A stretch of 64,000 nucleotides of DNA. Origin: an uncultured Gammaproteobacteria bacterium (GTDB lineage: Bacteria; Patescibacteriota; Patescibacteriia; UBA11705; DATKZF01). The translations under genes and the position numbers were made by a program. The notes beneath the pieces were generated by a model. That model was not told the origin of the DNA. It ran no database searches and was given only the letters and a program-made list of their open reading frames with translations. Positions 1 to 64,000 of the stretch are shown one piece after another. The DNA is taken from assembly GCA_964411255.1 (NCBI GenBank), contig CAYPKD010000002.1, positions 162,141 through 226,140 of the forward strand, read 5' to 3'. Within the stretch, counting starts at the first letter, position 1, and every line of letters starts with the position of its first letter.

Positions 1-79
1 TAAGAGGTATTTGAGATTTTGAATTTTGATTATTGTTATTTATTTGCTATTTGGTGCTTGTTATTTGTTATTTTTTTAT

Positions 80-1357
80 ATGATGAATATCCTTCAAAAA
101 ATACTAGCATTCTTTGCAAGAAGAATACTTAATCGTTACAAGCCAAAGGTAATCGGTATCACTGGCAGTATTGGTAAAACTTCTACTAAAGAAGCAGCTT
201 TTATGGTTTTAAAAGACAAATTTCGAGTGAGAAGAAATGTAAAAAATTATAATAATGAAATTGGCGTTCCAATAACCATTATTGGCACTGAGACCGGAGG
301 TAAATCATTAATAAAATGGTTAAAGGTATTTGTTAAGGCATTAAAACTGTGGCTGATAAAAAATAAAAAATATCCAGAAGTTTTAATTTTAGAAATGGGC
401 GCTGACAAGCCTGGAGATATAAAATATTTGGTTGATATGGTGCCATTAGACATTGGTGTAGTAACCAAGGTCAGTCCGGTTCACATTGAATTTTTTGGCA
501 CCATTGAAGCAATTGCTAAAGAAAAAGGCCAGATAGTGAAAAATTTAAAATCAGATAAAACTGCAATATTAAATTTTGATGATGATAAAGTAAGATCAAT
601 GGAGAATATTACAAAAGCAAAAGTGTTAAGCTATGGCTATTCAGAAGATTGTGAAATGAAAGTGGTTGGAATTGATGTCAAGGTGGAAGAGGAAAAAGTC
701 AGGGGTATGAGCTTTAAGTTATCATATCAAGGCTCAACTATTCCTATGGTTTTGCCAGGAGTCATTGGACGTCATCAGCTATATGCTGCCTTAGGAGGTG
801 CTGCCATTGGTATTGCAATGGGAATGAATATGGTTGATATTGGTCAGGCGTTGAAAAAATATCGGTCACCAAAGGGTAGAATGCGTATTATTGAAGGCTT
901 AGATAATGCTACAGTTATTGATGATAGTTATAATTCATCTCCTGATGCAGCGCACGCAGCAATTCAAGCTGTGAGTAAAATTCCAAGGCGGGGAAGATTG
1001 ATTGCTGCATTTGGAGAAATGCTGGAATTGGGGGAGCTGGCTGTATCTGAACATCAGAAACTTGGTGAAGCAGCAGTTAAGGCAGGTTTTGAAAAAATAT
1101 ATGCAGTGGGTAAACTTGCAAAATATATTCGAAAAGGAGCATCAATGGCTGGTTTAAGTTTGGAAAATATAAAAGTATATGAAAAATCAGAACTGGCTGC
1201 TGAGCAAATAAAAAAAGACCTCAGAGATAGTGATCTTATTTTAGTAAAAGGCTCTCAGGGTCCGCGAATGGAAAAAGTGGCAAAAGCTTTGATGGCTCAT
1301 CCTGAACGGGCTTCGCAGCTTTTGGTCAGGCAGTCAAAGGCGTGGTTGAGGAGATAG
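80..1357 (+). CDS. murF: UDP-N-acetylmuramoyl-tripeptide--D-alanyl-D-alanine ligase (Mur ligase, MurF-like)
   Basis: ORF 26..1357. P-loop GITGSIGKTSTKE and MurF-like motif YNSSPDAAHAAIQAV. In-frame ATG ATG at 80-85 is a more plausible start than 26. The gene may begin in this window. Confidence 0.8.
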   Translation: MMNILQKILAFFARRILNRYKPKVIGITGSIGKTSTKEAAFMVLKDKFRVRRNVKNYNNEIGVPITIIGTETGGKSLIKWLKVFVKALKLWLIKNKKYPEVLILEMGADKPGDIKYLVDMVPLDIGVVTKVSPVHIEFFGTIEAIAKEKGQIVKNLKSDKTAILNFDDDKVRSMENITKAKVLSYGYSEDCEMKVVGIDVKVEEEKVRGMSFKLSYQGSTIPMVLPGVIGRHQLYAALGGAAIGIAMGMNMVDIGQALKKYRSPKGRMRIIEGLDNATVIDDSYNSSPDAAHAAIQAVSKIPRRGRLIAAFGEMLELGELAVSEHQKLGEAAVKAGFEKIYAVGKLAKYIRKGASMAGLSLENIKVYEKSELAAEQIKKDLRDSDLILVKGSQGPRMEKVAKALMAHPERASQLLVRQSKAWLRR

Positions 1358-1390
1358 AAAGGTGAAATCCGAAATCCCCGCTGCTCTGGA

Positions 1391-1417
1391 CGTCATTCCT
1401 GCGAAGGCAGGAATCCG
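1391..1417. repeat. Conserved hairpin repeat copy 1 (CGTCATTCCTGCGAAGGCAGGAATCCG)
   Basis: Perfect 8-bp stem ATTCCTGC/GCAGGAAT with GAAG loop. Lies 35 nt after the murF stop. A second copy at 42761-42787 carries compensatory stem changes. Confidence 0.6.
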
Positions 1418-1481
1418 TTATTAGTATAGTGTAACCCAAATCAGCGGACAAAAATAAAAACTTCTATTTAAAGAAGCTTTT

Positions 1482-2237
1482 TTATTTAATCCCTTTTTTC
1501 CAATACAAACCATCAGGTTTTTGAATGAATTTGTCTTGAAGTTCTTTAGGAATATCTTTCAGATTCTTTGGTATAGGAGAATATGATATTGTTGCCCCCC
1601 TTTCTATAAAAATATCACCATCTATATTAACAATTGACTGAGCAGGTTCTGCTAATAATCTAAAATATTTATCAAGGAAAAAATAAAGTGCACCTGATTT
1701 TCCAATTAAAAAATTGTGTTCTGTGCTAAATAAATTATGAAAACCCTTAGTATCATTTGTTTTATTTGATAGGCTAAATCCAATAATTCTCGGGTCTACT
1801 GTGTTTTTTGCTTTACTAATTCGTACTAAATCACCATTTTTATCAGCTAATGTAATGGATTTTAATGATTCTCTCTTTATGAATTTAGCTTCATCAACCA
1901 TTGAATCAAGTGGTACTTTTAGAGGTTTTCTTTCAAATGCTTTTTTTGCAGCTTTTAATTTTTCTTCTTTGTTCAGTAGCTCCTTACTTGTTTTTCTTCT
2001 ATCCTGGCTCTTTTTCCTTTCCTTTTTCTCTTTTACTTTTAATAGTTCATCTTTATATTGCTGATAATACTCTAAGGCCTTTGCCAATTCACCAGCCTTT
2101 TCCGCAGCCACAGCCTTATCCATAATTTCACCGAGAAATTCCTTTTCTTCTGGAGTTAAGGGAACACGCTTAACCTCACCCCGCCGCGGGCGGGCCATAT
2201 TTAGTTGGGATTCGAGTGATTTGGGTTGTTCTGACAT
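1482..2237 (-). CDS. hypothetical Lys/Glu-rich coiled-coil protein
   Basis: ORF 1482..2297. Start at the internal Met (MSEQPKS) is more plausible because the upstream part is a heptamer-repeat region. No recognisable domain. Confidence 0.5.
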   Translation of the reverse strand: MSEQPKSLESQLNMARPRRGEVKRVPLTPEEKEFLGEIMDKAVAAEKAGELAKALEYYQQYKDELLKVKEKKERKKSQDRRKTSKELLNKEEKLKAAKKAFERKPLKVPLDSMVDEAKFIKRESLKSITLADKNGDLVRISKAKNTVDPRIIGFSLSNKTNDTKGFHNLFSTEHNFLIGKSGALYFFLDKYFRLLAEPAQSIVNIDGDIFIERGATISYSPIPKNLKDIPKELQDKFIQKPDGLYWKKGIK

Positions 2238-2349
2238 ATAGTAGTGAGTAATGGGTAATAAGTAATGAGTAATTCGGATACAGGATTCAGGATACAAGAT
2301 CCAAGACTATGACTTAATTATAACTAAAACTGCAATTATATTCAATTTA

Positions 2350-2378
2350 TTGAAAAATTTATACAATTATGTTACAAT
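2350..2378 (+). promoter_or_regulatory. sigma70-like promoter TTGAAA-17-TACAAT upstream of tRNA-Glu unit
   Basis: -35 TTGAAA at 2350-2355, 17-nt spacer, -10 TACAAT at 2373-2378. Confidence 0.45.
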
Positions 2379-2483
2379 AAAGCAGATTTTTATGCCCTCA
2401 TCGTTCCGCCTTCGCCCTTCGATAAACTCAGGGCTTTGGCGGACAGGCTAGTGGTTAGTAATGATTTCTTCAAAATTTTTGTA

Positions 2484-2559
2484 GCCGCCATCGTCTAGGG
2501 GTTTAGGACGCTGCCCTCTCACGGCAGAAACCGGGGTTCAAATCCCCGTGGCGGTACCA
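2484..2559 (+). tRNA. tRNA-Glu (anticodon CUC), CCA encoded
   Basis: Cloverleaf read by eye. Acceptor GCCGCCA/TGGCGGT (G1-U72). Anticodon stem CTGCC/GGCAG with loop CTCTCAC, giving CUC. T-arm CGGGG-TTCAAAT-CCCCG. Discriminator A followed by CCA. 76 nt. Confidence 0.8.
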
Positions 2560-2754
2560 AAAATTTTGGGGAAATCTTAATACGTTGCCCTCGAACAGCA
2601 GGAAACATGGGTTCGCCTGCCCCGTACCGAACAAGCGAAGCGAGTTCTGGCTCAGGGAGTCCCATTGGGGTCACCAAAAATATTGCTATTTGGGCAATTT
2701 TTTTATTTTATCAAATTTTGCTACAATTAAGGTACATTAAATAAATACATAAAT

Positions 2755-3036
2755 ATGGAAGATCCAAACAAACCAGAACAAAGAAAAAAGAAAGCATATC
2801 TCAATTTTGGCCAGCCTAGCCATGAAGATGAGTATGTTTTGCATTTAGCAGATGATGATATCCCATTTGATTTAGCTGAAAAGATTGAGGAGATTTTAGG
2901 AAAAAATTGGGAAGTTCTGGACAGAGGAACACGAATTGAAATTTGCCATAAGCGAAAGTTTGGTTTGCGAGATGATAAAAAAGTATTTGGCGCAGTTGAA
3001 CAAGCGATTCCAGACAAATATAAATTACATAAATAA
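2755..3036 (+). CDS. hypothetical small acidic protein (93 aa)
   Basis: ORF with charged, non-repetitive composition. No recognisable domain. Confidence 0.45.
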   Translation: MEDPNKPEQRKKKAYLNFGQPSHEDEYVLHLADDDIPFDLAEKIEEILGKNWEVLDRGTRIEICHKRKFGLRDDKKVFGAVEQAIPDKYKLHK

Positions 3037-3042
3037 AAAAGT

Positions 3043-3588
3043 ATGAAAAAATTATTTTTATTAACATTTCTACTGGTTTTAGTTTTAGCTGGCTGCAGCT
3101 GTGAAAAAGCTGAACCTACTGATGGCATTGCTACTGATAAAATGCCAGAATTGTATGATGAATATAAAGATTTTGCCAATACCTGGTAAGGCCAATGGAA
3201 AAATACTACTTTTGGCTCAAGCGGAGCATCAAAAGCAACTGTTATAGTAAATGAAGATGGAACTGCGTCTTTTACTATTGATATTGACGGCATGGTTTTT
3301 GGCATGGTTAATCCAGAGCCAAAGACATTCAAAGGAAATTATAATGACAAAGGCATAGTTTTTGAACAAAACGATGAATTATTTGGTGATGTAACAATTA
3401 ATATTGAAAAAACAGGGGAGTCAGAAGCAACAGTTGATGTAAAGAGTGAAAACATAACAACACCTGGAATTAAATCAATGACTGCCAGTGGAACGCTTGA
3501 TATGGAAAAAGTTCATATGGATTATGAAGTCCAGTTTACTTCTGGCAGTCCGGCAAAAGGCGTATTTGATATGTCAAAGATCGACTAA
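3043..3588 (+). pseudogene. lipoprotein gene interrupted by in-frame TAA (or programmed readthrough/sequencing error)
   Basis: ATG at 3043 encodes MKKLFLLTFLLVLVLAGCS, a signal peptide with lipobox LAGC. The same frame hits TAA at 3187-3189 and then continues open through the listed ORF 3292..3588. Confidence 0.5.
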
Positions 3589-3612
3589 ACTGTTTATTAT
3601 TAAATTAAATAT

Positions 3613-4653
3613 ATGCCAAAAGGCGAACCAATATTTGAACAACAAAAATTACCTGTTGACGTTTCTTATGAACAATTGGAAGCTCGAATTCCAGAAGTAG
3701 CTAAAATGAAAGGATTTGATCAGCGAAGTGACTTTCATACGCTGACTTTGGATGAGCATACAAAGCAGCTGGGCAGGAATTTGGAAAATAATTTAGACAG
3801 CCTGGAAAAATGGCTGAAAGATCAAAAGAAAAAGGAGGATTTAGAAAAATTAGAACAATACAAAGATTTAATTTTATTAGCTGGCAAATTACATGATTTG
3901 GGTAAAGTATCAGAAGAAGGTATGCAGGTTCATCCAAAAGATCCTGAAAAGCGCCAATATGTAGGTCATGAAAAAGAAAGTGAAAAAATTGTGCGTGAAG
4001 TCGTACCAAAGCATTTTAATCTCAAAGAAGAAGAACTTGATTTAGTGGCAAAATTAGCTGGTTTGCATGCATCAGCATTAAATTTGGTTGGAAATTTTCA
4101 ATCAAATAACCAGCCAAAAGGAAAAGGCTTAAAATCTTATGACCAGTTTTTCAAAAAAGCAGAAGCTTTGCCAATGGATGTGAATATTGAAACAAAGATG
4201 AGAATTGTTTTTGCTTTGAATAAATCAGATAAAGGCGCAGGCTGGAATGAACAAAGTGATCCTGAGGATCCAAAAGTCAAAACTGTTCAGGATAAGGCTG
4301 AAAAACAGATTAAAACGTTAGAAGAAATGGAAAAAGCTTTACCAGCATTGGTAGCTGCTATTGAAGGAAGGAGAGCAGGTGATCAGAAAGCTGGAATAGT
4401 TTTAGAAAAAGGTGAGTATGTTTATAAAGCGCCTGAGAAAAAAGAAAAGAAAAAAGTTGAGATTCCTCCAGGGTTGAAGAAATTAAGTCCGATTTTACGA
4501 GACAAGGTGCCGGCAGTGGCTGAAGTATATCCTACTTTGCAGGCAAAAAAGGGGAATGAACGGGCTTTGCAGGGCATAATAAATGGTTTGTTGAAAAAGA
4601 AGATCGGTTTGACTGATGAACAAATCGAAGCAGTTTTAAAAACACTAGAATAA
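3613..4653 (+). CDS. HD-domain phosphohydrolase-like protein
   Basis: H...HD pattern (LDEHTKQL ... AGKLHDLGK). Lys-rich C-terminus. Confidence 0.5.
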   Translation: MPKGEPIFEQQKLPVDVSYEQLEARIPEVAKMKGFDQRSDFHTLTLDEHTKQLGRNLENNLDSLEKWLKDQKKKEDLEKLEQYKDLILLAGKLHDLGKVSEEGMQVHPKDPEKRQYVGHEKESEKIVREVVPKHFNLKEEELDLVAKLAGLHASALNLVGNFQSNNQPKGKGLKSYDQFFKKAEALPMDVNIETKMRIVFALNKSDKGAGWNEQSDPEDPKVKTVQDKAEKQIKTLEEMEKALPALVAAIEGRRAGDQKAGIVLEKGEYVYKAPEKKEKKKVEIPPGLKKLSPILRDKVPAVAEVYPTLQAKKGNERALQGIINGLLKKKIGLTDEQIEAVLKTLE

Positions 4654-4658
4654 AAAAA

Positions 4659-4753
4659 GGCCGGCCGCAAAATGCACGCACAGGCAGGCACGCAAAATTT
4701 TGCGTACTTACCAACGATACGAATAATTTATAATCATGCATTTTGCGGCCGGC
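4659..4753. terminator. bidirectional terminator: 16-bp outer stem with nested 16-bp perfect palindrome
   Basis: GGCCGGCCGCAAAATGC (4659-4675) pairs with GCATTTTGCGGCCGGC (4738-4753), flanked by an A-run and a T-run. Inner perfect palindrome ACGCAAAATTTTGCGT at 4690-4705. Lies between convergent genes. Confidence 0.6.
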
Positions 4754-4755
4754 TT

Positions 4756-5463
4756 TTATAATTTTCTCATTTTATAGCAAACAATATTTTCCTTTTGCAA
4801 GTATTGCCCAACAAGTAAGGGATAAAATTTTTCTCCATTAATTTGCGTTAATTTAAAGTCTTGAAGCTGATTAATATCTCCTGAAAATTCATCTTTCATT
4901 AATTTCCCGAACACATAATAAACATTTTTCAATTTTTCAGTTTTTTTGTCTTTATGTTTTTTTGTTTGTTTAATAAATTTTTCAATTATTTTTACGCCTT
5001 TTTCAATCGCTTCATTTCTGTCTCTATCTTTCATTCCAAATTCTAATTCAATGCAGGTTTCTAATACCTCACCCAAAGGGCCTTTGGGATCTGGCCAGAG
5101 CAAAATTGTATCTAAATCAACATATTGGAGCGGAAATTTTTTTGAAAGTTTTTCTCTTGGCACAATAATAAAATCATCTTTTCCAAGTGACGCTTCATGC
5201 AGGTCAATTACATATTCATACTTTTTAGCAATTTTTAGATTTTGTGCTGCTTTTTTTACTTCATAAATATCTGAATCAATTTTTCCTGGATAGATTCGGT
5301 TTAAATTAATATCAATGTATTCTTTTTTTTGTTCAAGCGCTTTTGGATTGGCAATTAATGTATCAAAAAATTTATCTAATCCTTTAGATTTTAATTTTTC
5401 TAAAATTTCAATTCCCAGCGGCTCATTTCCATGAGTAGCTGCAATGATTAATATTTTTTTCAT
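4756..5463 (-). CDS. succinylglutamate desuccinylase/aspartoacylase family (AstE/AspA-like zinc deacylase)
   Basis: N-terminal IIAATHGNEPLG motif (G-x-HGNE). Confidence 0.6.
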   Translation of the reverse strand: MKKILIIAATHGNEPLGIEILEKLKSKGLDKFFDTLIANPKALEQKKEYIDINLNRIYPGKIDSDIYEVKKAAQNLKIAKKYEYVIDLHEASLGKDDFIIVPREKLSKKFPLQYVDLDTILLWPDPKGPLGEVLETCIELEFGMKDRDRNEAIEKGVKIIEKFIKQTKKHKDKKTEKLKNVYYVFGKLMKDEFSGDINQLQDFKLTQINGEKFYPLLVGQYLQKENIVCYKMRKL

Positions 5464-5520
5464 ATATAAATGTGTAAATTTTTCAAAAAAGGGCAGACAT
5501 TGCTGCCCTTTATGGAAAGA

Positions 5521-6435
5521 TTAAATGCCCAGATGTACCTTGATCATATCCAAGGTTAGATGAAGACCGCTTTTTCGTCCAATATCCCTGATCTCCAGAA
5601 CCAATTTGCCGTTTCGTACTCGAAATCTGGTATACCACCAGACTGAACGCAAGAACATTTCTATGTCTTTAACATCAGTTTGAGCAAATGGTTTTGCAGG
5701 ACGACAGATTTGTAGCCCATTGCCATTTTTTTGCATTATAACCTTCATTTGCGACAATCTCGTAATATATTTCTCAAAGCTTACTGGAGCTGGAGCATAT
5801 CTGTCATGTTCATAATTTGCCAAAGAATTTTTGATATAATTTCTCCAAATTCGGAAATTAGCTTCGTGTGGCCAATTCATTTGAGTATATAGGTAATTCA
5901 AGTCTCTAATAAATCCCATCCCTTCTTCAATTGAACACAAATCAAAATTAAACTGTATGCTTGCAATATGTCCCAGTCCAAATAGAGCCGGCCCATCAAC
6001 TTCAACCCAGATCTCATCTCGTTTATCAGGAATCATCAGATTATCATCAAGATGCTCATCCCATGAGACAGGCAGAAGCCTTGCCTGGCACATATGAGCA
6101 GCTTCTTCTATCATTGCAATCAGTATTTGTATGGTTACAAAAAGTCTGGAATCTTCAATATGATATGTGGGCGTATTAAGCTCCAGATTATTGCAGCCGA
6201 GCTCATAGACGAGAATAAATCCGTTTTTGCTCAGCTGTGTTATGTATCCATTTTTTCTTTGATCAACAACCCAGTTAAAATTTCCTGCCAGAATAGTAAG
6301 CATTTTTTGAGAAGTGGATCTATCTATTGGCCTTTGATTTTTATCAACAAAAAGAGTTTCAATCTCAATACCGATTTGTCTGTCCTGGGGTGTACAACAT
6401 TTAGCATTTTCAAAGTGCTGCCGCAATCTTTCCAC
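5521..6435 (-). CDS. carboxylate-amine ligase, glutamate-cysteine ligase family 2 (YbdK-like)
   Basis: N-terminal IGIEIETLFVD resembles the GCS2 LGxExEfxxV motif. Size about 300 aa. Confidence 0.5.
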   Translation of the reverse strand: MERLRQHFENAKCCTPQDRQIGIEIETLFVDKNQRPIDRSTSQKMLTILAGNFNWVVDQRKNGYITQLSKNGFILVYELGCNNLELNTPTYHIEDSRLFVTIQILIAMIEEAAHMCQARLLPVSWDEHLDDNLMIPDKRDEIWVEVDGPALFGLGHIASIQFNFDLCSIEEGMGFIRDLNYLYTQMNWPHEANFRIWRNYIKNSLANYEHDRYAPAPVSFEKYITRLSQMKVIMQKNGNGLQICRPAKPFAQTDVKDIEMFLRSVWWYTRFRVRNGKLVLEIRDIGRKSGLHLTLDMIKVHLGI

Positions 6436-6454
6436 TTTCCCTCCTTTTTGATCT

Positions 6455-6486
6455 CAAAACAAAAACCCCTTCCCTTTGGGAAGGAG
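6455..6486 (-). terminator. rho-independent terminator (minus strand) for gene 6744..7052
   Basis: Minus strand reads CCTTCCC-AAA-GGGAAGG followed by GGTTTTTGTTTT. Confidence 0.5.
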
Positions 6487-6743
6487 CTAAGCTCTATAAA
6501 TAAAGAAAAACTCAATTCTTTCCCAAGGGGTAGAGGTTTTTGTGATGATGTAATTTTATAAATGCTATTTTCATAACAATTACCATTATAGCAAGATTAT
6601 AAAGGATTGTCAAATGCAGGTATACGAAACTACGAATCAATTATGAATTATACGAAAATAAGTTTTTATCGCTATGAATATAGAATTTTTATTTTTAAAA
6701 AACGCCCAAAAGCAATGTAGCTATGAGCGAAAAATTGTGATCT

Positions 6744-7052
6744 TTATTCATTATTTTTTTGCACTTCTTCTTGATGTTCGTATATAGCTTTTTTTGAAGC
6801 ATCTACATGATATCTCCATCCGCCGTAAATTCCTCCAATAATCAACACAATTAACAATATAATTAGTCCTAATAATTTGAAAGACCAGATAAATCCTGAA
6901 TCTGGAGGTTCATAACCCCAGCTTTCTTCTGGTGGAATTTCTCCTTCTCCAAACTCATCTCCTTCTTGATACATATAATTTGGATCTTTCCATTTATCAT
7001 TCCCCATTAATCGCTCCTTTCTGGACTTTCCAGCTTCATGATATTTTATCAT
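6744..7052 (-). CDS. hypothetical small membrane protein (1 TM)
   Basis: ORF with acidic N-terminus and hydrophobic segment LLGLIILLIVLIIGGIYGG. Confidence 0.45.
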   Translation of the reverse strand: MIKYHEAGKSRKERLMGNDKWKDPNYMYQEGDEFGEGEIPPEESWGYEPPDSGFIWSFKLLGLIILLIVLIIGGIYGGWRYHVDASKKAIYEHQEEVQKNNE

Positions 7053-7150
7053 TATTTTTATATTTTGTCAATAAAATTAATATTATTTTGATAAACATTG
7101 CCAAAATGGTAAAAATTGATTAAGATAAGGGCGAAATAGCCAAATTTTTT

Positions 7151-8029
7151 ATGAGTGAAGAAAAAGAGCAAAAAGAAGAAAAAACAGATTCAATCTTAGC
7201 GCAGGCTGAAGCTGATAAAAAGAAAAAGCAAAAAAAACAGGTAAAGTCATCCACTTTTGCCTCTACTTTGGTTATCATTATTATAGTAGCTGCCATAATA
7301 ATTGGTGGAGGATATTATCTGCAAAATAAGGCAGCGAATGAAAATAAAGACCAGGCTGTTGATCAGACAAAAGAAGAAATGCAGGCTCAAATTGACGAAT
7401 TAAATAAAAAAATATCCAATTTGGAAGACAAGGACATAACAAACCAGGAATTGATAGAGCGGGATTTGCCAGAAGCAGCCAAAGTGGTGGCAGACTGTTC
7501 TCAAAATTTTATAAATTCATATCCGGAGTTTGACCCAAAAATTCATTTTTATTTAGAATATAATAACCGGGCATATGCCAGTTATTACCGGCAAGGATAT
7601 AGGCTTCGGGATATATGCAAGTCAAATGAGAAATTTTTAATGTTTTTTGATTCAAAAAAAAGTTATGAAGATGCGGTTAGGCTTCAAAAAGCATCACCTG
7701 AAGTTAGGCTTGTTAGCTCAAGAGCGGTGATTGGATTGTCAGATAAAATGTTTTTTCAAATGAATTATTACCCTGTAAAGATTGAAAATTATAATTTTGA
7801 GCAGGGTAAAGAATCTGCATGTGTTTTTGACCAGTTTTTAAATGATAAAGTCTTATACATTTGCATAAATGTTTTAGAGCAGGGCAATGAATATATTTGG
7901 TATTCATATGATTCAGTAAAAAAATTAAATCAGAAAGTGCGGATTGAATCACCAAATCCTGAAATTGAAAATGAAACATTTGAGCCAGAGCTTTTAACTT
8001 TATTTTCAAAACAAGCTTTTTCTAATTAA
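7151..8029 (+). CDS. hypothetical membrane-anchored coiled-coil protein
   Basis: Lys-rich N-terminus, TM segment TLVIIIIVAAIIIGGG, then a coiled-coil stretch. Confidence 0.5.
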   Translation: MSEEKEQKEEKTDSILAQAEADKKKKQKKQVKSSTFASTLVIIIIVAAIIIGGGYYLQNKAANENKDQAVDQTKEEMQAQIDELNKKISNLEDKDITNQELIERDLPEAAKVVADCSQNFINSYPEFDPKIHFYLEYNNRAYASYYRQGYRLRDICKSNEKFLMFFDSKKSYEDAVRLQKASPEVRLVSSRAVIGLSDKMFFQMNYYPVKIENYNFEQGKESACVFDQFLNDKVLYICINVLEQGNEYIWYSYDSVKKLNQKVRIESPNPEIENETFEPELLTLFSKQAFSN

Positions 8030-8112
8030 ACATAATCATGTGTGGACAAGACGCTGTCAAAAGTGTTTTTTTTGTTTTAAAATATAAGATATGCAAAATA
8101 AGGAGGGGTATA

Positions 8113-8775
8113 ATGCCAATAATAGCTACTTATCATGTTGATGAGATGGAATTTGGGCAAAGAGTCAGATTAATAAAAACAAGTAATTCAATATTTGTTG
8201 AACCTGATGATAATGGCGATTATGAAATCGCTGGTGTATTTCCTGATGAGCGTCAGGTATTTGTTAATAAAATAATGGACGACGCGATTAATTTTGAAGA
8301 ATGGGATGAAAGAGAAACAACTATTCGTGACTTTGATTGGCAGGACGCTGGGCCGACCCGGCATGATATTACAGAAGATGGTTCAAATGAAGAACGCCTG
8401 CAGGCATTAGCTGATGAAGATCCTGGTTTTGAAGATGATCACGAAGTCAGTGGCCTTCATATGATTAAAGCATACTCATTAGATTTTTTACCAAATGAGA
8501 CAAGGGTGCGATTAAGGCTGCTAAAAGGATATAAATTAGCTGTAAAAGATCCTAATGGTGAGTATGTCGTAACAGCGTCTGTTAAAAAAAAGATTAGAGG
8601 CGCAGATGGATATGAAATTGTAGTCACTCCAGAAGCTGAGCATCAGCGGGCATTTGAGCGGAAGATAGGAGAGCGGTATGTCACTGGCAGAAGAAGCGGA
8701 ATATGCGGGCCGAGCAGAGTGGATTTTGTATCGCCAGAACAATTGGCAGAATTTAGGAAAAAAAGGGAAAAGTAA
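8113..8775 (+). CDS. tandem-paralog family protein 1 (unknown function; internal duplicated ~60-aa module with D-x-NGEY-VV)
   Basis: RBS AAGGAGGGG 8 nt upstream of ATG at 8113. Paralogous to 8893, 9861 and 10712. Motifs HDITEDGSNEER and DPNGEYVVTA. Confidence 0.65.
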   Translation: MPIIATYHVDEMEFGQRVRLIKTSNSIFVEPDDNGDYEIAGVFPDERQVFVNKIMDDAINFEEWDERETTIRDFDWQDAGPTRHDITEDGSNEERLQALADEDPGFEDDHEVSGLHMIKAYSLDFLPNETRVRLRLLKGYKLAVKDPNGEYVVTASVKKKIRGADGYEIVVTPEAEHQRAFERKIGERYVTGRRSGICGPSRVDFVSPEQLAEFRKKREK

Positions 8776-8790
8776 TTTTTTCAAACAAAA

Positions 8791-8814
8791 ACCTTCAGCA
8801 TCTGAAGGTTTTTT
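8791..8814 (+). terminator. conserved terminator cassette copy 1 (CAAACAAAAACCTTCAGCAtcTGAAGGTTTTTT)
   Basis: Hairpin CCTTCAG/CTGAAGG plus T-run. A near-identical cassette follows each of the four paralogs. Confidence 0.7.
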
Positions 8815-8835
8815 AAATTGTGTATAAAAAGGTTA

Positions 8836-8864
8836 TTACAATTAATTTAAATTTGTTGTATAAT
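8836..8864 (+). promoter_or_regulatory. promoter TTACAA-17-TATAAT (upstream TG) for paralog 2
   Basis: -35 TTACAA at 8836-8841, -10 TATAAT at 8859-8864. RBS AAGGAGGGAG before the GTG start. Confidence 0.55.
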
Positions 8865-8892
8865 AAAAGTTGGAAATACAAAGGAGGGAGAA

Positions 8893-9561
8893 GTGAAAAT
8901 ACAAGCATCATATTTAGATTCTAGGATCACTCATGGAATAAAAGTAAGATTAGACAAAGTTGACAATCAAGCGTTTGCTATTCCAGACGAGAATGGCCAG
9001 TATGTGGTCACTGCTGTGTATGAAGAAGATTTTGTCGTATTTGTTGATGAAATAGAAAGATTTAAAGATGTCTGGGGTGAAGACACTGAAGTCTCTATTA
9101 CCAATATAGATAATGATAGTACGGTTCCTGGTAATGATTGGGAAAAGAATCCTATTACTCAGCATGAAATTACAAATAATGGTCATGAAGAACGTGCTAG
9201 GATGCAAAATTTAGATGATGAACAAGATATTGATGAAAATTCAGAAAGAGTTAGTGGATTATTTTTAGCAGTGATGACTTTAGAATTTATACCAGAAAAA
9301 GCTAGAGTTAATATTCAGACATTTAACAATCAGCAGATTGCCTTGCCTGCAGATGATGGCGAGTATGTGGTTTATTCAAACCTAAAGAATGGTCGAGGAA
9401 TATTGGTTGCTCCATATAAAGATGAGAAAAGAATAAAAGAAAGGCAATTGGCTAATCGTTATCTTTTGGGAAGGCCTTGTGGAGCTGGCAGACAAAGTAA
9501 AGCTGATTTTATTTCATCTGAGCAATTAAATCGATTGAGAGATTTGAAAAAAGATAAATGA
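8893..9561 (+). CDS. tandem-paralog family protein 2
   Basis: GTG start after RBS AAGGAGGGAGAA. Motifs HEITNNGHEER and DDGEYVV. C-terminus parallels paralog 1 (RY..GR..G..R.DF.S.EQL). Confidence 0.65.
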   Translation: MKIQASYLDSRITHGIKVRLDKVDNQAFAIPDENGQYVVTAVYEEDFVVFVDEIERFKDVWGEDTEVSITNIDNDSTVPGNDWEKNPITQHEITNNGHEERARMQNLDDEQDIDENSERVSGLFLAVMTLEFIPEKARVNIQTFNNQQIALPADDGEYVVYSNLKNGRGILVAPYKDEKRIKERQLANRYLLGRPCGAGRQSKADFISSEQLNRLRDLKKDK

Positions 9562-9593
9562 TGCAAAACAGAAATAAAATTCAAACAAAAACA

Positions 9594-9620
9594 AAAACCT
9601 TCAGCACTTGGAGGTTTTTT
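9594..9620 (+). terminator. conserved terminator cassette copy 2
   Basis: ATTCAAACAAAAACAAAAACCTTCAGCACTTGGAGGTTTTTT. Confidence 0.65.
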
Positions 9621-9860
9621 AAAAAGCAAAAATCAAAAAGCTTGCCCTGAGCTATGTCGAAGGGTAAAAACTGTGGAGTCGCTTGGCGACCTTTTTTTAT
9701 TCAAACAGCTAAACCCCTAACCCAAACTCAAATTTGCTACAAGTTACATGATATAAGTCGTATGATAAACTGTTGACGAAATGTGGAATAAATTCGCTTA
9801 TTCAATTTATTATTTTATTGTATAATTAAAATTAGGAAATAAAAAAAGGAGAGGGCAGAG

Positions 9861-10502
9861 ATGAAAAAGACAAGAAAGCTTTTTTTGTGTTCATCGAAAA
9901 TTAAAATTCTACCAGGACAAATAGTAAAAGATGAGAATGGCTTTGCTATACCCATCGAAACTTCTAATTTTAAATCACTTAATGAAAACGATATGTATAG
10001 AGTGGTTGGTTATGACGGTGATTGTTCAGTAAAAGTTGTCTCAGTTGACGAAGAGGCCGATTGCTCGACACATAATCCGTGGTGTCATGAAGATACCAAT
10101 CCGCCAGTTCGCCAGCGTATAACTAAAGATCCGGATGAATTAAGGTTTATAAGAGATGAATTAAGAGAAAAACGTCAACCTCATGTTGAGACAAAAACAT
10201 ATTCCGCTCTTATTAAAGGCAATGTAAATGTAATCGAAGGCGATAGGGTCAACATAATTGACTTTGAAGGCATTAATGGAATTGTTATCGCTGTATTAGA
10301 TGCTCTGGGCGTTTATGAAGTGATAGAAGTTGTTCAACATATTAACAAGCCGCTAATTGCCAGGCTTGTAAAAATTCAAAAGTGGAATAAAGCGCAAAGA
10401 GGCGGTCAGTATCCTGATCAGCAAGATTTAAGGGTATCAGATACTTCTTGGGTTGATGATTTCTCAAATATCAAATTTGTCCTAGAAGAAAATGATGATT
10501 AA
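9861..10502 (+). CDS. tandem-paralog family protein 3 (diverged)
   Basis: Upstream TTGTATAAT -10 and RBS AAGGAGAGGG. Shares the ITKDPDE motif and the V-N-V-I-x-GD-x-V module with paralog 4. Confidence 0.6.
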   Translation: MKKTRKLFLCSSKIKILPGQIVKDENGFAIPIETSNFKSLNENDMYRVVGYDGDCSVKVVSVDEEADCSTHNPWCHEDTNPPVRQRITKDPDELRFIRDELREKRQPHVETKTYSALIKGNVNVIEGDRVNIIDFEGINGIVIAVLDALGVYEVIEVVQHINKPLIARLVKIQKWNKAQRGGQYPDQQDLRVSDTSWVDDFSNIKFVLEENDD

Positions 10503-10530
10503 AACAAAAACACAAATTCAAACAAAAACA

Positions 10531-10558
10531 AAAAATCTTCAGCAACTGGAGATTTTTT
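10531..10558 (+). terminator. conserved terminator cassette copy 3
   Basis: ATTCAAACAAAAACAAAAAATCTTCAGCAACTGGAGATTTTTTT. Confidence 0.65.
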
Positions 10559-10711
10559 TAATAGATTAAAGATCTCCGCCAAAGGCGGACGATTTTTTTT
10601 ATTATGTATTATATGGTACAAGCTATGAGCTCTCGTGTATCGTTTGGTTATCAAAATAATTTTTTTATTGTATAATATAAGAGTTGAAAACAAAAAAATA
10701 GGAGGGAGATC

Positions 10712-11260
10712 ATGCTAACAAAATTAAGATTTTGTAATGCAAAATTACAAATAGGCGTAGGAGATAAGGTAATAGACAGAGAGGGCTTAGCATTTCCTGT
10801 TTTGTCTGATTCGACTGAAGATAGCTTAGATGTATTAGAGGTTGTTGAAGTAAATCAAGAAAAACTGGAAGTTTTGACAAGGCCATTTACAAATTTAAAT
10901 GAAGATGCATGGGCTGAAATTTCTGGATCATATGAGATAAAAACAGATCCGGGAAATAATATTACAAAAGATCCAGCGATAGAGACAAAAGGTCATGAAG
11001 AATTTGAAGTATTGATGGCTGTAATTGATGGTGAAGTAAATGTAATCCAAGGTGATCCAGTAAGAATTGTCGGTTATCGAGCACAAGCCGGAATTGTTGA
11101 TGTGGTGCCACATCCTGAAGGAGAGTATGTTATTATTGAAATTATTGCTGAGATGTCTGTACCGCGAAAAGGCTTGTGGGTGCAAATTGAACCAGATTAT
11201 GATGATGACAATGATAATGATTTTGCAGAAAAAGTAAAAGTCAAAATTTATAATGCATGA
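10712..11260 (+). CDS. tandem-paralog family protein 4 (diverged)
   Basis: Upstream TTGTATAAT and RBS AGGAGGGAGA. Motifs NNITKDPAIETKGHEE and PEGEYVIIE. Confidence 0.6.
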   Translation: MLTKLRFCNAKLQIGVGDKVIDREGLAFPVLSDSTEDSLDVLEVVEVNQEKLEVLTRPFTNLNEDAWAEISGSYEIKTDPGNNITKDPAIETKGHEEFEVLMAVIDGEVNVIQGDPVRIVGYRAQAGIVDVVPHPEGEYVIIEIIAEMSVPRKGLWVQIEPDYDDDNDNDFAEKVKVKIYNA

Positions 11261-11280
11261 AAATTCAAACAAAAACAAAA

Positions 11281-11306
11281 ACCTTCAGCACTGGAGGTTT
11301 TTTTAA
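11281..11306 (+). terminator. conserved terminator cassette copy 4
   Basis: ATTCAAACAAAAACAAAAACCTTCAGCACTGGAGGTTTTTTT. Confidence 0.65.
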
Positions 11307-11417
11307 AATCAAAAAGCAAAAAGCAAAAAGTAAAAAAAATAAAAAATTTGGAGTTTTTATTTGATTTTTTTTATAAAAAGAGATAATATGTCAATAATTA
11401 AGAAATAAGGGAATTTT

Positions 11418-11573
11418 ATGGAAGAACAATTTGAAAGTCTGGAAATTAGAACGCCTTTAGACAGGGAAAATGACTTATTAAAGCATTTTGAAGGTGATCG
11501 AAAAACTGTTGCTGATACATTTAGATCAGCCAGTGATTTTTTATATAACAAATACAAAGAAAACAAACAATAA
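11418..11573 (+). CDS. hypothetical small protein (51 aa)
   Basis: ATG 8-10 nt after AAGGGAA. Encodes MEEQFESLEIRTPLDRENDLLKHFEGDRKTVADTFRSASDFLYNKYKENKQ. Its stop is 2 nt before the next ORF. Preferred over the low-complexity antisense ORF 11357..11566. Confidence 0.35.
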   Translation: MEEQFESLEIRTPLDRENDLLKHFEGDRKTVADTFRSASDFLYNKYKENKQ

Positions 11574-11575
11574 TT

Positions 11576-11854
11576 ATGGAATTGGCTCCAAAAGTTAAAA
11601 AATTAATTGATGAGTCAGATACTGATCAGCAAACAAAAGATTTAATGAATGAATTTTTCAAGTCAATCAGCGATGAGACTCATTATGTAAAAATAATTGA
11701 TCTGTTTGAAAGATTCCCAAGCCTTTTTGACAATTTTGTGGCTTGCTTTACTTTAAAGAAAGCATATTTTGAAAAAGGCGGAACTGAAAATGAATGGAAT
11801 GATATTTTAGCAAAGGAAGAAGATGCGCTGAATCAATTGAAAGTACAGGAATAA
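11576..11854 (+). CDS. hypothetical small acidic protein (92 aa)
   Basis: ORF apparently translationally coupled to the preceding small ORF. Confidence 0.45.
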   Translation: MELAPKVKKLIDESDTDQQTKDLMNEFFKSISDETHYVKIIDLFERFPSLFDNFVACFTLKKAYFEKGGTENEWNDILAKEEDALNQLKVQE

Positions 11855-11952
11855 TTTAGAATGTAGGCAGGAAGAAGTTTAATATAAGGGCATTATGCTC
11901 TTTTTTTGATATATATTTTATGTTTTATTATGGAGTTATCCACAGGGGATAT

Positions 11953-11980
11953 TGACTGTTCGTTTTTTGTTCGGTATAAT
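11953..11980 (+). promoter_or_regulatory. sigma70 promoter TTGACT-16-TATAAT of the lexA transcription unit
   Basis: TTGACT at 11953-11958 and TATAAT at 11975-11980. Confidence 0.6.
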
Positions 11981-12007
11981 GCCAATGAGAGTGTTCGGTA
12001 TTTGTTC
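11958..12007 (+). promoter_or_regulatory. two GTTC-N7-GTTC direct repeats (candidate LexA/SOS boxes)
   Basis: GTTCgttttttGTTC at 11958-11972 lies inside the promoter spacer. GTTCggtatttGTTC at 11993-12007 lies just downstream of the -10. The GTTC-N7-GTTC direct repeat is the described alphaproteobacterial-type SOS box. Confidence 0.4.
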
Positions 12008-12012
12008 GTAAT

Positions 12013-12478
12013 AAGCGAGATAAGCAAGACGAGCAAGAAAGCGAGACAAGTAATCCTTTAATATGGAAAATAAAAAAGAAATAAAAAGTTTTAAAGATAT
12101 TATTGTTTGGCAAAAAGCTCATCAATTGGTTCTGGAAATATATAAGATAACCAAGAATTTCCCAAGCGAAGAGCGATTTTGTTTGGTCAGTCAGATGAGA
12201 AGAGCGGTCATATCAGTAACTGCTAATATTGTTGAAGGTTTTGCCAGGAAAAAGATTTTAGAAAGTTTAAATTTTTATAATATTTCAAATGCTTCTTTAG
12301 AGGAATTAAAATATTTTATATTAATTTGTTATGATATTAATCTAATAACTAAAAATACTTATAGCAAACTATTTGAAATGAGCAAAGAGACAGGAAGGAC
12401 TTTACATGGTTGGATACAAAGTCAAAAAGTTAATGCCAACTTGTCTTGCTCGTTTCACTAGTCTTGCTTGTCTCGCTT
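12013..12478 (+). mobile_element. inverted-repeat-flanked cassette carrying a four-helix-bundle gene (MITE-like, putative)
   Basis: Left inverted repeat AAGCGAGATAAGCAAGACGAGCAAGAAAGCGAGACAAGT at 12013-12051. Right inverted repeat ACTTGTCTTGCTCGTTTCACTAGTCTTGCTTGTCTCGCTT at 12439-12478, which encodes the last 7 codons and the stop. The same repeat family recurs at 13307-13327 and as an apparently empty pair at 34994-35083. Confidence 0.35.
12063..12461 (+). CDS. four-helix-bundle protein (TIGR02436-like; 23S rRNA intervening-sequence protein family)
   Basis: WQKAHQLVLEIYKITKNFPSEERFCLVSQMRRAVISVTANIVEGFAR is typical of the family. Confidence 0.7.
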   Translation: MENKKEIKSFKDIIVWQKAHQLVLEIYKITKNFPSEERFCLVSQMRRAVISVTANIVEGFARKKILESLNFYNISNASLEELKYFILICYDINLITKNTYSKLFEMSKETGRTLHGWIQSQKVNANLSCSFH

Positions 12479-12485
12479 TAACCAT

Positions 12486-13091
12486 ATGGGAGAGCTTACA
12501 AAAAAACAATCAGAAATTTTACGCTTTATAAGTGATTATGTAAAAGAATATGATTATGCGCCAAGCTATCGGGAGATAGGGGATAATTTTAAGATTTCAT
12601 CTCCAGCTACCATTCATCAGCATATTCAAACATTAAAATCCAAAGGATTTTTAGATGTTGATGCGCAAAAAGCCAGATCTATTGAATTGACCAATAAAGT
12701 AATCAAGATGGGCAGAAGCATTGAATTGCCTTTAGTTGGTATGATTACTGCTGGACAGCCGATTGAAGCAATTGAACAAAATGAAACAATGGCCGTGCCT
12801 GCTGATTTAGTCAGAGATGAGAATTCATACATCTTAAAAGTAAAAGGAGAATCAATGATTGAAGAAGGTATTTTTAACGGTGATTTTGTGATTATTGAAA
12901 GAAACAATTATCCTCAGAATGGAGACGTAGTTGTCGCTTTATTAAATAATGCGTATGTCACTTTGAAAAAGTTTTATCGGGAAGCGACCCGCATTCGGCT
13001 GCAGCCTGCCAATTCATCTATGAAACCTATTTATTGCAAAGACGTGGCTATCAGAGGAATTGTAAAAGCTATTATTCGTAAATTTGTTTAA
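12486..13091 (+). CDS. lexA: LexA repressor (S24 peptidase)
   Basis: N-terminal wHTH, Ala-Gly cleavage site (ITAGQP), and catalytic Ser/Lys context VKGESM ... TLKKF. Alternative start at 12468 lies inside the repeat. Confidence 0.8.
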   Translation: MGELTKKQSEILRFISDYVKEYDYAPSYREIGDNFKISSPATIHQHIQTLKSKGFLDVDAQKARSIELTNKVIKMGRSIELPLVGMITAGQPIEAIEQNETMAVPADLVRDENSYILKVKGESMIEEGIFNGDFVIIERNNYPQNGDVVVALLNNAYVTLKKFYREATRIRLQPANSSMKPIYCKDVAIRGIVKAIIRKFV

Positions 13092-13338
13092 TACATAACA
13101 AGCATGGGCAGAAGAATGGGGAGGAGTAAATTAATTCATTTTAATTTCTCCCTCTCCTTGTTCTTCTGTTAACCCCAGCTTTTCTCAACCTTATGTCAAA
13201 AAGAAAAATAAAATCAATTTATCGGAAGGCTGTTGGATTTTGGAGAGATTTGACTATCAATGTTTAATTAGAGTAAGGCATGTAAAACAAGTGTGATATA
13301 TATATGGCGACTTGTCTTGCTTGTCGCATTATTTATTT

Positions 13339-13587
13339 ATGCATGAAGTAATAAATCAACCAATTGAAGTAATTGCTGCTTTTACGAGAAGTAAAATGAT
13401 TCCGTTATTTTTTAAATGGAAAAATCGTCGCTATAAAGTTAGGAAAATTAATCTTGTCCATTCAGTTCGAGAGGGCAGGAATAAAATATACTTTTTTTCA
13501 GTATCAGATGCAGTTAATTTTTTTAAGATTTGCTTTGATACTGAGAAAGGGACTTGGAAATTATTAGAACTATATTATGAAGGTTAA
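13339..13587 (+). CDS. hypothetical small protein upstream of Y-family polymerase (position analogous to YolD/UmuD-like accessory)
   Basis: ORF 13312..13587. ATG at 13339 (MHEVINQ) is the more plausible start because the upstream part is a repeat copy. The YolD analogy rests on position only. Confidence 0.35.
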   Translation: MHEVINQPIEVIAAFTRSKMIPLFFKWKNRRYKVRKINLVHSVREGRNKIYFFSVSDAVNFFKICFDTEKGTWKLLELYYEG

Positions 13588-13684
13588 AACAAAAATTTTT
13601 AAATCAAACGTTCACTTTTGGGCTGAGTTGCATGGTAAAGACTATATTTTTGATTTCGATACTGAAACATACATCCCCGCTTAG

Positions 13685-13708
13685 TTATATATAACCGGTT
13701 ATATATAA
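13685..13708. promoter_or_regulatory. 24-bp perfect palindrome TTATATATAACCGGTTATATATAA upstream of dinB
   Basis: Perfect dyad about 70 bp upstream of the dinB start. Candidate operator. Confidence 0.35.
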
Positions 13709-13776
13709 AATGTGAGACACGAAAGGCGAAAGGATTAATTTATATTTTTCCTTTCGCTTTTCTATTTTCTAATATT

Positions 13777-14985
13777 ATGAAAATAATTCTTCATATAGAC
13801 ATGAATTCGTATTTTGCTTCAGTTGAGCAGCAGGCCAATCCTTTTTTGCGTGGTAAGCCAATTGTGGTCAGCGGAAAAGAAGATTCCCGGACCGTTATTG
13901 TGGCTGCTTCGATCGAAGCTAAAAAATTTGGAATAAAAACAGCAATGAATGTTTTTGAAGCAAAAAAACTTTGCCCAAATTTATATTTTGTTCAGCCAGA
14001 TCCGCAAAAATACGCTCAGGTAACCAATTCTTTTTTTGAAATATTTAAAAGGTATAGCAGTGAGGTTGAGCTTTTTAGTATTGACGAGGCTTTTTTAGAT
14101 TTAACAAAATATGTAAAAAATTTTAATCAGGCACATATTGTTGCAAAAAAAATTAAGGAACAAATTAAAAATGAAATAGGAGAGAGGATTACTTGTTCTG
14201 TGGGCATTTCATTTAATCGTATTTTAGCAAAATTAGCTGCTAATATGAAAAAACCTGATGGTCTGGTGGTGATTGAAGAGAAAGATAAGTTAAAAGTGTT
14301 AGATTCAATAAAACCAAATGATTTATGCGGATTGGGCCCTCGTCTGGCAAAGAGGCTTAATAATTTAGGATTGGATACTTTAAGGAAAATCAGACAAGCA
14401 AATAAGCAAATAATGCTGGATGAATTTGGCCCGTATTGGGCTCCGAGATTGCAAAAAATGGCAGCTGGAGAATTAGATGAAACAATCACTCCGTATTATA
14501 AAGAAGAGCAGCTAAAGTCAGCAGGTGCTTCTTATACCTTGCCTCAAAATACTTATGATAAAAATTATCTTTATCAAATATTAATTCAGCTGGTTGAAAA
14601 AGTATGCCGTCGGCTGAGGAAAAATAATTTGAGCGCAAAAACAACCGCATATTTTTTGAGATTTGAGGATTTTACTCATTGGGGAGAAAGAAAAACCTGG
14701 ACTAATTATTTATATGATGAGGTAAATTTTTTTGAATGGGCAAAATCGCAAATTGAAAGATTAATTTTTCCCAAGGCTGTCAGATTAATTGGCTTTAGAG
14801 CAGGAAATGTGATTGAAAGTAATAATCAAATGCCTTTATTTATAAAAGAAAGGAAAAAATTTTTATTAATAAAATCCTTGGATAAAATCAATGATATTTA
14901 TGGTGAACGTACCATTTTTAGCGCAGCCATGCTGGATGTGCCCAAATTAAAAAGGCGCGCAGGAGGATTTAAATTTGAAATCTAA
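13777..14985 (+). CDS. dinB: DNA polymerase IV (Y-family, DinB/UmuC-like)
   Basis: N-terminus ILHIDMNSYFASVEQ and the palm motifs are typical of Y-family polymerases. Confidence 0.85.
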   Translation: MKIILHIDMNSYFASVEQQANPFLRGKPIVVSGKEDSRTVIVAASIEAKKFGIKTAMNVFEAKKLCPNLYFVQPDPQKYAQVTNSFFEIFKRYSSEVELFSIDEAFLDLTKYVKNFNQAHIVAKKIKEQIKNEIGERITCSVGISFNRILAKLAANMKKPDGLVVIEEKDKLKVLDSIKPNDLCGLGPRLAKRLNNLGLDTLRKIRQANKQIMLDEFGPYWAPRLQKMAAGELDETITPYYKEEQLKSAGASYTLPQNTYDKNYLYQILIQLVEKVCRRLRKNNLSAKTTAYFLRFEDFTHWGERKTWTNYLYDEVNFFEWAKSQIERLIFPKAVRLIGFRAGNVIESNNQMPLFIKERKKFLLIKSLDKINDIYGERTIFSAAMLDVPKLKRRAGGFKFEI

Positions 14986-14993
14986 AAAAGTAA

Positions 14994-15024
14994 AAGCCCG
15001 CATTGTGAAGCTACGGGCTTTGTC
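14994..15024 (+). terminator. terminator after dinB
   Basis: AAGCCCG-cattgtgaagcta-CGGGCTT followed by TGTCTTAT. Confidence 0.5.
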
Positions 15025-15587
15025 TTATGGGAGTAGGGTAAAGACCCTGAATTAGTGTCTCCGATAAGTGTTTGGACCAGGGTCGATTTGATTAGGTGTG
15101 ATAATGAGATGGGAAGGGATGTAGTTGAAATGACAGATGGATTGGTTGTGAAATTTGCTTTTCGAAGTTGAAGTATTAAAGTGAGCTGGACAGAAATTCC
15201 AAAAGCAAATGTAAGCGGGTGATTTATTGATTCGACCTGAGGTCTTTGACTTTATTTGAAAGAACAGATGTGCTGCTTGAAAGATTTATAAGGCCGGGTT
15301 TTGGTGGCTGTTTCTAGAGAGAAACGTTAAATTGCCACTTGGTCATTTGTTCTGTTTTTATTGAAGATCACAGAGCAAAGTATCCATTCGGTTTCTTGGT
15401 AGGCATTACTATTTAGCGTGCCCCCCTTAACCGTGTCAGGCCTTCATGTCTTTGTTTTAATTAGTTAGGCATTTTCAGCCAGCTAATTTGATTTAAGCTG
15501 CACACTACTTTATATCATATTTTTTTAAAAAAGTCAATACCTTTTAATGATTTTTCGCTATTTTTAGCTATTTTTTTCAAAACAAAA

Positions 15588-15612
15588 AGGATCCAAATTT
15601 GATAAGGATCCT
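15588..15612 (-). terminator. terminator (minus strand) for 15611..15868
   Basis: AGGATCC/GGATCCT hairpin overlapping the stop. The minus strand is followed by TTTTGTTTTG. Confidence 0.55.
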
Positions 15613-15868
15613 ATACAGCTATTTTGAGCTGTTCTCCTTCAGGAGTTAATTCATGAAAAGTGGTTTCCAGAATATCCTTAATTGTTCTGCGAATAGCAGT
15701 TGGATACTTTGGATCTTCAAGCATTTCCCGAATGACAGGAATTGCTAGTCCGCCCAGCTTTTTGATTTTAACCAGGCGTCTACTAATTTCACGATTTGGT
15801 CCAATTCCTGCCTGCCGCCAGGCAAGAATGGTTTCTAAAAGATCTTTTGCTTTTTGTGAATTAGTCAC
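15611..15868 (-). CDS. hypothetical small protein (85 aa)
   Basis: ORF downstream of the GGDEF gene on the same strand. Confidence 0.45.
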   Translation of the reverse strand: MTNSQKAKDLLETILAWRQAGIGPNREISRRLVKIKKLGGLAIPVIREMLEDPKYPTAIRRTIKDILETTFHELTPEGEQLKIAV

Positions 15869-15897
15869 TGTTTGCCTCCTTGTTTTGTTTGTTTATA

Positions 15898-16641
15898 TTA
15901 TTGGTTATTTGAAATTTCGCTGCACAGTACAACGCGGTTTTTTCCAGCATCTTTTGCGATATATACGCAGACATCAGATTTATCAATAATGTCATCAATT
16001 GAGCTTTCAGTATTAATTCCAATGTTCCAATTGCCTGAAATAGAGCCTCCAATAGAAGCTGTTATCGGGCCTTGGATGTGATGTCCCATTTGATGAACTC
16101 GTTCAACAACCTGCGCCTGAATGGTTTTTCTGAGACGATTACAAATACTTTTTAAATCAGCAGGATTTATTTTTTCAAAAAGAATAAGAAATTCTTCACC
16201 GCCCCAACGGCAGATAAGATCAAGTAGATGAGTGGCCTTTTTTAGCGTTTGTGCAAATGCCACAATAACTGCATCACCTACTAAATGTCCATATGTATCA
16301 TTAATTATTTTGAAATCATCAATATCAATCATTAATATGGCATTGACTGTTGGGATATTTATCCCTCTTTCAATTGCTGCTTCACGGTCTTTCTCTTTAT
16401 CAACTAATTCAGCCAGTTTTTTCCTGGTATATCGTCTGTTATATAAGCCGGTTAATGGGTCATGGGCTGATAGGAGAAGTAAATGTTTGAGAATATGATT
16501 TTCCATTTCATCTGATGGAACATCTTTTAAAGATATTTCTTCCTGAGTAACAATTCTTTCTTCACCTGTTTCTGCTGTTTCTTTTAGAATTAGGATTATA
16601 CTATCTTTTGTTATTATTCGTTCCAGCTTTTCTTTTATCAA
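15898..16641 (-). CDS. GGDEF-domain diguanylate cyclase (GGEEF active-site variant)
   Basis: LTGLYNRRY, DIDDFKIINDTYGHLVGD and RWGGEEF motifs. Confidence 0.8.
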   Translation of the reverse strand: MIKEKLERIITKDSIILILKETAETGEERIVTQEEISLKDVPSDEMENHILKHLLLLSAHDPLTGLYNRRYTRKKLAELVDKEKDREAAIERGINIPTVNAILMIDIDDFKIINDTYGHLVGDAVIVAFAQTLKKATHLLDLICRWGGEEFLILFEKINPADLKSICNRLRKTIQAQVVERVHQMGHHIQGPITASIGGSISGNWNIGINTESSIDDIIDKSDVCVYIAKDAGKNRVVLCSEISNNQ

Positions 16642-16776
16642 TTTTATCTCCTGTTTTAAGGTTCAATATTTACCTCCTTACATTATAACCATAGCTTTAA
16701 ATGAGCTTTTTGTCAAGCTGAACTTTTATAAAAAATATGGTAAAATATAATTAATAATTAATAAATTACACAATCT

Positions 16777-17259
16777 ATGAAAAATTTTTGGAAAGCTCTT
16801 TTAGCAGTTGTTATCATGATCGTAATTGCCATGATTATTAACACTGTAATAGCTCAATTTACAATGAGTTATTATCAGGATCCAGCATATTTTAGTGTTT
16901 GGTCAAAACTAATGATGCCAGCTGAAGGTCCACCGCCAGCCAGTTTTTTCTGGTATTCAGCGCTTTTTCAATTAATTGCAGCTGCGTTCTTTGTTTTAGT
17001 GTATTATTTTGTGGGTAGTGCAGTTCCTGGAAGAAAAGCTGGTAGAGGAGTAATGTATGGAATTTTTGTTTTCTTAATTGGCAGTTTACCAGGATTTCTA
17101 TCATTGTTTTTATTAATCAATCTACCATTTGGCATTGTTTTATGGTGGCTGTTATCAGGCTTGATTATAAGCGTATTAGCAGGTTTATTTACAGCATTAC
17201 TGGTTAAGCCAAAGCATGAAGTAAAGATTATAAAAACAACTGAAGTAGAGGTTAAATAA
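16777..17259 (+). CDS. hypothetical integral membrane protein
   Basis: About 4 predicted TM segments. No recognisable domain. Confidence 0.5.
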   Translation: MKNFWKALLAVVIMIVIAMIINTVIAQFTMSYYQDPAYFSVWSKLMMPAEGPPPASFFWYSALFQLIAAAFFVLVYYFVGSAVPGRKAGRGVMYGIFVFLIGSLPGFLSLFLLINLPFGIVLWWLLSGLIISVLAGLFTALLVKPKHEVKIIKTTEVEVK

Positions 17260-17357
17260 TTTATTATACAATATTTACGAAGTAAAATCAATGTAATAAT
17301 TGACACATCTTTGCGTTTAATATATAATAAAATACTAATTAATAAGGCGCTAAATTT

Positions 17358-18035
17358 ATGCAAGAAAACAATCAAAACATGCCAGAAGATAAACAAGAAG
17401 AGTTAAAAGAAGAAAATATGGAAAAAAGCGATTCAAGCTCAAAAGCATTGGTTATTTCTTTAGTTGTAATAATCATAATTATGCTAGCTGGTGGCGGATA
17501 TTTATACTATCATTTAAGCTCAAAGATTACTGATTTAGAAACAGATTTAGATAATAAAGAGCAGAAAGTTGAAAAACAGGTTGATGATCAAAAAGACGAA
17601 GATAAGATTGAAGTAAAAGATGAAGAAGTAAAAGAACCAGAAAAAGACGAGGAAGATGAGCCAAAGGAAGAGACTGTCGAAACTAAGGAGATTAAATATT
17701 ACAATGCAGATTATGGATTTGGATTTACTTTGCCTGCAACATGGAAAGGTTATAGAGTAAAAGAGGAAGATACAAGCTGGGGAGACTTTAAAGCTAAATC
17801 ATTATATTTTGGTTTTGAAGAGCAGGAAAGTTTATTTGCAGTTTCAATATTTACCAAAGAACAATGGGATAAACTTCAAGATTCACCTGATGCTCGGCAA
17901 GTAAGTAAGCTAGGTGAAAATTCAAAGTATGTTTTTTCCTGGTCTCATTCTCAGTATTTAGAAAATGATGAAATGGAAAAAAGAGCAAGCGAAATTCAGG
18001 ACATAATTAAAACTTTTTATACAGATGCTAAATAA
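17358..18035 (+). CDS. hypothetical membrane-anchored acidic protein
   Basis: TM segment LVISLVVIIIIMLAGGG followed by a Glu/Lys/Asp-rich linker and a C-terminal domain. Confidence 0.5.
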   Translation: MQENNQNMPEDKQEELKEENMEKSDSSSKALVISLVVIIIIMLAGGGYLYYHLSSKITDLETDLDNKEQKVEKQVDDQKDEDKIEVKDEEVKEPEKDEEDEPKEETVETKEIKYYNADYGFGFTLPATWKGYRVKEEDTSWGDFKAKSLYFGFEEQESLFAVSIFTKEQWDKLQDSPDARQVSKLGENSKYVFSWSHSQYLENDEMEKRASEIQDIIKTFYTDAK

Positions 18036-18042
18036 GATTTTA

Positions 18043-18075
18043 TAAAGAAATCCTCGCATAAAGCGGGGATTTTTT
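18043..18075 (+). terminator. rho-independent terminator
   Basis: AATCCTCGC-ATAAA-GCGGGGATT plus TTTTTTGTT. Confidence 0.55.
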
Positions 18076-18146
18076 GTTACGCAAAAAAGCAAAAGATAAA
18101 TAAAAATATTTTCAAACGCAAAAATCAAACTGCTTCATGTTATATG

Positions 18147-18174
18147 TTACAAGCTATATGATTTATGATATAAT
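18147..18174 (+). promoter_or_regulatory. promoter TTACAA-16-TATAAT for hydrogenase operon
   Basis: TTACAA at 18147-18152 and TATAAT at 18169-18174, about 10 nt before the ATG at 18184. Confidence 0.5.
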
Positions 18175-18183
18175 AAGATAGAT

Positions 18184-19155
18184 ATGAACAAACAAAAACT
18201 AATGAAACTTTTGGGAAAATTAATGGAAGAAAATGTTTTATTTGGACCGACCAAAGAGGAAGAGATCGTAATCAGACAAATCAGAGATTTAAAACAAATT
18301 GACTGGAGTTTTCAGATCCCAAAGCAAAGCTTTAAGCATTTATTGCTTCCGGCAAGGGAAAGATTGCTTGAACAAAAAGGTGCTCAACTAAAGGAGGTTT
18401 TTGATATTAAATCTCAGGTTATTTTTGGCGTAAATATTTTAGATTTGCAGGCATTAACGTATTTAGAAACAATTTTTAGCGAAGATCCATATTTTCAAAA
18501 ACGAAAAGCAAAAACTATTGTAATTGGCTATAGTTCTGGGATTCCTGAAGATTATAGAAAATATAAAATATTTCATGAAAAGTATCGTGAAGATAAGCTT
18601 GAACACATGATGTTTGATATTTTTATAGAAGAGCAAAAGAATAAAAATTTAAAAGTATTTTCTGGTTCAGAAAAAGGGCAAAAGGTTTTAGATAAAAATG
18701 GCATTAAAGACTATGTAAATATTGAATATGCTGGTCCGATTAGAGAGGAAGGTCCAGATCCGGATTTCGTTTTAAAAAATAAACAAGCAATTGAAAAAGT
18801 AACAGCCAAATCAAAAGTTTTTAAAGACATTGGCAATATATGTATAGCCTGTGGCAAGTGCTCATTAGCATGTCCTTTATGCTTTTGTTTTGAGCATGAA
18901 GATGTAAAAGACGGGGATAAAATAACTAGAGAGAGAAGATGGTCAACCTGCTTTTTCCCTGAATTTACAAAGATTACCGGCGGAGAAAATGATATGAAAG
19001 ATGCAGCACAAAAACTTTATTATTGGTATTATCATAAATTTGTGCGAATGACAGATGAATATAAGTTCCCAGGTTGCGTCAGCTGTATGAGATGTTATAA
19101 AGTGTGTCCGGCTGGAATTAATATTGCTAAGAACTTAAAAAACTTAAAAACATGA
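18184..19155 (+). CDS. hydB: [NiFe] hydrogenase group 3b-like beta subunit (4Fe-4S ferredoxin-type)
   Basis: CIACGKCSLACPLCFC and CVSCMRCYKVCPAG Fe-S motifs. Overlaps the next gene by 4 nt (ATGA). Confidence 0.6.
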   Translation: MNKQKLMKLLGKLMEENVLFGPTKEEEIVIRQIRDLKQIDWSFQIPKQSFKHLLLPARERLLEQKGAQLKEVFDIKSQVIFGVNILDLQALTYLETIFSEDPYFQKRKAKTIVIGYSSGIPEDYRKYKIFHEKYREDKLEHMMFDIFIEEQKNKNLKVFSGSEKGQKVLDKNGIKDYVNIEYAGPIREEGPDPDFVLKNKQAIEKVTAKSKVFKDIGNICIACGKCSLACPLCFCFEHEDVKDGDKITRERRWSTCFFPEFTKITGGENDMKDAAQKLYYWYYHKFVRMTDEYKFPGCVSCMRCYKVCPAGINIAKNLKNLKT

Positions 19156-19958
19156 GGAATCCATATAAAGTAGACAAAGCAAAGATTATAAAAAAAGAAA
19201 AGCAAAATGATATTACATATTTGTTTCGTTTGAAATTATCATCTGTTTTGCAGAAAAATTTTGAATTTCTTCCAGGTCAATTTATGCAGGTGGGATTAAT
19301 GGGATTTCGTGAAGCACCAATTAGTATCAGCTCAGATCCAAAAGATTCAAAAAAATATATTGAGCTAACAATTCGCGGAGTTGGCAGGATAACCAATAAA
19401 CTTATTAGTTTAAAAACTGGAGATGAAATGCTTATCCGCGGTCCATTTGGCAATGGATTTCCAGAAGTAAAAGACAAGAATTTAATTTTAATTGGCGGTG
19501 GATGCGGCTTTGTACCTTTGCGATCTGTGATTGAAGCTTATGGAAATGATAAAAAGATTAAAATGCAAATACTGATTGGCTGCAAAGATAAAAATACATT
19601 ATTTTTCAAAAAAAGTTTTAACCAATGGAAAAAAAAGCATGATTTTAATTTAATTTTAGAAAAAGGTAAGTTGCCTGGTTTTGCAAAAAAATCTGGTTTT
19701 GTCACTGATTTGCTGGATCAGCCTTTGCTTGAAAATTCATTGATTTTTATAGTAGGACCTCCAGTTATGTATAAACATGTGGTCCAAATACTTTTACAGA
19801 AAAAAATAAAACCAGAGGATATTTATTTAAGTTTAGAAAAAAGAATGTATTGCGGCCAAGGAGTATGTCAGCATTGCGCTATTGGTACAAAATATATTTG
19901 CAAAGATGGCCCGGTATTTTCTTATAGAGAGCTAAACAATATGTTATATAGTTTATAG
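19152..19958 (+). CDS. hydG: [NiFe] hydrogenase group 3b-like gamma subunit (FAD/NAD-binding oxidoreductase with 2Fe-2S)
   Basis: RGPFGNGF and LIGGGCGFVP motifs. C-terminal CGQGVCQHCA cluster. Confidence 0.65.
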   Translation: MRNPYKVDKAKIIKKEKQNDITYLFRLKLSSVLQKNFEFLPGQFMQVGLMGFREAPISISSDPKDSKKYIELTIRGVGRITNKLISLKTGDEMLIRGPFGNGFPEVKDKNLILIGGGCGFVPLRSVIEAYGNDKKIKMQILIGCKDKNTLFFKKSFNQWKKKHDFNLILEKGKLPGFAKKSGFVTDLLDQPLLENSLIFIVGPPVMYKHVVQILLQKKIKPEDIYLSLEKRMYCGQGVCQHCAIGTKYICKDGPVFSYRELNNMLYSL

Positions 19959-20000
19959 ACGCTACATGATTTTACAGATTTGCTACAAGATATTACAGAT

Positions 20001-20438
20001 ATGACAAAATACATTTATGAGAATTTAACGTATGATTTGATTGGTATATTTTATGAAGTTTATAATTGCTTGGGTCATGGTTATAAAGAAAGAACATATT
20101 GTAATGCAATCATGAAACTTTTACGGAAAAATAATTTGGATTTTGCATATCAATTTAAAGTGCCGGTAAAGATAAGAGATGAAATAGTATGTAAAAGGTA
20201 TTTAGACTTTTTAATAGATGATAAAGTGATAGTTGAGATTAAAGTAGGTAATAAAAGCTCAGGAAGAGATTTTAAGCAAATAAAAGAATATTTAAATTTA
20301 TCTGGATATAAACTTGGACTTTTAGTATTATTTCGAGATAAAGATGTTAAAATATATCGTATTGCCAATTTATACAAAACTGAGATCCGTATCATCTGTA
20401 GCAGATCTGTGGATCTCGTAGTAACATTATGCAAGTAG
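20001..20438 (+). CDS. GxxExxY protein (PD-(D/E)xK-like, TIGR04256-type small cassette protein)
   Basis: GYKERTY (G-x-x-E-x-x-Y) and DFLIDDKVIVEIK. Hairpin-rich flanks. Inserted between hydrogenase genes. Confidence 0.55.
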   Translation: MTKYIYENLTYDLIGIFYEVYNCLGHGYKERTYCNAIMKLLRKNNLDFAYQFKVPVKIRDEIVCKRYLDFLIDDKVIVEIKVGNKSSGRDFKQIKEYLNLSGYKLGLLVLFRDKDVKIYRIANLYKTEIRIICSRSVDLVVTLCK

Positions 20439-20956
20439 TTCACGAAGAAACACAAAAATTTAGTTTAATGATGGGCTTATTAGTTTTAGGTTCAATGGTT
20501 ATTATTGGCGCATATTTAGTCATTCAATGGCAAAAAGGAGTATTATCAGAACTTTCCACCTGGCCGTATATATTTTTAGGATTGATTTTGATTTTAGATA
20601 TATTTTTTATTGCAAATTTTTATCAATTGAAAATTATTTTAACAAATGATCGTTTAATATTTGGATTTGGAATTCTGCGAAGAAAAATAAAACTTTCAGA
20701 TATCAAAGAGATAACCTTAGAAAAATTTGATTTTCAGCGCTATATGGGTTATGGAGTGAGAACAGGAAGAGATAAATCAATTGGCTATGTGGCAAGAAAT
20801 TCCGATGGTATTCGGTTAAAAGTGGCAAATCAAAAAGACTTTTTTATTACCTCTGATGATGCGTCCAGATTAAAATCCATGATTGAATCACAATTAGGCG
20901 GATCAAAATCATATGAAAAAGAACCAAATATTGGAATCAGCTTTGAAGCTGAATGA
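20429..20956 (+). CDS. membrane protein with bacterial PH-like (DUF304-like) domain
   Basis: Two TM segments followed by LTNDRLIFGFGILRRKIKLSDIKEI. The start may instead be the internal Met at 20468. Confidence 0.45.
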   Translation: MQVVHEETQKFSLMMGLLVLGSMVIIGAYLVIQWQKGVLSELSTWPYIFLGLILILDIFFIANFYQLKIILTNDRLIFGFGILRRKIKLSDIKEITLEKFDFQRYMGYGVRTGRDKSIGYVARNSDGIRLKVANQKDFFITSDDASRLKSMIESQLGGSKSYEKEPNIGISFEAE

Positions 20957-20959
20957 TTT

Positions 20960-21703
20960 ATGAGTAAAAAGAAATTACAAGTAGGAATTTTATCAATGAC
21001 ATCTTGCGAGGGATGCTGCTTTGCTTTACTAGATGCAACGGAAAAGTATTTAGAATTGTTTAAAGAAGTTGATTTTTCTTTTTTTCGATTATGGAAGCCA
21101 GAAGAAAATATAGCATTGAAAAAATTTGATATTTGTTTTGTAGAGGGTAGTCCAATTACTAAGCATAATATTGAGCAGCTAAAAACAGCCAGGCAAAACA
21201 GCAAAATTTTAGCCAGCTTTGGAACATGTGCGCATTTGGGCGGTATTTATCATTTGAAAAATTATTATAATAAGGACGAAATTATAAAAGAAGTATATAC
21301 AGAAACAAAAGGCATTGATAATCCATATGTATATCCAGCAAGTCATTATGTGAAAATAGATTTTGATGTACCAGCATGTCCAATTGATGCTAAAGAATTT
21401 TTTAGGATGATTAATGAAATAATTATTGGACGCTTGCCAAAAATTCCACAGCATACTGTATGTTATGATTGCCAGAAAAATGGATATCAGTGCGTTTTGC
21501 AAAAAGGCGAAATTTGTTTAGGTCCAATTACCCAAACTGGCTGCAATGCGATTTGCTTGAAAAGTAAACAGGGCTGCTGGGGTTGCAGGGGATTGATAAA
21601 AGATGCAGAAGTTGAGAACCTTACAAAATTATTGAAAAAGAAACATACGACAAAGGAAATTAAAGACGCTCTGGAAATTTTTGGGATTAGGGATTTTATT
21701 TAA
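20960..21703 (+). CDS. hydD: [NiFe] hydrogenase small (delta) subunit
   Basis: N-terminal Cys motif SMTSCEGCC, later GTCAHLGG and ACPIDAKEFF. Confidence 0.7.
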   Translation: MSKKKLQVGILSMTSCEGCCFALLDATEKYLELFKEVDFSFFRLWKPEENIALKKFDICFVEGSPITKHNIEQLKTARQNSKILASFGTCAHLGGIYHLKNYYNKDEIIKEVYTETKGIDNPYVYPASHYVKIDFDVPACPIDAKEFFRMINEIIIGRLPKIPQHTVCYDCQKNGYQCVLQKGEICLGPITQTGCNAICLKSKQGCWGCRGLIKDAEVENLTKLLKKKHTTKEIKDALEIFGIRDFI

Positions 21704-23139
21704 AATAAAACGACTGGAAACCTGTTAGAATCCAGCCGTGATATTTAAGGCGTGCCCCAAGTACAAGGATTTGGAGGCCCAGCCTTACTTTCCGGCCAAG
21801 GAAAGAGGCCAAAAAAGTACTTGGAGCACATAGATGCCCAAGGCGCAGAAAGTTTTATAACCAGGAATTCTATCAGAATTCTGATGGTTGTTGACCTGGT
21901 ATAATCAAACCGCACCTTGGGACAATGCTGCTGTATGCAGCAAATTAAGTTTATTAAAAATTTGTATTTCAGTCAAGTATTTAAAAATTAAAGACTGAGC
22001 ACTCGTTGAGACTCAGTCTTTATAGTTGTTTAGGAGGTAATCTGAAGAATATTGTTGAACCCATTTCCTCAGACTGCGATGCATAATTAAAATTAATAAG
22101 TGAGCCTACATATTAGCTTTATTTGCCACATTACCTATGCATTAACAAAATTGGCAAAGCTAGCTTAGGCCTCGTAGCTTCAGAGTGGTTCTGAAGCCGA
22201 ACCTGACCCTCCTCGATCAGTTCAGATTCTACATTTTTACTTTCCATGTTGAAAGTGCTGGGTTCAGAGCATGTAGATTATCATAATAATATAGCATAGT
22301 TTTTAAATAAAGTCAATAGATTAAATTTATACAAAATTAAAAGCTGAAAGTATGACTTTCAGCAAGTAAATAAGAAGGGGGAAGAGGTTGCACAGAAAAG
22401 AGATTTTGCCCACTTTTCTGTACTATGTTTCATAGATTCCGGGTAAAAATTTGTGAAGACCAGCAAAGATCAGCAAAACATTACAGACATTTTATTGCGG
22501 CCACTACTTAAACCCTGGGCGGCATTAAAAGGTTTTGTAGCTATACTGAAATGCTGAGCTAACCCTCTAAAATTAGCTCCTTCCTGTGTTCATCTGGGCA
22601 TGAGTAATAGAAAACAGGATCATATATATTTTATCATAATGTGATAAAAATGTCAAGTATTAGTTTTTTAAAAAAGAAAGACTGAGAACTCATGGAGTCT
22701 CAGTCTGTCAACGTTTTTGGAGGTGTTCAGAAAAATTGTGAGCCCTGGTCTTCTGAACGAGGTTTTTAATTAATTTAAAATTAATTATAGTTGAGCTATT
22801 ACTGCACCTTCCTGACCCTTCATATAAAAAATTTTTTTTACGCATGATTCATTTATAGATCACACGCACGAGAAAGGGGTGGGGCAGGCAGATGCAAAGC
22901 TCGTAGCTGTTTCTGCAGAACTGCTGCAGATTCAGCCTGCTGGTCCTCCAAACCAGCTGATCCATTCTCCTTTGGATGTCCAAATTTAGAGGCACCCAGG
23001 GCTCAAGGAGATTATCATGGATCATGTTACATATATAGTATAGCATATATTTCAATAAAAGTCAATATGTATTATAAAAAATTAGCTAATTTTAGCTAAA
23101 ATTTACAAAAAATATTATTGCTTAGATATTAAATAAAAT
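21704..23139. repeat. 1.4-kb ORF-free, hairpin-dense region of diverged tandem repeats inside the hydrogenase operon
   Basis: Two homologous units of about 680 bp begin GTCAAGTATT (21972 and 22653). Each carries a conserved stem AGACTGAG(A)/(T)CTCAGTCT (21990-22022 and 22678-22709) whose loops differ. Further hairpins at 21757/21817, 22183-22203 and 22342-22365. GC-rich islands. Confidence 0.6.
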
Positions 23140-24402
23140 ATGAAAACAATAAAAATAAACCATATTGCTAAAACTGAAGGTCACATGAGTTTTATAGGCT
23201 CATTGCTTGAGGGTGATATTGCAAAAGCCAAACTGGAAACTGAAGAAGGTGCTAGACTGTTTGAAGGCATGGTCATTGGCCGGCCATATTATCAAATGCC
23301 AGTAATTGTAGCCAGAATCTGCGGTGTTTGCCCGATTGTTCACAATTTAGCTTCGGTTAAAGCAATAGAAAATGCTTTTAATGTCAAAGTGAGTAAAGAA
23401 GTTATTTTACTTCGAAAAATATTGGAATTTGTTCAGATAATTCATAGCCATACTTTGCACATGTTCTTTTTGTCTTTTCCTGATTTGGTTGGAGTTTCAA
23501 ATAATACAGATATTGTAAAAAAATATCCAAAGCAGTCGAAGATTGCATTGGAAGTCAGGGATTGGGCTGTGCAAATGGCAAAGCTTATTGGCGGCAGAAC
23601 TGTGCATCCGATCAATAGTGTAGTCGGTGGATTTAATGTTTTGCCAGATGAAGAAAAGCTAGCTTTATATTTAAAACAAATTCCAAAACAGGTAAAGCTA
23701 TCGGTTAAACTTTTTGACTTTTTAAAAAATCATAAAATTCCAAAGTTTTCAAACCCTTCAAATTATTTGGCTTTAAAAACGAAAAATGAATATGCTATTT
23801 ATGATGGCAAAGTATATTTTTTGGATAATAAAAAAACACAGGATTCAAAAATGTTTTATTCAGACGTCGCTGAAGAAAGCTTGCCATATCAGACAGTGAA
23901 ACGTGCTTATCATTTTGATCAGCCAATGATGTGCGGCGCTTTGGCCAGAATAAATTGTAATTGTAATCAATTAAATAAAGTGGCAAAGAAAAACTGGAAA
24001 GAACTTAGAGTGAAAATGCCAGATTATAATCCATTTCATAATATTTTAGCTCAAGCAGTAGAAGTTATACATTGCTATGAAGAATGTGATAAATTAATTT
24101 CTCAATATATGAGAATCAAAGATAAAAATATACAAGCTAAATATAAAGTAAAAGAGGGAAGAGGGATTGGAGTGATTGAAGCGCCGCGGGGTCTTTTGTT
24201 TCATGAATATAAATTTGATAAGCAAGGATTAATGAAGGAATGCAATATTTTAACGCCAACATCCTTGTTTATTGCTAATTTAGAAAAAGATTTAGAACAA
24301 TATTTACCAACATTAAACAATTTAACAGATGAGAAAAGAGATTTAATGATAAAAACATTGATCAGGGCGTATGACCCTTGTGTTTCCTGCGCCACTCATT
24401 AG
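23140..24402 (+). CDS. hydA: [NiFe] hydrogenase large (alpha) subunit
   Basis: N-terminal RICGVCPIVH (RxCGxCxxxH). C-terminal DPCVSCATH is the very end of the protein, so there is no C-terminal extension. Confidence 0.85.
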   Translation: MKTIKINHIAKTEGHMSFIGSLLEGDIAKAKLETEEGARLFEGMVIGRPYYQMPVIVARICGVCPIVHNLASVKAIENAFNVKVSKEVILLRKILEFVQIIHSHTLHMFFLSFPDLVGVSNNTDIVKKYPKQSKIALEVRDWAVQMAKLIGGRTVHPINSVVGGFNVLPDEEKLALYLKQIPKQVKLSVKLFDFLKNHKIPKFSNPSNYLALKTKNEYAIYDGKVYFLDNKKTQDSKMFYSDVAEESLPYQTVKRAYHFDQPMMCGALARINCNCNQLNKVAKKNWKELRVKMPDYNPFHNILAQAVEVIHCYEECDKLISQYMRIKDKNIQAKYKVKEGRGIGVIEAPRGLLFHEYKFDKQGLMKECNILTPTSLFIANLEKDLEQYLPTLNNLTDEKRDLMIKTLIRAYDPCVSCATH

Positions 24403-24408
24403 TAAAAT

Positions 24409-24669
24409 ATGCACGATCTTCATTTAGCAGATAAAATTCATAAGCTAGTTCTTGAAAAGGCAAAAGAAAACAATTGCCAAAAGGTAAGTGAGATTGTGGT
24501 TGAACTGGGTTTTATTAAAGAGCACGGCGAGGATATTTTGCCTGAAAATTTAAAATATAATTTAGAATTATTAAATAAAAAAACAATTGCTGAGAATGCT
24601 AAAATTCAAATTAAAAAAGTTGACGGAAAAGAAAATTATTGGAGTCTTCGGGAGATTAGAGCAGAGTAA
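24409..24669 (+). CDS. HypA-like hydrogenase maturation factor, N-terminal domain only (no zinc finger)
   Basis: Begins MHDLHLADKIHKLVLEKAKENNCQKVSEIVVELG, like the HypA N-terminus (MHE.S/L...). The C-terminal CxxC pairs are absent. Confidence 0.35.
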   Translation: MHDLHLADKIHKLVLEKAKENNCQKVSEIVVELGFIKEHGEDILPENLKYNLELLNKKTIAENAKIQIKKVDGKENYWSLREIRAE

Positions 24670-24692
24670 AGAAATTTGTTATAATTATATAT

Positions 24693-25904
24693 ATGAATAC
24701 AAAAATACCATCCGTAGATAAAATTTCTGATTTTAACGGACGAATAGTTTTAGTTCGGGTTGATTTTAATGTGCCAATTGAAAAGGGCAGAGTGACTGAA
24801 AATTTTCGGTTAAAGGCAGCTTTGCCAACTATAAAACATATTGCAAAAAATAATGGCCGAGTAATTTTAATCAGTCACCTGGGCAGGCCTGGCGGCAGGT
24901 ATAATAGAAAATTTTCTTTGCAGCCTGTGTATTTGGAATTAAGAAAATTACTGACAAATTATAAATTAGAGTTTTGGCATGAGAAAATTAAAAACATTAC
25001 GAAAAAGCAGCTGAGTTCAATTGAAGTTGGTGATATTATTTTATTGGAAAATTTAAGATTTTATGAGGGAGAAGATAAAAACCATGTCAGCTTTGGAAAA
25101 AAACTCGGGTCATTAGCCGATTTTTATATAAACGAAGCTTTTTCTTTCTCACATCGAAAGGCTGCGTCAATTGATAGTGTACCAAATTTTTTACCATCAT
25201 ATGTTGGATTTAAATTTATTGAAGAGATTGAATATTTAAGTAAGCTAATAAAACCGAAAAAGCCGGCAGTTGGAATTTTAGGAGGCATAAAAGTAGAGAC
25301 CAAACTGCCATTAATGGAAAAGTTGTTGCCAATTTATGATAAAATTCTAGTTGGTGGTGTGGCGGCCAATGTGTTTTTTGCTTCTCAGGGTTATGAGGTC
25401 GGCAGTTCATTGCTTGATCATGGACATCTTGAAGAATCAAAGGAGTTGCTCAAAAAATTTGAAAAGAAAATTGTTCTGCCAAAAGATGTGATAATAAGCG
25501 GGGATATTGATTCAATAAACATTACCAGAAGCATTAATAAGGATAAAGATATTGTTTATAGAAAAAATCAAATGATTTTAGATATTGGCCCAAAAACCAT
25601 AAAGCTTTTTTCAAAATATATAAATAAAGCAAATACGATTGTCTGGAATGGCCCAATGGGAAAGATGGAAGATATCAGATTTAGAAAAGGAACATCTGAG
25701 TTGGCAAAGCTCATTGCCAAAAGATCCAAAGGAAAAGCATTTGGCGCAGTCGGCGGAGGAGAAACTATTGACGCTCTCAGTCGTATAAATATGTTGAAGG
25801 ATATGGATTTTGTTTCCACTGGCGGCGGAGCAATGCTGGATTATTTAACTGATCCGAAAAAGTTTGCCGGATTAGCTGCTATTTTGAGAAAGAAAAAAAG
25901 ATAA
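24693..25904 (+). CDS. pgk: phosphoglycerate kinase
   Basis: RVDFNVPIE, ISHLGRPGG and the C-terminal glycine-rich motifs. Confidence 0.9.
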   Translation: MNTKIPSVDKISDFNGRIVLVRVDFNVPIEKGRVTENFRLKAALPTIKHIAKNNGRVILISHLGRPGGRYNRKFSLQPVYLELRKLLTNYKLEFWHEKIKNITKKQLSSIEVGDIILLENLRFYEGEDKNHVSFGKKLGSLADFYINEAFSFSHRKAASIDSVPNFLPSYVGFKFIEEIEYLSKLIKPKKPAVGILGGIKVETKLPLMEKLLPIYDKILVGGVAANVFFASQGYEVGSSLLDHGHLEESKELLKKFEKKIVLPKDVIISGDIDSINITRSINKDKDIVYRKNQMILDIGPKTIKLFSKYINKANTIVWNGPMGKMEDIRFRKGTSELAKLIAKRSKGKAFGAVGGGETIDALSRINMLKDMDFVSTGGGAMLDYLTDPKKFAGLAAILRKKKR

Positions 25905-25925
25905 ATACTAATAAAAATTAAATTT

Positions 25926-26708
25926 ATGAAAGATTCATTATGGCCATCATGGTCTGAAAACAAATTATTTACAATCTTAGTTTCACTTTTATTAATCGTA
26001 CTGATAGGTTTTGTAGGATTTGGCGTAGCATTTAAAGTTAAATCATTTGACTACATTGGAGTTTCTCCGGAAAAACCAAACACAATTCAGGTTACAGGGA
26101 TTGGTAAGGTTGTAGCTGTACCTGATATTGCAAAAGTAACCTTAGGCACTGAAGCAACTGAAAAAGACGTAGCAACAGCGCAGAACAAAGTAACAAAAGA
26201 CATTAATAAATTGATTGAAGAACTTAAAGATGAGTTTGATATTGATGAAAAAGATATCAAGACGGTGAATTATAATATTCATCAGGATTATGACTGGGAT
26301 AACGGTAAGAAAGTTTTAAGAGGATATCGGGTGTCACAAAATGTTGAAGTGAAAATAAGAGAAACTGATAAAGCTGGCCAGGTAGTAGCGCTGGCTGGTG
26401 AAATTGGATTGAAAACCGTCAGTGGCCTGCAATTTACAATTGATGATCCTGAAGAATATAAACAAGATGCTAGAGAGCAGGCAATGGAAAATGCAAAGGA
26501 AAAAGCTGAGGAGTTGGCAGATATTGCCGGAGTAAAATTAGGCAAGATTGTTTCATTTTCCGAAGGTCAGGCAGCGCCTGAAGTAATGTATTCCAGGGCA
26601 TTTGCAGATGAGGCAATTGGTTTTGGAGGAGAAATGGAAGTGCCGGAAATTGAAGTTGGGTCTCAGGAAATCCAGGTGATTGCTACTGTAGAATACGAAA
26701 TATTGTGA
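25926..26708 (+). CDS. SIMPL-domain (DUF541/YggE-like) periplasmic protein
   Basis: N-terminal TM anchor. Repeat-like segments typical of SIMPL. Confidence 0.5.
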   Translation: MKDSLWPSWSENKLFTILVSLLLIVLIGFVGFGVAFKVKSFDYIGVSPEKPNTIQVTGIGKVVAVPDIAKVTLGTEATEKDVATAQNKVTKDINKLIEELKDEFDIDEKDIKTVNYNIHQDYDWDNGKKVLRGYRVSQNVEVKIRETDKAGQVVALAGEIGLKTVSGLQFTIDDPEEYKQDAREQAMENAKEKAEELADIAGVKLGKIVSFSEGQAAPEVMYSRAFADEAIGFGGEMEVPEIEVGSQEIQVIATVEYEIL

Positions 26709-26758
26709 TTAAAAATAAAATGATTTTGATTTGATTACAAATAATTACAAATATTTTT

Positions 26759-27994
26759 ATGAAAATAAAGCAAATCAAAGCTCGGGAGATTTTAGATTCT
26801 CGGGGAAACCCGACTGTTGAAGCAATAGTAATGTTGTCGAATGGCATTAAAGCCACTGCCTCAGTGCCTTCGGGCGCATCAACTGGCAAGCATGAAGCTT
26901 TAGAATTAAGGGATGGCGGAAAAAGATATGGGGGAAAAGGCGTTATGCGTGCTGTTCGAAACATTGAAAAAGTTATTGCACCAAAATTAAAAGGAATGAA
27001 TGTGATTGAGCAAGAAAAGCTTGACTGGACAATGATTGATCTGGACAATACTGCAAATAAAAAAAAGCTTGGTGCCAATGCAATTTTGGGCGTTTCTTTA
27101 GCTTGCGCCAGGGTAGCTGCGCTAGCTCAGAAAAAACCATTGTATCGCTATCTAAACCAGGCATTTAAGTTTGAAAAAATTTCAAAAATGCCATATGCAA
27201 CCATGAATATTCTAAATGGCGGCAGGCATGCAGATAATGGTTTATCTATCCAAGAGTTCATGATTATTCCAAAAACAAAAAGATTTTCAGAAAGAGTACG
27301 GGCCGGCGCTGAAATTTTTCATGCTTTAAAAAAGATATTAAAAATAAAAAAATTAATTGCCTTAGTAGGGGATGAAGGTGGATATGCTCCAAGAGTTCGT
27401 AATAATGAAGAGGCAATAAAATTAATTATTCATGCAGTAAGAAAAGCTGGCTATAAGCCCGGATTGAATGTTAATTTGGGAATGGATTTGGCAGCTTCAG
27501 AATTTTACAGAGGAAAAAAATATCATCTAGAAAGTAAAGGGATTGGTGCAGATTCAATGATTAAAATTTTAGATTCCTGGATTAAAAAGTATCCCTTTGA
27601 ATTAATGGAAGATCCGCTAAATGAAGATGACTGGGAAAATTGGGCAAAGATTACTGGGTTTTTAGGAAAAAAAGTATCTTTGGTTGGCGATGATTTATTT
27701 GTTACAAATTTTGACCGACTGGATCATGGTATTAACGTTGGTGTTGCAAATTCAATATTAATTAAGCTAAATCAAATCGGTTCAGTAACTGAAACAATGA
27801 ATACAATCAAGCTGGCAAAAGCATATAAATATAAAGTAATCGTTTCTCACCGGTCAGGCGAAACTACTGATGATTTTATTTCTGATTTATCCGTAGCTGT
27901 TCAGGCAAATTATATAAAGACCGGATCTTTGTCTCGCGGTGAACGGGTTTGTAAATATAATCGATTGATGGAAATTGAACAGGAAATTTTATAA
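26759..27994 (+). CDS. eno: enolase
   Basis: MKIKQIKAREILDSRGNPTVEA N-terminus and the SHRSGETEDTFIADL-like motif. Confidence 0.9.
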   Translation: MKIKQIKAREILDSRGNPTVEAIVMLSNGIKATASVPSGASTGKHEALELRDGGKRYGGKGVMRAVRNIEKVIAPKLKGMNVIEQEKLDWTMIDLDNTANKKKLGANAILGVSLACARVAALAQKKPLYRYLNQAFKFEKISKMPYATMNILNGGRHADNGLSIQEFMIIPKTKRFSERVRAGAEIFHALKKILKIKKLIALVGDEGGYAPRVRNNEEAIKLIIHAVRKAGYKPGLNVNLGMDLAASEFYRGKKYHLESKGIGADSMIKILDSWIKKYPFELMEDPLNEDDWENWAKITGFLGKKVSLVGDDLFVTNFDRLDHGINVGVANSILIKLNQIGSVTETMNTIKLAKAYKYKVIVSHRSGETTDDFISDLSVAVQANYIKTGSLSRGERVCKYNRLMEIEQEIL

Positions 27995-27996
27995 AT

Positions 27997-29541
27997 ATGT
28001 CCACTAAGAAAAATTTACCATTAATACTTTTAATCCTTGACGGCTGGGGCATTGCTCCCAAAAATAAAGGCAATGCAATAGAATTGGCTAAAAAGCCAAA
28101 TTTTGATTTTTTATTAAAAAAATATTCACATACCAGCTTATTTGCTCATGGCAGGCATGTGGGATTACCAGAAAATCAGGTAGGAAATTCAGAAGCAGGG
28201 CATTTAAATATTGGCGCTGGGCGTGTAGTAAAGCAGGATTCTGTTATTATATCAAAAGCGATTAAGGATGGGACATTTTATAAAAATACTGCTATCTTAG
28301 AACTGATAAAGCATGTAAATAAAAATAAATCAGATTTGCATCTGATGGGCTTAATATCACTTCATAATAGCCCTCACATGAGTTTGGAGCATTTATATGC
28401 TTTAACAAAAATGGCATGTAAACAATGTAAAAATATATATTTGCATCTTTTTACTGACGGACGTGACTCACCGCAATTTGCTGCTGCAGATATTTTAAGA
28501 CAGGTTCAGAAAAAATTACCTGAAAAAGTAAAAATTGTTTCTTTGGTTGGAAGATTTTATGCTATGGATAGAAATAAAAGATGGCAGAGAACCCAAACAG
28601 CTTATGAGCTTTTAATCAGCGGCAAAGGAGAAGTGTTCGAAGATTTTGATAAAGCAGTTTTGCATTCATATAACAAAGAATTAACCGATGAATTTTTGGA
28701 GCCGAGCTTAATTGTACCAAAAGGGAAAAAGCCTGTTTTAATAAAGGACAATGACGGTATTGTGTTTTTTAATTTACGATCTGACCGGGCCAGGCAATTA
28801 ACAAAATGTTTTGTCCAAAAAGATTTTAATAAAATAAATCCAAAGTCATTTAAGAGAAAAAAGAAATTAAAAAATTTAGCTTTTGTCGCATTGACTGATT
28901 TTGGCCCTGATTTAAATAATATTTTAACCGCCTATCCGAGCGTAACAGAAAAAAATACGATGCCAATTCTTTTACAGAATTTAAGGCAGGTGTATATTTC
29001 AGAAACCGAGAAGTATGCCCATGTGACATACTTTATCAATGGCGGTTCTGACAAGCCGGTTAATGGAGAAGATAGAATAAATATAGCTTCTCCTAATGTA
29101 AGAAGCTATGATTTAAAGCCTGAAATGAGTGCTTATAAGATCACTGATAAAATACTGGATTTATTATCAAAGAAAAGCTATGATTATTATGTGGTAAATT
29201 TAGCTAACCCAGATATGGTCGGTCATACAGGCAATCTTGAAGCTGGGATAAAGGCGATTGAGGCTACTGATAAATGTATTGGAGCAATTTATAAAAAGTT
29301 TTTAGCAGCTAAAGGCACTTGTATTATCACAGCTGATCATGGTAATGCAGAAAAAATGCTTGATTTAAAGACTGGTGAAAAATTTACTGAACACACAGTA
29401 AATAAAGTACCGTTTATTTTTGTTAATAGTAAAAATGTTAAATTGCGGTCTAATGGGCGTTTATCTCATATAATGTCAACAGTGCTTGATGTGATAAATC
29501 AAAAAAATCATAAAATTAGATCAAAGTCATTAATAAACTAG
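27997..29541 (+). CDS. gpmI: 2,3-bisphosphoglycerate-independent phosphoglycerate mutase (copy 1)
   Basis: LILDGWGIA and GNSEAGHLNIGAGR. 514 aa. Confidence 0.8.
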   Translation: MSTKKNLPLILLILDGWGIAPKNKGNAIELAKKPNFDFLLKKYSHTSLFAHGRHVGLPENQVGNSEAGHLNIGAGRVVKQDSVIISKAIKDGTFYKNTAILELIKHVNKNKSDLHLMGLISLHNSPHMSLEHLYALTKMACKQCKNIYLHLFTDGRDSPQFAAADILRQVQKKLPEKVKIVSLVGRFYAMDRNKRWQRTQTAYELLISGKGEVFEDFDKAVLHSYNKELTDEFLEPSLIVPKGKKPVLIKDNDGIVFFNLRSDRARQLTKCFVQKDFNKINPKSFKRKKKLKNLAFVALTDFGPDLNNILTAYPSVTEKNTMPILLQNLRQVYISETEKYAHVTYFINGGSDKPVNGEDRINIASPNVRSYDLKPEMSAYKITDKILDLLSKKSYDYYVVNLANPDMVGHTGNLEAGIKAIEATDKCIGAIYKKFLAAKGTCIITADHGNAEKMLDLKTGEKFTEHTVNKVPFIFVNSKNVKLRSNGRLSHIMSTVLDVINQKNHKIRSKSLIN

Positions 29542-29543
29542 TT

Positions 29544-31130
29544 ATGGCTCAACAAGTACCAAAACCTTTAACCCTTATTGTTTTAGACGGCTGGGGAGTG
29601 GCTCCTCCATCTGATGGCAATGCCATTTCATTGGCTAACACTCCAAATATTGACCGGTTTATCGCTAATTATCCGGCAATGACAATTTTAACTTCAGGTG
29701 AATCTGTTGGATTATCTGAAAATGAACCGGGTAATTCAGAGGTTGGACATCTAACAATGGGTATAGGCAGGGTTTTCTATCAAAATTTGCCCAGAGTGAA
29801 CCGTGCAATAAAGAACGGAGATTTTTTTAATAATCAGGCTTTTTTTAAAGCGGTAAATCATGTAAAAGTGAACAAATCTAAACTGCATTTGATAGGGATT
29901 TTAAGCGATGGAAATATTCAAGGGTCAATAGATCATTTATACGCCTTGCTTGAATTGGCCAGACAACAAAAGGTAAGCGAGGTATACATTCATGTTATTT
30001 TGGACGGACTTGACTCTTTAGAAAGTGGTGGAAAAGATTTTATAAATGATTTGGAAAAAAAGATTCATGAAACAGGAGTTGGTGAAATCGCATCAATATC
30101 AGGCAGATTTTTTGCATTAGATAGAGACGGTCATTGGGACAGAACCCAAAAAGCTTTTTATGCAATTGTACACGGACAGGCAGATGAATTTTATGATAAT
30201 CCGGCTGAAGCGATTGAATCTTCTTATAAAAAACAGATTTTTGATCAGGGGTTTCGGCCAGTTGTTATTACCAAAGGCGGTAAGCCAAAAACTACAGTTA
30301 CTGAAAAAGACGCTATAATTTTTTATAATATAAAAGGCGACCGTGCCAGTCAGCTTACAAAATCCTTTGTGCTGGATGAATTTTTAAAATTTGAAAGAGG
30401 ACCTAAAATTGCAAATTTGGTTTTTGTCACTATGACTCAATATGAAAAAGATTTACCAGTGGATGTTGCTTTCCCAAAGCAAATTGTTAAGACTTCATTA
30501 ACAAAAGCAATTAGCGATAACGGCCTTAAGCAGCTTTACATCGCTGAAACTGAAAAATATGCCCATGTTACTTTTTTCTTAAGTGGTAATACTGAGGAGC
30601 CGTTTATTGGCGAGGATAGAGTGGTAATACCGTCTCCTCAGATTGATTCTTATGTGCAAAAGCCAGAAATGAGCGCATTGGAAATTAGTAAACGGCTTGA
30701 AAAGGAAATTCTAAGGGAAGTATATGATTTTATTGTGTGCAATTTAGCCAATGCTGACATGCTTGGCCATACAGGGGATATTGAAGCGACGAAAAAGGCT
30801 ATTGAAACAGTGGATAAAGTAATTGGCACTATTGTGAATTTGGTTTTATCAAAGGATGGTGCGGTAGTATTGGTCGGTGACCATGGTAATGCTGAGGAAA
30901 TGAGAGATTTACAAACAGGAGAAATAAATAAAGAGCATACAAAAAATCCAGTTCCCTTTATAATTATTGGCAAAGAGTGGGAAGGAAAAAACATAGGAGT
31001 ATCTGAAAGCATTGGAAATGACTTAAGCTTGATAAAACCGGTTGGAATTTTAGCAGATGTAGCGCCAACAATATTGAAAATTTTAAATTTACCCGTTCCA
31101 GAGGAAATGACAGGTAAATCATTGATTTAA
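29544..31130 (+). CDS. 2,3-bisphosphoglycerate-independent phosphoglycerate mutase paralog (copy 2)
   Basis: LIVLDGWGVAP and GNSEVGHLTMGIGR. 528 aa. A tandem paralog of the preceding gene. Confidence 0.75.
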   Translation: MAQQVPKPLTLIVLDGWGVAPPSDGNAISLANTPNIDRFIANYPAMTILTSGESVGLSENEPGNSEVGHLTMGIGRVFYQNLPRVNRAIKNGDFFNNQAFFKAVNHVKVNKSKLHLIGILSDGNIQGSIDHLYALLELARQQKVSEVYIHVILDGLDSLESGGKDFINDLEKKIHETGVGEIASISGRFFALDRDGHWDRTQKAFYAIVHGQADEFYDNPAEAIESSYKKQIFDQGFRPVVITKGGKPKTTVTEKDAIIFYNIKGDRASQLTKSFVLDEFLKFERGPKIANLVFVTMTQYEKDLPVDVAFPKQIVKTSLTKAISDNGLKQLYIAETEKYAHVTFFLSGNTEEPFIGEDRVVIPSPQIDSYVQKPEMSALEISKRLEKEILREVYDFIVCNLANADMLGHTGDIEATKKAIETVDKVIGTIVNLVLSKDGAVVLVGDHGNAEEMRDLQTGEINKEHTKNPVPFIIIGKEWEGKNIGVSESIGNDLSLIKPVGILADVAPTILKILNLPVPEEMTGKSLI

Positions 31131-31137
31131 ATATTTT

Positions 31138-31992
31138 ATGCCAGAATTACCAGAAGTTGAAATTTTAAAACGCGACCTTCAAAAAGTTCTGCCTGGTAAA
31201 ATGATTGAAAAGGTAAAAATTATAGATTTTGCAAAAAAGATAGAACCTAAAAATTTAAGCAGTAAATTAAAAGGCAAAAAAATAAAAAAAGTCTGGCGTA
31301 GGCAAAAAATGATAATTTTTGATTTAGATGATAATAATTATTTAGTCACGCATTTGAAAATGACTGGCCAGTATGTGTTTGCGCCCAAAACAGGCAAGCT
31401 AATATTTGGCGGGCATGGGGTGCCTGGAGTTGAAAAAGTTCCAAATAAATTCACTCATGCTATTTTTTATTTAAAAAATGATGGCATACTTTATTTTAGC
31501 GATTTGAGAAAATTCGGCTGGATTAAACTGATAGATAGAAAAGATTTGGAACAAGTTTTTGAAAAATTTGGAATAGAACCATTAACAGGCGAATTTACTT
31601 TGAAGTATTTCAGATCGCTTCTTGCAAAATATCCGAAAAAGCACATTAAATTAATTCTATTAGATCAGTCCAAAATTGCCGGACTTGGAAATATTTATGC
31701 AGCTGAGATTTTATTTGCCTCAAAAGTGAGACCAGACCGTGCAGCTGGAATGTTAAGTGATAAAGAAGCAAAATCTATTTTTAATAATATAAAAAGAATC
31801 CTTGCGGATTCAATAAAAAATAGAAGTACTGCAGAAAACACTTATCCAAATTCAAAAAAAGTTGGAGGATATACAAAAAAGCTGAAAGTTTACAGAAGAG
31901 AAGGGGAAAAGTGTATGCGATGCAATGCAGAGCTTAAAAGAATGAAAAACGGGGGCAGGAGTACAGTTTATTGTCCAATTTGCCAAAAGTAA
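31138..31992 (+). CDS. mutM: formamidopyrimidine-DNA glycosylase
   Basis: MPELPEVE N-terminus. C-terminal zinc finger CMRCNAELKRMKNGGRSTVYCPICQ. Confidence 0.9.
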   Translation: MPELPEVEILKRDLQKVLPGKMIEKVKIIDFAKKIEPKNLSSKLKGKKIKKVWRRQKMIIFDLDDNNYLVTHLKMTGQYVFAPKTGKLIFGGHGVPGVEKVPNKFTHAIFYLKNDGILYFSDLRKFGWIKLIDRKDLEQVFEKFGIEPLTGEFTLKYFRSLLAKYPKKHIKLILLDQSKIAGLGNIYAAEILFASKVRPDRAAGMLSDKEAKSIFNNIKRILADSIKNRSTAENTYPNSKKVGGYTKKLKVYRREGEKCMRCNAELKRMKNGGRSTVYCPICQK

Positions 31993-32424
31993 TTATAAGG
32001 TTTTTATAAAAAAATAAATTAATGGAATGACAATTCCAATTAATGCGCCAATAAAAGCTTCAAGCGGAGTATGACCAAGTCTGGTAGATAAGCTTTTAAA
32101 CTCGGCCTTTTTAGAATCTGGCATCTGATGGACCATTTCATTTAAAACTTTTGCATGTTTGCCTAACGTTCTTCTAAATCCAATAGCATCGCGGATTGTT
32201 AGGATAGCAAATATTAGAGCAATAGAAAAAGCAACAGAAGTCCAGCCTTCGTAATATCCGGCAACAATTGCTAAAGATGTAACAAATGCTGTATGAGATG
32301 ACGGCATACCACCATAACTGTTGATTTCACCCCAAGAAAATTTACCTTTTGCAGCACTTACGATTAATTTAATAATTTGGCATAAAATGCCAGCAATGAT
32401 AGGTAATAAAATAATTTGAATCAT
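31993..32424 (-). CDS. divergent PAP2 / acid phosphatase-vanadium haloperoxidase-related membrane protein (YuiD-like)
   Basis: GGMPSSHTA motif. 143-aa polytopic protein. Confidence 0.55.
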   Translation of the reverse strand: MIQIILLPIIAGILCQIIKLIVSAAKGKFSWGEINSYGGMPSSHTAFVTSLAIVAGYYEGWTSVAFSIALIFAILTIRDAIGFRRTLGKHAKVLNEMVHQMPDSKKAEFKSLSTRLGHTPLEAFIGALIGIVIPLIYFFIKTL

Positions 32425-32560
32425 ATAACAGGGTCATTAGTCATTGGGCCTAGCTGCCAGTATTGTCATTTGGTCTAAAGTCATAAGTTTAAGTTTACCA
32501 ATTACCAAAGACTAAAAACCAAACTGGCTGCTGATCCTAACGACCTAAGACCATTTAATT

Positions 32561-33370
32561 ATGTATTTGATTTCATTAATACTAGGTATTATACAAGGTA
32601 TAACTGAGTTTTTACCAATTTCAAGCTCTGGGCACTTAATCGTGTTCAGAGAAATTTTGAATTTTGAAATTTCCGATAGTTTAAGTTTTGATATTGCAGT
32701 TCATTTTGGAACATTGCTGGCGGTTATTGTTTTCTTTTATAAGGACGTAGTTCGACTTATTAAAGCCTGGTTTACTAGTTTTACAAATTTGAAAAAGATG
32801 AATTCTGACCAAAAAGTTGCTTGGCAGGTAATTTTAGGAACAATCCCGGCAGCAATTATCGGTGCCTTGTTCAGTGAATGGATTGATAATTATATTAGAA
32901 ATACGCTTGTAGTTATTATAACATTAATTGCTGGTGGAATTCTATTTTTGATTATAGAAAGATTTTATAAAGCAAAACTGGACATGAAAGATTTGAATTG
33001 GAAAACCGCATTTACCATTGGTATTGCTCAGGCAATTGCTTTGATCCCAGGAGTATCAAGATCAGGTATTACCATTATAACAGGAATGGGATTTAAATTA
33101 CATAGGACAGAAGCGGCACGGTTTAGTTTTCTTTTAGGCATACCAGCTATTCTGGGCGCTACAGTTTGGGGAGTTATAAAATTGGATTATTCTGTGATGG
33201 AAAATAGCGACTGGATTATATTCGCAATTGGAATAATAAGTTCAGCTATAGTAGGATTTTTTGCAATTAAATTTTTATTTGCTATACTGAAAAAATATAG
33301 TATGAGGCCATTTGCCTATTATAGGTTTGTATTGGCAATTGTTTTAATAATTTATTTATTTTTGAAATAA
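32561..33370 (+). CDS. uppP: undecaprenyl-diphosphatase
   Basis: GITEFLPISSSGHL N-terminal motif. 269-aa polytopic protein. Confidence 0.85.
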   Translation: MYLISLILGIIQGITEFLPISSSGHLIVFREILNFEISDSLSFDIAVHFGTLLAVIVFFYKDVVRLIKAWFTSFTNLKKMNSDQKVAWQVILGTIPAAIIGALFSEWIDNYIRNTLVVIITLIAGGILFLIIERFYKAKLDMKDLNWKTAFTIGIAQAIALIPGVSRSGITIITGMGFKLHRTEAARFSFLLGIPAILGATVWGVIKLDYSVMENSDWIIFAIGIISSAIVGFFAIKFLFAILKKYSMRPFAYYRFVLAIVLIIYLFLK

Positions 33371-33396
33371 AAAATCCCAGAATATTATCCTGAGAA

Positions 33397-33834
33397 TTAT
33401 GTGGATTTTACTGAAAACTGTGGAAGACTAGAGAGCTTTTGAATAATCCATTTACCAATACGGTATAGCACGATGCCAACTATGAACGGGGAGTGAATCA
33501 CAAATTTCCATGTATTTGCTAGAATCTTGATTGGCCAAAAGAGGATCAATAGTACTGAGTAAGTACCTCTATTTAATGATTCAACGGGGGGTGAGGGAAC
33601 ATCCTCATCATATTCGTGGCAAATATATTTTCCTTCTTTATGATTCATGTAATGGCCCGGGAAGAGAAAATATCCATACCAAACAGGTTTTAGTAATATT
33701 TCATAGCAGTCTTTTTCTACTTTTGAGCCATGCCATACTTTGATACTATATTTGAGAAGAAATCGGCCAATTTGATAATATACTGTTGCAGCACCAATAA
33801 TTACAAGTATGATTTCAATGAAAGATCTTTCCAC
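33397..33834 (-). CDS. tandem-paralog membrane protein C (diverged)
   Basis: Related to 33938..34360 and 34465..34923 (IGYL/IGRFL ... WH ... WP(I/M)K(I/V)L). Confidence 0.5.
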   Translation of the reverse strand: MERSFIEIILVIIGAATVYYQIGRFLLKYSIKVWHGSKVEKDCYEILLKPVWYGYFLFPGHYMNHKEGKYICHEYDEDVPSPPVESLNRGTYSVLLILFWPIKILANTWKFVIHSPFIVGIVLYRIGKWIIQKLSSLPQFSVKST

Positions 33835-33919
33835 TTTTGCCTCCTTGCTGGGGGTGGGGGAAGAAACATTTCAATATATTACTTAAAAAAATAATTTTTG
33901 TCAAGAAATAAAAAATCCC

Positions 33920-33945
33920 TGGTTTTGAACCAAGGGATTATGCAG
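33920..33945 (-). terminator. terminator module AATCCCTGGTTTTGAACCAAGGGATT (copy 1)
   Basis: Palindromic hairpin. The minus strand is followed by TTTTTATTTCTTGACAAAAATT. An identical module lies at 34441-34466. Confidence 0.6.
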
Positions 33946-34360
33946 AGTTTATTCTGAAGATTTTTCTTATCGGCAGAGTAAAAAGCTTTCCAATTTGAAT
34001 TATCAATAAAGCAACACCGTAAATGATAGCTATGGGAAGGCCAATACCTATCAGACCAGATGTATTAAACAATACCTTTATTGGCCACGAAAGCATCATC
34101 GCTCGTTTGTATTGTCTTTCATTCATTAGATCTATTGGCACACCAGGAGCAATAGCAATTGAGAATGATATTGGAAATATTAGATAAACATACCAATATT
34201 TTGTAATTTTGCGTTTATAATCAGAGTTGTTAATATTCTTATTGCTGATGACATTATGCCAGGTTTTCCAGCTGATATGCGCAAACAGGTAGCCTATATT
34301 GCAATAAATGAAAAGACTTATAAATATTACCAATACCCAAGTCATAGTTGATAGTTCCAT
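33938..34360 (-). CDS. tandem-paralog membrane protein B
   Basis: About 60% identical to 34465..34923 (CNIGYLFAHISWKTWHN). Confidence 0.55.
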   Translation of the reverse strand: MELSTMTWVLVIFISLFIYCNIGYLFAHISWKTWHNVISNKNINNSDYKRKITKYWYVYLIFPISFSIAIAPGVPIDLMNERQYKRAMMLSWPIKVLFNTSGLIGIGLPIAIIYGVALLIIQIGKLFTLPIRKIFRINSA

Positions 34361-34440
34361 TTATAACCCCCTAATTGTTGTTGTGAAAGGACTAATTATT
34401 ATACTTTACAGGTAATACGAATTTTTGTCAAGAAATAAAA

Positions 34441-34466
34441 AATCCCTGGTTTTGAACCAAGGGATT
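34441..34466 (-). terminator. terminator module AATCCCTGGTTTTGAACCAAGGGATT (copy 2)
   Basis: Identical to copy 1. Overlaps the stop of 34465..34923. Confidence 0.6.
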
Positions 34467-34923
34467 ATACTGAATTAATTTTGAATAATTTCTTTACAGG
34501 TAGAGTGAAAAGTTTTCCGATTTGGATTGCGAGTAACCCAATGACATAGCCAATAGCTATAGGAATTCCTAATAACCATATTATAGTCCCAATATTTTGA
34601 CAAATGATTATTGTTAATGAAAGAATATTATATATTATTTTCATTGGCCACAAGAACATCATCATTCGCTTGTATTGTTTTTCTTTCATTCCATCTATTG
34701 GCACTTCTTCACCACCGCATTCATAGAATGACATAGGGAATATCAGATAAGCATACCAATATTTCGTGATTTTGCGCTTATTATTAAAGTAGTTAATCTT
34801 CTTGTTGAGGATGATATTGTGCCAGGTTTTCCAGCTAATATGAGCGAGTAGATAGCCAATGTTGCAATAAACAAATACGATGCATATAATTATTAATGTC
34901 CAAGCACTTGCAGATATTTCCAT
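34465..34923 (-). CDS. tandem-paralog membrane protein A
   Basis: CNIGYLLAHISWKTWHN. 3-4 TM segments. Confidence 0.55.
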   Translation of the reverse strand: MEISASAWTLIIICIVFVYCNIGYLLAHISWKTWHNIILNKKINYFNNKRKITKYWYAYLIFPMSFYECGGEEVPIDGMKEKQYKRMMMFLWPMKIIYNILSLTIIICQNIGTIIWLLGIPIAIGYVIGLLAIQIGKLFTLPVKKLFKINSV

Positions 34924-34993
34924 GTTTACCTCCTGCGCTACGGATATGACGAGTGAATTAGATCTTACAAATAATAATAATTTTTGTCAATGT

Positions 34994-35083
34994 GATAAGC
35001 AAGACAAACGAGACAAGTGAAATATGTAAAAGAATTGGAGACTTGTCTTGCTCGTCTTGCTCGTTTAACTTGTCTTGCTTATA
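34994..35083. repeat. apparently empty inverted-repeat pair of the AGCAAGACAAGT / ACTTGTCTTGCT cassette family (MITE-like)
   Basis: Left GATAAGCAAGACAAACGAGACAAGTGA and right GACTTGTCTTGCTCGTCTTGCTCGTTTAACTTGTCTTGCTTAT are separated by only 20 bp. Lies immediately upstream of the manC-like start. Confidence 0.5.
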
Positions 35084-35089
35084 AATAAT

Positions 35090-36172
35090 ATGAAAATAAT
35101 CATCATGGCTGGCGGAGGAGGAACCAGACTTTGGCCGCAAAGCAGAGAATCAAAACCAAAGCAATTTTCCAAAATTATTGGAGATAAAACATTATTTGAA
35201 CAAACATTGGACAGGTTCAAGGATTTTGATATTAAAGACGTTTATATTGCCTTGGGCAGAAAGCATTTGGAAGCGGCAAAAACTTTAGCTCCTCAAATCC
35301 CTGATGAAAATTATATTATTGAACCATGCAAAAGAGATACTGGTCCTGCAATGGCTTATGTCTGCTTGAATTTATTAGAAAAATACGGAGATGAGACCAT
35401 TGCATTTATTCCATCTGATCATTTTATTGGTGATAATGATAAGTTCATGCAAACAATTAGCGTGGCTGATAAATTAATTCAAAATACTGGAAAGCTTTTA
35501 GACATTTCTGTTGCCCCAAACTTTCCAAGCACGGTTTTGGGTTATACAAAAATTGGCGAAAAGTATTTACAGGAAAATGGAACTGAAATATATAAATTTT
35601 TAAGCCATACTGAAAAGCCAGATTTTGAAACTGCAAAAAAATATTTGGAAGATGGCAGCTATCTGTGGCATGCCAGCTATTACATGTGGACACCACGCAA
35701 ATTCATTGAAGCCTTTGAAAAATACGCGCCGCAGATTTTAGATCATGTGAAAAGAATTATCGATGCTAATAAAAATAATGATGACAAAACAATAGAAGAT
35801 ACGTGTGATGTTATGGAAAGTATTTCAATCGACTATGCTGTAACAGAAAAAATAAATTCTGAAGATGTATTAATAATAAAAGCGAACTTCACCTGGAGTG
35901 ATATTGGGGCTTTTGATGTTTTGTATGATGCACAAAAAAGCAAAACAGATGAAGAGAAGAATTTAATACAGGCAAATTGGGTGGGAATAGATTGTTCTGG
36001 ATGTTTGATTAAAGGCGCAGCTGATAAAATGATCGCTACCATTGGAATTGATGATATTGTAATAGTTGATACGGAAAATGCATTGTTGGTTTGCAAAAAA
36101 GGGAGTGCTCAGGAGATAAAAAAGATCATAAATAAATTAAAAGAAGACGAAACCAAAAAGAAATTTCTATGA
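35090..36172 (+). CDS. mannose-1-phosphate guanylyltransferase-like nucleotidyltransferase
   Basis: IIIMAGGGGTRLWPQSRESKPKQF (G-x-G-T-R-L). ORF 35075..36172; the ATG at 35090 is more plausible. Confidence 0.7.
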   Translation: MKIIIMAGGGGTRLWPQSRESKPKQFSKIIGDKTLFEQTLDRFKDFDIKDVYIALGRKHLEAAKTLAPQIPDENYIIEPCKRDTGPAMAYVCLNLLEKYGDETIAFIPSDHFIGDNDKFMQTISVADKLIQNTGKLLDISVAPNFPSTVLGYTKIGEKYLQENGTEIYKFLSHTEKPDFETAKKYLEDGSYLWHASYYMWTPRKFIEAFEKYAPQILDHVKRIIDANKNNDDKTIEDTCDVMESISIDYAVTEKINSEDVLIIKANFTWSDIGAFDVLYDAQKSKTDEEKNLIQANWVGIDCSGCLIKGAADKMIATIGIDDIVIVDTENALLVCKKGSAQEIKKIINKLKEDETKKKFL

Positions 36173-37173
36173 AAAAACTATTTTACATTTTGATAATAGT
36201 ATTAATCATTATCGCAGTCTTTGTATATTTGAAGTGGAACAATCTCAATTCACAATTACTGATTGATGAAAAGACATCGTTTAAGATAGAAAGTGGAACA
36301 AATGCTGAAACGATTGTAAATAATTTAGCAGCACAAAATATTATAAAGGATAAAACCGCATTGATTTGGTATATTAAATTCAAGAAGGTAGGCGATGATT
36401 TTATTGCCGGAACCTATTGGCTTGAGCCAGCGCACACCTCTATAGATCTAATCGATGTGCTTAGTGGCCAAGGAGAGGTTGTCGGAAAGATAACAATAAT
36501 TGAAGGCTGGGATCAAATGCAAATTGCTGCAGAATTAACTGAACAAAATATTGTATCAGGCATGTTATTTCTTGATGAAGTTGAAAAAGGAGATTGGAGA
36601 GCTGAAAGTAAATGGACTATTTGGGATGGAAAACCCGTTGAATCAGATTTAGAAGGATATTTATATCCAGATACATATTTTTTTGATCCAGAAGATGGGG
36701 CAAAGGGAGTTATTGAAAAAATGTTAACTAATTTTAATAAAAAATTAACAAAGGATTTAAGAAATGAGATTAAAAGCCAGGGTAAAACAGTTTATGAAGT
36801 ATTAACTCTGGCATCAATTGTTGAAAAGGAAATGTATGGAGAAGAAGATAGAAGAATGGTTGCTGATGTTTTTCTGAAAAGATTAGAAGATGGCATTGCT
36901 TTACAATCTGATGCAACAATTAATTATATTACAAAAAAGGGGACAACCAGGCCAAGCTATGCTGATTTGGAAATCCAGGATCCATATAATACATACAGAA
37001 GTAAAGGTCTGCCGCCTGGCCCGATTTGCAATCCAAGTATTGAATCGATTAAAGCTGTAATTTATCCCAAATCAAATGATTACTATTATTTTCTAAATAC
37101 AGAGGATGGAACAATTATCTACAGCAAAACATTTGAAGAGCACGTGGTAAACAAACATAAGTACCTAAAATAA
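36169..37173 (+). CDS. mltG: endolytic murein transglycosylase MltG (YceG family)
   Basis: N-terminal TM, YceG-like core and GLPPGPICNPS motif. Overlaps the previous gene by 4 nt. Confidence 0.75.
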   Translation: MKKLFYILIIVLIIIAVFVYLKWNNLNSQLLIDEKTSFKIESGTNAETIVNNLAAQNIIKDKTALIWYIKFKKVGDDFIAGTYWLEPAHTSIDLIDVLSGQGEVVGKITIIEGWDQMQIAAELTEQNIVSGMLFLDEVEKGDWRAESKWTIWDGKPVESDLEGYLYPDTYFFDPEDGAKGVIEKMLTNFNKKLTKDLRNEIKSQGKTVYEVLTLASIVEKEMYGEEDRRMVADVFLKRLEDGIALQSDATINYITKKGTTRPSYADLEIQDPYNTYRSKGLPPGPICNPSIESIKAVIYPKSNDYYYFLNTEDGTIIYSKTFEEHVVNKHKYLK

Positions 37174-37216
37174 GATTTTTATAAAAAGAAAAAAGGCCAT
37201 AATGAATGGTCTTTTT

Positions 37217-37522
37217 TTAATGAATTTTATCTGGCCAAAGATGATGGCCATTGACTACAATTTGACCTTCTTCCAGATTTAATTGCAGATAACCCCATTT
37301 TGGATGATTCCAGACTAATTTTCTTATCTTAATATTTTTACCGGTTTTTACTTCTTCATAATGTGAGCAAAAGAAAAATCCTGAGTCGCGTGATGCTAAA
37401 CTAAATAAGAATGTTAAAAAGTTTATTTTCATCCCGCAGTTTTCTTCCTTCTTGCATCCTTTACAAAGTATTTGTGCAAATTCTTCCTGCTCTTTTGTTC
37501 TTTTTCCCATTTTTTCCTCCAT
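37217..37522 (-). CDS. hypothetical Cys-rich small protein
   Basis: CKGCKKEENCG cluster. Driven by a consensus divergent promoter. Confidence 0.4.
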   Translation of the reverse strand: MEEKMGKRTKEQEEFAQILCKGCKKEENCGMKINFLTFLFSLASRDSGFFFCSHYEEVKTGKNIKIRKLVWNHPKWGYLQLNLEEGQIVVNGHHLWPDKIH

Positions 37523-37529
37523 TGATTCA

Positions 37530-37615
37530 ATTTATTATAATCTTTAATAAAAATTTTGTCAATTAATATAAATATGACAAGTTGACAAATTAATATATAA
37601 CTGATAAAATATAAT
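37530..37615. promoter_or_regulatory. divergent consensus promoters (both TTGACA-17-TATAAT-like) with TTGTCA/TGACAA inverted repeats
   Basis: Plus strand: TTGACA-aattaatatataactga-TAAAAT before the ATG at 37622. Minus strand: TTGACA-aaatttttattaaagat-TATAAT before the start at 37522. Confidence 0.5.
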
Positions 37616-37621
37616 GTTCAA

Positions 37622-39808
37622 ATGTACCTTGACACCAAGGAGGGTCAGATGACAAAAGACACCCAAAAAGTAGAAGAAATTATGCCTGGCTGCAAAGTTA
37701 TTCATACTTCAGCAGGCGAAATTATGGTGGGCTGTCCATCTGAAATTTTAAAGGTTTTTGCCAGACAAAACAGGCAAGTGCCTCAAGCAATTGTATTGCC
37801 AACTCATTTTTTTAGTTATGGAATTGTTCAGGCAGCACTTGAATTTGTGCTGTATAATTTTCTGTTTATTCAGGGAAGATTTTTCAAAGGTGAGAAGCTG
37901 ACTGTTTTTGGAACTGAAAAGCAAATTAATAGAATGACTGGACTTTTGCATCTGACTTTGAATGGGCCAAGTCGGTCAACGATGGAGAACTGGGGAATCC
38001 CTAAAGATCAAATTGATTTAGTAGAAAAGTTTTCAGATCATTTTCGTCTTAAGGATAAAAGCGGAAAGCCCTTGGCAATTTGCGAATTGATTAATTTTAG
38101 GAAGTTTAAATATGGTCATCCAGAGCTTCGGTTTGAACGGATTAATATTTCTATCAAAGATCAAAATGTTTTTAAGTTTGAGGATCAGTATACGGAAACT
38201 TTTGTTGATATAAATATTAAGGAAGCTCAAAGGCCGCAGATTCCTATCCCTGTACCACGCGAATTGCCTCCGCGAGCAGTGCTTGGAGCAACAGCTTTGA
38301 GTAAATGCACAACAGGTTTTGACCATACAGGATATACTTCTGGAGTTATTCTTTGGATCAATGGTATGGGTGTTTCTGTGGATGGCGTAGCCTGGATGAA
38401 AGAGCATTTGAGAAGCTTTGGCATAAATACAACTGAAATAAAAGCGCATATTGTCACTCATATACATGATGACCATAGCAATATTTTTGATTTAATTGTT
38501 AACGGAAAAGTTTTTAACCTGATTTCAGATAAATTGGGTTATCATTGTTTGGTTTCAAAAGCAGCTCTTCTCCTGGATATGCCCGAAGAGGAAATTAAGA
38601 AAATGATCCAGTTAATTGAGGTTATACCTGGCCAGCCGCTTCATTGGCATGGCGCAACTTTTGAATTTTGGCCAGTTGCTCATCCGATTCCAACAATGGG
38701 ATTTAGGGTAACGGTAGCTGGAAAATCAATCGTTTATTCAGCTGATACGATTTGGGGATCAAAGCTGAATAAATTATTCGATTCAGGCGTGATACCAAAG
38801 GATGTTTGTGAAAGAATTCAGGATGTGCCAATGCTGGGTTCAGAGCTGACATTCCATGACGCTGGCGGCGGAATGATTCACCCTGATTTGAAAGAATTGG
38901 CAGACCTGCCAGAACAGATTAGGCGCCACATCGTTCCAACACATATGGAACAAGTGCCTGACGAGCTGAGAGATAAGTTTGATCCGATCGAACCTGGTCA
39001 AAGCTGGGAATTGATCGGTCAAAGGACTTGGGATGTTAGTGATTTCATGAGAGTTTCACATGCGCCAATTCTTTCCAGTATTAGCGAAGAATGGATGCAT
39101 GTTGTGATTTCTCAGGGAAGAACCAAAGAGTATCCTGCCAACTATACTTTGCTTCAGGAAGGCAAGTTCGGTAAAAGCTTTTACCTTTTAATCGGCGGAA
39201 CTGTCAAAGTGTTATATAATAACGAGCGTGTGGCAACTCTCTCCACTGGAGATTTCTTTGGCGAAATTTCTTTAATGTACGATATTCCATGTACAGCTTC
39301 GATTGTGACAAAAAGTCCGATCAAAGTGCTTGAGCTGCCACAGGATATTTTTATGGAAATGGTTTCCTGTACGGGCTTGATGAAAAAGCTGGAGAAAATT
39401 CATCAGATTCGTCCTGTCCTGATTCAGTTGGCAACAATCAAGGATCTGCCTGCTCCGGTTCAGAATAGGCTTGTTGAAGCGACAAATCTTACACAGGTTA
39501 AAGCTGGTGAGGTGATTATCAAGCAGGGAGATGCTGGAGATCGGTTTTACGGAATCGTTTCTGGCAAAGCAGATGTTTTTTCCCAGGCTGATCCAAAATC
39601 ACCAAAGCGGCACATTGCTACATTGTATAGAAATCAGTGCTTTGGAGAAATGGCGCTGATAGGTAATGGAGTAAGAACAGCAGATGTTGTCGCTCAAACC
39701 GACATGGAACTGTTTTCCTTAACCAAAGAAGATTTTGTCAGAATTATTGGGCAGACTCCAATGTTCTTTTACGCAATAGGTATTTTGGCTCAAAGTAGAG
39801 CCAGATAA
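37622..39808 (+). CDS. metallo-beta-lactamase-fold protein fused to two cyclic-nucleotide-binding (CAP_ED) domains
   Basis: MBL motif HIVTHIHDDH (HxHxDH). Two cNMP-binding signatures FGEISLMYDIPCTASIVT and FGEMALIGNGVRTADVVA. N-terminal ~250 aa of unknown function. Confidence 0.65.
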   Translation: MYLDTKEGQMTKDTQKVEEIMPGCKVIHTSAGEIMVGCPSEILKVFARQNRQVPQAIVLPTHFFSYGIVQAALEFVLYNFLFIQGRFFKGEKLTVFGTEKQINRMTGLLHLTLNGPSRSTMENWGIPKDQIDLVEKFSDHFRLKDKSGKPLAICELINFRKFKYGHPELRFERINISIKDQNVFKFEDQYTETFVDINIKEAQRPQIPIPVPRELPPRAVLGATALSKCTTGFDHTGYTSGVILWINGMGVSVDGVAWMKEHLRSFGINTTEIKAHIVTHIHDDHSNIFDLIVNGKVFNLISDKLGYHCLVSKAALLLDMPEEEIKKMIQLIEVIPGQPLHWHGATFEFWPVAHPIPTMGFRVTVAGKSIVYSADTIWGSKLNKLFDSGVIPKDVCERIQDVPMLGSELTFHDAGGGMIHPDLKELADLPEQIRRHIVPTHMEQVPDELRDKFDPIEPGQSWELIGQRTWDVSDFMRVSHAPILSSISEEWMHVVISQGRTKEYPANYTLLQEGKFGKSFYLLIGGTVKVLYNNERVATLSTGDFFGEISLMYDIPCTASIVTKSPIKVLELPQDIFMEMVSCTGLMKKLEKIHQIRPVLIQLATIKDLPAPVQNRLVEATNLTQVKAGEVIIKQGDAGDRFYGIVSGKADVFSQADPKSPKRHIATLYRNQCFGEMALIGNGVRTADVVAQTDMELFSLTKEDFVRIIGQTPMFFYAIGILAQSRAR

Positions 39809-39811
39809 TAA

Positions 39812-39840
39812 AACTCAACAAAATGTGTTGAGTTTTTTTA
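39812..39840 (+). terminator. rho-independent terminator
   Basis: AACTCAACA-aaatg-TGTTGAGTT plus TTTTTT. Confidence 0.65.
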
Positions 39841-39842
39841 AT

Positions 39843-40934
39843 CTATGGCTTAACAATCATAGTACAAAGATAGCCGTCATGGACTTTATCAGTGCCAGGT
39901 GTAACTTTTAATTGAATATCTAGAATTTGATGAACCAGATCCATTACTGCAATATCACTGGCAGCATATGGACAATAGTCATCAGGCTGTCTGAGGTCTC
40001 CCAGATGAAGAAAAGCTCTTGAAGCGCAGCCTCCTCGGCATTGTTCTCCAAATCTGCAATCTTTACATAGATCTGGATATCTGTCTCGAATTTGGCTAAA
40101 GAGGACAGAAGTGTAAATTTCATCAAGTGTTTTTTCTGCAATTGATCCGGCAGCCCATTTTTCACCTTTTAAATAAACACATGGAGTAACACTGAGGTCA
40201 GTTTGAATCCGGCATGAAAGTCTGCCGCAAGAACAGCCAGCAACCGGATTTTTTTCAGCGTTGCCAAGGATATTGGCAATTAAGGGATCAGAAATTGATT
40301 CAAAAGTAATACCTTGTTCTGCTAGTAGCTTGATAATTTGCCAAAAGCGATAAGGAGTAAGCTGAAGTTTTGATTTACCACGGCCAGTTTTTCTAAACCA
40401 GTTTGTTCGCCAGGAAGCCTGATGCTTGTCAGCTAATTCTAAAAATTCCTTAATATCATCATCTGAAGTCTGACTGGTCACACAAGTAACGATTGATGCT
40501 TCAATCCCAAGCTCCTTGCAAATCTTTAAGCTTCTTTCCACCCAGTCCCAAGCGCGAGGATGCTGACGAAAGTCATTGTGCCGTTCAGGGTCTGGAAAAT
40601 CAATTGAAATATCAATATCATGGAAAATTCTCTTAACCTCAGCTGGATCCATCATTATTGCTGTTGCCCCATTGGTCGTAACTGCCTGCTTGACGTTGGG
40701 ATAATTTCGAGCAATATATCTGGCCAGCTCTACTGCATTTGGATTAAAAATAAATTCACCCGTTCCATAATTAATATCAGTGATTGTCGGGCAGATTTTG
40801 TCGGCAATAGCGGCCAGCTCGGTAAATGTGTGCTCTTCAGCGCGTGATGAACTGGCGCCATAACAATGTTTGCAGTGCATATTGCAAACGCCAAATCCCC
40901 AGCCTATGCTTTTTAGCGGGACAGGATTGCTCAT
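39843..40934 (-). CDS. radical SAM protein with C-terminal SPASM-type Cys-rich domain
   Basis: CNMHCKHC (CxxxCxxC) near the N-terminus. C-terminal CSCGRLSC...C...CKDCRFGEQCRGGC. Confidence 0.75.
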   Translation of the reverse strand: MSNPVPLKSIGWGFGVCNMHCKHCYGASSSRAEEHTFTELAAIADKICPTITDINYGTGEFIFNPNAVELARYIARNYPNVKQAVTTNGATAIMMDPAEVKRIFHDIDISIDFPDPERHNDFRQHPRAWDWVERSLKICKELGIEASIVTCVTSQTSDDDIKEFLELADKHQASWRTNWFRKTGRGKSKLQLTPYRFWQIIKLLAEQGITFESISDPLIANILGNAEKNPVAGCSCGRLSCRIQTDLSVTPCVYLKGEKWAAGSIAEKTLDEIYTSVLFSQIRDRYPDLCKDCRFGEQCRGGCASRAFLHLGDLRQPDDYCPYAASDIAVMDLVHQILDIQLKVTPGTDKVHDGYLCTMIVKP

Positions 40935-41016
40935 TGTTTTCCTCCTCTGTGAATGAACAAGTCAATAGTGAAGATATTTTATAAAATGGCCTCTGCTATT
41001 GCTTTGTTCTGGATTA

Positions 41017-42012
41017 TTATTTATATTTTTTAATTTGAAATTTTCTGCATGGGCAGACAAATTTGTAAGCTTTACTTTTTATCAAGTCATTGAAATTATA
41101 ATTAACACAGCCGGAGTATTTATAAAAAAGTTCCTGAATATGATTTTTAAAATATCTGTTTGAAATCTTTCTGCGGTTTGGCCAAAATGTTTTTAATGGC
41201 AAATATTTTAAATTTCCCAAAGGCTTATTATAGGTGGCCATGATAGAGCATGGGAATGCATCGCCATTTGGAAAAATTTGAAGAAAACTGATATTTTTTG
41301 CCAAGCAATCAACATTACACTCAATATGACTTTCTATGATTGGAGCTTCAAGCGTTATTTTGATTTTATCGTTATATTTCCCCAAATTATTTCTACAGAT
41401 CTGCAACCACTTTTTTGGATCAGCAACATGTTCTGTTTTATTTGCGCCCCGGCCGACAGGACTGAAAAAGCAAAATCGTATTTCATGAACCCCGAGGTCA
41501 ATTGCCTGCTTTACTACGTATTCAATGTCATAAAGATTATAGTCAAAAATAACTGTATTGATTTTTGTAAACAATCCTATCTTAACGCTGTTTTTTATTG
41601 TTTTGATTATTCGATGATAAACAGCGATTGTTTCTGGCCTGGTTTGCTTGAATGATTTATAATTTGGCCCGTCTAAACTGACTGATATTCCTTTTAAACC
41701 AGCCTGTTTTAATTTCCACAATTTTTCTTCAGTTAGCAAGCTGCCATTGGTTACGAGTTTGGTTCGCAGGTTTAACTTGTTTGCATAACTGATGATTTTA
41801 TCAATATCTTTATGAAGCATAGGCTCACCGCCAGTTAAATCTACTTTTATGCCTCCTAGGCTTTTAAAATCCTTTAGTATTTTTTTTGCCAAAGAAAGAT
41901 CCATGTCCTCGAGATTTGACTTTCCTGAATCAAAACCACAATGAATGCAATTAAAATTGCATCTGTTTGTAACATTTAAGTCGATTTGGATTTGATTTTC
42001 CATATAGGTCAT
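41017..42012 (-). CDS. radical SAM protein with C-terminal auxiliary Cys cluster
   Basis: RCNFNCIHCG (CxxxCxxC). C-terminal HIECNVDC...C...CVNY...CPC. Confidence 0.75.
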   Translation of the reverse strand: MTYMENQIQIDLNVTNRCNFNCIHCGFDSGKSNLEDMDLSLAKKILKDFKSLGGIKVDLTGGEPMLHKDIDKIISYANKLNLRTKLVTNGSLLTEEKLWKLKQAGLKGISVSLDGPNYKSFKQTRPETIAVYHRIIKTIKNSVKIGLFTKINTVIFDYNLYDIEYVVKQAIDLGVHEIRFCFFSPVGRGANKTEHVADPKKWLQICRNNLGKYNDKIKITLEAPIIESHIECNVDCLAKNISFLQIFPNGDAFPCSIMATYNKPLGNLKYLPLKTFWPNRRKISNRYFKNHIQELFYKYSGCVNYNFNDLIKSKAYKFVCPCRKFQIKKYK

Positions 42013-42111
42013 ACTATTTTAAGCTTAAAATGTAGATTTTGTCAAGCTTTGTTTTTTGATAAAAATTAGGAAATCTATTATAATTAAATCATGTTAATTA
42101 AATAAGAATTT

Positions 42112-42690
42112 ATGTTAAACAAAACTTTTTGGAATAAAATTAAAAAGGAACACGCAGAGTATGCCAGTGGCCGCTCAAATATAATCCATCATTCAAACAT
42201 TGCTTTAAGTAGTGCAAAAAAAGCAATATTTGCTTTGCATCGGGATAATGTAAAAGAGGCGGCGGCAAAGCTCAATGAGAGTAAAAAAGAATTAACAGAT
42301 TTAGAAAAGAAATTTGGGAAAAATTCAAGGTTTAGGTGTGAAGGCTCATGGAAGGCTGCAGCTGAAGAATTTGTTGAGGCAGCGCTTTATTTTGAATATA
42401 GAAAAACCGGCAAAGTAGGGGAGATTAAAGGAGTAAGCCTGCAGTTTGATGGGTACATCGGCGGTCTGTCTGATTTTTCTGGAGAACTGGTTCGCTGGGC
42501 TGTGCTTTTAGTAAACAAAGGTGATTATTCGAAAATGTTTGAAATTCAAAAAACAATAAATGAAGTTATCCAGATTTTGCTAGACACAAATTTAACTGGA
42601 CCTTTGCGACAAAAATTTGATCATGCAAAAAGAAATCAGCAGCGGATTGAACAGATGATATATGATCTTAAAATCAGGAAACTTATTTAG
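42112..42690 (+). CDS. translin-family protein (bacterial homolog)
   Basis: C-terminal half GELVRWAVLLVNKGDYSKMFEIQKTINEVIQILLDTNLTG...IYDLKIRK aligns by eye with eukaryotic translin GELSRLAVNSVTAGDYSRPLHISTFINELDSGFRLLNL...VYDLSIRG. Confidence 0.5.
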   Translation: MLNKTFWNKIKKEHAEYASGRSNIIHHSNIALSSAKKAIFALHRDNVKEAAAKLNESKKELTDLEKKFGKNSRFRCEGSWKAAAEEFVEAALYFEYRKTGKVGEIKGVSLQFDGYIGGLSDFSGELVRWAVLLVNKGDYSKMFEIQKTINEVIQILLDTNLTGPLRQKFDHAKRNQQRIEQMIYDLKIRKLI

Positions 42691-42760
42691 AGGGCATAAT
42701 AAGAGGCATCAGATGTGATGGAAGGGCTGGAAACTGGTATAACTCTACCACTGTCCTGTC

Positions 42761-42787
42761 CGTCATTCCCGCGGAGGCGGGAATCCA
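42761..42787. repeat. Conserved hairpin repeat copy 2 (CGTCATTCCCGCGGAGGCGGGAATCCA)
   Basis: Stem ATTCCCGC/GCGGGAAT. Relative to copy 1 both arms have changed (T to C and A to G) in a compensatory way. The flanks CTGYYCTG..CGTCATTCC and GGAATCCRYTTA are also conserved. Confidence 0.6.
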
Positions 42788-42801
42788 CTTAGTAGTCCTG
42801 A

Positions 42802-43176
42802 ATGAATAAAAGCAGTGATTATGACTTTATGAAACACTCCAACCGAGATGATTTTGAAAAAATACACGCAGAGCAGGCTCAGCCTGTTCAGGTAAAACAA
42901 AAAACCAGCATAGTATCAAGGCTAAAAGCTGGCTGTTGTTTGGTTTTAATTGCCGGACTAATCGCTGGCGGATTTTATTTATATAAATTTTATCAGGATG
43001 TAAAAGCCCAGATTGATATTGAAATAAATGAGAATAAGGAGCTTTATGATGAGACAAAGGATACGATTGACAAGGCAAATGAAAATTATAATGATATAAA
43101 TTCAGCAATTGATCATGGTAAGGATTTGATTGATGATGCAAAAGAAATTAAAGATAATATTGATGATTTAAAATAA
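42802..43176 (+). CDS. hypothetical membrane-anchored coiled-coil protein
   Basis: TM segment CCLVLIAGLIAGGFYL followed by a coiled-coil stretch. Confidence 0.45.
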   Translation: MNKSSDYDFMKHSNRDDFEKIHAEQAQPVQVKQKTSIVSRLKAGCCLVLIAGLIAGGFYLYKFYQDVKAQIDIEINENKELYDETKDTIDKANENYNDINSAIDHGKDLIDDAKEIKDNIDDLK

Positions 43177-43241
43177 ATTTTAATCTAGTTACCGTGGAAC
43201 TCCAGTTTCGCGGTTTGTTTTGGATTTAAAAAGAACGTTTG

Positions 43242-43604
43242 TTAAACGTTCTTATCATAGAAGGAAGAATCATTATTTTTGTTATTTGGAGTAATCATAC
43301 TTCGTCTAATTATATTTTGTCTTGTATGCCATTGGGCGCATATTATCCATAAGACAAAAGTAAGGCCGCCAAAACATGATCCTAGATATGAAAAAATTTC
43401 ATTTTTATCATCAAGATAATACAGTGTGACAAAAAGAATAGTCACAGCGCTTGCAATAACAGCAAGCAAGAGAATTACTCTTTTAAAGGATCGTATTTTT
43501 TGATAAAAAGCTCGAAGATCATAATATGTTTGTATATTATTAATTGGGTATGGGAGCTTCTTCATTATAATTCCCCTTGTTTGCGGTAAATTGTATTTTA
43601 TCAC
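43242..43604 (-). CDS. hypothetical membrane protein
   Basis: Two predicted TM segments. The start may be the internal Met (MKKLPYP). Confidence 0.4.
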   Translation of the reverse strand: MIKYNLPQTRGIIMKKLPYPINNIQTYYDLRAFYQKIRSFKRVILLLAVIASAVTILFVTLYYLDDKNEIFSYLGSCFGGLTFVLWIICAQWHTRQNIIRRSMITPNNKNNDSSFYDKNV

Positions 43605-43720
43605 TTTATTAAAGGTTTGTCAAGAACGAAAGTATGTTTATTAAGCACTCATTTATATTATTATATAACAAACTAAAGTTTGTCATTTCTGGCATGGTAT
43701 TTGTATTGACAATCTTTAGA

Positions 43721-44569
43721 TTATTTCATTAAGCGCTTACTGCCCAGAATATAATATTTTTTATTTATTTCAAAACCTAAATATTTCCGTTTTAATCGTT
43801 TGGCTACAACACAAGTGGTGCCAGAACCTAAGAATGGATCAAAAACTAAATCGTTTTCATTTGATGAAGCTAAAATAATTCGTTCAATTAATTTTTCAGG
43901 TTTTTGAGTCGGATGCTCAGTGTTTTCCGGCATTGACCAAAAAGGCACAGTTAAATCTGTCCAAATGTTTGACGGATGAGTCATGCGGAATTTCTGTCCA
44001 TCTTTTTCCACCCAATCTTTTGGCCTGCCAGAGGAATCTTTATAAGGAGCTATAACCTCCTTTTTTATTTTGACTTGATCTAAATTGAAAGTATAATCCT
44101 TGGATTTGGTGGCAAACCAGATGTCTTCCATATTATTTTTCCAATTTTTCTTTGAACCTCTGCCTTTTTCACGCTTCCAGGTAATTCTGTTTTGTGCTAC
44201 AAAATATTGTTCTAATAAATTTTGAATCATACCAGAATTTGGCCAATCAATGCAAATATAAATAGAGCCAGTCGGTTTTAATATTCTAAAACATTCCTTA
44301 ATCCAGGAATCATTCCAATTTTCAAATTCCCTTTTTGACAAATTTACAGTGCCATCGCCAAAGTTTTTTCGGTTATTATAAGGAGGATCAGTTAAAATTA
44401 GGTCAATTGAATCATCTGGAATGAGTTTTATTGATTTCAGACAGTCAGTTAGATAAATATTATTTTCAATCTCTGTGATATTTTTAATTTGTTTTGGGAA
44501 TTCTAAAAAAGTGAAATTTTTAATTTCCTCATCAGTAACGGTAATAGTTTTATTTCGATTTGATTTCAT
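43721..44569 (-). CDS. DNA methyltransferase, beta-class (DPPY; N6-adenine or N4-cytosine)
   Basis: Motif IV LILTDPPYN precedes motif I FDPFLGSGTT. No adjacent restriction endonuclease candidate. Confidence 0.75.
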   Translation of the reverse strand: MKSNRNKTITVTDEEIKNFTFLEFPKQIKNITEIENNIYLTDCLKSIKLIPDDSIDLILTDPPYNNRKNFGDGTVNLSKREFENWNDSWIKECFRILKPTGSIYICIDWPNSGMIQNLLEQYFVAQNRITWKREKGRGSKKNWKNNMEDIWFATKSKDYTFNLDQVKIKKEVIAPYKDSSGRPKDWVEKDGQKFRMTHPSNIWTDLTVPFWSMPENTEHPTQKPEKLIERIILASSNENDLVFDPFLGSGTTCVVAKRLKRKYLGFEINKKYYILGSKRLMK

Positions 44570-44704
44570 TAAAATTACAAATATGCGTGTATATAGAAAT
44601 ATTACAGATAATTACAAATAATTACAAATTTTTACTGTTGACTAAATTATAATTATTTGATAAATTACAAAGTTCATTGACAATGCTTTGAAAGGAGGCT
44701 GAAA

Positions 44705-47182
44705 GTGCAATCCTCATCCAGAGTAATGGGAATTTTACTGATTATATTTAAAATTGCAAAACCAATAATAACTAAGTTGTGGAAAGTAATGCTAACTCTC
44801 GGGAAAACAGCCAAAGGAGTCGGCGCAACAAAAGCAGGACTTGGAGTGACTTCATTTGGAGTTTATTCGTTAATTTTCACCTGGGAATTTGCTGTTTGCA
44901 TTTTAGTTTTAATTGGCATTCATGAAATGGGCCATGTTTGGGCAATGAAGCGGTTTGGCATGCCAACCAAGGGATTTTACTTTATTCCATTTTTCGGTGG
45001 TGCTGCAGTGCCTGAAACTTCTTTTCCAACAGCCTACTCAGAAGGTTACATTGCTTTGATGGGTCCGATCTGGGGATTGTTTACCAGTTTTGGAACCTAT
45101 TTGATTTACATTGCAACTTCAAATCCTGTGTTTGAAGTGGCAGCCTGCTGGATGGCTTTTGTTAACTTGATCAATCTATTGCCGATTTATCCGTTTGACG
45201 GCGGCAGAGTATTGCATTCTTTTACCTATTCATATCCAATGACTCGTTCAGAAAAAATCATGATGGCCATATTTAGTTCAGCAGCAATTGCATTTTGTGT
45301 AGTAAATGGATATTGGTTGTTCGCTTTTTTTGGAGTGGTAGGATTTTTTGAGCTTGCTTCTGATTATAATAAATTTCATAGAATGAAAAAAAATCAGATT
45401 GAAATAGAAACTGGCGAAATTGAAGACATAATAAGGTATTTAAAAAGACTTTTAGGATTAAATGATTTTGCTGATATCAGCGAGATTCCTCAGGCAATTG
45501 ATAATATGAAAGAGTCTAAAGATTGGCAGGAATTTGAACAACTGAAAGGCCTAAGAGAGCAGTTTTCAACCTGGTATCAGGACTGGCAAGAAGTTTGGCA
45601 GGAAATGTTAAATGATATCGGGTGTCATGATAAGCTATATCAGAAGTTAACTGTGTGTTTGATTGATAAAGATCCAGTTAGCCTGATGAGAAAAATTATA
45701 GAGAAAGGTCAAAAGAGAATAAAAATCTTAGGAGATAGTTATGTGGTTAGTGCGACAGATATTTATGATATTGAACATAGTCATCAAGAAAAACTGTGTG
45801 ATATAGACGGTGATTTTTGGCAGAGCATAGCAGAGCTATGCGATCAGTTTAAGCGAATTTACAATCAGGCAGAACAAAATTTGAAAAGTCTTTATCCAAA
45901 GATGTCACAGTTTTTTAAAGCTGCTGAAGTAAACTCAAAGCAAAGGTTCGCTGGTTTTCCATATAAAGATAGTTGGTCTAATTTTGAAGTTATTATCGCT
46001 TATCTAAATTCTGATTCTGAGCGTATATTAATTCCTAAAGATACAAAAATACACGAACAAGACTTAGCCTGGTATCGACCAATAAGACAATACCATCTTG
46101 ATCAGATAAAGGAAATAAATGAAGTATATTTTACTTTTTTGATATTTGAGCCAGAAGAACTTGATAAAATTATCACTAGGTATAATGCTATTATAGCTAA
46201 TAATGAACAAGACAAGCCTGTTTTAAATATAATAGGTACAAAAATTAAGAAAATGATAGGAGATTCTGTTAAATTGCTTGGACTGAAAAAAAATGCAAAG
46301 ATAGGCGATATTTTCATCACAATTGACAATATGAAAAAGCAAGAAAAATGGAGAGAATTTGAAGAGATCAGGAAAATACGAAAGGATTTTTCATCCTGGT
46401 ATAAAAAGTGGAAAAAGTTTTGGAAACAAATGAAAAAGAATTTTGATTGCGGGATAAACAACGAATTTATTATTTGTATGCTGGAGGATGAGCCGGTTAA
46501 GCTGATTAAGCAAGTTTTGGATGATGGGAAAAGGGTAGTAAAAATATTAGATGCAGAATTTGGGATTGAAATTCATGGATATGGATTAGAAAGAGCAAAA
46601 GAAATGGAATGGGATAAGTATCATATCCCTGATAATTATTGGCAAAGGCTGGAAATTTTATGCAGCAAATTTAAAGAGATGTATGATCAGATGGAGTCTC
46701 AATTGAGCACTCTTTATCCAAAGATGAAAGATTTGTTCACCAAGCATGGAATAGAAAATAATATGAAGTTTAATGACTTCCCATCAAAAGATCCTTGGTA
46801 TAATTTTGAAGCGGTAATTTTGTACTTGGCTTCATCAAAATATCATCGTTTAATACCTCCGACGACAAGGATACATTTAGATGGTTGTGAAAGAAAGATA
46901 GAGCAACATAATATGCAACATGATGAATATAGTTTTGCACATCTAGATACAATAAACGAGACATTTTTCGCTTCATTATTTATAGCGCCCAGAGTACTTG
47001 ATAAATTAAAAGATAAATACGCTGTTATTGCAGATAATAGTGAAATCAGATTATCATTTAAGCAAAAAGCGATCGTGTTTGGAGGATATGTAATTTTATT
47101 AATTGTATTGTTCACTTTAATGTATGTGACCGGGGGTAGTGATGCTGCCCGAGGAGCTGTTTCGTTCTTTAAAGAATTTTAA
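44705..47182 (+). CDS. M50-family (site-2-protease-like) zinc metalloprotease fused to a tandemly duplicated ~270-aa domain and C-terminal TM
   Basis: HEMGHV (HExxH) and NLLPIYPFDGGRV (LDG motif). Two internal repeats (AIDNMKESKDWQEF.../TIDNMKKQEKWREF... through ...LYPKM...). The start may be the internal Met at 44726. Confidence 0.6.
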   Translation: MQSSSRVMGILLIIFKIAKPIITKLWKVMLTLGKTAKGVGATKAGLGVTSFGVYSLIFTWEFAVCILVLIGIHEMGHVWAMKRFGMPTKGFYFIPFFGGAAVPETSFPTAYSEGYIALMGPIWGLFTSFGTYLIYIATSNPVFEVAACWMAFVNLINLLPIYPFDGGRVLHSFTYSYPMTRSEKIMMAIFSSAAIAFCVVNGYWLFAFFGVVGFFELASDYNKFHRMKKNQIEIETGEIEDIIRYLKRLLGLNDFADISEIPQAIDNMKESKDWQEFEQLKGLREQFSTWYQDWQEVWQEMLNDIGCHDKLYQKLTVCLIDKDPVSLMRKIIEKGQKRIKILGDSYVVSATDIYDIEHSHQEKLCDIDGDFWQSIAELCDQFKRIYNQAEQNLKSLYPKMSQFFKAAEVNSKQRFAGFPYKDSWSNFEVIIAYLNSDSERILIPKDTKIHEQDLAWYRPIRQYHLDQIKEINEVYFTFLIFEPEELDKIITRYNAIIANNEQDKPVLNIIGTKIKKMIGDSVKLLGLKKNAKIGDIFITIDNMKKQEKWREFEEIRKIRKDFSSWYKKWKKFWKQMKKNFDCGINNEFIICMLEDEPVKLIKQVLDDGKRVVKILDAEFGIEIHGYGLERAKEMEWDKYHIPDNYWQRLEILCSKFKEMYDQMESQLSTLYPKMKDLFTKHGIENNMKFNDFPSKDPWYNFEAVILYLASSKYHRLIPPTTRIHLDGCERKIEQHNMQHDEYSFAHLDTINETFFASLFIAPRVLDKLKDKYAVIADNSEIRLSFKQKAIVFGGYVILLIVLFTLMYVTGGSDAARGAVSFFKEF

Positions 47183-47246
47183 GCAGATACCAATGTATCT
47201 GTTTTTTTAATTGAAAAAAGCTTAAATTTTGTTATAATACACTCAT

Positions 47247-47921
47247 ATGAAATCAGGAAATTTATATATTGTGGCTACGCCAATTGGTAATTTGAAAGAT
47301 ATTACTTTTCGGGCTATTGAAACTTTCAAACAAGTTGATTTAATTGTCTGCGAAGATACTCGGCAGACCAGAAAGCTTTTGGATCATTATAAAATTAAAA
47401 AGCAGGTTTTAAGTTTTCATCAGCATTCAAATGAGAAAAAACTTCAAAGCCTGATTGATAAACTGAAAAAAGGGCAGGGCATAGCTTATGTGAGTGATGC
47501 TGGCACTCCAAATGTTTCTGATCCAGGTGGTAAATTGGTTGAATTGGCATTTAATGAAGGAATAAAAACTATTCCCATTCCAGGACCTTCAGCTTTGACA
47601 ACACTAATCAGCGTCAGCGGTATTCCAATGGATGAGTTTTGCTTTTTAGGATTTATTCCCCATAAAAAAGGCAGGCAGAAATTTTTAAAAAAAATACAGG
47701 AATCAAAAGTCCCAGTTGTGTTTTTTGAATCAAAGCACCGTATAAAAAAGACATTAGTAGCATTAAGTGATTTAATTCCTGAGAGAAATATTATTATTGG
47801 CAGGGAATTGACAAAGATGTTTGAAACAATTTATAAAGGAAATGTAAAAACAATAAATACTGAATTTGAAAGTACTGGAAATTTAAAAGGTGAATTTGTA
47901 ATTATTATAAACAACAAGTAA
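47247..47921 (+). CDS. rsmI: 16S rRNA (cytidine1402-2'-O)-methyltransferase
   Basis: LYIVATPIGNLKDITFRAIETFKQVDLIVCEDTRQTRKLL. Confidence 0.85.
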   Translation: MKSGNLYIVATPIGNLKDITFRAIETFKQVDLIVCEDTRQTRKLLDHYKIKKQVLSFHQHSNEKKLQSLIDKLKKGQGIAYVSDAGTPNVSDPGGKLVELAFNEGIKTIPIPGPSALTTLISVSGIPMDEFCFLGFIPHKKGRQKFLKKIQESKVPVVFFESKHRIKKTLVALSDLIPERNIIIGRELTKMFETIYKGNVKTINTEFESTGNLKGEFVIIINNK

Positions 47922-47936
47922 TTTTTTAAAAGAGAG

Positions 47937-48153
47937 AAGCCCTAGACGAGGTCTAGGGCTTCAGAAAGTGAATGCGCCGCTTCTTGCAAGAGAAGGAGGG
48001 GGAAACCCCTGGCTGACAAGACTCTCAAAACGTGAGCATAATATCAATTTTTGGCTCAGCTTGGGGGTCTTGCAATTGGGGCTTCATCCACTTCCATTTT
48101 TATCATAAGCTAATTATTCATAATTGTCAAGTATTAAGGTAAATTAGGAAAAT
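47937..48153 (+). ncRNA. structured GC-rich leader upstream of metG (candidate cis-regulatory RNA; T-box not confirmed)
   Basis: 12-bp perfect hairpin GAAGCCCTAGAC-GAG-GTCTAGGGCTTC at 47937-47963, then CTTCT/AGAAG, GGGG-AAA-CCCC, GCTGA/TCAGC and TGAGC/GCTCA helices. AGAGAG lies upstream and an ATG triplet sits in a possible loop. Confidence 0.25.
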
Positions 48154-49695
48154 ATGAAGAAATTTTATATAACAACACCAATTTATTATGTAAATGACCA
48201 GCCTCATATTGGTCATGCGTACACTACAGCAATTTCTGACAGCTTAGCCAGATATTATCGCCTCAAGCTGGGTGCGGATAATGTTTGGTTTTTAACCGGA
48301 ACAGATGAGCATGGAGCAAAGGTAGAACAGGCAGCAAATAAAAATCAACAAAAACCCCAGGAATTTTGTAATCAGGTTTCTGCGAAATTTCAAATATCTT
48401 GGGATAGTTTGAACGTTTCCAATAATGATTTTCTGCGAACGACAGAAAAAAGGCATGAGGATTCTGTGAAAAATATTTTACTAAAGCTAAAAGATTTGAA
48501 AACACCAAAAGGAAATGACATTTTTTTTGAAAAGGATTATGAAGGCTTATATTGTGTTGGCTGTGAAGCATATGTAAAAGAAGATGATCTGGTTGACGGA
48601 CTATGTCCAGATCATATGAAAAAGCCAGAATTGGTCAAGGAGAAAAACTGGTTTTTCAGACTTTCAGATTATGAAGATATTTTGAAAGAACAGATAGAGA
48701 AAAATATATTAATGGTCGAGCCAAAAAAAAGACAAAATGAAGTTCTTGGTTTGCTTGATCAAGGTCTGGAAGATATTGCTATTAGTCGAACAAAAGTAGA
48801 ATGGGGAATCAGAGTGCCATGGGATGAAAAACAAACCGTTTATGTTTGGGTTGAAGCTTTAATGAATTATATAACCTCACTTGGGTATTTATCAGATGAT
48901 GAGAAAAAATTAGATAAATTTTGGCCAGCTGATTTACAGGTAATTGGAAAAGATATATTAAAATTTCATGCAGTAATATGGCCAGCATTGCTTATAACCC
49001 TGGGCTTAAAAATACCAGATAAAATATTTGCTCACGGTTATTTCACTATTGATGGAAAAAAAATGAGTAAAACCTTGGGTAATGCTATTGATCCTAATGA
49101 TTTGATTGATAAATTTGGATCAGAAGGCGCCAGATATCTGATTATGTCACAGTTTCCATTTGGGGAAGATGGAGATATCAAAGCAGATTTATTTGAGGAA
49201 AAATTTAATGCAGATCTGGCAAATGGAATTGGAAATCTAGTCAGCAGGATTTTAAGCATGAATGAAAAGTATTTTGATAATGTTATTCCAGAAGCATCAC
49301 AAAATGAGGATATATTTAAAATCAAAAAGGTTTGGAAAAGTTTTACGTCAAAATTTGAGCAATTGAAGATCTTTGAGGCAATTAAAGATATTAATGCCTT
49401 AACTCAAAAAATTGATAAATATATTGCAGATAATAAGCCTTGGGATCTGGCGAAAGATAAAGGTAATGAAAAGAAATTATCTCAAATCGTTTATAATCTT
49501 TGTGAAGGGACTAGACATTTGGCTTGGATGATTTATCCAATACTTCCTGAAACTTCTATGAAAATATTTAAAAAATTAAATCTTCAAAAAGAATTGCAGG
49601 AAATAAAGTTTGAAAAAGCTCAAAAGTGGGGCTTGCTTAAGTCTGGGACAAAAATTGAAAAAGGCGAAGCTTTGTTTCCTCGTATTGAAAAATAA
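48154..49695 (+). CDS. metG: methionyl-tRNA synthetase
   Basis: HIGH motif (PHIGHAYTT) and KMSKT motif. Confidence 0.9.
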   Translation: MKKFYITTPIYYVNDQPHIGHAYTTAISDSLARYYRLKLGADNVWFLTGTDEHGAKVEQAANKNQQKPQEFCNQVSAKFQISWDSLNVSNNDFLRTTEKRHEDSVKNILLKLKDLKTPKGNDIFFEKDYEGLYCVGCEAYVKEDDLVDGLCPDHMKKPELVKEKNWFFRLSDYEDILKEQIEKNILMVEPKKRQNEVLGLLDQGLEDIAISRTKVEWGIRVPWDEKQTVYVWVEALMNYITSLGYLSDDEKKLDKFWPADLQVIGKDILKFHAVIWPALLITLGLKIPDKIFAHGYFTIDGKKMSKTLGNAIDPNDLIDKFGSEGARYLIMSQFPFGEDGDIKADLFEEKFNADLANGIGNLVSRILSMNEKYFDNVIPEASQNEDIFKIKKVWKSFTSKFEQLKIFEAIKDINALTQKIDKYIADNKPWDLAKDKGNEKKLSQIVYNLCEGTRHLAWMIYPILPETSMKIFKKLNLQKELQEIKFEKAQKWGLLKSGTKIEKGEALFPRIEK

Positions 49696-49740
49696 CTTCA
49701 TAACTTCATAACTTTTTAACATCATAACAAAAATAAACAT

Positions 49741-50235
49741 ATGATTTTAGACTTAATTTTAATTGCCCTATTAGTATGTTTTGTCATTGGCGGCTATAAA
49801 AAAGGCCTAATCAAAAGTTTAGGTTCTTTATTAGGTTTTATTTTAACTATTTTATTAGTGAGCTGGTTTTATCCCTGGCTGATGACTAAAGCAGATACTT
49901 TTTGGGGGAAGGTTATTGTATTTGTTATTGCCCTGATTATTATTTCTGCATTAATTAGTTTAGCTATCTGGATAGTTGAAAAAATATTTAAAATTTTTTC
50001 ATTTATCCCTGGCTCAAAGATTTTGAATAAATTTTTAGGAGCTGGCATTGGTTTGATCAGTGGGCTTTTAATGACCTCATTTTTGGTTTGGATGATCATA
50101 AAGCTGTCGGTTATCAGTCCTTGGCTTATAAATCAGATTGACAGCTCATACTTGGTGGGGCCAATGTTGGCCATTGCTTACATTTGGATTCCAATAGTGC
50201 CAAAGGTTTATCGGGAAGTAAAAAATAATTTATGA
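49741..50235 (+). CDS. cvpA: CvpA-family membrane protein
   Basis: Four TM segments. N-terminus MILDLILIALLVCFVIGGYKKGL. Confidence 0.55.
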   Translation: MILDLILIALLVCFVIGGYKKGLIKSLGSLLGFILTILLVSWFYPWLMTKADTFWGKVIVFVIALIIISALISLAIWIVEKIFKIFSFIPGSKILNKFLGAGIGLISGLLMTSFLVWMIIKLSVISPWLINQIDSSYLVGPMLAIAYIWIPIVPKVYREVKNNL

Positions 50236-51080
50236 TAGTTGATACACATTGTCATTTGAATTTTCAGGCATTTGATAAGGATAGAGATGAGGTATTGGAA
50301 AGAGCTGATAAAAGTGGTGTTGCTATGATTGTTGTTGGGGCAAATTTTAAATCAAGCATGAAAGCTGTGGAAATTGCCAATCAAAATAAAAACGTATTTT
50401 CTTCAATCGGTTTGCACCCGACCCATTTAATAGAACAGATGTTTGAAGAAGAGGGAAGTAAAATCAGGAGCAAGGCTGAAAAATTTGATTTTAGCGCTTA
50501 TGAAGAGTTGGCGTTAAATACTGACGTAAAGGCGATCGGAGAGTGCGGTATTGATTATTATCATATAAATCCTGATGTGCCAATAGAAGAACAAAAAGAT
50601 TTGCAAAAAAAAGTAATGCTTGAGCATATTGATTTGGCCAGTAAGCAAAATCTTCCATTAATATTGCATTGCCGGGATGGAAAAGGATTTTCAAAAGAAG
50701 CATACAATGATTTATTGGAAATAATTATAGAGAGTAAAAAAAAGGTACATGGCGTGCTTCATTGTTTTTCTTCAGACTGGGAAACAGCGGAAAAATTTTT
50801 GGATTTGGGCTTTTATTTGGGTTTTACCGGAATAATAACCTATACCCAATCGTTGGATATGCTTGATGTAGTGAGGAGAACACCTAAAGATAAAATTTTA
50901 TCAGAAACTGATTGCCCATATCTAACTCCAATCCCATACCAAGGCAAGAGAAATGAGCCAATTTATGTTGAATATGTGATTAAAAAAATCGCTGATATTA
51001 GGGAGATTGATTATAAAACTGCTGCCAAACTTACTTTAAGAAATGCCAAGAGGTTGTTTAATCTGGAGATTGGGAATTGA
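50232..51080 (+). CDS. tatD: TatD-family metal-dependent hydrolase
   Basis: MIVDTHCHLNF N-terminus and GECGIDY. Confidence 0.85.
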   Translation: MIVDTHCHLNFQAFDKDRDEVLERADKSGVAMIVVGANFKSSMKAVEIANQNKNVFSSIGLHPTHLIEQMFEEEGSKIRSKAEKFDFSAYEELALNTDVKAIGECGIDYYHINPDVPIEEQKDLQKKVMLEHIDLASKQNLPLILHCRDGKGFSKEAYNDLLEIIIESKKKVHGVLHCFSSDWETAEKFLDLGFYLGFTGIITYTQSLDMLDVVRRTPKDKILSETDCPYLTPIPYQGKRNEPIYVEYVIKKIADIREIDYKTAAKLTLRNAKRLFNLEIGN

Positions 51081-51147
51081 ATGAGTTGATTTATTCACTT
51101 GACCAAAGTTTATTATTTCGCTAAAATATAGATGCTTTTATCACTAA

Positions 51148-51456
51148 TTGTGGATAAAATTTATTTTTTTAAAAAACAATCGAATGGAAAAAACAAAAAA
51201 ACAAAAACCATGGGTTAGCTCTCTGAGCCTAGCGTTTCAATTGGGCTATACTATTGCAATTCCATTAGTAGTATTAGCTTTATTGGGCAGATTTTTAGAT
51301 AAAAAGTTTGATACGTCTCCATGGCTACTTTTAGCTGGAATATTGCTTTCTTTAATGATCACCAGCTGGATGATTTATATAAAAATTTCAAAAATAATAG
51401 CAGATTTAGGTAAGTGTGAAAAAAAAGTAGACAAGTTGAAAGAGGGGGAAAAATAG
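51148..51456 (+). CDS. ATP synthase protein I / AtpZ-like small membrane protein
   Basis: Two TM helices directly upstream of atpB. The start may be the internal Met at 51184. Confidence 0.45.
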   Translation: MWIKFIFLKNNRMEKTKKQKPWVSSLSLAFQLGYTIAIPLVVLALLGRFLDKKFDTSPWLLLAGILLSLMITSWMIYIKISKIIADLGKCEKKVDKLKEGEK

Positions 51457-51537
51457 GTCTACGAATCTACAAATTGTCTACTAAAACTATAAATAATAGA
51501 TTTTGTAGGATTTGTATGAGATTCATAATTTAGTAGT

Positions 51538-52284
51538 ATGGAAATTTCTCTAGCCGCTGAACCAATTTTTCATATAGGAGGATTTGAAGTGACTAATTCA
51601 TTATTAACCGCCTGGATTGTGGTGGCTTTTTTAGTTATTGTGTCAATTGCTTTGAAAAAGAAAATAAAGAAAGTGCCTAAAGGACTCCAAAATTTTGTCG
51701 AAGCAATGTTTGAAAGTTTTTTGAAAATTATGGATAGCGTATCTGGCAGTCGAAAACAGAGTATTAAATTTTTTCCAATAGTAGTAACCATATTTTTATT
51801 TGTAATTTTTAACAATTGGATTGGTCTGATCCCGGGTGTCGGCACTATTGGCTTTAATGAAGTCCATAATGGCCATGAGGTTTTTGTGCCTCTTTTCCGA
51901 GCAGGCAGCGCCGATTTGAATTTCACCCTGGCAGTGGCGATAATTGCAGTAGCCTCGACTCATTTCTTTGGTATTGTGGCTCTTGGTTTTGCAAAGCACA
52001 TGAAAAAATTTATAGATTTGAAAAAATTATACAAGGATCCAGTAATGTTTTTTGTTGGCATTTTAGAAATTATCGGAGAAATCGCAAAAACCGTGTCATT
52101 TTCTTTTCGTTTATTTGGAAACATATTTGCCGGAGAAGTTTTGTTAACTGTAGTTGCAATACTAGTACCGTATGTAGCGCCATTGCCATTTTTGTTTTTA
52201 GAAGTTTTTGTTGGTTTGATTCAGGCAGCTGTTTTTGCCATGCTAACTTTGGTGTTTTTAAGTTTGCAGACGTCAGAACATTAA
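51538..52284 (+). CDS. atpB: ATP synthase F0 subunit a
   Basis: LFGNIFAGEVLL motif containing the essential Arg region. Polytopic. Confidence 0.85.
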   Translation: MEISLAAEPIFHIGGFEVTNSLLTAWIVVAFLVIVSIALKKKIKKVPKGLQNFVEAMFESFLKIMDSVSGSRKQSIKFFPIVVTIFLFVIFNNWIGLIPGVGTIGFNEVHNGHEVFVPLFRAGSADLNFTLAVAIIAVASTHFFGIVALGFAKHMKKFIDLKKLYKDPVMFFVGILEIIGEIAKTVSFSFRLFGNIFAGEVLLTVVAILVPYVAPLPFLFLEVFVGLIQAAVFAMLTLVFLSLQTSEH

Positions 52285-52503
52285 ATCTTACAATCGGTAA
52301 TTAATAATTGGTAATTTGGAAATAGCAATCCTGCATACAAATTACAAGTTATTAATTACTAATCAAGGATAACATCCGACTCTAAACAATAAAAAAAATA
52401 AGTCGAGAAAAAGTTATCCTTAGTTGCGAATTTACAAATTTTATACAACATTTATATTATTTTGTATGTAATCTTGTAATTTCGTAACCTAAATTCGTAA
52501 TAT

Positions 52504-52731
52504 ATGGAATTAGAAGCTGTAAAATCAATTGCTGCTGGATTGGCAATCGCTGTTGGCGGTTTTGGCCCAGCTTTAGCAATTGGCAAAATCGGAGAAAAGG
52601 CATTGGATTCAATCGGTAGAAATCCAGAATCAGCATCAAAGATCCAAGCTCCAATGATTATTGGGATAGCTTTTGCTGAAGCGGTAGCTATTTATGCATT
52701 GGTAATCGCATTGATTGTAAAATTCGTCTAG
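52504..52731 (+). CDS. atpE: ATP synthase F0 subunit c
   Basis: GLAIAVGGFGPALAIGKIG ... IGIAFAEAVAIYALVIALI. 75 aa. Confidence 0.9.
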   Translation: MELEAVKSIAAGLAIAVGGFGPALAIGKIGEKALDSIGRNPESASKIQAPMIIGIAFAEAVAIYALVIALIVKFV

Positions 52732-53320
52732 ATGGCGCTAGAAGGCGAAATATGGCGTAAGAAGTGAGAAAAGAGATAGAAGGCGAAGCCAAATATTGAA
52801 AACTTCTTACGCCCCTTACGTATTTTAGTCGTTTAACCTAAATAAGAACGAATATGTCAAAGGAGGCAAAAAGTGGTGTTAGACATAAGAATATGATTGT
52901 CTGGCAAATGGCAGACAAGTTGGATAAATATATTCAAAAAGTAATTTTAAAGAAAATACCACGATATGAATATAAGATAAGGACACAAATTGATAGTGCT
53001 TCAGATTCAATAAGTGCAAATTTTGTTGAAGGATATTATAGTGGATCACTCAATGAATATATACGATTTTGTAAGTATAGTAGAAGGTCTATTGGAGAAC
53101 TGCATGATAGAGTGGAAAGAACACTAAGAAAAGAATATATAGCTCAAGATGAATTTAATAAATTTGAGGATATCTCAATAAAAACCGGATTTCTTTTTGA
53201 TAGATTACTTAATTCACTTAATAACAAAAAGGAAAGAGAGGAAAAATAGTTGGTAGCGTTTTCTTTGCCTTATATCACCTCTAGCGCCCTCTTACGTCCT
53301 CTTTCGCCTTATAAAAAAAT
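52732..53320 (+). mobile_element. second four-helix-bundle cassette with flanking inverted repeats, inserted between atpE and atpF
   Basis: Left flank contains GGCGCTAGA, AAGGCGAAA and the 12-bp stem GGCGTAAGAAGT/ACTTCTTACGCC. Right flank contains the complementary TCTAGCGCC, CTTACGTCC and CTTTCGCC. Confidence 0.35.
52854..53249 (+). CDS. four-helix-bundle protein (TIGR02436-like), second copy
   Basis: MIVWQMADKL...SISANFVEGYYSGSLNEYIRFCKYSRRSIGELHDRVE matches the family pattern (W-Q-x-A, A-N-I-V-E-G, G-E-L). Confidence 0.65.
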   Translation: MSKEAKSGVRHKNMIVWQMADKLDKYIQKVILKKIPRYEYKIRTQIDSASDSISANFVEGYYSGSLNEYIRFCKYSRRSIGELHDRVERTLRKEYIAQDEFNKFEDISIKTGFLFDRLLNSLNNKKEREEK

Positions 53321-53830
53321 ATGGAAGAATTATTTCATAAGCTTGGCATTAATTGGAAGCTTTTAATTGCTCAGGCAATAAATTTCACCATTGTTTTAAT
53401 TGTACTTCACCGATTTGTCTATAAACCTTTGCTTAAGATGCTGAAGGACAGACAAAAAAAGATTGACCAGAGTTTAAAAGATGCGGAAAAGGTTGAAGAA
53501 AATTTGAAAAAATCAAAAATTGAAAGGGAAAACCAGGTTGCCCTAGGAAGAAAAGAAGCTGAAAAGATAATCGAAAGTACAAATAAAACAGCAGACGAAA
53601 TTAAAAAACAAAAGGTAAGTGAAGCAAAGGATGAATCAGCGGCTGTTATAAAAGAGGCAAAAGAAAAGATTCAAATGGAAAGGGGCCAAATGATAGAAGA
53701 TGTTAAGGCTGAGTTGGGAGAATTAGTTCTTTTAGCATCGAAAAAAGTGACCAAGGATTCGGTTGATAAAGCTACTCACCAAAAGTTGATTGATGAAGCT
53801 ATTATTGATTTGCGAAAAGCAAAGATTTAA
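53321..53830 (+). CDS. atpF: ATP synthase F0 subunit b
   Basis: N-terminal TM helix followed by a long charged coiled coil. Confidence 0.8.
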   Translation: MEELFHKLGINWKLLIAQAINFTIVLIVLHRFVYKPLLKMLKDRQKKIDQSLKDAEKVEENLKKSKIERENQVALGRKEAEKIIESTNKTADEIKKQKVSEAKDESAAVIKEAKEKIQMERGQMIEDVKAELGELVLLASKKVTKDSVDKATHQKLIDEAIIDLRKAKI

Positions 53831-53849
53831 AGCCATAAGTAAATTTAGT

Positions 53850-54389
53850 ATGCCAATCAGAAATATAAAACATTATTCAAAGGCATTATTGGATCTTGGC
53901 AGGCAATATGATATTTTAGATGAAATATTAGCAGACATAGAAGATGTTGCGGAAAAGCTAAATGCCAATCTTGATTTAAAAAAATATTTGCTCGACCCAC
54001 AGATCAAAATGTCAAAGAAAAAGCAAGCACTAAAGGCTGTGTTTCAGGATTTTATTTCTGAGAAAACGTATAATTTTTTATTTATTTTAATTAAAGACAA
54101 AACAATAGCATATCTGGACCAAATAATCGGAGACGTTCATAAGAAAAGAAAAGATGAAGAAGATGTGCTAGAGGCCATTGTAGAGTCTGTTGTACCTGTA
54201 GAAAGTAAGGAAGAGGATATTATAAAAAAGACATTGGCTGAAAAAACGAATAAAAGAATTTTAATAAAGAATCTAATTGAACCAAAATTGATTGGCGGTC
54301 TGAAAATTACTATTGGAGATATGGTGATAGACAGTTCCGTTCAGGGAAAATTAGACAGATTGAGAAATATAATAAGAAAATTAAATTAA
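53850..54389 (+). CDS. atpH: ATP synthase F1 delta subunit (OSCP)
   Basis: ORF 53790..54389. The ATG at 53850 (MPIRNIKHYSKALLDLG) lies just after the atpF stop. C-terminal LIGGLKITIGDMVIDSSVQGKL. Confidence 0.75.
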   Translation: MPIRNIKHYSKALLDLGRQYDILDEILADIEDVAEKLNANLDLKKYLLDPQIKMSKKKQALKAVFQDFISEKTYNFLFILIKDKTIAYLDQIIGDVHKKRKDEEDVLEAIVESVVPVESKEEDIIKKTLAEKTNKRILIKNLIEPKLIGGLKITIGDMVIDSSVQGKLDRLRNIIRKLN

Positions 54390-54398
54390 TAGAAATAT

Positions 54399-55946
54399 AT
54401 GCCTAAAGAAAAAACAAAAGACCACATTGTAGAACTCCTAAAAAAGCAAATCGAAGGATTCGAGGAGGAATTAGCTGTCGAAAAAGTCGGTAAAGTAATT
54501 GAAGTCGGAGATGGTATTGCTAAAATCACGGGGCTGTCTGATGTTATGGCCTCAGAAATGCTTGACTTTGGAAATAATATTTTTGGCGTTGCCCTGAATT
54601 TAGAAGAGGACACTGTGGGTGCTATGATTTTAGGTGAATATTTTGGCATAAAAGAAGGAGATACTGTGCGAAGTACTGGAAAAATTTTATCTATTCCTGT
54701 CTCAGAAAAAATAGTCGGCCGGGTTATAAATCCGTTAGGCCAAACTATCGATGGAAAAACTCCAATACAGACGGATGAGTATTATCCGATAGAAAAAATA
54801 GCTCCAGGTGTTATTGCCAGAGAATCAGTCCGTCAGCCAGTCCAAACAGGAATAAAAGCTATAGACTCAATGATTCCAATCGGACGGGGCCAGCGTGAAT
54901 TGATTATTGGCGACCGCCAGACTGGCAAAAGTGCAATTGCCATAGATACTATAATAAATCAAAAAGGACTGGACATGATTTGCATTTATGTGGCGATTGG
55001 CCAGAAAGAGTCAAAGATTGCAAGACTTAAGGCAAAATTAGAAGAAGTGGGTGCTATGGAATATACCACTATAGTGCTTGCCGGTGCATCAGATCCATCA
55101 TCATTATCATTCTTGTCTCCCTATGCAGGTTGCGCTATTGGCGAATATTTTATGGATCAGGGAAAAGATGTTTTAATTATTTACGATGATTTGTCAAAAC
55201 ATGCTGTCTCATATCGTGAAATTTCTTTATTGTTGCGCAGACCCCCAGGCAGAGAAGCTTATCCTGGAGATATCTTTTATCTTCATTCAAGGCTGCTTGA
55301 AAGGTCAGCAAAATTGAATAAAGATCATGGCGGAGGTTCTTTGACTGCATTGCCGGTTATTGAAACTCAGGCAGGTGATGTTTCCGCTTATATTCCAACG
55401 AATGTGATTTCCATTACAGACGGTCAAATATATTTAGAATCAGATTTGTTTTATCAAGGTGTTCGTCCAGCGCTTAATGTCGGTTTATCAGTGTCCCGTG
55501 TCGGTTCAGCCGCACAGATTAAGGCAATGAAAAAAGTGGCTGGAAAGTTACGATTGGATTTAGCTCAGTACAGAGAATTAGCCGCTTTCGCCCAGTTTGC
55601 TTCTGAATTAGATGAAGAAACGAGAAAACAACTTGAAAGAGGTGAGCGAATTACTGAAATTTTAAAACAAGGACAATATGAACCTATGCTGGTGGAACAT
55701 CAGGTTGCTATTTTATACTCAGCAGTTAACGGATATTTGGATGATGTTGAAACGAAAAAGATAAAAGATTTTGAAATGGGTTATCATAAATATCTGGAAA
55801 ATGCTGGTAAAGCAGTTTTGGATAATATTAAAAAACAGAAGGATTTAACAGAAGATATTGAAAAAGAATTAGAAAGATTAATTAATGAATATAAGGGTAC
55901 AGTGCCGGAAATGCTAGTAAAGAAAGAAGATCAAGTAGAAGAATAA
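54399..55946 (+). CDS. atpA: ATP synthase F1 alpha subunit
   Basis: Walker A GDRQTGKS. Typical alpha-subunit motifs. Confidence 0.9.
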
Positions 55947-55972
55947 GTTCATAACGTTATAATGTAAATATT

Positions 55973-56926
55973 ATGCAAGCCGGAGCAAGAGAAATACGCA
56001 GGCGAATAAAGTCTGTTAAAAATACAAAAAAAATTACCAAAGCAATGGAAATGGTCGCAGCTGCTAAAATGAGAAAAGCTGTTGATGGTGTTTTGGCTAC
56101 ACGTGATTATTCTAATTTAGCATGGGAAATGCTTTTAAGTATTTCAGAAAGAACTGATACGTCAAAACACGCTTTATTATACCAAAGAGAAGATGTGAAA
56201 AAAGTGGCAATCATTTTAATCAGTTCAAATCGTGGGCTTTGCGGTGGATTCAATAATCAGATTTTTCAGAAGGTAGTAGAGTCAATAAAGAAGCATGAAA
56301 ATATTGATCATGAGCTTATCACTCTAGGTGACCGGGGAAGAGACGCGCTTATTCGTAATAAATATGAGATCACAGCTGATTTTCCAAAAGAAGATGTGAT
56401 CTTGTCTTCTGCGGAAATTGCCCCAATAGCTCATATGATAATTAACAATTATGTTAATAATGAATATGATAAAATTTTGATTGGCTATACAGATTATGCT
56501 TCATCAATGAGTCAAATCCCTAGAGTAAAACAAATATTACCTATAACTACTCAAGATGAATATTTAGGTGCAGTGGGTAAAAGTAAGGGAATTCATATGA
56601 CACCTGAGTTTGCGAAAGCAAAGCAGGAAAAGCACTTAACCAAAGGAGAATTCAAATTCGAATATTTATTTGAGCCGAATATTAAAAAAGCATTGGATGA
56701 ATTATTACCACGATTGATTGAAATACAGATCTATCAGGCTGTGTTGGAATCAAATGCGTCAGAGCATAGCGCGCGTATGATGGCTATGCGTCAGGCATCA
56801 GATGCGGCAGGTGAAATGATTAACGATCTGACCTTGGCTTACAACCAGGCCAGGCAAGCTGCCATTACAAAAGAAATTATTGAAATTTCATCTGGAAAAG
56901 CAGCATTAGAACAAAATAAAGTATAA
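55973..56926 (+). CDS. atpG: ATP synthase F1 gamma subunit
   Basis: N-terminus IRRRIKSVKNTKKITKAMEMVAAAKMRKA. C-terminal helix. Confidence 0.85.
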   Translation: MQAGAREIRRRIKSVKNTKKITKAMEMVAAAKMRKAVDGVLATRDYSNLAWEMLLSISERTDTSKHALLYQREDVKKVAIILISSNRGLCGGFNNQIFQKVVESIKKHENIDHELITLGDRGRDALIRNKYEITADFPKEDVILSSAEIAPIAHMIINNYVNNEYDKILIGYTDYASSMSQIPRVKQILPITTQDEYLGAVGKSKGIHMTPEFAKAKQEKHLTKGEFKFEYLFEPNIKKALDELLPRLIEIQIYQAVLESNASEHSARMMAMRQASDAAGEMINDLTLAYNQARQAAITKEIIEISSGKAALEQNKV

Positions 56927-56933
56927 ATTCACA

Positions 56934-58381
<1,448 letters not shown>

Positions 58382-58423
58382 CAATAAATTTTTACAGTAT
58401 CAATTAATATAATTTATAAACAT

Positions 58424-59173
58424 ATGAAAAAATTATTAATTGCATTTGTATTAATAAGTGTATTGGCTGCTTGCTCAGCCGCTGATGTTACTGATTATAA
58501 TAATAAATCAAGCATAGATATTGATGAGCAGGACAGTCAGCCGCAAGGCATTGACCTTAATCTAAATAATTATGTTCAGGAAACTGAACAGCCAAGTCAA
58601 AATGTACCAGTTCAGGGTGAGAAGAAAACTCAGGTTGGACCGGAAAATATTTATGACCCGGATACGTTTGATGATTTGATAAGCCAATATGACCAGGCAA
58701 GGATAAAGACAAACGCCGGTTATATCCAGATTTCTTTTTATAATGAAGATGCTCCAAAAACAATTAACAATTTCATGAATTTGGCTAAGCGGGGGTTTTA
58801 TAACGGTACTACTTTCCATAGAGTAATAAAAGATTTTATGATTCAGGGCGGTGACCCAAATAGCAAAGATGAGAACTGGACAGATGACGGACAGGGTGGC
58901 CCTGGCTACAAGTTTGACGATGAAATTAATGACAGAAAATTAGTAAAAGGAAGCGTGGCTATGGCTAATTCAGGCCCAAACACCAATGGATCTCAATTCT
59001 TTATATTAACAGCTGATGAAACACCCTGGCTTGATGGTAAACATACAAATTTTGGAGAAGTAGTAGGTGGTATGAATACAGTTTTATTGATTGCAGCTGT
59101 TGAAACAAATGCAAGCGACCATCCAATGCAGGATGTTATTGTTCAGAGTATTGAATTGATTAAATCAGAATAA
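58424..59173 (+). CDS. cyclophilin-type peptidyl-prolyl cis-trans isomerase, lipoprotein
   Basis: Lipobox VLAACS. FHRVIKDFMIQGGDP and ANSGPNTNGSQFFI. Confidence 0.85.
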   Translation: MKKLLIAFVLISVLAACSAADVTDYNNKSSIDIDEQDSQPQGIDLNLNNYVQETEQPSQNVPVQGEKKTQVGPENIYDPDTFDDLISQYDQARIKTNAGYIQISFYNEDAPKTINNFMNLAKRGFYNGTTFHRVIKDFMIQGGDPNSKDENWTDDGQGGPGYKFDDEINDRKLVKGSVAMANSGPNTNGSQFFILTADETPWLDGKHTNFGEVVGGMNTVLLIAAVETNASDHPMQDVIVQSIELIKSE

Positions 59174-59195
59174 ATAAAAATACGAAATTCAAAAT

Positions 59196-59666
59196 TTGGC
59201 TTTTATGGCAGAAAAAAAAGATAATTTAATAAATTTTAAAATAGCCACACCTGAGCGTGTGGTTTTTAAGGATGAGGTAGAACAAATCACTTTACCGACA
59301 AAAATGGGTGAAATAACAGTATTGCCAAATCATATACCTTTGATATCAGTATTGGTTCCAGGGGAGATAATTGTGAAAAAGCAAAATGTAGTAAAAACAA
59401 TGTCAGTTTCTGGTGGATTTATCGAAGTGCAGGCAGAAAAGGTGGTGGTTTTGGCAGACACAGCTGAGAAAGCAGAAGAAATTGACATTAAGCGAGCAGA
59501 AGAAGCAAAAGAAAGAGCTGCAAAAGCAATGACTGAAAAGAAAATGGATGCGGTGGAATTTGCTTCATTAGCAGCGCAGATTGAAAAGGAAATGGCTAGG
59601 ATTAGAGTAGGAAGGAAATATAAAAGAATAGACCAGGTTGGCAGAACGCCTAAATATAAAGAATAA
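59196..59666 (+). CDS. atpC: ATP synthase F1 epsilon subunit
   Basis: Beta-sandwich N-terminus FKIATPERVVF..., ...GGFIEVQ. C-terminal helical hairpin. Confidence 0.8.
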   Translation: MAFMAEKKDNLINFKIATPERVVFKDEVEQITLPTKMGEITVLPNHIPLISVLVPGEIIVKKQNVVKTMSVSGGFIEVQAEKVVVLADTAEKAEEIDIKRAEEAKERAAKAMTEKKMDAVEFASLAAQIEKEMARIRVGRKYKRIDQVGRTPKYKE

Positions 59667-59790
59667 CAAAATATAATTATCGATTGTCAAATTTACAAAA
59701 AATTTTCAATGATCAATTTCCGAATATTGATAATTGTACATTGTAAGTTTTTAAAAATTGAAAATTTGCAAATTGATAAATTTTATTAGT

Positions 59791-60204
59791 ATGTCACACA
59801 CATGTAAAGCCCTTCTGGTCACCTGTATGGATTTCCGTTTTCATAAAGATATTGCTAACTTTGCAAAAGAACAGGATCTTGAAGGCCAATATGATTTATA
59901 TTCAATTGCTGGAACACAGAAAACTTTTTTAGATGAAGCGACGCATGCCACAGCAATTAAACAAGTTGAATTGTCTCAAAAACTTCATCAAATGACAGAT
60001 GTTTATTTAATTGCCCACTGGGATTGTGGCGCTTATGGCGGAAGTAAAGCATTTGAATCAGATCAATCGCAGCGAAATAAATATCTTGAAGATTTACAGC
60101 AAGCAAAGAAAATAATTGAAGAACATTTTAATGGCATTAAAGTCCATAAGTATTTAGCTATTTTAGATGAAGAGGAAAATATACGTTTTGAAAAAATTGA
60201 TTAA
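59791..60204 (+). CDS. beta-class carbonic anhydrase-like small protein
   Basis: CMDFRF (like CxDSR) and HWDCGAYGG (like HxxCG). ORF 59758..60204; start at MSHTCK. Confidence 0.4.
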   Translation: MSHTCKALLVTCMDFRFHKDIANFAKEQDLEGQYDLYSIAGTQKTFLDEATHATAIKQVELSQKLHQMTDVYLIAHWDCGAYGGSKAFESDQSQRNKYLEDLQQAKKIIEEHFNGIKVHKYLAILDEEENIRFEKID

Positions 60205-60247
60205 ACACTCGGAAACACTGGAAATCACAGTGTTTTTTGATAGGTTA

Positions 60248-60276
60248 TTGACAATGAAAAGAGGCAATGCTATATT
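60248..60276 (+). promoter_or_regulatory. sigma70 promoter TTGACA-17-TATATT
   Basis: TTGACA at 60248-60253 and TATATT at 60271-60276. Preceded by the terminator hairpin AAACACTG-gaaatca-CAGTGTTT plus TTTT. RBS AGGGAGGGAGA before the ATG at 60321. Confidence 0.55.
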
Positions 60277-60320
60277 ATTATTTGGGATAAATCCCGCTGC
60301 TTGCACAGGGAGGGAGACAA

Positions 60321-62231
60321 ATGCTAGAAGATCGCGTTGTTGGTGTAGTTGAATATATTGATAAGCTTATTAAAACCTTGAGAAGGTATATTTATGTGTA
60401 TTCAGAAATTGAACAAGCATATAGAAAAGAGTTTAAAAGAGATATGTATTCTGGCAAGCAAAGTTCTTTGAAAGACAAAATATTCCAAGCTAGGGAAAAA
60501 TTAGATAAACTGGGAAAAGAGTTGGATAGTAATAAATTTAATATGGTCAATGGTATTATTTCTCTTAAAGACGCAGTAGAAAATTTTATTTCTCATATTG
60601 AAGGAATTATTGAATATAATCCGATAAAACTTTTGGTAAAGGCTTTTCCGGAAATTAAAGAAAATGAAAATGTATGGAATATAGTGGCTACGATTACTGA
60701 AAAGCATGATTCTGAACATTGGGAAAAGTATGCCAGATTTTATAAGGCGCGTCTATATAAAGGTTTCTATACCAGCTATATGGATGAACAGCAAAATACA
60801 ATTAAGTTTAATCAAAAGCAATTGGCATTTGTAATGGCAATATTAAATAAAATTGATGGCATTATAGATATTTTTATTCATATTTACTGTAGCCCAGAAA
60901 ATGAAGGAAAAATTTCCCATAATCAAAACTGGATAAAAAAACAATTGTGTCAGAGCAGAGAAGAAATTAAACTCATTAAAGATGAAATGCTGCATAGTAA
61001 TTTTCTGACTGCAGATGATACAATTATTAGAATAATAAGTTTGCTTCATTTTTTTTCCGATACTTTCACTCCTCTTCAAGTATATAAAAATAGTGAAGAT
61101 ATTCCAGCGCAGCTGATTTCAATGAACAATGATTTGGAACGTATTGGGCAAGTAATGATTAAATTTCAAAAAAAAGTAAAGGAACAGCAGGAACTGGATG
61201 AATTATTTGGTTCAGGGATCGCTGTATCAATTGCTGCTCAGGATGATTCATCTGTTACAGAATTGCCAGCTGGAGAAAGTAAAACTGAATTAGCAATGAT
61301 TGTTGCACCTGTACATCTTGATAAAACTTATGATTCTGGGCAAAAGGCTATAGCCGTTTGCAATAAGCCTGGTCTTGAAGATATACCTCAAGAAGAAGCT
61401 TTGGAAATTCTTGGAGAAAAATATCAAAGCGAAGAAAAAGGCTGGAACCCGCTTGTCTGGCTGACGCGGCCCCAGGTTCTGAAACGATTGTTTGGCTGGC
61501 CATTTATTTTGGCATTTCTGGTTGCTATTTTCTGGTGCATTTACTATCTATATGAGTCAGTCATGCCGAAAACCGGCAGTGTAATTTTGCTGGGAACTAA
61601 ATATAAATCATCTGTTGACGCATTTTGTTTTGCTGGGAATGAAAGTGCGCTTTGTTCAGGAGTTATCCTGCCATTCAGTGTTTCCAGGTTTTGGGACGTG
61701 ATTTTTGTATTTGTTTTGCTAAGCGCATATTTTCTGACGCAAATTCTGGTAGTAATAAATGCAATTAAGAAAAAGGCAGGAGATATCTCAGCCCACTATT
61801 TCTTTATGAGAGGAGGATTTTGGTTTATTGTAACATTATCCGTATTAATGATCTTCATCATGCACATTTATTTTGGTAGAGGTATAATAATTGGTTGGAG
61901 TAATAACGTTTGCCTTTACTGTTTGCTATTATCATTGTTTTATAGCTTGATACAATATCAGGATAATGAATGGCCAAGCAGCTTTTATCTTGGAGTGGTT
62001 TTTGCAGGGTCCTTAGTTGTGGGTATATTTGATGGCGCAATATCTGGAATATTCACCATAATTCTGGCAAGCATTGCTGTTGCGTTTGGATTCTTGCTTG
62101 GCTCGATGATGATGGCAATTTGGAATTCAATAATTCATGTTTTTAGAAAAAAGAAGAATAAACCACAACAAGTTAGAGCGTTAGTTGTGATTGATAAAAA
62201 AAAGGATTTGATCGTAAAATCAATCGTCTAG
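60321..62231 (+). CDS. hypothetical large protein with C-terminal polytopic membrane domain
   Basis: About 370-aa soluble N-terminal region, then 6 or more TM helices. Confidence 0.55.
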   Translation: MLEDRVVGVVEYIDKLIKTLRRYIYVYSEIEQAYRKEFKRDMYSGKQSSLKDKIFQAREKLDKLGKELDSNKFNMVNGIISLKDAVENFISHIEGIIEYNPIKLLVKAFPEIKENENVWNIVATITEKHDSEHWEKYARFYKARLYKGFYTSYMDEQQNTIKFNQKQLAFVMAILNKIDGIIDIFIHIYCSPENEGKISHNQNWIKKQLCQSREEIKLIKDEMLHSNFLTADDTIIRIISLLHFFSDTFTPLQVYKNSEDIPAQLISMNNDLERIGQVMIKFQKKVKEQQELDELFGSGIAVSIAAQDDSSVTELPAGESKTELAMIVAPVHLDKTYDSGQKAIAVCNKPGLEDIPQEEALEILGEKYQSEEKGWNPLVWLTRPQVLKRLFGWPFILAFLVAIFWCIYYLYESVMPKTGSVILLGTKYKSSVDAFCFAGNESALCSGVILPFSVSRFWDVIFVFVLLSAYFLTQILVVINAIKKKAGDISAHYFFMRGGFWFIVTLSVLMIFIMHIYFGRGIIIGWSNNVCLYCLLLSLFYSLIQYQDNEWPSSFYLGVVFAGSLVVGIFDGAISGIFTIILASIAVAFGFLLGSMMMAIWNSIIHVFRKKKNKPQQVRALVVIDKKKDLIVKSIV

Positions 62232-62310
62232 GTAAACACACCAGGCGGTTTTTTTTATGACAACTAAAAAACAGCATCAATATGATGCAGCTTTTGTGTG
62301 TTGAAAAGAT

Positions 62311-63504
62311 TTATTTTTTCTCACGTGCTTCTATTAATGCTTCTAAAATATTCCTTGTTGCCTTGTGTGATATTAAATGAAGATTTTCCTTTGCAAATTT
62401 AATACCTTCCTGCCCGTAATTTTTTACTGCATGATTAAGTATTCTGTACAGATTTTCATATTTCTTTAGATATTGAATTTTTTTCATAGCAAGCTGGAAG
62501 TATTTCTCATTTTCAAATATTGCATCTATAACAAGGCTTCTTGGCATTCCTGGCACTAATGCTTCCCATTTTTCGAGAAGTTTTTCAAATGCCTTTGGAT
62601 CTTCTTTTGCTTTTGTGATTATTTCGTATTGCAGATAATCTCGAGGAAGTAAATCAATATTTTCTGCTGCAAAATTTAGGGTATCGGTTTGTTTTGCAGC
62701 GTGTAAAATAATTCCACGAATGTATTCTTCTTTTTTAAAGTCTCTAATTCTTTCATTGGCAAAGTCTCGGCCTTCCTTCCCACCTCTTGTCAGCGCTGCT
62801 TCAAGAACCATGAAACGTAGACTTCCATCTCTGATATCATCATAGCGCTCCATTGCTTTTTTAAGTCCAGCATCATTTTTGAGCGCATCATAACAACAAT
62901 AATATTGATTCGGAAAATTATCTTTTGCCTCTGATATTTGCCCGACATTATCCATAACAAATTCTGCGCCAACATCTAGACCCTTGCTTGATAATGCGCG
63001 GATAATTGCCTCTCTATCATTTTGATTCTGAATATCATCAAAGTGTTTTACAGCAAAGTCTATATTTTTTTTAGATCCGCTCTGTGCTGCAGCTGCCAGA
63101 AGTTTTCCTTTGGCATAATCATCATCAATCTCATAAAAATCATCTATTGCTTGTTTTAATTTTTCACCAGACAAATTTGAAACGATTTGGACAAGTATTT
63201 CTGTTTTTATAAATTCATTTTCTTCTGTTTCATAAATCTGCCGCAGCATTTTTATTGATTTTACGCTTTCATGAGCAGCCAAGGGGTTAATAATATCTGC
63301 CTTGGCATAAGTAGTTAATTCATTAAAGTGATCAATTATAAATTCATAAGCGGTTTTTTCTTCTTTTTGCGCCAAAGCCATTAGGATTTCTTGTCTAGCA
63401 TATTCATCTTGTTCTTGATCAAAAAGACTAATAAGTTCGTTTGCAGTTTTTGGGGAAAGAGGTTGTTCCTTTGGCTGGGTAGGTTCTTCTTTTAGTTCTG
63501 GCAT
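62311..63504 (-). CDS. hypothetical alpha-helical repeat (HEAT/ARM-like) protein
   Basis: Repetitive helical composition. No catalytic motif recognised. Confidence 0.45.
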   Translation of the reverse strand: MPELKEEPTQPKEQPLSPKTANELISLFDQEQDEYARQEILMALAQKEEKTAYEFIIDHFNELTTYAKADIINPLAAHESVKSIKMLRQIYETEENEFIKTEILVQIVSNLSGEKLKQAIDDFYEIDDDYAKGKLLAAAAQSGSKKNIDFAVKHFDDIQNQNDREAIIRALSSKGLDVGAEFVMDNVGQISEAKDNFPNQYYCCYDALKNDAGLKKAMERYDDIRDGSLRFMVLEAALTRGGKEGRDFANERIRDFKKEEYIRGIILHAAKQTDTLNFAAENIDLLPRDYLQYEIITKAKEDPKAFEKLLEKWEALVPGMPRSLVIDAIFENEKYFQLAMKKIQYLKKYENLYRILNHAVKNYGQEGIKFAKENLHLISHKATRNILEALIEAREKK

Positions 63505-63577
63505 AAATTTAATTTTTGTTATTAATATTAATTATATTGTGGCAAAATATTTTTATTTCGTCAATTGCTATTAAAAA

Positions 63578-63610
63578 AACCGCTGAATTTGATCAGCGGT
63601 ATTTTTTTTA
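63578..63610 (-). terminator. terminator (minus strand) for XRE gene
   Basis: Minus strand reads ACCGCTGA-tcaaat-TCAGCGGT followed by TTTTTTT. Confidence 0.6.
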
Positions 63611-63976
63611 TCCAAATGAAATCCAGGAAATTTTTTTAGGATTGATTTTTAGCACTATGCATATTTTGCACAGGGTAAGCATATCTGTTCTAGTATTTGG
63701 ATCTTCTGCATCTTGAATTTGCTTAAGAGTCAGTCCTGTTTTTTCTGCCACTTCATCCTGCGTTATGCCTTTTTTTTCTCTGCGGCGTATAAGAGATACT
63801 GTTGGTTCATTAGGCTCTTTAACAATAATTGCGCTTCCTTTATCAAAAATTTCTTGCATCACGTCCAGTCCAAAGATCGAATAGACATCAAAGGCAGTCA
63901 TTATCAAGCCTTTTGATGCTGGTTTATATAAGGCCAAATGATCCTGGCTTCTGACAAATAGCATAGTAGAAGTCAT
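63608..63976 (-). CDS. XRE-family HTH transcriptional regulator (may extend beyond window)
   Basis: C-terminal HTH_3: KKGITQDEVAEKTGLTLKQIQDAE. Window ends 24 nt past the first Met. Confidence 0.55.
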   Translation of the reverse strand: MTSTMLFVRSQDHLALYKPASKGLIMTAFDVYSIFGLDVMQEIFDKGSAIIVKEPNEPTVSLIRRREKKGITQDEVAEKTGLTLKQIQDAEDPNTRTDMLTLCKICIVLKINPKKISWISFG

Positions 63977-64000
63977 TGCCTTTTCAAGAGCGGTTTTACC

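Follow-up and report, generated by a model that had tools for sequence, protein, structure and literature searches.

A short hairpin-forming sequence follows the murF gene of a Patescibacteria genome and occurs a second time 41 kb further on, and the question that this locus raises is what kind of element it is and in which molecular form its fold would be recognized. The window, that is the whole stretch of DNA analysed, comprises 64,000 nucleotides of contig CAYPKD010000002.1. The two sites are read here, with a probability of about 0.62, as solitary copies of the NTS/dRS3-type hairpin repeat, an “Ssn-related motif” (SRM) whose functional form would be a single-stranded DNA (ssDNA) hairpin for an Ssn-type nuclease. 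The object is a member of an already described repeat family, found in an undescribed host group, and not a new RNA motif.

Two hairpin copies and their setting

The core of copy 1 lies at 1391..1416 on the plus strand and is composed of CGTC, the arm ATTCCTGC (1395-1402), a GAAG loop (1403-1406), the arm GCAGGAAT (1407-1414) and CC. Copy 2, at 42761..42786 on the same strand, is built in the same order from CGTC, ATTCCCGC (42765-42772), a GGAG loop (42773-42776), GCGGGAAT (42777-42784) and CC. Both copies possess a stem of 8 bp and a loop of 4 nt, summarized as ATTCCYGC / GRAG / GCRGGAAT, with DNA fold energies of -9.6 kcal/mol for copy 1 and -8.9 kcal/mol for copy 2 (z-scores of -3.9 and -2.7, correspondingly), and the stem is also stable when the two copies are folded as RNA. 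The loops differ by one base, GAAG in copy 1 and GGAG in copy 2, and the stems by one compensated pair, T1400·A1409 in copy 1 as against C42770·G42779 in copy 2, which agrees with the compensatory stem change pointed out in the initial annotation.

Copy 1 is placed in the 3' untranslated region of murF (80..1357, plus strand), which encodes UDP-MurNAc-pentapeptide synthetase with Mur_ligase_M and Mur_ligase_C domains (gene call of 425 aa), and starts 34 nt after the stop codon of this gene (1357). Copy 2 begins 71 nt past the stop (42690) of a translin-family gene (PF01997; 42112..42690, plus strand) and occupies the spacer between this gene and a co-directional one at 42802..43176 (plus strand), for which the assembly gene call gives 115 aa and the match to DUF948 is weak. 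The copies are same-strand singlets, and the earlier description of two copies, 41 kb apart, each soon after a plus-strand stop, is correct on all these points. The sequence of copy 2 is identical across three independent assemblies from the same population, and the DNA of the window recurs in several metagenome assemblies, one of the matching contigs being an ENA contig of 164 kb. GC makes up about 34% of the window, and the GC skew stays positive along it. Among its proteins, which resemble those of Patescibacteria most, MurF has homologs in a “Patescibacteria group bacterium” (70% identity) and in Candidatus Falkowbacteria (about 54%). The translin-family protein (PF01997) encoded at 42112-42690 (+) of this bacterial (Patescibacteria) genome has homologs 79–94% identical in related metagenome contigs.

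The pattern CGTCATTCC-Y-GCG-R-AGGC-R-GGAATCC has two exact matches in the window, one per copy (1391-1416 and 42761-42786, plus strand), with zero matches expected by chance. A search of the window with CGTCATTCCYGCGRAGGCRGGAATCC allowing up to three mismatches returned only these two sites, and none of 100 shuffles of the window contained any match. A looser pattern with three mismatches allowed gave no further credible copy in the window, and a generic scan of the window for GTCA followed by a hairpin gave no additional element. Elsewhere in the window, tandem repeats of about 530–560 bp that are 76–82% identical span three small minus-strand ORFs (33364-34871), and two adjacent full-length genes for cofactor-independent phosphoglycerate mutase (27997-29541 and 29544-31130) are about 70% identical over the reported repeat segments.

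The flanks are much less alike than the cores. The GC-rich 5' flank of copy 1 (CCCGCTGCTCTGGA, 1377..1390, plus strand) bears a weak similarity to that of copy 2 (ACCACTGTCCTGTC, 42747..42760, plus strand), which is also GC-rich and forms part of a segment absent from the empty site of the relative L246 described below; in a fixed register 8 of the 14 positions are identical (p about 0.005–0.02). The 3' flanks, GTTATTAGTAT (1417..1427, plus strand) and ACTTAGTAGTCC (42787..42798, plus strand), weakly resemble each other after a 1-nt shift, with 7/10 positions identical (p about 0.007, two offsets having been tried). Local alignment of the flanks against shuffled sequences was not significant, and the CCCCGCTGC part of the 5' flank of copy 1 is also found in the sister genome L247, beside a different hairpin. 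Across the family, conservation outside the core is limited to Y at -1 and AG at +26/+27. When IMG/VR was scanned with the core extended by the 5' flank found in the window, and again with the core extended by the 3' flank, both scans gave 0 matches, so that the flanks are not usable as a family signature. The earlier statement that both flanks are conserved is thus weakly true of the two copies, marginally so in the fixed register, but fails in local alignment and, family-wide, beyond -1 and +26/+27.

No T-run follows the stem in either copy, the sequences that come after it being CCGTTATTAG and CCACTTAGTA, and terminator scans reported nothing at copy 1 or copy 2. A separate structure, made of an A-tract, a CTTCT-ATTTAA-AGAAG hairpin and a T-tract, is present at about 1456..1483 and is terminator-like on both strands (z = -3.2 on the plus strand and -3.6 on the minus strand). 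It is positioned 40 nt after copy 1, between the convergent murF and ORF 1482-2237, is conserved in the sister genome and looks like the real bidirectional terminator between these two genes. The initial annotation was therefore right that the repeat is not a simple terminator. Rho-independent terminators and REP-like 3' hairpins that stabilise mRNA share with the repeat a stable GC-rich stem-loop soon after a stop codon; unlike them, the repeat has no U-tract, copy 1 is followed by a terminator-like hairpin of its own, and the sequence is conserved across phyla beyond the stem. In another part of the window, four units of about 63 nt (8770-8832, 9576-9638, 10514-10576 and 11260-11322), each consisting of an A-rich run, a CCTTCAGCA…TGGAGG hairpin and a T-run, follow a row of small ORFs without Pfam match, one unit after each, and resemble the repeated terminators of a tandem gene array.

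Identity and covariation of the repeat family

The dRS3 repeat has been known for more than two decades; in pathogenic Neisseria it is part of NIME arrays, is an integration target of a phage recombinase and is present in hundreds of copies. It is contained, as ATTCCC-N8-GGGAAT, in the Neisseria Transformation Sequence (NTS), which has the 28-nt consensus CGTCATTCCCGCGMAVGCGGGAATCYRG (Chenal et al., Nat Commun 2025; PMC11893778). Copy 2 conforms exactly to the dRS3 definition (ATTCCC GCGGAGGC GGGAAT), while copy 1 (ATTCCT…AGGAAT) is off by one compensated pair. In comparison with the NTS consensus, copy 2 has two mismatches, a loop base G where M is required and a final base C where G is required, and copy 1 has three, of which the compensated T·A pair accounts for two and a final T for the third. 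Both copies read CGTC-ATTCC…GGAAT-CC and retain the GTC and the C that follows the palindrome. Mutagenesis singled out these positions as critical for SsnA: the three bases before the palindrome (GTC) govern cleavage and the C right after it governs binding (PMC11893778).

Neither of the published search strings recovers the copies. The rule used for NTS permits at most one mismatch (PMC11893778), and neither copy passes it. The expression for SRMs, HGTCWYN(0-2)YYVSBRHN(0-5)WNVSBRGN(0-2)RNCYNB, was built by hand from 29 genomes (PMC11893778); a scan of the window with it gave 0 matches and missed both copies, on the analyst's reading at one position each, a stem T of copy 1 where V is required and a loop G of copy 2 where H is required. 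A semi-palindrome that folds into a hairpin on one strand, which is characteristic of SRMs, is found in both copies. The T·A and G-loop variants of the window are also found in other genomes, alongside canonical copies, and T·A variants with C or G as the loop base occur in several Dehalococcoidia genomes. Since activity of the Neisseria meningitidis enzyme was abolished when the palindrome was altered with the hairpin kept (PMC11893778), copy 1, with its T·A variant, may not be a substrate for every Ssn.

The likeness to NTS and SRMs comprises the same 26-nt core, the 8-bp hairpin, the oriented ends (GTC and the post-palindrome C), the intergenic location and the spread over many phyla. The differences are that the host is a member of the Patescibacteria with 34% GC, that only two copies and no ssn gene were found within 74 kb, and that both copies fall just outside the search strings of the paper (two to three mismatches to NTS, one position off the SRM expression). 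Patescibacteria are not mentioned in the Ssn paper (PMC11893778). In contrast to dRS3 in Neisseria, the host of the window is not a Neisseria, and neither RS/NIME arrays, nor hundreds of copies, nor a filamentous prophage or recombinase are found nearby. A relation to tRNA or tmRNA was considered and rejected, the only such gene found in the window being that of a tRNA-Glu (about 2484-2559).

With its three variable positions left free, the 26-mer is found in more than 120 IMG/VR stretches, and together with CTGNN upstream at more than 120 genome loci. The titles of the matches listed name Pseudomonadota, Chloroflexota, Planctomycetota, Nitrospirota, Cyanobacteria, Ignavibacteriae, Fibrobacteria and Acidimicrobiales, and also Neisseria and Candidatus Roizmanbacteria, the latter belonging, like the window's host, to the candidate phyla radiation (CPR). 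The lowest GC content of the fetched loci is 39%, as compared with about 34% in the window. In the Candidatus Roizmanbacteria metagenome-assembled genome, a stretch of about 800 bp (L220, 6690-7520) contains three GTCA…hairpin…ATCC elements, of which one is a canonical NTS and two have other stems or loops, so that this trio is a cluster of the family in another CPR genome.

Of 345 occurrences among the matches listed, about 98% have a Watson-Crick pair at the stem position left free, where each of the four pair types is represented. For a wider view of the stem, 26-mers within six substitutions of the consensus were collected from the fetched loci, a selection that is blind to whether changes are complementary. 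Double changes in this collection keep a Watson-Crick pair in 128 cases, give G·T in 2 and break the pair in 4. In the 147 distinct variants, 95 cells are changed on both sides of a pair, as against 15.7±3.5 in shuffles, a value that none of the 500 shuffles reached. The covariation score of 0.276 compares with 0.105 in shuffles and at most 0.095 in slid controls. Six of the eight stem pairs covary, and at one stem position the variants comprise 98 C·G, 20 G·C, 9 A·U and 8 U·A. The two CC/GG pairs never covary in the 147 variants, in keeping with the paper's remark that shape alone does not suffice for recognition and that sequence is needed too (PMC11893778).

The hairpin is thus under selection for pairing, family-wide. 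A covariation check, as suggested in the initial annotation but made by counting pair changes in the 147 family variants, came out well above all controls. The same annotation had taken the compensated pair of the window as a sign of selection on a folded RNA or a dyad protein site. The selection on pairing is borne out (95 cells vs 15.7±3.5); of the possible substrates, ssDNA is better supported than these two (PMC11893778).

Presumed nuclease partner and alternative explanations

SsnA of N. meningitidis is a GIY-YIG protein of 94 aa, which binds NTS and cuts a few nucleotides upstream of it, on ssDNA only; RNA, duplex DNA and the reverse strand were not substrates in vitro (PMC11893778). Binding and cutting restricted to ssDNA have been published for the Neisseria and Wolbachia enzymes, and SRMs flank ssn homologs in many phyla (PMC11893778). 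The same association is seen in the loci collected here. An Ssn-like ORF (E from 1e-21 to 1e-65) adjoins the repeat in 11 of the first 243 fetched loci, mostly bracketed by inverted copies, as in L041, where a repeat at 7785 (+) and one at 8140 (-) enclose a gene at 7823-8134. The GIY-YIG domain of these ORFs was confirmed by Pfam.

The window itself gave no such gene. With every HMMER filter switched off, a profile of Ssn homologs matched nothing in the six-frame translation of the window, where the best E-values were 1.4 and 1.5, and nothing in the adjoining 10 kb on its left side. Pfam searches of essentially all ORFs of the window, together with the precomputed annotation of 32-53 kb, contained no GIY-YIG and no Y1 transposase domain. 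The 74 kb formed by the window and the 10 kb to its left hold two copies of the repeat. In a protein search with an Ssn homolog, no label of Patescibacteria appeared among the best 120 of 7,731 matches. The window also contains two other genes: a small PD-(D/E)XK nuclease gene (PDDEXK_3, E = 1e-24) at 20001-20438 (+), among oxidoreductase and hydrogenase genes, and a gene at 37622-39808 (+) for a protein of 728 aa with Anti-Pycsar Apyc1-like and cyclic-nucleotide-binding domains (precomputed Pfam matches of the corresponding assembly gene).

By analogy with the characterised systems, the top strand would fold into the 8-bp hairpin when it becomes single-stranded, for example in replication, transformation or repair. 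In those systems a GIY-YIG nuclease of about 95 aa (Ssn) binds the hairpin and nicks a few nucleotides upstream, as determined by the GTC and the C that border the palindrome on its 5' and 3' sides, respectively. In the window the cut would be expected a few nucleotides upstream of CGTC, which for copy 1 would place it within the 5' flank at 1377..1390. In the characterised systems, moreover, the repeat and the nuclease gene move jointly as NTS-ssn-NTS units, and the repeats become scattered in intergenic DNA in the manner of miniature mobile elements. The two copies of the window would accordingly be intergenic insertions behind murF and the translin-like gene, and a cognate Ssn acting on them would be encoded elsewhere in the genome, or else the copies may be orphans or relics.

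REP-associated tyrosine transposases (RAYTs), which are related to IS200/IS605, offer a different partner, under which the copies would be singlets of REP/REPIN-type elements mobilised by a RAYT that recognizes the ssDNA hairpin. The resemblance is close, because both kinds of elements are short GC-rich intergenic hairpins read as ssDNA, and the Neisseria REP/REPIN sequence of Bertels and Rainey, the 21-mer ATTCCCGCGCAGGCGGGAATC linked to the Group 2 RAYT NMAA_0235, is the same sequence as the NTS, from which the Neisseria REPIN is built. Inverted doublets 55–85 bp apart, which are REPIN-like, also occur in many fetched loci (L013, L028, L036, L047). However, the copies of the window are singlets in the same orientation and 41 kb apart, and not the inverted doublets closer than about 130 bp by which REPINs are recognized; no RAYT gene and no Y1 transposase domain are found among the window's ORFs, and a search of the fetched loci for GIY-YIG genes found such genes beside the repeat. 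A RAYT-mobilised origin is for these reasons regarded as unlikely.

The remaining readings concern the molecule in which the hairpin acts. The hairpin might work in RNA transcribed from the murF 3' end and from the translin–DUF948 spacer, as a stabiliser against 3' exonucleases, a processing site or a regulatory stem-loop. REP hairpins of E. coli can stabilise the mRNA upstream of them and provide a precedent. Both copies are sense-oriented just past a plus-strand gene and upstream of any terminator, the stem is stable as RNA, and the relatives keep some GC-rich palindrome after the murF stop in spite of the change of its sequence, so that a hairpin is perhaps needed there. Against this, the shared orientation of two copies would arise by accident in one case in four, one relative lacks the element at the translin site (L246), and the unpaired CGTC and CC(AG) ends of the 26-nt sequence, needless for a generic stabilising stem, are kept across phyla. 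Stem mismatches among the distinct variants, compared as a possible sign of which strand folds, number 24 of the G·T kind vs 49 of the A·C kind, which shows no sense-strand wobble preference, G·U not being favoured over A·C. Rfam has no match at either site: in the window only the tRNA-Glu (2484-2556) is above the gathering threshold, and the chance-level matches near copy 1 include none centred on the hairpin. SsnA, moreover, does not bind the RNA form (PMC11893778). An RNA role is not needed to explain the data and appears improbable. A duplex-DNA palindrome serving as the operator of a dimeric regulator would account for the perfect 8-bp dyad symmetry, and symmetric changes of half-sites would also preserve the dyad. 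All four Watson-Crick combinations at one stem position fit pairing and not base-specific readout, the conserved ends are non-palindromic and make the element directional, both sites are downstream of genes and not at promoters, and the duplex form is not bound by SsnA (PMC11893778), which leaves very little room for this reading. The chance that two 26-mers merely resemble each other is negligible, given that no shuffle of 100 had a match and that the sequence recurs in hundreds of unrelated contigs. The duplex-DNA operator and the chance match are both effectively excluded.

Occupancy of the two sites in related genomes

Read as solitary NTS/dRS3-type repeats, the copies can be followed at their sites in related genomes. 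A metagenome scan for relatives of the translin-like gene gave three loci, two of them informative. In L244, whose translin-like protein is 94% identical, the element occupies the same site and differs by two substitutions. In L246, with 80% identity, the element is absent after the translin gene and only a short spacer is present, with two N bases near the site.

At the murF site, the sister genome (L247-L250, 94% identical) keeps the upstream flank of the site (…GAAATCCCCGCTGC) and the downstream terminator-like hairpin. In the place of copy 1, at 4583-4620 of L247 (orthologous to 1385-1420 of the window), it has GTCA-TCTCGA-GTGAAGCGTCGCGGAA-TCGAGA-GATC, with the stem TCTCGA/TCGAGA and a 16-nt loop. 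This type of hairpin is a separate repeat, present in four IMG/VR contigs (L255-L258). The proposal that the loop GTGAAGCGTCGCGGAA is a collapsed NTS remnant was rejected, since the 15-nt loop of another copy, made of CGNAG pentamers, explains the long loop more simply. Within the same flanks, the murF site is thus occupied by the NTS type in the window and by the ATCTCGAG type in a 94%-identical sister, and in relatives at 70% identity the murF stop is followed by GC-rich palindromes that are different again. The elements vary between near relatives far more than point mutation would allow, which fits insertion, loss or replacement.

Other differences between these genomes were observed as well. 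Immediately past the murF stop region, at 4517-4546, L247 contains about 30 nt of additional GC-rich sequence (CGAGAGTTTGCCCCGAGCCTGTCGAGGGGG) that is absent from the window, and further on an extra 7-nt TCGAAAT unit without counterpart in the window. Three small genes for a “23S rRNA-intervening sequence protein” (four-helix bundle) are found at 12063-12461 (+) and 52854-53249 (+) of the window and at 9531-9920 of L259; one precedes lexA, one is inside the ATP synthase operon between the genes of the c and b subunits, and the third, between a PBP gene and murF, lies just left of the window. The third is absent from the 94%-identical L247, and for this reason it looks like a gene that comes and goes. 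In the segment 12486-14985, lexA is followed by a small ORF and a Y-family polymerase gene (IMS/IMS_C), and the same pair is found in a relative at 70% (L253).

One possible reading of the murF site, though a doubtful one, is that in these very small Patescibacteria genomes the GTCA…ATC hairpins are orphans which sit at fixed “landing sites” downstream of genes, where one hairpin can take the place of another. If true, this would mean site-directed replacement or homing of hairpin cassettes, maybe without a resident Ssn, or alternatively that the hairpins have been co-opted as RNA structures of 3' ends. To our knowledge, no such replacement or homing mechanism has been described for the NTS/dRS3 repeat family. 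The swap of the hairpin type at this one site (murF) is the only mildly surprising feature of the locus.

Taken alone, the finding matters little, since the repeat family was already published in 2025. It is modestly useful in that NTS-type hairpins are now recorded from Patescibacteria, in the window and in the Candidatus Roizmanbacteria contig, a group that the Ssn paper does not mention, and it provides an independent check, from public data, of two claims of that paper, the selection for pairing and the adjoining of the repeat to GIY-YIG genes (PMC11893778). Genomes with proteins 80–94% identical differ, at corresponding sites, in whether the element is present and in the type of hairpin, and evidence of this kind is needed to decide if and how such repeats move. 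If the source genome is truly without Ssn, the copies would be orphans, and would bear on whether the repeat spreads by horizontal transfer independently of its nuclease.

Follow-up and report, generated by a model that had tools for sequence, protein, structure and literature searches.

A syntenic array of four paralogous genes with repeated 3' cassettes in an uncultured bacterial lineage

Four consecutive genes in a 64,000-nucleotide stretch of DNA from an uncultured bacterium (hereafter the window; contig CAYPKD010000002.1) are each followed by a copy of the same 3' cassette, which raises the question of what these genes encode and how such an array arose. A first-pass annotation had described a multigene family with shared regulatory modules, which holds, and had called the genes actively homogenised, which does not, as the paralogs are only 16–34% identical. 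Near-identity is confined to the 3' cassettes of about 45 nt; the genes are related much more weakly, and a repeat search found no long coding DNA shared among the paralogs.

Genes and proteins of the array

The open reading frames were recovered as four acidic plus-strand paralogs (pI 4.3–5.2), as annotated. Genes g1 (8113..8775; 220 aa, pI 4.9) and g2 (8893..9561; GTG start, 222 aa, pI 4.8) belong to subfamily A, and g3 (9861..10502; 213 aa, acidic C terminus, pI 5.2) and g4 (10712..11260; 182 aa, acidic tail, pI 4.3) to subfamily B. The start of g1 was placed at 8113 on the basis of its ribosome-binding site and homology, in agreement with gene calls in relatives; position 8038, which is merely the ATG of the longest open reading frame, was rejected. 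Protein identity is 33% between g1 and g2 (E 1e-34) and 26–27% between g3 and g4 (E 1e-10 to 1e-12). Cross pairs between the two subfamilies share 16–21% and are marginal by BLAST; all four proteins are joined by one profile. The GC content of the array (0.33–0.34) is the same as that of its flanks.

The internal duplication proposed for these proteins was recovered when profiles of the N- and C-terminal domains were compared (hhalign probability 83%, E 9e-6), and an HMM of the C domain matched the N domains of g1 (7e-5) and g2 (3e-6). In g1, an N-terminal beta domain (about aa 1–55) and a C-terminal one (about aa 115–175) are separated by a disordered, acidic linker (56–114) with a TRHDITEDG motif, and the protein ends in a basic tail, RYxTGRRSGICG...KKREK. 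The beta domains of g4 span about aa 1–60 and 100–162, and its disordered linker (63–98) carries NITKDP. Shared motifs were borne out by a 10-sequence alignment, in which no sequence departs from I-T in the linker or G-x-Y in the C domain; of these residues, T and G stay invariant once more distant members are included.

DSSP assigned five strands to every one of the four domains modelled with AF2 (domain pLDDT about 75–85). The beta-tulip fold has a helical linker between strands 3 and 4 and the topology +3,+1,-2,-1; a helix between these strands (33–37) was seen in the N domain of g4 only. The five-stranded antiparallel barrel that characterizes the beta-tulip fold is present in these models, which suggests that each protein consists of two small five-stranded beta barrels, beta-tulip-like in appearance. 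The disordered acidic linker between the barrels carries a conserved [RH]-x-I-T-x-D motif. The proteins are presumably cytoplasmic: the segment MKK..LFLCSS of g3 and g4, which resembles a lipoprotein signal or signal peptide, was dismissed as such because the alignment places it on the first beta strand of every member. An antigenic function, as once suggested, is unlikely because signal peptides are missing and the alignment shows a beta strand at the N termini.

As annotated, no known domain was recognised; the four proteins had no match in Pfam, PHROG, NCBIfam, PADLOC or PDB sequences. Two functional assignments were rejected: (i) a PilZ/YcgR-type two-barrel c-di-GMP receptor, whose RxxxR and D/NxSxxG motifs are missing; (ii) a toxin-immunity or toxin-antitoxin pair, as neither the four proteins nor their neighbours matched Pfam, NCBIfam or PADLOC entries. 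The proteins are probably binders of other proteins and would act as adaptors or as inhibitors, with partners that are diverse or diverging, a putative role that would fit their acidity, turnover and fast long-term divergence. The suggestion of an effector or immunity-like function is possible with respect to lineage restriction, acidity, variable copy number and a divergence between relatives far above that of the neighbours, but no toxin, secretion or recombinase gene lies nearby and dN/dS is 0.14–0.20.

Predicted transcription units and their 3' cassettes

The plan of a unit starts with a -10 box, an A-rich leader of 20–25 nt and a consensus Shine-Dalgarno sequence. After the coding region come an A/C-rich tract, a hairpin of 6 bp (CCUUCA/UGRRGG) and a U-run. 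In agreement with the annotation, g1 has only a ribosome-binding site, read from the sequence as AAGGAGGGG (8100..8108, + strand), with no TTGTATAAT module upstream, and the promoter module precedes g2, g3 and g4 at 8856, 9818 and 10668. All three copies lie on the + strand: that of g2 spans 8856..8890 (-10 box TTGTATAAT at 8856–8864, AGGAGGGAG at 8882–8890), that of g3 9818..9855 (TTGTATAAT at 9818–9826, AGGAGAGGG at 9847–9855) and that of g4 10668..10708 (TTGTATAAT at 10668–10676, AGGAGGGAG at 10700–10708). The window contains six matches to TTGTATAAT (1.7 expected), three of which are the predicted array promoters. Further upstream of g3, AAACTGTTGACGAAATGTGGA (9767..9787, + strand) is conserved ahead of the g3 orthologs in the relatives L009 and L099, and it forms the right-hand edge of a g2-sized indel relative to L009. 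Control of the array by the SOS response (LexA) was rejected: the operator GTTCG-N6-GTTCG, a direct repeat, was found only at 11958–12008, upstream of lexA, and at none of the array promoters.

The claim that every gene is followed by the same cassette was upheld. It consists of (CAAAAA)n, a CCTTCA-loop-TGRRGG hairpin and a T-run, and occurs nowhere else in the 64 kb. Cassette 1 (8776..8814, + strand, as are all four) is made up of T6, CAAACAAAAA, the hairpin CCTTCA-GCATC-TGAAGG and T6 (-13.4 kcal/mol), and its CA tract is shorter. Cassette 2 (9576..9620; 75.5 bits) comprises AAAATTCAAACAAAAACAAAAA, CCTTCA-GCACT-TGGAGG and T6. In cassette 3 (10503..10559) a long (AAAACA)n tract is followed by TCTTCA-GCAAC-TGGAGA and T7, the change of the outermost pair from C-G to U-A being compensatory. 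Cassette 4 (11261..11304) contains CCTTCA-GCAC-TGGAGG and T7, with an (AAAAGCA)n tract thereafter up to 11336, and corresponds by position to the cassette after g5 of the relative L005. The 27-mer TTCAAACAAAAACAAAAACCTTCAGCA is found exactly behind both g2 and g4 (0 expected). The hairpin core has six matches in the window against 0.35 expected, and the CA tract five against 0.5; four of each lie in the array. The conservation of the CA tract goes beyond what termination alone explains.

On the basis of these sequence features, promoter and terminator activity is predicted for the array units. The cassettes have the structure of intrinsic terminators, a stable stem-loop followed by a U-run. 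They were absent from the output of a simple consensus terminator scan, probably owing to pairing between the A-tract and the T-run. Second, unrelated terminator-like hairpins are present on the + strand in the g2–g3 spacer (9678..9698, GTCGCTTGGCGAC and a T-run) and in the g3–g4 spacer (10575..10599, TCCGCCAAAGGCGGA and a T-run). A small open reading frame through the cassette (MKIQTKTKTFST..., a 35-aa gene call in L001) was treated as an artefact produced by stop-free A/C-rich sequence. Its frame and start codon are present after g2 and g4 of the window, g4 of L005 and gene A of L097, absent or interrupted after g1, g2 of L005 and in L098, and shifted in frame after g3.

The array in related genomes

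Gene order around the array is kept in relatives, with an AstE-like gene, a 304-aa ORF and a membrane protein gene preceding it and a 51-aa ORF, a 92-aa ORF, lexA and dinB on its 3' side. At this one fixed chromosomal site, gene content of the array varies; g3, for example, is missing from L005, which is otherwise collinear. Breaks in homology begin at cassette ends (9639/10635, 11257–11315 and 8817/9765 in the window). A bAvd-like/23S-IVP ORF lies 0.8 kb downstream of the array; L095 is without this ORF yet has the array.

The orthologs in L005 are 90% (g1), 90.5% (g2) and 78% (g4) identical, with dN/dS values of 0.18, 0.20 and 0.14, respectively. The resulting range of 0.14–0.20, compared with 0.05–0.16 for the flanks, indicates purifying selection on the array genes. 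Between relatives further apart, identity of the array proteins is about 30%, compared with 80–92% for the neighbouring LexA and DinB. The family census yielded about 10 true members among 1.84e9 representatives, and the proteins did not turn out to belong to a common housekeeping family. One further profile match, P0013 (795 aa), is a repetitive Ig-like adhesin that was matched via GxYxVTA and was not counted as a member. The array genes thus make up a small lineage-restricted family with no earlier description, organised as a syntenic chromosomal array of paralogs.

Similarity of the cassette, which the annotation considered might be confined to the window, extends to relatives, and a set of 22 cassettes from nine loci was compared. 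The 5' arm CCTTCA is present in 21 of the 22, and the 3' arm reads TGGAGG in 13, TGAAGG in five, TGAGGG in three and TGGAGA in one, the last with the compensating TCTTCA; 16 different loops occur. As + strand RNA, all 22 fold at -10 to -13.5 kcal/mol and have 6–8 T after the stem. The + strand fold is several kcal/mol more stable than that of the - strand in 18 cassettes and about equal in four, an advantage predicted by G-U wobble pairs. In the alignment, 97% of cells are paired. Covariation is weak and uninformative because the stem sequence hardly varies: a single pair shows a compensatory change, and its score was reached in 29 of 500 shuffles. A covariance-model search of 110 kb found the cassette solely with family genes. 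Its consensus recurs in eight or more distinct genotypes, among which DinB identity is about 80%. After g1 of the window, g1 of L005 and genes 2 and 3 of L095, and in L101, the CA tract is short or missing. As a control, the terminators of the flanking dinB and 92-aa ORF were inspected and likewise keep their stems across the same genomes. Conservation of the cassette between species is therefore not special, and the argument for an extra function drawn from it is weakened.

In public genomes a scan for the hairpin returned 85 stretches, nearly all of them terminators from Bacteroidota that have a GCAA loop and lack the CA tract. A pattern scan for the CA tract in metagenomes returned 54, just three of which (L103, L106 and L111) encode family proteins, and a scan of viral contigs for the cassette gave no matches. 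The bare stem is a recurrent simple terminator, so its occurrence elsewhere is without meaning.

Origin of the array and comparison with known systems

The locus is probably best explained as a birth-and-death array of separately transcribed predicted units, whose repeated terminators would also serve as recombination points. Whole transcription units would have been duplicated in tandem, and their coding parts would then have split into two subfamilies, of which A has a basic tail and B an acidic one. Retention of the terminator in every copy would be due to the stem, whose 6 bp include three G-C pairs and allow no changes other than A to G opposite U, and to continuing recombination between the 45–65 bp repeats. 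Units would be lost and gained at these repeats, so that related genomes come to hold different gene subsets. The indel junctions would appear alike after site-specific recombination. Repeated intergenic elements at which gain and loss start would also fit a mobile cassette system of the integron or rAID-1 type, with the conserved 3' element as the site used by a site-specific recombinase. This is extremely improbable, however, and largely refuted: about 8 kb to each side and the syntenic loci yielded no integrase or XerD-type gene, a reading of the sequence showed no attC-type core sites, the genes form one family rather than a mixture, each with its own promoter and neighbour-like GC, and the chromosomal location is fixed in all relatives. 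Very improbable, too, is a phage-derived island of prophage morons or anti-defence (Acr-like) genes. The beta-tulip-like fold is common to capsid decoration proteins and AcrIIC1, but the context is housekeeping and syntenic, without phage structural, integrase or repressor genes; tblastn gave no match in 50,697 phage records, and there were no cassette matches in viral contigs, no PHROG match and no significant BFVD match. A diversity-generating retroelement was rejected for want of a reverse transcriptase and of repeated coding DNA or a template-variable repeat pair.

The birth-and-death array must also be weighed against the first-pass view of ongoing concerted evolution, with gene conversion homogenising an arms-race family. 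In its favour, an identical 21–27-mer is shared by three cassettes of the window, whose counterparts in L005 differ among themselves by 1–3 nt, indel junctions fall at the cassettes, and the array proteins diverge far beyond LexA and DinB. Coding DNA, however, is not homogenised, and a consensus held across species is impossible for conversion within one genome, which alone is insufficient given at least eight genotypes. The dN/dS values give no sign of diversifying selection between close relatives; signal peptides are missing, and no toxin or secretion genes lie within 8 kb. We consider this view improbable as a whole; some recombination between cassette copies is allowed by the three identical 21-mers and the indel junctions. 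A family-specific RNA role for the cassette, judged from its sequence, is possible. In the form of a 3'-UTR signal that co-regulates the paralog mRNAs, or of a source of 3'-UTR small RNAs, it is unlikely. The reader would be an RNA-binding factor or the family proteins themselves, with an effect on mRNA stability or translation. The strict association with family genes in 110 kb speaks for such a signal, as do the constancy of CA tract and 5' arm across eight or more genotypes despite 16–36% protein identity, the fit of AAC-AAA-AAC-AAA-AAC to the ARN repeat bound by the Hfq distal face, and the basic C-terminal tail of subfamily A. Against it, the stems of the flanking-gene terminators are likewise kept, thermodynamic constraint by itself predicts a fixed 5' arm opposite a 3' arm with A/G changes, and some copies have little or no CA tract. 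It is unlikely, too, that (CAAAAA)n-CCUUCA hairpin-U6 is an RNA tag of one family's mRNAs that is read in trans and doubles as a recombination handle. If so, the two-barrel proteins may be the reader, via the basic tail of subfamily A, each array would be a post-transcriptionally coupled regulon, and family members would be swapped at the tags.

As it stands, this is a well-documented orphan locus and not a new mechanism. It defines a protein family without annotation anywhere, whose domain plan is clear and whose linker motif is conserved, and the array would provide a clean natural example of complete transcription units that are duplicated, insulated and shuffled by recombination at terminators. 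If the proteins bind or inhibit variable partners, or if the terminator is an RNA signal, the locus would offer a view on conflict or regulation biology in an uncultivated lineage about which little is known.

Among known systems, the rAID-1 arrays of Bacteroidales and integron arrays resemble the locus in their small tandem genes, repeated intergenic elements and strain-variable content. The intergenic sequences of rAID-1 arrays are repetitive and recall integrons (bioRxiv 10.1101/471110), and repetitive intergenic sequences are present here as well. The array differs in that it has no recombinase, consists entirely of paralogs with a predicted promoter and terminator per gene, has normal GC and occupies a fixed site. 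An integron, which has an IntI integrase and attI next to the array, was rejected, with no integrase or recombinase domain in the ORFs within about 8 kb and in the syntenic loci, and with genes that carry a -10 box, a Shine-Dalgarno sequence and a 6-bp hairpin with A/T runs instead of promoterless cassettes with attC (RYYYAAC...GTTRRRY); so was rAID-1, given the missing XerD-family recombinase, the unskewed GC of 0.33–0.34 and the single family. Phage morons are likewise self-contained, insulated transcription units, but the array lies outside a prophage and has four homologous units in a row at a conserved chromosomal locus. The AAAAACCTTCA...TGAAGGTTTTT terminators of unrelated AT-rich bacteria (Ferruginibacter, Chryseobacterium and others) are identical to the cassettes in stem and flanking A and T runs and differ in their loops (for the most part GCAA), in the lack of a CA-repeat tract and in the genes upstream, which are unrelated, with family proteins absent; they are independent occurrences of a simple palindromic terminator. 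The pattern described for recognition by ProQ/FinO proteins is a terminator hairpin that has an A-rich tract on its 5' side and ends in a U-tail (review PMC9037510), and by the criteria given there an Hfq/ProQ-type 3' pattern is present in AAC-AAA-AAC-AAA-AAC, hairpin and U6-8. Such modules share with the array a short hairpin that (AAN)4-6 immediately precedes and U6-8 follows, whereas the array elements are predicted mRNA 3' ends of a low-GC lineage, in which pairing of the A-tract with the U-run also simply lengthens the stem. [quoted passage not shown]

Array genes and the proteins they encode

Four ORFs lie on the plus strand within 8038-11320, at the coordinates assigned to them in the first-pass annotation: g1 (8113-8775), g2 (8893-9561), g3 (9861-10502) and g4 (10712-11260). 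Translated from the starts that ribosome-binding sites support, their products are 220, 222, 213 and 182 aa long (pI 4.3-5.2), and no convincing gene was found on the opposite strand of this region. The promoter and RBS modules said to be shared within the array were recovered: a strong Shine-Dalgarno sequence is located 5' of all four genes, and the promoter motif TTGTATAAT precedes g2, g3 and g4 (three of its six matches in the window; 1.7 expected). The spacers g2-g3 and g3-g4 contain a second terminator-like hairpin, unrelated to the 3' cassette which follows each gene. At the level of sequence, the array shows a design of modular, apparently monocistronic units.

Two further elements were noted close to these genes. 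The sequence AAACTGTTGAYGAAATGTGRA (9767-9787), also present in the related loci L009 (about 859-880) and L099 (about 300-320), is kept only upstream of g3 orthologs, at a distance of about 75-95 nt, and could be an operator or second promoter specific to this paralog. A 35-aa ORF (MKIQTKTKTFSTGGFF..., 11257-11364), annotated by gene callers in public assemblies, starts at an ATGA overlap with the g4 stop and crosses the terminator. As comparable frames follow some cassettes but not all, this ORF is probably an artefact that arises where A/C-rich sequence lacks stops.

The proteins form subfamilies A (g1, g2) and B (g3, g4 and g5, an extra family gene in locus L005). Identity amounts to 33% between g1 and g2 and to 26-27% between g3 and g4; cross pairs of A and B members are 16-21% identical and marginal by BLAST. 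In the common alignment the proteins begin with a beta domain, followed by a linker that is acidic and variable except for an invariant I-T and its conserved surroundings ([RH]-x-I-T-x-D). A second, C-terminal beta domain, in which the G of a D-x-x-G-E-Y-V-V motif is invariant, leads into a tail. The latter is basic in subfamily A (RYxxGRxCG...D-F-I-s-P-E...K-K) and acidic in subfamily B. The internal duplication that had been proposed is real: the two beta domains are homologous (hhalign probability 83%, E 9e-6), and the HMM of the C-terminal domain matches the N-terminal domains of g1 and g2. AlphaFold2 models of g1 (7 input sequences; mean pLDDT 60) and g4 (14 sequences; mean pLDDT 67, five models in agreement) share a layout of two five-stranded beta domains (pLDDT about 75-87) separated by a disordered linker; the C-terminal tail is of low confidence, being disordered in g4 and partly helical in the g1 model. 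The family thus has a two-domain plan with internal duplication, and its members are probably cytoplasmic binders.

Also in line with the first-pass annotation, the family was recognised by none of the searches against Pfam, PHROGs, NCBIfam, PADLOC, PDB sequences and PDB profiles. The description of the family as actively homogenised does not fit coding regions whose products are 16-33% identical, and an antigenic role is judged unlikely. An immunity- or effector-like function is a reasonable guess without support.

Distribution and chromosomal neighbourhood

Among 5.8 billion proteins, word-indexed searching brought up nothing beyond the window's own proteins and two or three relatives. When 1.84 billion cluster representatives were searched exhaustively with an HMMER profile, 11 matched; ten of these are true members (181-222 aa), and the eleventh is a spurious, repetitive adhesin. 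All members with a readable contig reside in arrays of two to four family genes, and wherever the flank suffices the array occupies the identical position. On the left side the conserved order is murF, an AstE/AspA-like gene (minus strand), a 304-aa ORF (minus strand), a gene for a single-pass membrane protein of 280-340 aa, and the array; to its right follow a 51-55-aa ORF, a 90-92-aa ORF, sometimes a 23S-IVP/bAvd-like ORF, lexA, an 82-91-aa ORF and dinB. The paralog family is real, conserved and lineage-restricted, and it is undescribed. The window itself is ordinary chromosome (MurF, a group-3-type NiFe hydrogenase, phosphoglycerate mutase, F-type ATPase) with a GC content of 33% throughout, and no recombinase, phage, toxin or secretion gene was seen within about 8 kb of the array.

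Several features of the surroundings deserve mention. In the region 11950-12486, the lexA promoter carries two GTTCG-N6-GTTCG direct repeats (11958-12008). Between this promoter and the lexA start sits an insert made of a 132-aa 23S-rRNA-IVP/bAvd-like ORF (12063-12461) and, on either side of it, a 9-nt unit repeated in long arrays of inverse orientation (AAGCAAGAC-type, 12013-12053; GTCTTGCTT-type, 12441-12479). In relative L095 the promoter repeats and lexA are present and the insert is not. The insert resembles a stem-loop cassette of the intervening-sequence type that has entered the leader of an mRNA. The stem recurs in 'empty' form (GATAAGCAAGACAAACGAGACAAG ... CTTGTCTTGCTCGTCTTGCTCG..CTTGTCTTGCTTAT, about 60 nt apart) at 34993-35083, a short way upstream of an NTP-transferase/ManC-like gene; the window therefore has at least two copies of the IVS-like stem, one with the ORF and one lacking it. 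Upstream of the array, a 346-aa HD-domain protein (3613-4653) weakly resembles the HD nuclease Cas3'', below threshold (NCBIfam 30.7 bits, cut-off 43; PADLOC Cas3 E 2e-8), and neither other cas genes nor a CRISPR array were seen near its gene.

Turnover of array units

In the closest relative, L005, whose flanking proteins are 83-94% identical to those of the window, the array reads g1-g2-g4-g5, with no g3 but with a fifth family member, g5 (144 aa). By blastn the two loci are collinear to 9639, the end of the g2 cassette region, and again from 10635. Two cassette copies (L005 7419-7483 and 8017-8084) enclose the g5 unit (543 bp), against a single copy at the corresponding place in the window (11257-11315). 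In the more distant L009, g1 is followed directly by a g3 ortholog, and homology to the window stops right after the first cassette (8817) and returns at 9765. Other genotypes are A-B, A-B-C or B-C combinations. These comparisons indicate that the array gains and loses whole units, at the cassettes. Such a pattern is the expected product of unequal or illegitimate recombination between direct repeats of 45-65 bp; recombination between cassettes probably drives unit turnover, but the changes do not by themselves demonstrate a dedicated recombination system. Tandem paralog arrays under birth and death are of a known kind, and no new mechanism is demonstrated here. The array-edge spacers of several relatives (L009 1-40, L101 1375-1421, L099 about 130-170) share a GC-rich palindrome, GCCTGCCTGCCGGTAGGCAGGGCAGGC, which often precedes GATCAC or ATTACGGATATTTA. 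It looks REP- or MITE-like and is absent from the window's array.

Relative to L005, dN/dS is 0.18 for g1, 0.20 for g2 and 0.14 for g4, with 0.05-0.16 for six flanking genes. At this distance, therefore, purifying selection acts on the array genes, which are functional, and dN/dS gives no bulk arms-race signal. In more distant relatives, LexA is 75-92% and DinB 79-81% identical, and the best array match is about 30%. Either the family diverges fast in the long term, or different members of an old paralog pool were retained; the latter is more likely, being favoured by the gain and loss of whole units among relatives.

The cassette as a probable terminator and possible RNA signal

As had been claimed, the same element follows every array gene: all four stop codons are succeeded by an A/C-rich (C)AAAAA tract, a hairpin with the 5' arm CCTTCA (TCTTCA after g3) and 6-7 T. 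The 27-mer TTCAAACAAAAACAAAAACCTTCAGCA occurs exactly after g2 and g4 (none expected), the hairpin core has four copies in the array (0.35 matches expected in the whole 64 kb), and four of the five window matches of the CA tract fall there. Among 22 cassettes collected from nine loci, the 5' arm is CCTTCA in 21, and the 3' arms are TGGAGG (13), TGAAGG (5), TGAGGG (3) and TGGAGA (1); the last stands opposite TCTTCA, so that the change is compensatory. Loop sequences are nearly all distinct. In the model-fitted alignment 97% of cells pair, and covariation is minimal because the stem hardly varies. A covariance model (20 copies) run on 110 kb (window and related loci) recovered its training copies only, so that within this sequence the cassette is exclusive to family genes. 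Identical stems with A/T runs exist in dozens of unrelated AT-rich genomes, mainly Bacteroidota, with other loops, without the CA tract and without family genes; the hairpin by itself is a simple terminator that recurs, and the distant matches are not homologous loci. What is unusual is the tidy unit architecture with a family-wide terminator. Separately, Ferruginibacter/Chitinophagaceae loci of the Bacteroidota (L021 3453-3928, L071 322-805 and many others) very commonly contain AAAAACCTTCAGCAATGAAGGTTTTTT hairpins whose loop is of GNRA type. These usually come after CTATG or CTGTG plus an ATCATG...CATGA motif, in some cases as tandem copies spaced by about 220 nt; they form a repeated small-gene or small-RNA family of their own that has no relation to the window.

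The 3' arm variants all keep pairing only if G-U is allowed, and for this reason the sense strand is the better folder of the two in 18 of the 22 cassettes, with about equal folding in the other four. The most economical reading of the cassette is an intrinsic terminator on the plus strand, which would stop transcription and insulate the units. That it is in addition an RNA signal beyond termination seems rather unlikely. Two points call for caution: A-to-G opposite U is the only thermodynamically cheap single change in such a short stem, so the asymmetric variation requires no extra function, and stem conservation across these genomes is seen as well in the terminators of two flanking genes, dinB and the 92-aa ORF. 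In favour of a signal, paralogs old enough to have only 16-20% protein identity still have the same stem in common, and most share a CA-repeat tract which termination does not need. This tract reads as a series of AAN triplets, placed immediately 5' of the hairpin and its U-tail. In other bacteria Hfq recognises ARN repeats and U-tails, and ProQ/FinO proteins recognise an A-rich 5' flank plus terminator hairpin (PMC9037510); the putative terminator cassette resembles these 3' elements in its arrangement of AAN tract, hairpin and U-tail.

Follow-up and report, generated by a model that had tools for sequence, protein, structure and literature searches.

Organization of the lexA-dinB locus

The window, which is the whole 64,000-nt stretch of DNA analysed here, carries a four-helix-bundle gene, lexA, a conserved 82-aa ORF and dinB in the same orientation, and these are preceded by a promoter on which two GTTC-N7-GTTC direct repeats were observed (Table 1). 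The gene upstream of this promoter (11576-11854) is closed off by a terminator-like hairpin and the transcription unit therefore begins at the lexA promoter, with the four-helix-bundle gene as its first gene. Neither an operator-like site, as judged by the weight matrix described below, nor a terminator-like site was found in the interval between lexA and dinB. The simplest reading is that lexA and dinB are co-transcribed, and the transcript would also include the four-helix-bundle gene and the 82-aa ORF. A search of 11500-15200 for known RNA families found none at E-values up to 0.1.

Table 1. Features of the lexA-dinB locus, in coordinates of the window.
Feature	Position	Strand	Remarks
Terminator-like hairpin, followed by a T run	11886-11902	+	
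TTATCCACA, exact DnaA-box consensus	11936-11944	+	7 nt upstream of the -35; bound protein putative
-35 hexamer TTGACT	11952-11957	+	sequence reading and promoter search
Operator 1, GTTCgttttttGTTC (= GTTCGTTTTTTGTTC)	11958-11972	+	within the -35/-10 spacer
-10 hexamer TATAAT	11975-11980	+	sequence reading and promoter search
Operator 2, GTTCggtatttGTTC (= GTTCGGTATTTGTTC)	11993-12007	+	begins 12 nt downstream of the -10
Left arm of the inverted repeat bracketing the four-helix-bundle gene	12013-12053	+	
Four-helix-bundle protein (23S rRNA intervening-sequence protein / bAvd-like), 132 aa	12063-12461	+	PF05635, 119 bits; TIGR02436
Right arm of the inverted repeat	12439-12479	+	overlaps the 3' end of the four-helix-bundle ORF
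lexA, 201 aa from ATG at 12486	12486-13091	+	LexA_DNA_bind and Peptidase_S24
82-aa ORF, conserved	13339-13587	+	between lexA and dinB
dinB (DNA polymerase IV, Y family), 402 aa	13777-14985	+	IMS domain, 173 bits

The LexA protein of the window matches PF01726 (71 bits), PF00717 (105 bits) and TIGR00498 (193 bits against a cut-off of 111). Its ITAGQP, GESM and TLKK segments align with VAAGEP, GMSM and TVKR of E. coli LexA (1JHH, 3JSO), and in this alignment the Ala-Gly cleavage site and the catalytic Ser/Lys dyad are retained. Of the 39 related genome loci, 16 have the 82-aa ORF directly 3' of lexA, as do the three close relatives without exception, and it also precedes dinB in L086 and L189. 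All six of its homologues that were tested gave weak, sub-threshold matches to DUF6504 (E from 7e-4 to 0.05), and the ORF may specify a so far uncharacterised accessory protein of the SOS response or of translesion synthesis.

Inverted-repeat arms of about 40 nt each flank the four-helix-bundle gene and close a long-range stem, with a z-score of -4.1, in the predicted leader RNA. The arrangement is that of a 23S rRNA intervening sequence, inserted here in the lexA leader. The gene was observed to be present in L081, L083, L001, L023, L089, L134, L173 and L187 and absent from L082, whose LexA is 90% identical to that of the window. Long inverted repeats are also apparent, by eye only, in leaders that have no such gene (L082, L010, L021 and L024).

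Promoter and putative operator anatomy

The TTGACT/TATAAT pair is the top sigma-70-like match in 11500-15500, with 11 of 12 positions matched. The original prediction had read both hexamers, and the repeat between them, correctly from the sequence; its 16-nt spacer is in fact 17 nt and its start at 11953 falls one base inside the -35. Its placing of the second repeat 12 nt downstream of the -10 was borne out, as was the lexA-dinB unit in front of which it located the repeats, given the TIGR00498 score and the Pol IV gene downstream. Operator 1 occupies the spacer and touches both hexamers. If transcription starts near 11987, as the promoter would suggest, operator 1 lies at about -29 to -15 and operator 2, covering about +7 to +21, falls in the initially transcribed region. 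Both operators are thus located on lexA's own promoter, which is where lexA autoregulation would place an SOS box.

Both repeats lengthen to TGTTCG-N6-GTTCG, so that the half-sites can be described as GTTCG arranged head-to-tail, 11 bp apart and separated by a T-rich spacer. Together with their flanks, the two operators form a 26-nt direct repeat that is 81% identical, with the copies 35 nt apart. A search of both strands of the window gave no further exact GTTC-N7-GTTC match. The count expected by chance is 0.77 and at least two matches were obtained in 17 of 100 shuffles, so the count of two is not significant by itself. The chance that two random matches would fall on the same strand less than 50 nt apart is about 0.001, and both repeats sit on the strongest promoter ahead of lexA. 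The Gram-positive palindrome GAAC-N4-GTTC has 0 matches in the window.

The matrix windows of operators 1 and 2 (11956-11976 and 11991-12011) score 28.0 and 22.1 bits respectively. The third-best site in the window scores 16.4 bits and lies within the Met-tRNA synthetase ORF, while the best score over 50 shuffled windows was 20.6 bits, which operator 2 barely tops.

Lineage of the window

The nearest LexA proteins (100% to 65% identity) belong to MAGs named Patescibacteria, Parcubacteria, Kuenenbacteria and Falkowbacteria, and Uhrbacteria also occur by name among the nearest LexA loci. The window has a GC content of 34% and a steady positive GC skew. The window derives from a CPR/Patescibacteria genome.

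Two other regions of the window were noted. Tandem full-length genes for cofactor-independent phosphoglycerate mutase (iPGM_N and Metalloenzyme domains) occupy 27997-29541 and 29544-31130, downstream of probable PGK and enolase genes, whose assignment rests on synteny with L081-L083. A run of three ORFs (222, 213 and 182 aa; 8893-11260) immediately before the lexA operon encodes proteins of similar acidic, repetitive composition and is also found in L081; no Pfam match was obtained for those of 213 and 182 aa.

Conservation of the putative operator in related lexA promoters

A set of 80 LexA loci was drawn from a one-genome-per-species collection, in which L001-L039 represent Parcubacteria-type relatives of the window. 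An exact GTTC-N7-GTTC in the orientation of lexA was found within 600 nt upstream of the gene in 21 of these 39 related loci. A 21-nt weight matrix with the consensus ACGTTCGGTTTTTGTTCGGTA was built and refined on the related lexA upstream regions. The matrix was seeded with GTTC-N7-GTTC matches and its fine details are therefore partly circular, which does not apply to the clustering of positions or to the exact-pattern scans. Sites of at least 15 bits were observed within 540 nt upstream of lexA in 36 of the 39 related loci, and the rest of the 414 kb, both strands counted, holds just five sites that reach this score.

The context of the site is near-invariant in the related lexA promoters and reads TTGAC, 1-2 nt, GTTCG-N6-GTTCGG, TATAAT. 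Operator and promoter appear from these alignments to be a single fused unit. The related loci range from 31% to 62% in GC and have unrelated flanks, so this conservation does not come from recent shared ancestry of the whole region. Both operators are kept in the three close relatives L081, L082 and L083, whose LexA proteins are 93%, 90% and 75% identical to that of the window, while the flanks diverge. These three loci retain the unit of lexA, the 82-aa ORF and dinB, with or without the four-helix-bundle gene.

The GAAC-N4-GTTC palindrome was found upstream of none of the 39 related lexA genes. Paired copies of it were recovered in the same data set ahead of Actinomycetota lexA (L057, L062 and L065), which served as a positive control. 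The original prediction was right both in recognizing a direct repeat with the alphaproteobacterial-type core and in setting it apart from the Gram-positive palindrome.

In four loci of another Patescibacteria clade (L009, L013, L016 and L034) the lexA operator was observed to read GTTCTATNTTTGTTCTATATG. In these loci the second half-site extends into the start codon of lexA and a -10-like TATATT is located in the operator spacer, which suggests that their lexA mRNA is leaderless.

Association with DNA-damage genes

No recA, uvrA, ruvAB or nrd gene was found in the 64-kb window, where the regulon can be checked for the lexA operon only. In related loci with a separately transcribed dinB (L008, L011 and L067), dinB has its own site directly upstream. 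A GTTC-N7-GTTC at +1882 in L031 lies inside dinB and was not counted.

A metagenome collection was scanned for the exact operator GTTCGNTTTTTGTTCGGTA, which gave 118 matches. Forty-four of these have a gene of the lexA operon immediately behind them, be it lexA itself, the four-helix-bundle gene, the 82-aa ORF or dinB. Genes found behind other matches, which usually have a TTGA-like -35 close by on their upstream side, include the error-prone polymerase DnaE2 (1065 bits to NF004225), six ImuA-like ORFs (three recognized by weak profile matches and three by sequence resemblance only), RadA, RadC, the PA0069 radical-SAM protein, a RecN-like SMC protein, three HNH endonucleases and an integrase. 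Two matches are located about 190-240 nt upstream of recA and are oriented away from it, so that recA is not the gene downstream of these sites as oriented. In L139, the inverted operator lies between a -35 and a -10 on the recA strand. Many of the remaining matches are on contigs too short to reveal the downstream gene. Some of the contigs that lack lexA are GC-rich and may not be of Patescibacteria. These matches show the element to mark SOS genes wherever it is used, which is not to say that each such gene is under its control in the window's own genome. The motif expected at other SOS promoters is thus present ahead of dinB and of metagenome DNA-damage genes, at loci other than the window, and together with the 36 of 39 related promoters this supports the view that LexA of this lineage uses a direct-repeat operator.

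Taking all 118 matches as sites was rejected, as 14 of them are inside long ORFs and were set aside as coding coincidences. Seven of these 14 fall in the last 120-150 or so codons of an ORF that is open for 400-860 codons upstream. An exact operator 19-mer in antisense, about 120-150 codons before the ORF end, was observed in L091, L127, L130, L160, L162 and L195. The carriers of this 19-mer probably form one conserved protein family, in which its occurrence is presumably a coding coincidence.

The distribution of the element bears on whether the repeats could have arisen by chance in a T-rich spacer and leader and be bound by no protein of their own. The low GC content of the window and the 17 shuffles in 100 that also reached two matches would allow this, but both matches are less than 50 nt apart on the lexA promoter, the element occupies the matching place in 36 of 39 related genomes whose GC spans 31% to 62%, and 44 of 118 exact metagenome matches precede genes of the lexA operon. 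Nor can the promoters readily be taken as recent copies of one another, since their flanks are divergent. We regard an origin by chance as extremely improbable.

The second putative operator

A second site within 70 nt downstream of the primary one was found in 19 of the 72 lexA promoters that have a primary site. None of the 12 promoters in the window's sub-clade lacks it; its distance from the first site is +31 to +36 there and its scores run from 17 to 26.5 bits. The orientation of this site was observed to be variable: it is the same as that of the first site in five promoters (the window, L082, L089, L134 and L023) and inverted in seven (L081, L083, L095, L100, L102, L108 and L001). An inverted second site at +24/+25 was also found in an Uhrbacteria-like clade. 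The inverted sites keep the T-rich spacer relative to their own orientation (e.g. GTTCGCTTTTTGTTCG), and the T tract is therefore part of the operator and not of the promoter spacer. The conserved position and free orientation argue that the second site is functional and that its orientation relative to the promoter is immaterial.

We noticed that the asymmetric 21-bp site has been flipped in place even with respect to the genome whose LexA is 93% identical (L081). The second sites compared are 11991-12011 in the window, 4709-4729 in L081, 9411-9431 in L083 and 9810-9830 in L082.

Operator 1 alone might be functional, with operator 2 a decaying local duplication that carries no regulatory weight. 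The 26-nt direct repeat formed by the sites and their flanks would fit such an origin, as would the lower score of operator 2 and the scarcity of second sites in the wider group (19 of 72). A passive duplicate does not explain why a site is kept even when it is inverted, nor does it account for its presence at +31 to +36 in 12 of 12 sub-clade promoters or for the inverted site retained in another clade. We therefore consider a decaying duplicate unlikely, though it deserves more weight than an origin by chance. The contribution of operator 2 is less certain than that of operator 1 because its score is near the best shuffled one and its orientation varies among close relatives.

LexA protein and operator type

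The N-terminal domains of LexA were aligned for the window, two other Patescibacteria, Actinomycetota, Acidobacteriota, Rhodobacterales, E. coli and Thermotoga. Identity to the window LexA is 46-47% for the other Patescibacteria, 41-43% for Acidobacteriota, 39% for Actinomycetota, 33-35% for the alphaproteobacterial Rhodobacterales, 29% for Thermotoga and 26% for E. coli. Helix 3 reads SSPATIHQH in the window, SSSSTVHSH in Actinomycetota, SSLATVHKH in Acidobacteriota and SKSGIHRLI in the alpha type. The recognition helix therefore resembles the Gram-positive/Acidobacteria type more closely than the alphaproteobacterial one, and the comparison with alphaproteobacterial LexA that had been proposed for this protein went against an alpha assignment.

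GTTCG is the half-site of the Gram-positive LexA box, for which the B. subtilis consensus is CGAACATATGTTCG. Base recognition kept with a changed half-site geometry appears to be the most economical reading. The window thus looks like a case of an alpha-like operator with a LexA that does not belong to the alpha clade, as far as the N-terminal domains that were compared can tell.

The core and spacing of GTTC-N7-GTTC are identical to those of the alphaproteobacterial box and could instead reflect a laterally acquired LexA of alphaproteobacterial type. A transfer of such a kind has been proposed for Acidobacterium. The N-terminal identities rank Rhodobacterales below both Actinomycetota and Acidobacteriota, and helix 3 is like that of the latter two and unlike SKSGIHRLI; this comparison is one of N-terminal domains. 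Lateral acquisition of an alpha-type LexA is improbable on these grounds.

The element might also be the operator of a regulator other than LexA, such as the four-helix-bundle protein, whose gene leads the unit in the window, or a clade-specific factor, since the link between element and LexA is drawn from sequence. The four-helix-bundle gene is missing from most element-bearing loci, including L082 with its closely similar LexA, and the genes behind the element constitute a textbook LexA regulon. In addition, both the GTTCG half-site and the recognition helix are of the Gram-positive LexA type. A regulator other than LexA is thus very improbable, and LexA remains the preferred binding protein.

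A weaker TTCG-N7-TTCG-like direct repeat (e.g. ACGTTCGCTTTCTTTTCGCCT) was observed 35-130 nt upstream of Acidobacteriota/Gemmatimonadota lexA (L043, L050, L064, L069, L075-L077 and L080). The direct-repeat mode may reach past Patescibacteria to the LexA clades that are most similar to theirs.

Proposed mode of regulation

We consider it about 90% probable that LexA of this Patescibacteria bacterium uses both GTTC-N7-GTTC elements as its operators (SOS boxes). Each element would be bound by one LexA dimer on its head-to-tail GTTCG pair, with the 11 bp between half-sites corresponding to one helical turn. Half-sites at this distance would be on the same face of the helix, and one DNA-binding domain would have to turn relative to the two-fold axis of the dimer. 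Such a turn is conceivable, given the flexible linker that structures of E. coli LexA display.

LexA on operator 1, in the -35/-10 spacer, would keep RNA polymerase off the promoter, while operator 2 may provide an added block to open-complex formation or promoter escape. Operators that exclude RNA polymerase from such positions are the classical arrangement of lexA autoregulation. Upon DNA damage, RecA-stimulated self-cleavage of LexA would free the promoter, the four-helix-bundle gene, lexA, the 82-aa ORF and dinB would be transcribed, and newly made LexA would then restore repression.

A DnaA-box consensus at lexA promoters

The exact DnaA-box consensus TTATCCACA upstream of the -35 is one of two exact copies in the window. 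The other (51149-51157, minus strand) follows a TTGACC-17-TAAAAT promoter at a distance of about 20 nt; a small uncalled ORF comes immediately after this copy, and the gene for ATP synthase subunit a lies about 380 nt downstream of it. The consensus was found to be associated with lexA: an exact copy occurs within -120 to +140 of the primary operator in 57 of 81 Parcubacteria-type lexA promoters (L001-L039, L081-L083 and the LexA-linked metagenome loci), and 59 of the 74 exact copies in 737 kb of these loci fall within this interval. Relative to the first base of the 21-nt operator window, most copies have a fixed offset of -19 to -22, or about 16-19 nt before the first GTTC, and some lie in inverted orientation at +45 to +49, a short way past the -10.

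Even with one mismatch allowed, TTATCCACA is absent from 25 of 26 non-lexA promoters that have the same operator, and none of the 41 LexA loci of other lineages has it. A role as a general element of SOS promoters was rejected on the former count. A role as a general promoter element was likewise rejected, since one-mismatch matches in the window are at the level of chance (19 against 20.9 expected). A dnaA gene was sought among the retrieved loci for oriC box clusters and none was found.

The Parcubacteria-type lexA promoter can tentatively be viewed as a composite of a DnaA box and a LexA operator, in which DnaA would set the level of lexA and so couple the SOS set-point to replication initiation. 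We hold this to be possible at somewhat less than even odds; the 9-mer is a match to the consensus and may not be the box of these organisms. No report of a DnaA box at CPR lexA promoters was found in the searchable literature, a scope that leaves out the text of the 2017 Patescibacteria SOS study. The only precedent found is the control of E. coli uvrB, recN and dinJ by DnaA and LexA (PMC6015884). A DnaA box lies beside a LexA box in one promoter there as here, but dual control in E. coli concerns SOS target genes, whereas here it would involve lexA, with a box that keeps a constant spacing to the -35. If real and unreported, a lexA-specific DnaA box would constitute a novel regulatory input into the SOS system of organisms with very few transcription factors.

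Relation to known LexA operators

The alphaproteobacterial SOS box of Rhodobacter, Rhizobium and Caulobacter has an identical core of two direct GTTC, 11 bp centre to centre. The half-site in the window is longer (GTTCG) and the T-rich spacer is conserved, and the LexA of the window differs in its DNA-binding domain (33-35% identity) and in helix 3. The Gram-positive Cheo box CGAAC-N4-GTTCG of Bacillus and Actinomycetota has the GTTCG half-site in common with the operators described here, is read by a similar recognition helix (SS-x-[AS]-T-[VI]-H-x-H) and likewise overlaps the lexA promoter. Its half-sites are inverted at 8 bp, whereas those of the window are head-to-tail at 11 bp. A direct repeat with a T-rich centre is also known from Balneolaeota, where the motif TTACACATATTTTWTACATA controls lexA, recA and translesion polymerases (PMC7739468); the half-site is TACA there and GTTCG here, and the phylum is unrelated.

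The SOS network of Patescibacteria was analysed by Sanchez-Osuna, Barbe and Erill (Environ Microbiol 2017;19:3465), and a later paper from the same laboratory cites that study as a case of a LexA that evolved toward a direct repeat. The superphylum, the regulator and the direct-repeat operator are common to that system and to the window. The regulon recovered here is centred on lexA and translesion polymerases. The LexA motif of Patescibacteria was reportedly validated by gel shift. As a direct-repeat LexA motif in this group dates from 2017, the operators of the window are of an already known type, here correctly rediscovered in a genome that is new.

The value of recognizing the SOS operator of an uncultivated CPR bacterium from sequence alone is therefore mainly confirmatory. 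The comparative data sharpen the description of the operator, which comprises GTTCG half-sites one turn apart, a T-rich spacer, fused promoter hexamers and, in one sub-clade, a second site of free orientation. Furthermore, they support the idea that a LexA may exchange inverted half-sites for direct ones and still keep a Gram-positive-like recognition helix.

Follow-up and report, generated by a model that had tools for sequence, protein, structure and literature searches.

A four-helix-bundle gene within a stem of tandem words in a lexA leader resembles rRNA intervening sequences

The window, meaning the whole 64,000-nt stretch of contig CAYPKD010000002.1 that was analysed, carries lexA at 12486..13091 (201 aa from the ATG; this and all features below lie on the + strand). 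The gene product matched PF01726 and PF00717, and its start codon was placed by orthologue alignment. A sigma-70-type promoter, TTGACT-17-TATAAT, was found upstream at 11952..11980 and was the top promoter match in 11800-13800, with 11/12 positions. Two direct-repeat GTTC-N7-GTTC boxes span 11958..12007, one in the promoter spacer (11958-11972) and one downstream of it (11993-12007). These were the only two matches to this pattern in the whole window, and they were kept in related lexA loci, box 2 being inverted in some. GTTC-N7-GTTC is the known LexA box of Alphaproteobacteria; given this and their position, both boxes are presumed to be LexA operators. Just 5' of the -35 element and outside the cassette described below lies TTATCCACA (11936..11944), which we take to be a match to the DnaA-box consensus. 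This DnaA-box-like motif was invariant across six related lexA leaders (alignment A3) and was found in most other lexA loci.

Between promoter and lexA lies a 132-aa gene (12063..12461) of the PF05635/TIGR02436 family, '23S rRNA intervening sequence protein', hereafter the 4HB gene. It sits in the loop of a stem whose two strands are inverted arrays of short tandem words, 9-mers of the form RAGCRAGAC and its complement. The left arm (12013..12053) consists of four tandem purine-rich words with a period of 9, AAGCGAGAT AAGCAAGAC GAGCAAGAA AGCGAGACA AGT, and the right arm (12439..12478) of the complementary pyrimidine-rich words ACTTGTCTTGCT CGTTTCACT AGTCTTGCT TGTCTCGCTT. The right arm ends 7 nt upstream of the lexA ATG and overlaps the final 7 codons and stop of the 4HB gene, which read N-L-S-C-S-F-H plus stop. 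The cassette measures 466 nt. A sequence-only reading of this DNA had proposed an inverted-repeat-flanked 4HB cassette between an SOS promoter and lexA, bracketed by repeats of about 40 bp of which the right one encodes the last 7 codons. All the elements it listed were found, with coordinates within a few bases. As RNA, the arms formed a duplex of -50.5 kcal/mol, compared with -19.9 +/- 4.1 for shuffled sequences (best -37.6, n=300). When a 496-nt RNA was folded, a long-range arm-arm stem closed the ORF in the MFE structure and likewise in the centroid (z -4.1). Right arms in the subfamily of this cassette also share a conserved odd word, GTTTYACT.

Bacterial genomes very commonly encode PF05635/TIGR02436 proteins, whose annotation goes no further than 'four helix bundle protein'. 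The window's protein matched PF05635 at E 1.2e-34 (119.2 bits; gathering score 33.8) and TIGR02436 at 110.7 bits (cut-off 24), in agreement with the family first suggested for it. By sequence it is kin to two solved members, PDB 2GSC (E 6.6e-13) and 2RLD (E 4e-4, both phmmer), each of which has 5 chains. It also matched PF22296 (E 4.6e-13), which places it in a fold family homologous to Avd, the accessory protein of diversity-generating retroelements (DGRs).

The gene upstream of the promoter ends with a terminator-like site (11886-11902), and no such site was found between the 4HB gene and lexA. Because the promoter is of SOS type with the window's only two boxes and no terminator-like site precedes lexA, the 4HB gene and lexA are likely co-transcribed. 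Rfam searches at gathering score returned one tRNA over the window and nothing else; at E <= 1 over 11850-13450, they gave merely two chance miRNA-like matches, on a hairpin after lexA.

The arm words recurred at just two further loci in the window. With at most one mismatch, ACTTGTCTTGCT occurred 6 times, compared with 0.38 expected, a count reached in 0/100 shuffles. The core 7-mers were concentrated at three loci in the 64 kb, with isolated single matches at 27931, 48067 and 55020. One of the further loci is an insert of about 70 nt (13268..13338) between a conserved 24-aa ORF (13193-13267) and an 82-aa gene (13339-13587). The solo copy reported before this small gene was located here: words of right-arm type occupy 13310-13327, preceded about 25 nt upstream by a short word of left type, AAAACAAGT. 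The insert probably represents the decayed remains of a hairpin or cassette. The other locus (34995..35082) is a hairpin that has no ORF and uses words of this family, and it corresponds to the close repeat pair noticed upstream of manC. Its left arm (34995-35017) and longer right arm (35041-35082) are separated by a 20-nt loop and fold at -28.7 kcal/mol (z -3.7). This hairpin ends 7 nt before the manC ATG (35090), and it looks like the ORF-bearing form minus the ORF.

We surveyed 80 PF05635 genes from many phyla, picked by protein similarity alone and including no cyanobacterial locus, with 245 other ORFs of the same loci as controls. Raw duplex energy was confounded by GC content (<= -40 kcal/mol in 18% of controls), and z-scores of the flank duplex were substituted. 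A z of -3 or below was seen in 54% of the PF05635 genes and 3.7% of the controls, and a z of -4 or below in 36% and 0.8%, respectively. One control was a strong outlier, an ORF at L050 4378-4797 that has word-type arms and is not a detectable 4HB protein. Arm words had periods of 7, 9 or 8, with the same period in both arms at 15/15 scorable loci, and the left arm was purine-rich in 28/37. Words differed from locus to locus and matched between the arms of one locus: among 86 candidates, the best partner of a left arm was its own right arm in 24 cases and its own right arm ranked in the top 3 in 40.

Across many phyla, the surveyed cassettes occurred in ordinary operons, in regulatory leaders and beside tRNA genes, and none of the 79 Rfam-scanned loci placed a cassette in rRNA. 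They are packed closely between their neighbours in gene arrays, the median gap being 56 nt on the upstream side and 39 nt on the downstream side. Their orientation was not distinctive: 87% were co-oriented with the upstream and 83% with the downstream neighbour, on a baseline of 80%. A comparison of duplex energy between coding-strand RNA and the opposite strand folded as RNA split the 80 loci 45 vs 35, which was not significant (Wilcoxon p 0.087). With stability about equal on both strands, G:U asymmetry cannot tell whether the stem acts as RNA or is an inverted repeat at the DNA level. That G:U pairs outnumbered A.C mismatches in the raw count was set aside as biased by the folding algorithm. 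Taken across phyla, these comparisons show the rRNA intervening sequence (IVS) as what appears to be a special case of a general module, a gene within a stem of tandem 7-9-nt words.

Comparison with related genomes revealed empty orthologous sites at the lexA leader, the 82-aa-gene junction and the manC leader. A 4HB gene lay upstream of lexA in just 5/80 related lexA loci, and the element was missing from the lexA leaders of L091, L093, L094 and L168. L091 has a clean empty leader and a 90%-identical LexA. It falls inside the cassette-bearing lexA clade (clade bootstrap 100%) and was placed outside the four bearers in 0/200 bootstraps. The lexA leader is variable in relatives, those of L095-L101 containing unrelated hairpins or small ORFs. 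At the 82-aa-gene junction, L007 is empty (TAA-TT-ATG), L008 has an ORF-less hairpin with AAGGCGA/GCCTT words, L009 has a degenerate 4HB pseudogene of about 410 nt between GGTAG/CTACC words, and L091 has an unrelated 79-aa ORF. Directly before manC, L171 carries an orthologous hairpin of the same words, with about 3 on the left and about 9 on the right; L172, L173 and L174 lack it. These series support the cassette, arms plus gene, as the probable unit of descent, one that would be gained, decay to ORF-less hairpins or single arms, and be lost cleanly.

The four closest 4HB proteins (67-88% identical) were all encoded before lexA. Synonymous divergence (dS) of the 4HB gene was close to that of lexA, and dN/dS against orthologues was 0.07-0.11. 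The left-arm core was nearly identical in L006 and L007 although synonymous sites were near saturation, and both arms had changed little over this divergence. The comparison thus supports an old cassette, apparently inherited vertically with lexA in this lineage, with protein and arms probably under selection. A recent insertion at lexA was rejected on these observations, namely the lexA linkage of the closest proteins, the matching dS and the low dN/dS. As to a single origin of all lexA-linked cassettes, a neighbour-joining tree of the proteins (about 120 aa, poorly resolved) split the lexA-linked ones into at least 4 groups. For the distant lexA-linked clades, the tree may reflect independent capture, or ancient linkage with losses. 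Besides lexA, the word family and related proteins were also found before recQ (L012) and between dnaB and recR (L032). No SOS box was found before the L012 recQ cassette, and the repair-gene neighbours lexA, recQ and recR may therefore be coincidence. Words were shared between cassettes whose proteins are 82% identical and were unrelated between cassettes of one genome whose proteins are 32-45% identical. Within one genome, then, words appear to follow the cassette lineage and not the genome.

The anatomy of the lexA-leader element matches rRNA intervening sequences better than a MITE, and the rRNA-IVS link drawn in the sequence-only reading was the key to it. We consider it rather probable, by analogy, that the element is an IVS-type cassette in an mRNA leader that is processed by RNase III. 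Transcription would start at the LexA-controlled promoter, so that the cassette would make up the 5' part of the lexA transcript. Before any processing, its arms would form a duplex of about 35-40 bp, reaching from just past the second LexA box to a point 7 nt short of the lexA ATG. Like its counterpart in the homologous 23S rRNA cassettes, this duplex would be a substrate for RNase III, which would separate the 4HB segment from the lexA mRNA without religation. Insertion within a transcription unit would thereby be harmless to the downstream gene. We infer stem formation, co-transcription and RNase III processing in the lexA leader from this arrangement. Words that follow the cassette lineage within a genome fit a structure-specific processor. 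None of the seven window ORFs of 222-249 aa was an RNase III, a result that is uninformative for the whole genome. Since RNase III needs merely a duplex, the IVS-type reading leaves the tandem-word build of the arms unaccounted for. The GTTTYACT word of the right arms and the purine-rich polarity of the left arms are also unaccounted for by it. A further point against it is that it gives no role to a strongly conserved 4HB protein.

The cassette had originally been read as a member of a small non-autonomous mobile family. What stood of that proposal was its behaviour as a unit, the ORF-less and degenerate forms, and presence or absence at three sites; the analysis did not support recent insertion at lexA, target-site duplication or fixed ends. 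A MITE- or REPIN-like DNA element, with the arms as terminal inverted repeats for a transposase elsewhere, 34995-35082 as the minimal form and the 4HB gene as passenger cargo, would account for presence and absence at three orthologous sites, for forms with no ORF or with one arm, for the clean loss in L091, and for one word family before lexA, recQ and recR in different genomes. We nonetheless regard it as unlikely. No consistent target-site duplication was found at the boundaries in the window, L006, L007, L008 and L009; these share no direct repeat, and their flanks are AT-rich and diverged, so that a 2-3-bp duplication could escape notice. The ends are not fixed, varying in word number and sequence (3 left and about 9 right words in L171, for example), and cassettes within one genome bear unrelated words. 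Words that follow the cassette lineage and not the genome do not fit a single transposase recognising fixed ends. As the first reading of the window had observed, no transposase was seen, and none adjoined any of the 86 cassettes inspected. The supposed cargo is invariably one gene family under purifying selection, and in the lexA leader it has a long vertical inheritance with lexA. The cassette ends are structure-defined, not sequence-defined, and the element is not a classical transposase-driven MITE.

Two other explanations place the significance of the arms elsewhere. In the first, the word arrays are binding sites of the 4HB protein or a partner. That would make the cassette an autoregulated ribonucleoprotein module, and the ORF-less copies (manC, 82-aa/Pol IV) would be trans targets in an SOS-induced post-transcriptional regulon. 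Words do track protein similarity, being shared at 82% identity and not at 32-45% in the same genome, but common descent of arms and gene explains this correlation equally well. In the window, as in the L007/L171 genome, ORF-less copies are built from the same words as the resident lexA cassette, and a start codon follows 7-9 nt after their end; against this, the second-site elements of L008 and L009 use words unlike those of their resident lexA cassette. To our knowledge nothing is known of nucleic-acid sequence specificity in the 4HB family, which we count against a binding role. Arm conservation well above neutral expectation would suit such a role, as would a tandem array for an oligomeric binder (5 chains in both 2GSC and 2RLD). 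Avd, a homologue, forms a barrel that contacts RNA within the DGR ribonucleoprotein (bioRxiv 10.1101/2023.10.23.563531), whereas the Coxiella IVS protein is apparently not made (PMC4990558). On balance a binding-site function seems improbable to us. In the remaining explanation, the arms have no connection to the gene they enclose and are either local mRNA structure of an ordinary kind, for example a stabilising or attenuating hairpin, or simple repeats prone to slippage; this appears very improbable. It could draw on the AT-rich intergenic regions, in which small hairpins are frequent, and on the variable lexA leader with its unrelated hairpins or small ORFs in L095-L101. The control comparison disfavours it, the arms being specific to PF05635 genes (54% vs 3.7%). 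The arms also co-vary across phyla, about 400 nt separate them, and the right arm is not followed by a T-tract.

A broader proposal joins the IVS-type cassette to protein binding. PF05635 genes and word-array stems would then be widespread, self-contained 'mRNA intervening sequences', in which an oligomeric protein binds the words of its own stem, like Avd on DGR RNA, and so drives processing, maintenance or spread. In this CPR lineage the lexA operon would have recruited one of them as its first gene, with the ORF-less copies 7-9 nt before the manC and 82-aa/Pol IV starts as trans targets in an SOS-induced post-transcriptional regulon. We put this forward as a speculation that is quite unlikely to hold.

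We know of no account, since about 1990, of the origin, the means of spread or the protein function of 23S rRNA IVSs and their 'S23p' ORFs. No description of non-rRNA cassettes of IVS type was found in the literature searched, which covered few subscription journals. The stem-word signature allows such cassettes and their ORF-less derivatives to be found, and RNase III 'excision without religation' becomes testable on mRNAs. SOS and cell-envelope genes of CPR bacteria offer three natural presence/absence series for studying cassette movement. For the SOS system, if the processing proposed here holds, the transcript that expresses lexA would carry a processed cassette as its 5' part.

Several known systems resemble the cassette in part. 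MITEs and REPINs share with it inverted repeats, an intergenic position, presence or absence among relatives, and non-coding forms. They differ in that no target-site duplication, fixed terminal sequence, cognate transposase or RAYT was seen here, and the long form always carries the 4HB family. Avd has a homologous four-helix-bundle fold and acts within a ribonucleoprotein with a structured RNA. DGR membership of the 4HB protein, as the accessory Avd, was rejected: it scored 54.9 bits against NF033474, below the NCBIfam equivalog cut-off of 80. Its neighbours are a 92-aa gene and lexA, with no adjoining reverse transcriptase or template/variable repeat pair. Cyanobacterial STRR sequences are tandem heptanucleotides in the intergenic DNA of genomes rich in PF05635 genes; this likeness, tandem 7-nt words alongside many such genes, is no more than a lead. 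Enterobacterial 23S rRNA of the Salmonella type contains short ORF-less IVSs of about 100 nt. The manC elements (34995-35082 and L171) are similarly ORF-less extended stem-loops of about 90-130 nt; they differ in lying in a 5' leader, in being built of tandem words and in having unequal arms.

The closest match was to the ORF-bearing 23S rRNA IVSs of Coxiella burnetii (helix 45) and Leptospira, and rRNA insertions of CPR bacteria also carry 23S_rRNA_IVP ORFs (PMC11270868). The rRNA elements lie in an rRNA helix and the present one in the lexA mRNA leader. The Coxiella stem is 28 bp long and the Coxiella words are heptamers, compared with about 40 bp and 9-mers here, and the Coxiella gene is decaying whereas the 4HB gene is under purifying selection. 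RNase III cleavage has been demonstrated in Coxiella and is what we infer for lexA. As at lexA, complementary termini make an extended stem that encloses the element, with an ORF of the PF05635 'S23p' family in its loop. The Coxiella IVS is 428-444 nt long (PMC4990558), close to the 466 nt of the lexA cassette. Two or three tandem purine-rich heptamers (GACAGAT), their number depending on the strain, precede its start codon (PMC4990558), just as the four purine-rich 9-nt words at 12013-12053 precede the 4HB gene. ORF-bearing IVSs are also distributed sporadically, suggesting gain and loss (PMC4990558), and the lexA cassette is distributed likewise.

This AT-rich window (34% GC) belongs to an organism of the Patescibacteria/CPR type; homologues of its proteins carry Parcubacteria, Patescibacteria and similar annotations. 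The four-helix-bundle (4HB) gene at 12063-12461 encodes 132 aa and matched PF05635, '23S rRNA intervening sequence protein' (E 1.2e-34), as well as TIGR02436, 'four helix bundle protein' (110.7 bits, cut-off 24). The protein is similar in sequence to the solved structure 2GSC, and it scored under the cut-off for Avd, the accessory protein of diversity-generating retroelements. Together with an anatomy like that of an intervening sequence (IVS), these matches uphold the tie to the 23S rRNA IVS protein family proposed in the sequence-only reading. lexA follows (12486-13091; PF01726 and PF00717), then a conserved 24-aa ORF (13193-13267; product MSKRKIKSIYRKAVGFWRDLTINV), which precedes an 82-aa gene (13339-13587), and a Y-family polymerase gene (13777-14985). 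The 24-aa ORF is kept in L007, L008, L009 and L091, four of the related loci fetched for comparison (all L numbers). A terminator-like site (11886-11902) ends the preceding gene and none was found between the 4HB gene and lexA; the promoter that scored best in this region is TTGACT-17-TATAAT (11952-11980). The window has just two GTTC-N7-GTTC boxes, one overlapping the promoter (11958-11972) and one at 11993-12007, and both are presumed LexA operators. They are direct repeats without a palindrome, a type of LexA box known from Alphaproteobacteria; in several close relatives (among L008, L009, L091 and L093) the second box is reversed.

In the lexA promoter, the -35 element is directly preceded by TTATCCACA (11936-11944), which fits the DnaA-box consensus at every position. 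The motif is invariant in six related lexA leaders and recurs in most of the other CPR lexA loci retrieved, in some of them inverted; this hints at a link of replication initiation control with SOS in this clade. Further upstream, neighbouring genes at 9861-10502 (213 aa) and 10712-11260 (182 aa) encode a common conserved C-terminal segment (…VNVI[EQ]GD.V.I…G[IY]…VIE[IV][IV]…); the 213-aa product, the one searched, had no Pfam match. Small genes like this pair also precede lexA in L009 and L010.

The 4HB gene is bracketed by a left arm of four tandem 9-nt purine-rich words (12013-12053) and a complementary right arm (12439-12478), which overlaps the final seven 4HB codons and stops 7 nt short of the lexA ATG. 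The arm-arm RNA duplex was calculated at -50.5 kcal/mol, versus -19.9 ± 4.1 with shuffled partners, and in the fold of the 496-nt segment a long-range stem encloses the ORF in both the MFE and centroid structures (z -4.1). Matches to the word family numbered 6 in the window versus 0.38 expected. Besides three isolated 7-mer matches, the words recur at only two other places in the 64 kb: a one-armed copy at 13310-13327 and, at 34995-35082, a hairpin without an ORF that has a loop of 20 nt and ends 7 nt before manC. The sequence-only reading was thus correct in describing a cassette flanked by inverted repeats between the SOS promoter and lexA, a right repeat encoding the last 7 codons, a solo copy before the next small gene and a close repeat pair upstream of manC; the recurrence of the repeats, which it proposed as a check, was confirmed within the window.

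Right arms of this cassette subfamily keep an odd word, GTTTYACT. It reads GTTTCACT, GTTTTACT or GTTTAACT, pairs imperfectly with left-arm GCAAGAAAG, and was found at 12452-12459 and 35058-35066 and in the right arms of L006, L007, L008, L032 and L171. The word is present in ORF-bearing and ORF-less copies alike and suggests a specific site within the stem.

The nearest homologues of the 4HB protein (88, 80, 69 and 67% identical) were all encoded, in other assemblies (L006-L010), by genes directly upstream of lexA, and their cassettes all had arms of the same words with strong duplexes. dS of the 4HB gene was similar to that of lexA (0.75-1.1 and 1.1-1.2 for the nearer pairs), and dN/dS was 0.07-0.11 and 0.05-0.06, respectively. 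Arm cores were almost unchanged at this divergence. Because the homologues all precede lexA, dS values are alike, dN/dS is low and arm cores are kept, the 4HB gene and its arms have long been inherited together with lexA in this lineage, both under selection. The lexA linkage, lexA-like dS and kept arms rule out a recent insertion at lexA.

Presence of the cassette among relatives was patchy. A metagenome scan with a LexA alignment yielded 80 loci; the 4HB gene lay upstream of lexA in five and downstream in one. In L091, whose LexA is 90% identical to that of the window, the leader shares the DnaA-box-like motif, the promoter and both boxes with the window; lexA follows ~25 nt later, and the entire cassette is absent. 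In bootstrapped NJ trees, every replicate (100%) joined L091 to the four cassette bearers, and 0/200 placed it outside them. Since it was never placed outside the cassette bearers, its empty leader would most simply reflect clean loss. The lexA leader also lacks the cassette in L093, L094 and L168 (LexA ~70% identical). Four right-type CTACTCA heptamers precede lexA in L092, and the L095 leader has a small ORF and a hairpin. At 2035-2075, L091 has a left-type array with a single arm made of the window's words (GCGACAAGCAAGACGAGCAAGACAAGTAAAACAAGTAA); it lies ~150 nt further upstream of the empty leader, between the stop of a 92-aa gene and its terminator.

The junction before the 82-aa gene was empty in L007 (TAA-TT-ATG) and held a 70-nt remnant in the window, a ~410-nt decayed 4HB pseudogene with different flanking words (GGTAG/CTACC) in L009, an ORF-less hairpin of AAGGCGA/GCCTT words in L008 and an unrelated 79-aa ORF in L091. 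With four different inserts in four relatives, the site directly after the 24-aa ORF stop is a hot spot. At manC, the leader of L171, from the same sample as L007, carries a hairpin of the same words (~3 left and ~9 right), which is absent in L172, L173 and L174. Comparison of loci with and without the insertion, likewise proposed earlier, thus revealed empty sites at the lexA leader, the 82-aa-gene junction and the manC leader. The window's word family, together with related proteins, was also found 5' of recQ in L012 and, in L032, between dnaB and recR. Between bacA and manC, the window also has three tandem paralogous small membrane-protein genes (33397-34923, minus strand; 145, 140 and 152 aa), with no Pfam match for the one searched; in L171-L174 manC directly follows bacA without them.

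We examined 80 loci picked solely by similarity to the 4HB protein, spanning Patescibacteria, Bacteroidota, Planctomycetota, Elusimicrobiota, WOR-3, Nitrospirota, an ANME-1 archaeon and others, with other ORFs of the same loci as controls. Most had a common build: purine-rich tandem words upstream and a complementary array at the gene 3' end. Flank duplexes reached z <= -3 in 54% of the 80 PF05635 genes, an underestimate because AU-rich arms that are obvious by eye (for example L072) score poorly, versus 3.7% of 245 control ORFs; at z <= -4 the values were 36% and 0.8%. Left flanks were periodic (match >= 0.75) in 46% versus 8%. Word periods were 7, 9 or 8, the same in both arms at all 15 scorable loci, and the left arm was purine-rich in 28/37. 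The words differed wholly between loci, yet each left arm fits its own right arm: the two co-vary, and among 86 candidate partners the own right arm ranked first at 24 loci and in the top three at 40. Within a single genome, cassettes with similar proteins had common words and those with divergent proteins differed. Cassettes were squeezed between genes (median gaps 56 and 39 nt).

At L050 4378-4797 (+), a strong inverted repeat of the word type (CGCGTAA words; -64.9 kcal/mol, z -11.8) flanks a 139-aa ORF that had no Pfam match and showed no detectable likeness to the 4HB profile; cargo other than the 4HB gene may be carried by the stem module. L019, a Magasanikbacteria contig, has three 4HB cassettes in 5.5 kb, each with its own word arms and one with a truncated ORF (38 aa), which suggests local duplication and decay.

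Chance or generic structure as the source of the arms is disfavoured by the control ORFs. Movement by a transposase, as for a MITE or REPIN, would fit presence and absence among relatives, but it is improbable: element ends are variable, words are lineage-specific, the cargo gene is conserved, and target-site duplications, whose search had been proposed, were not consistent at any cassette boundary compared. The earlier proposal of a mobile, MITE-like cassette family therefore stands in part, supported by the ORF-less and empty forms and the kinship to rRNA IVSs; in detail it fails, as the element is not recent at lexA and its mechanism is not that of a MITE. We also think it unlikely that the arms form a protein-binding array, possibly serving an SOS-linked regulon in trans. 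Such an array would agree with the tandem words, with ORF-less copies lying just 5' of start codons and with the homologue Avd, which contacts RNA, but the data are explicable without it. Most likely, on our analysis, the cassette is an IVS-like stem that is transcribed and cleaved: transcription from the LexA-controlled promoter would run through the 4HB gene into lexA, the arms would pair within the transcript, and RNase III would cut the stem, as in rRNA IVSs, releasing a separate lexA mRNA. The insertion would be tolerable because this cleavage frees lexA mRNA.

In Coxiella burnetii, the IVS lies in helix 45 of 23S rRNA, measures 428-444 nt and has an S23p (PF05635) ORF in its loop, with two to three tandem GACAGAT heptamers, variable in number among strains, 5' of the start codon (PMC4990558). 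The window cassette is alike in anatomy; its host, however, is an mRNA leader. CPR bacteria have 23S_rRNA_IVP ORFs in 16S and 23S insertions (PMC11270868). None of the 79 loci scanned with Rfam had an rRNA location, showing that the usual host is something other than rRNA. In four of the 79, the cassette directly adjoined one or two tRNA genes (L048 239-716, L054 2384-3414, L055 2848-3402 and L060 2783-3372), placing it inside another type of heavily processed stable-RNA transcript. A literature search, with most subscription journals outside its reach, found no description of such cassettes outside rRNA. What these results chiefly contribute is a general rule: PF05635 genes typically occupy IVS-type word stems outside rRNA. 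Mobility of IVSs, with involvement of the ORF, has long been suspected (cited in PMC4990558), and natural series of gain and loss are now added to that question.
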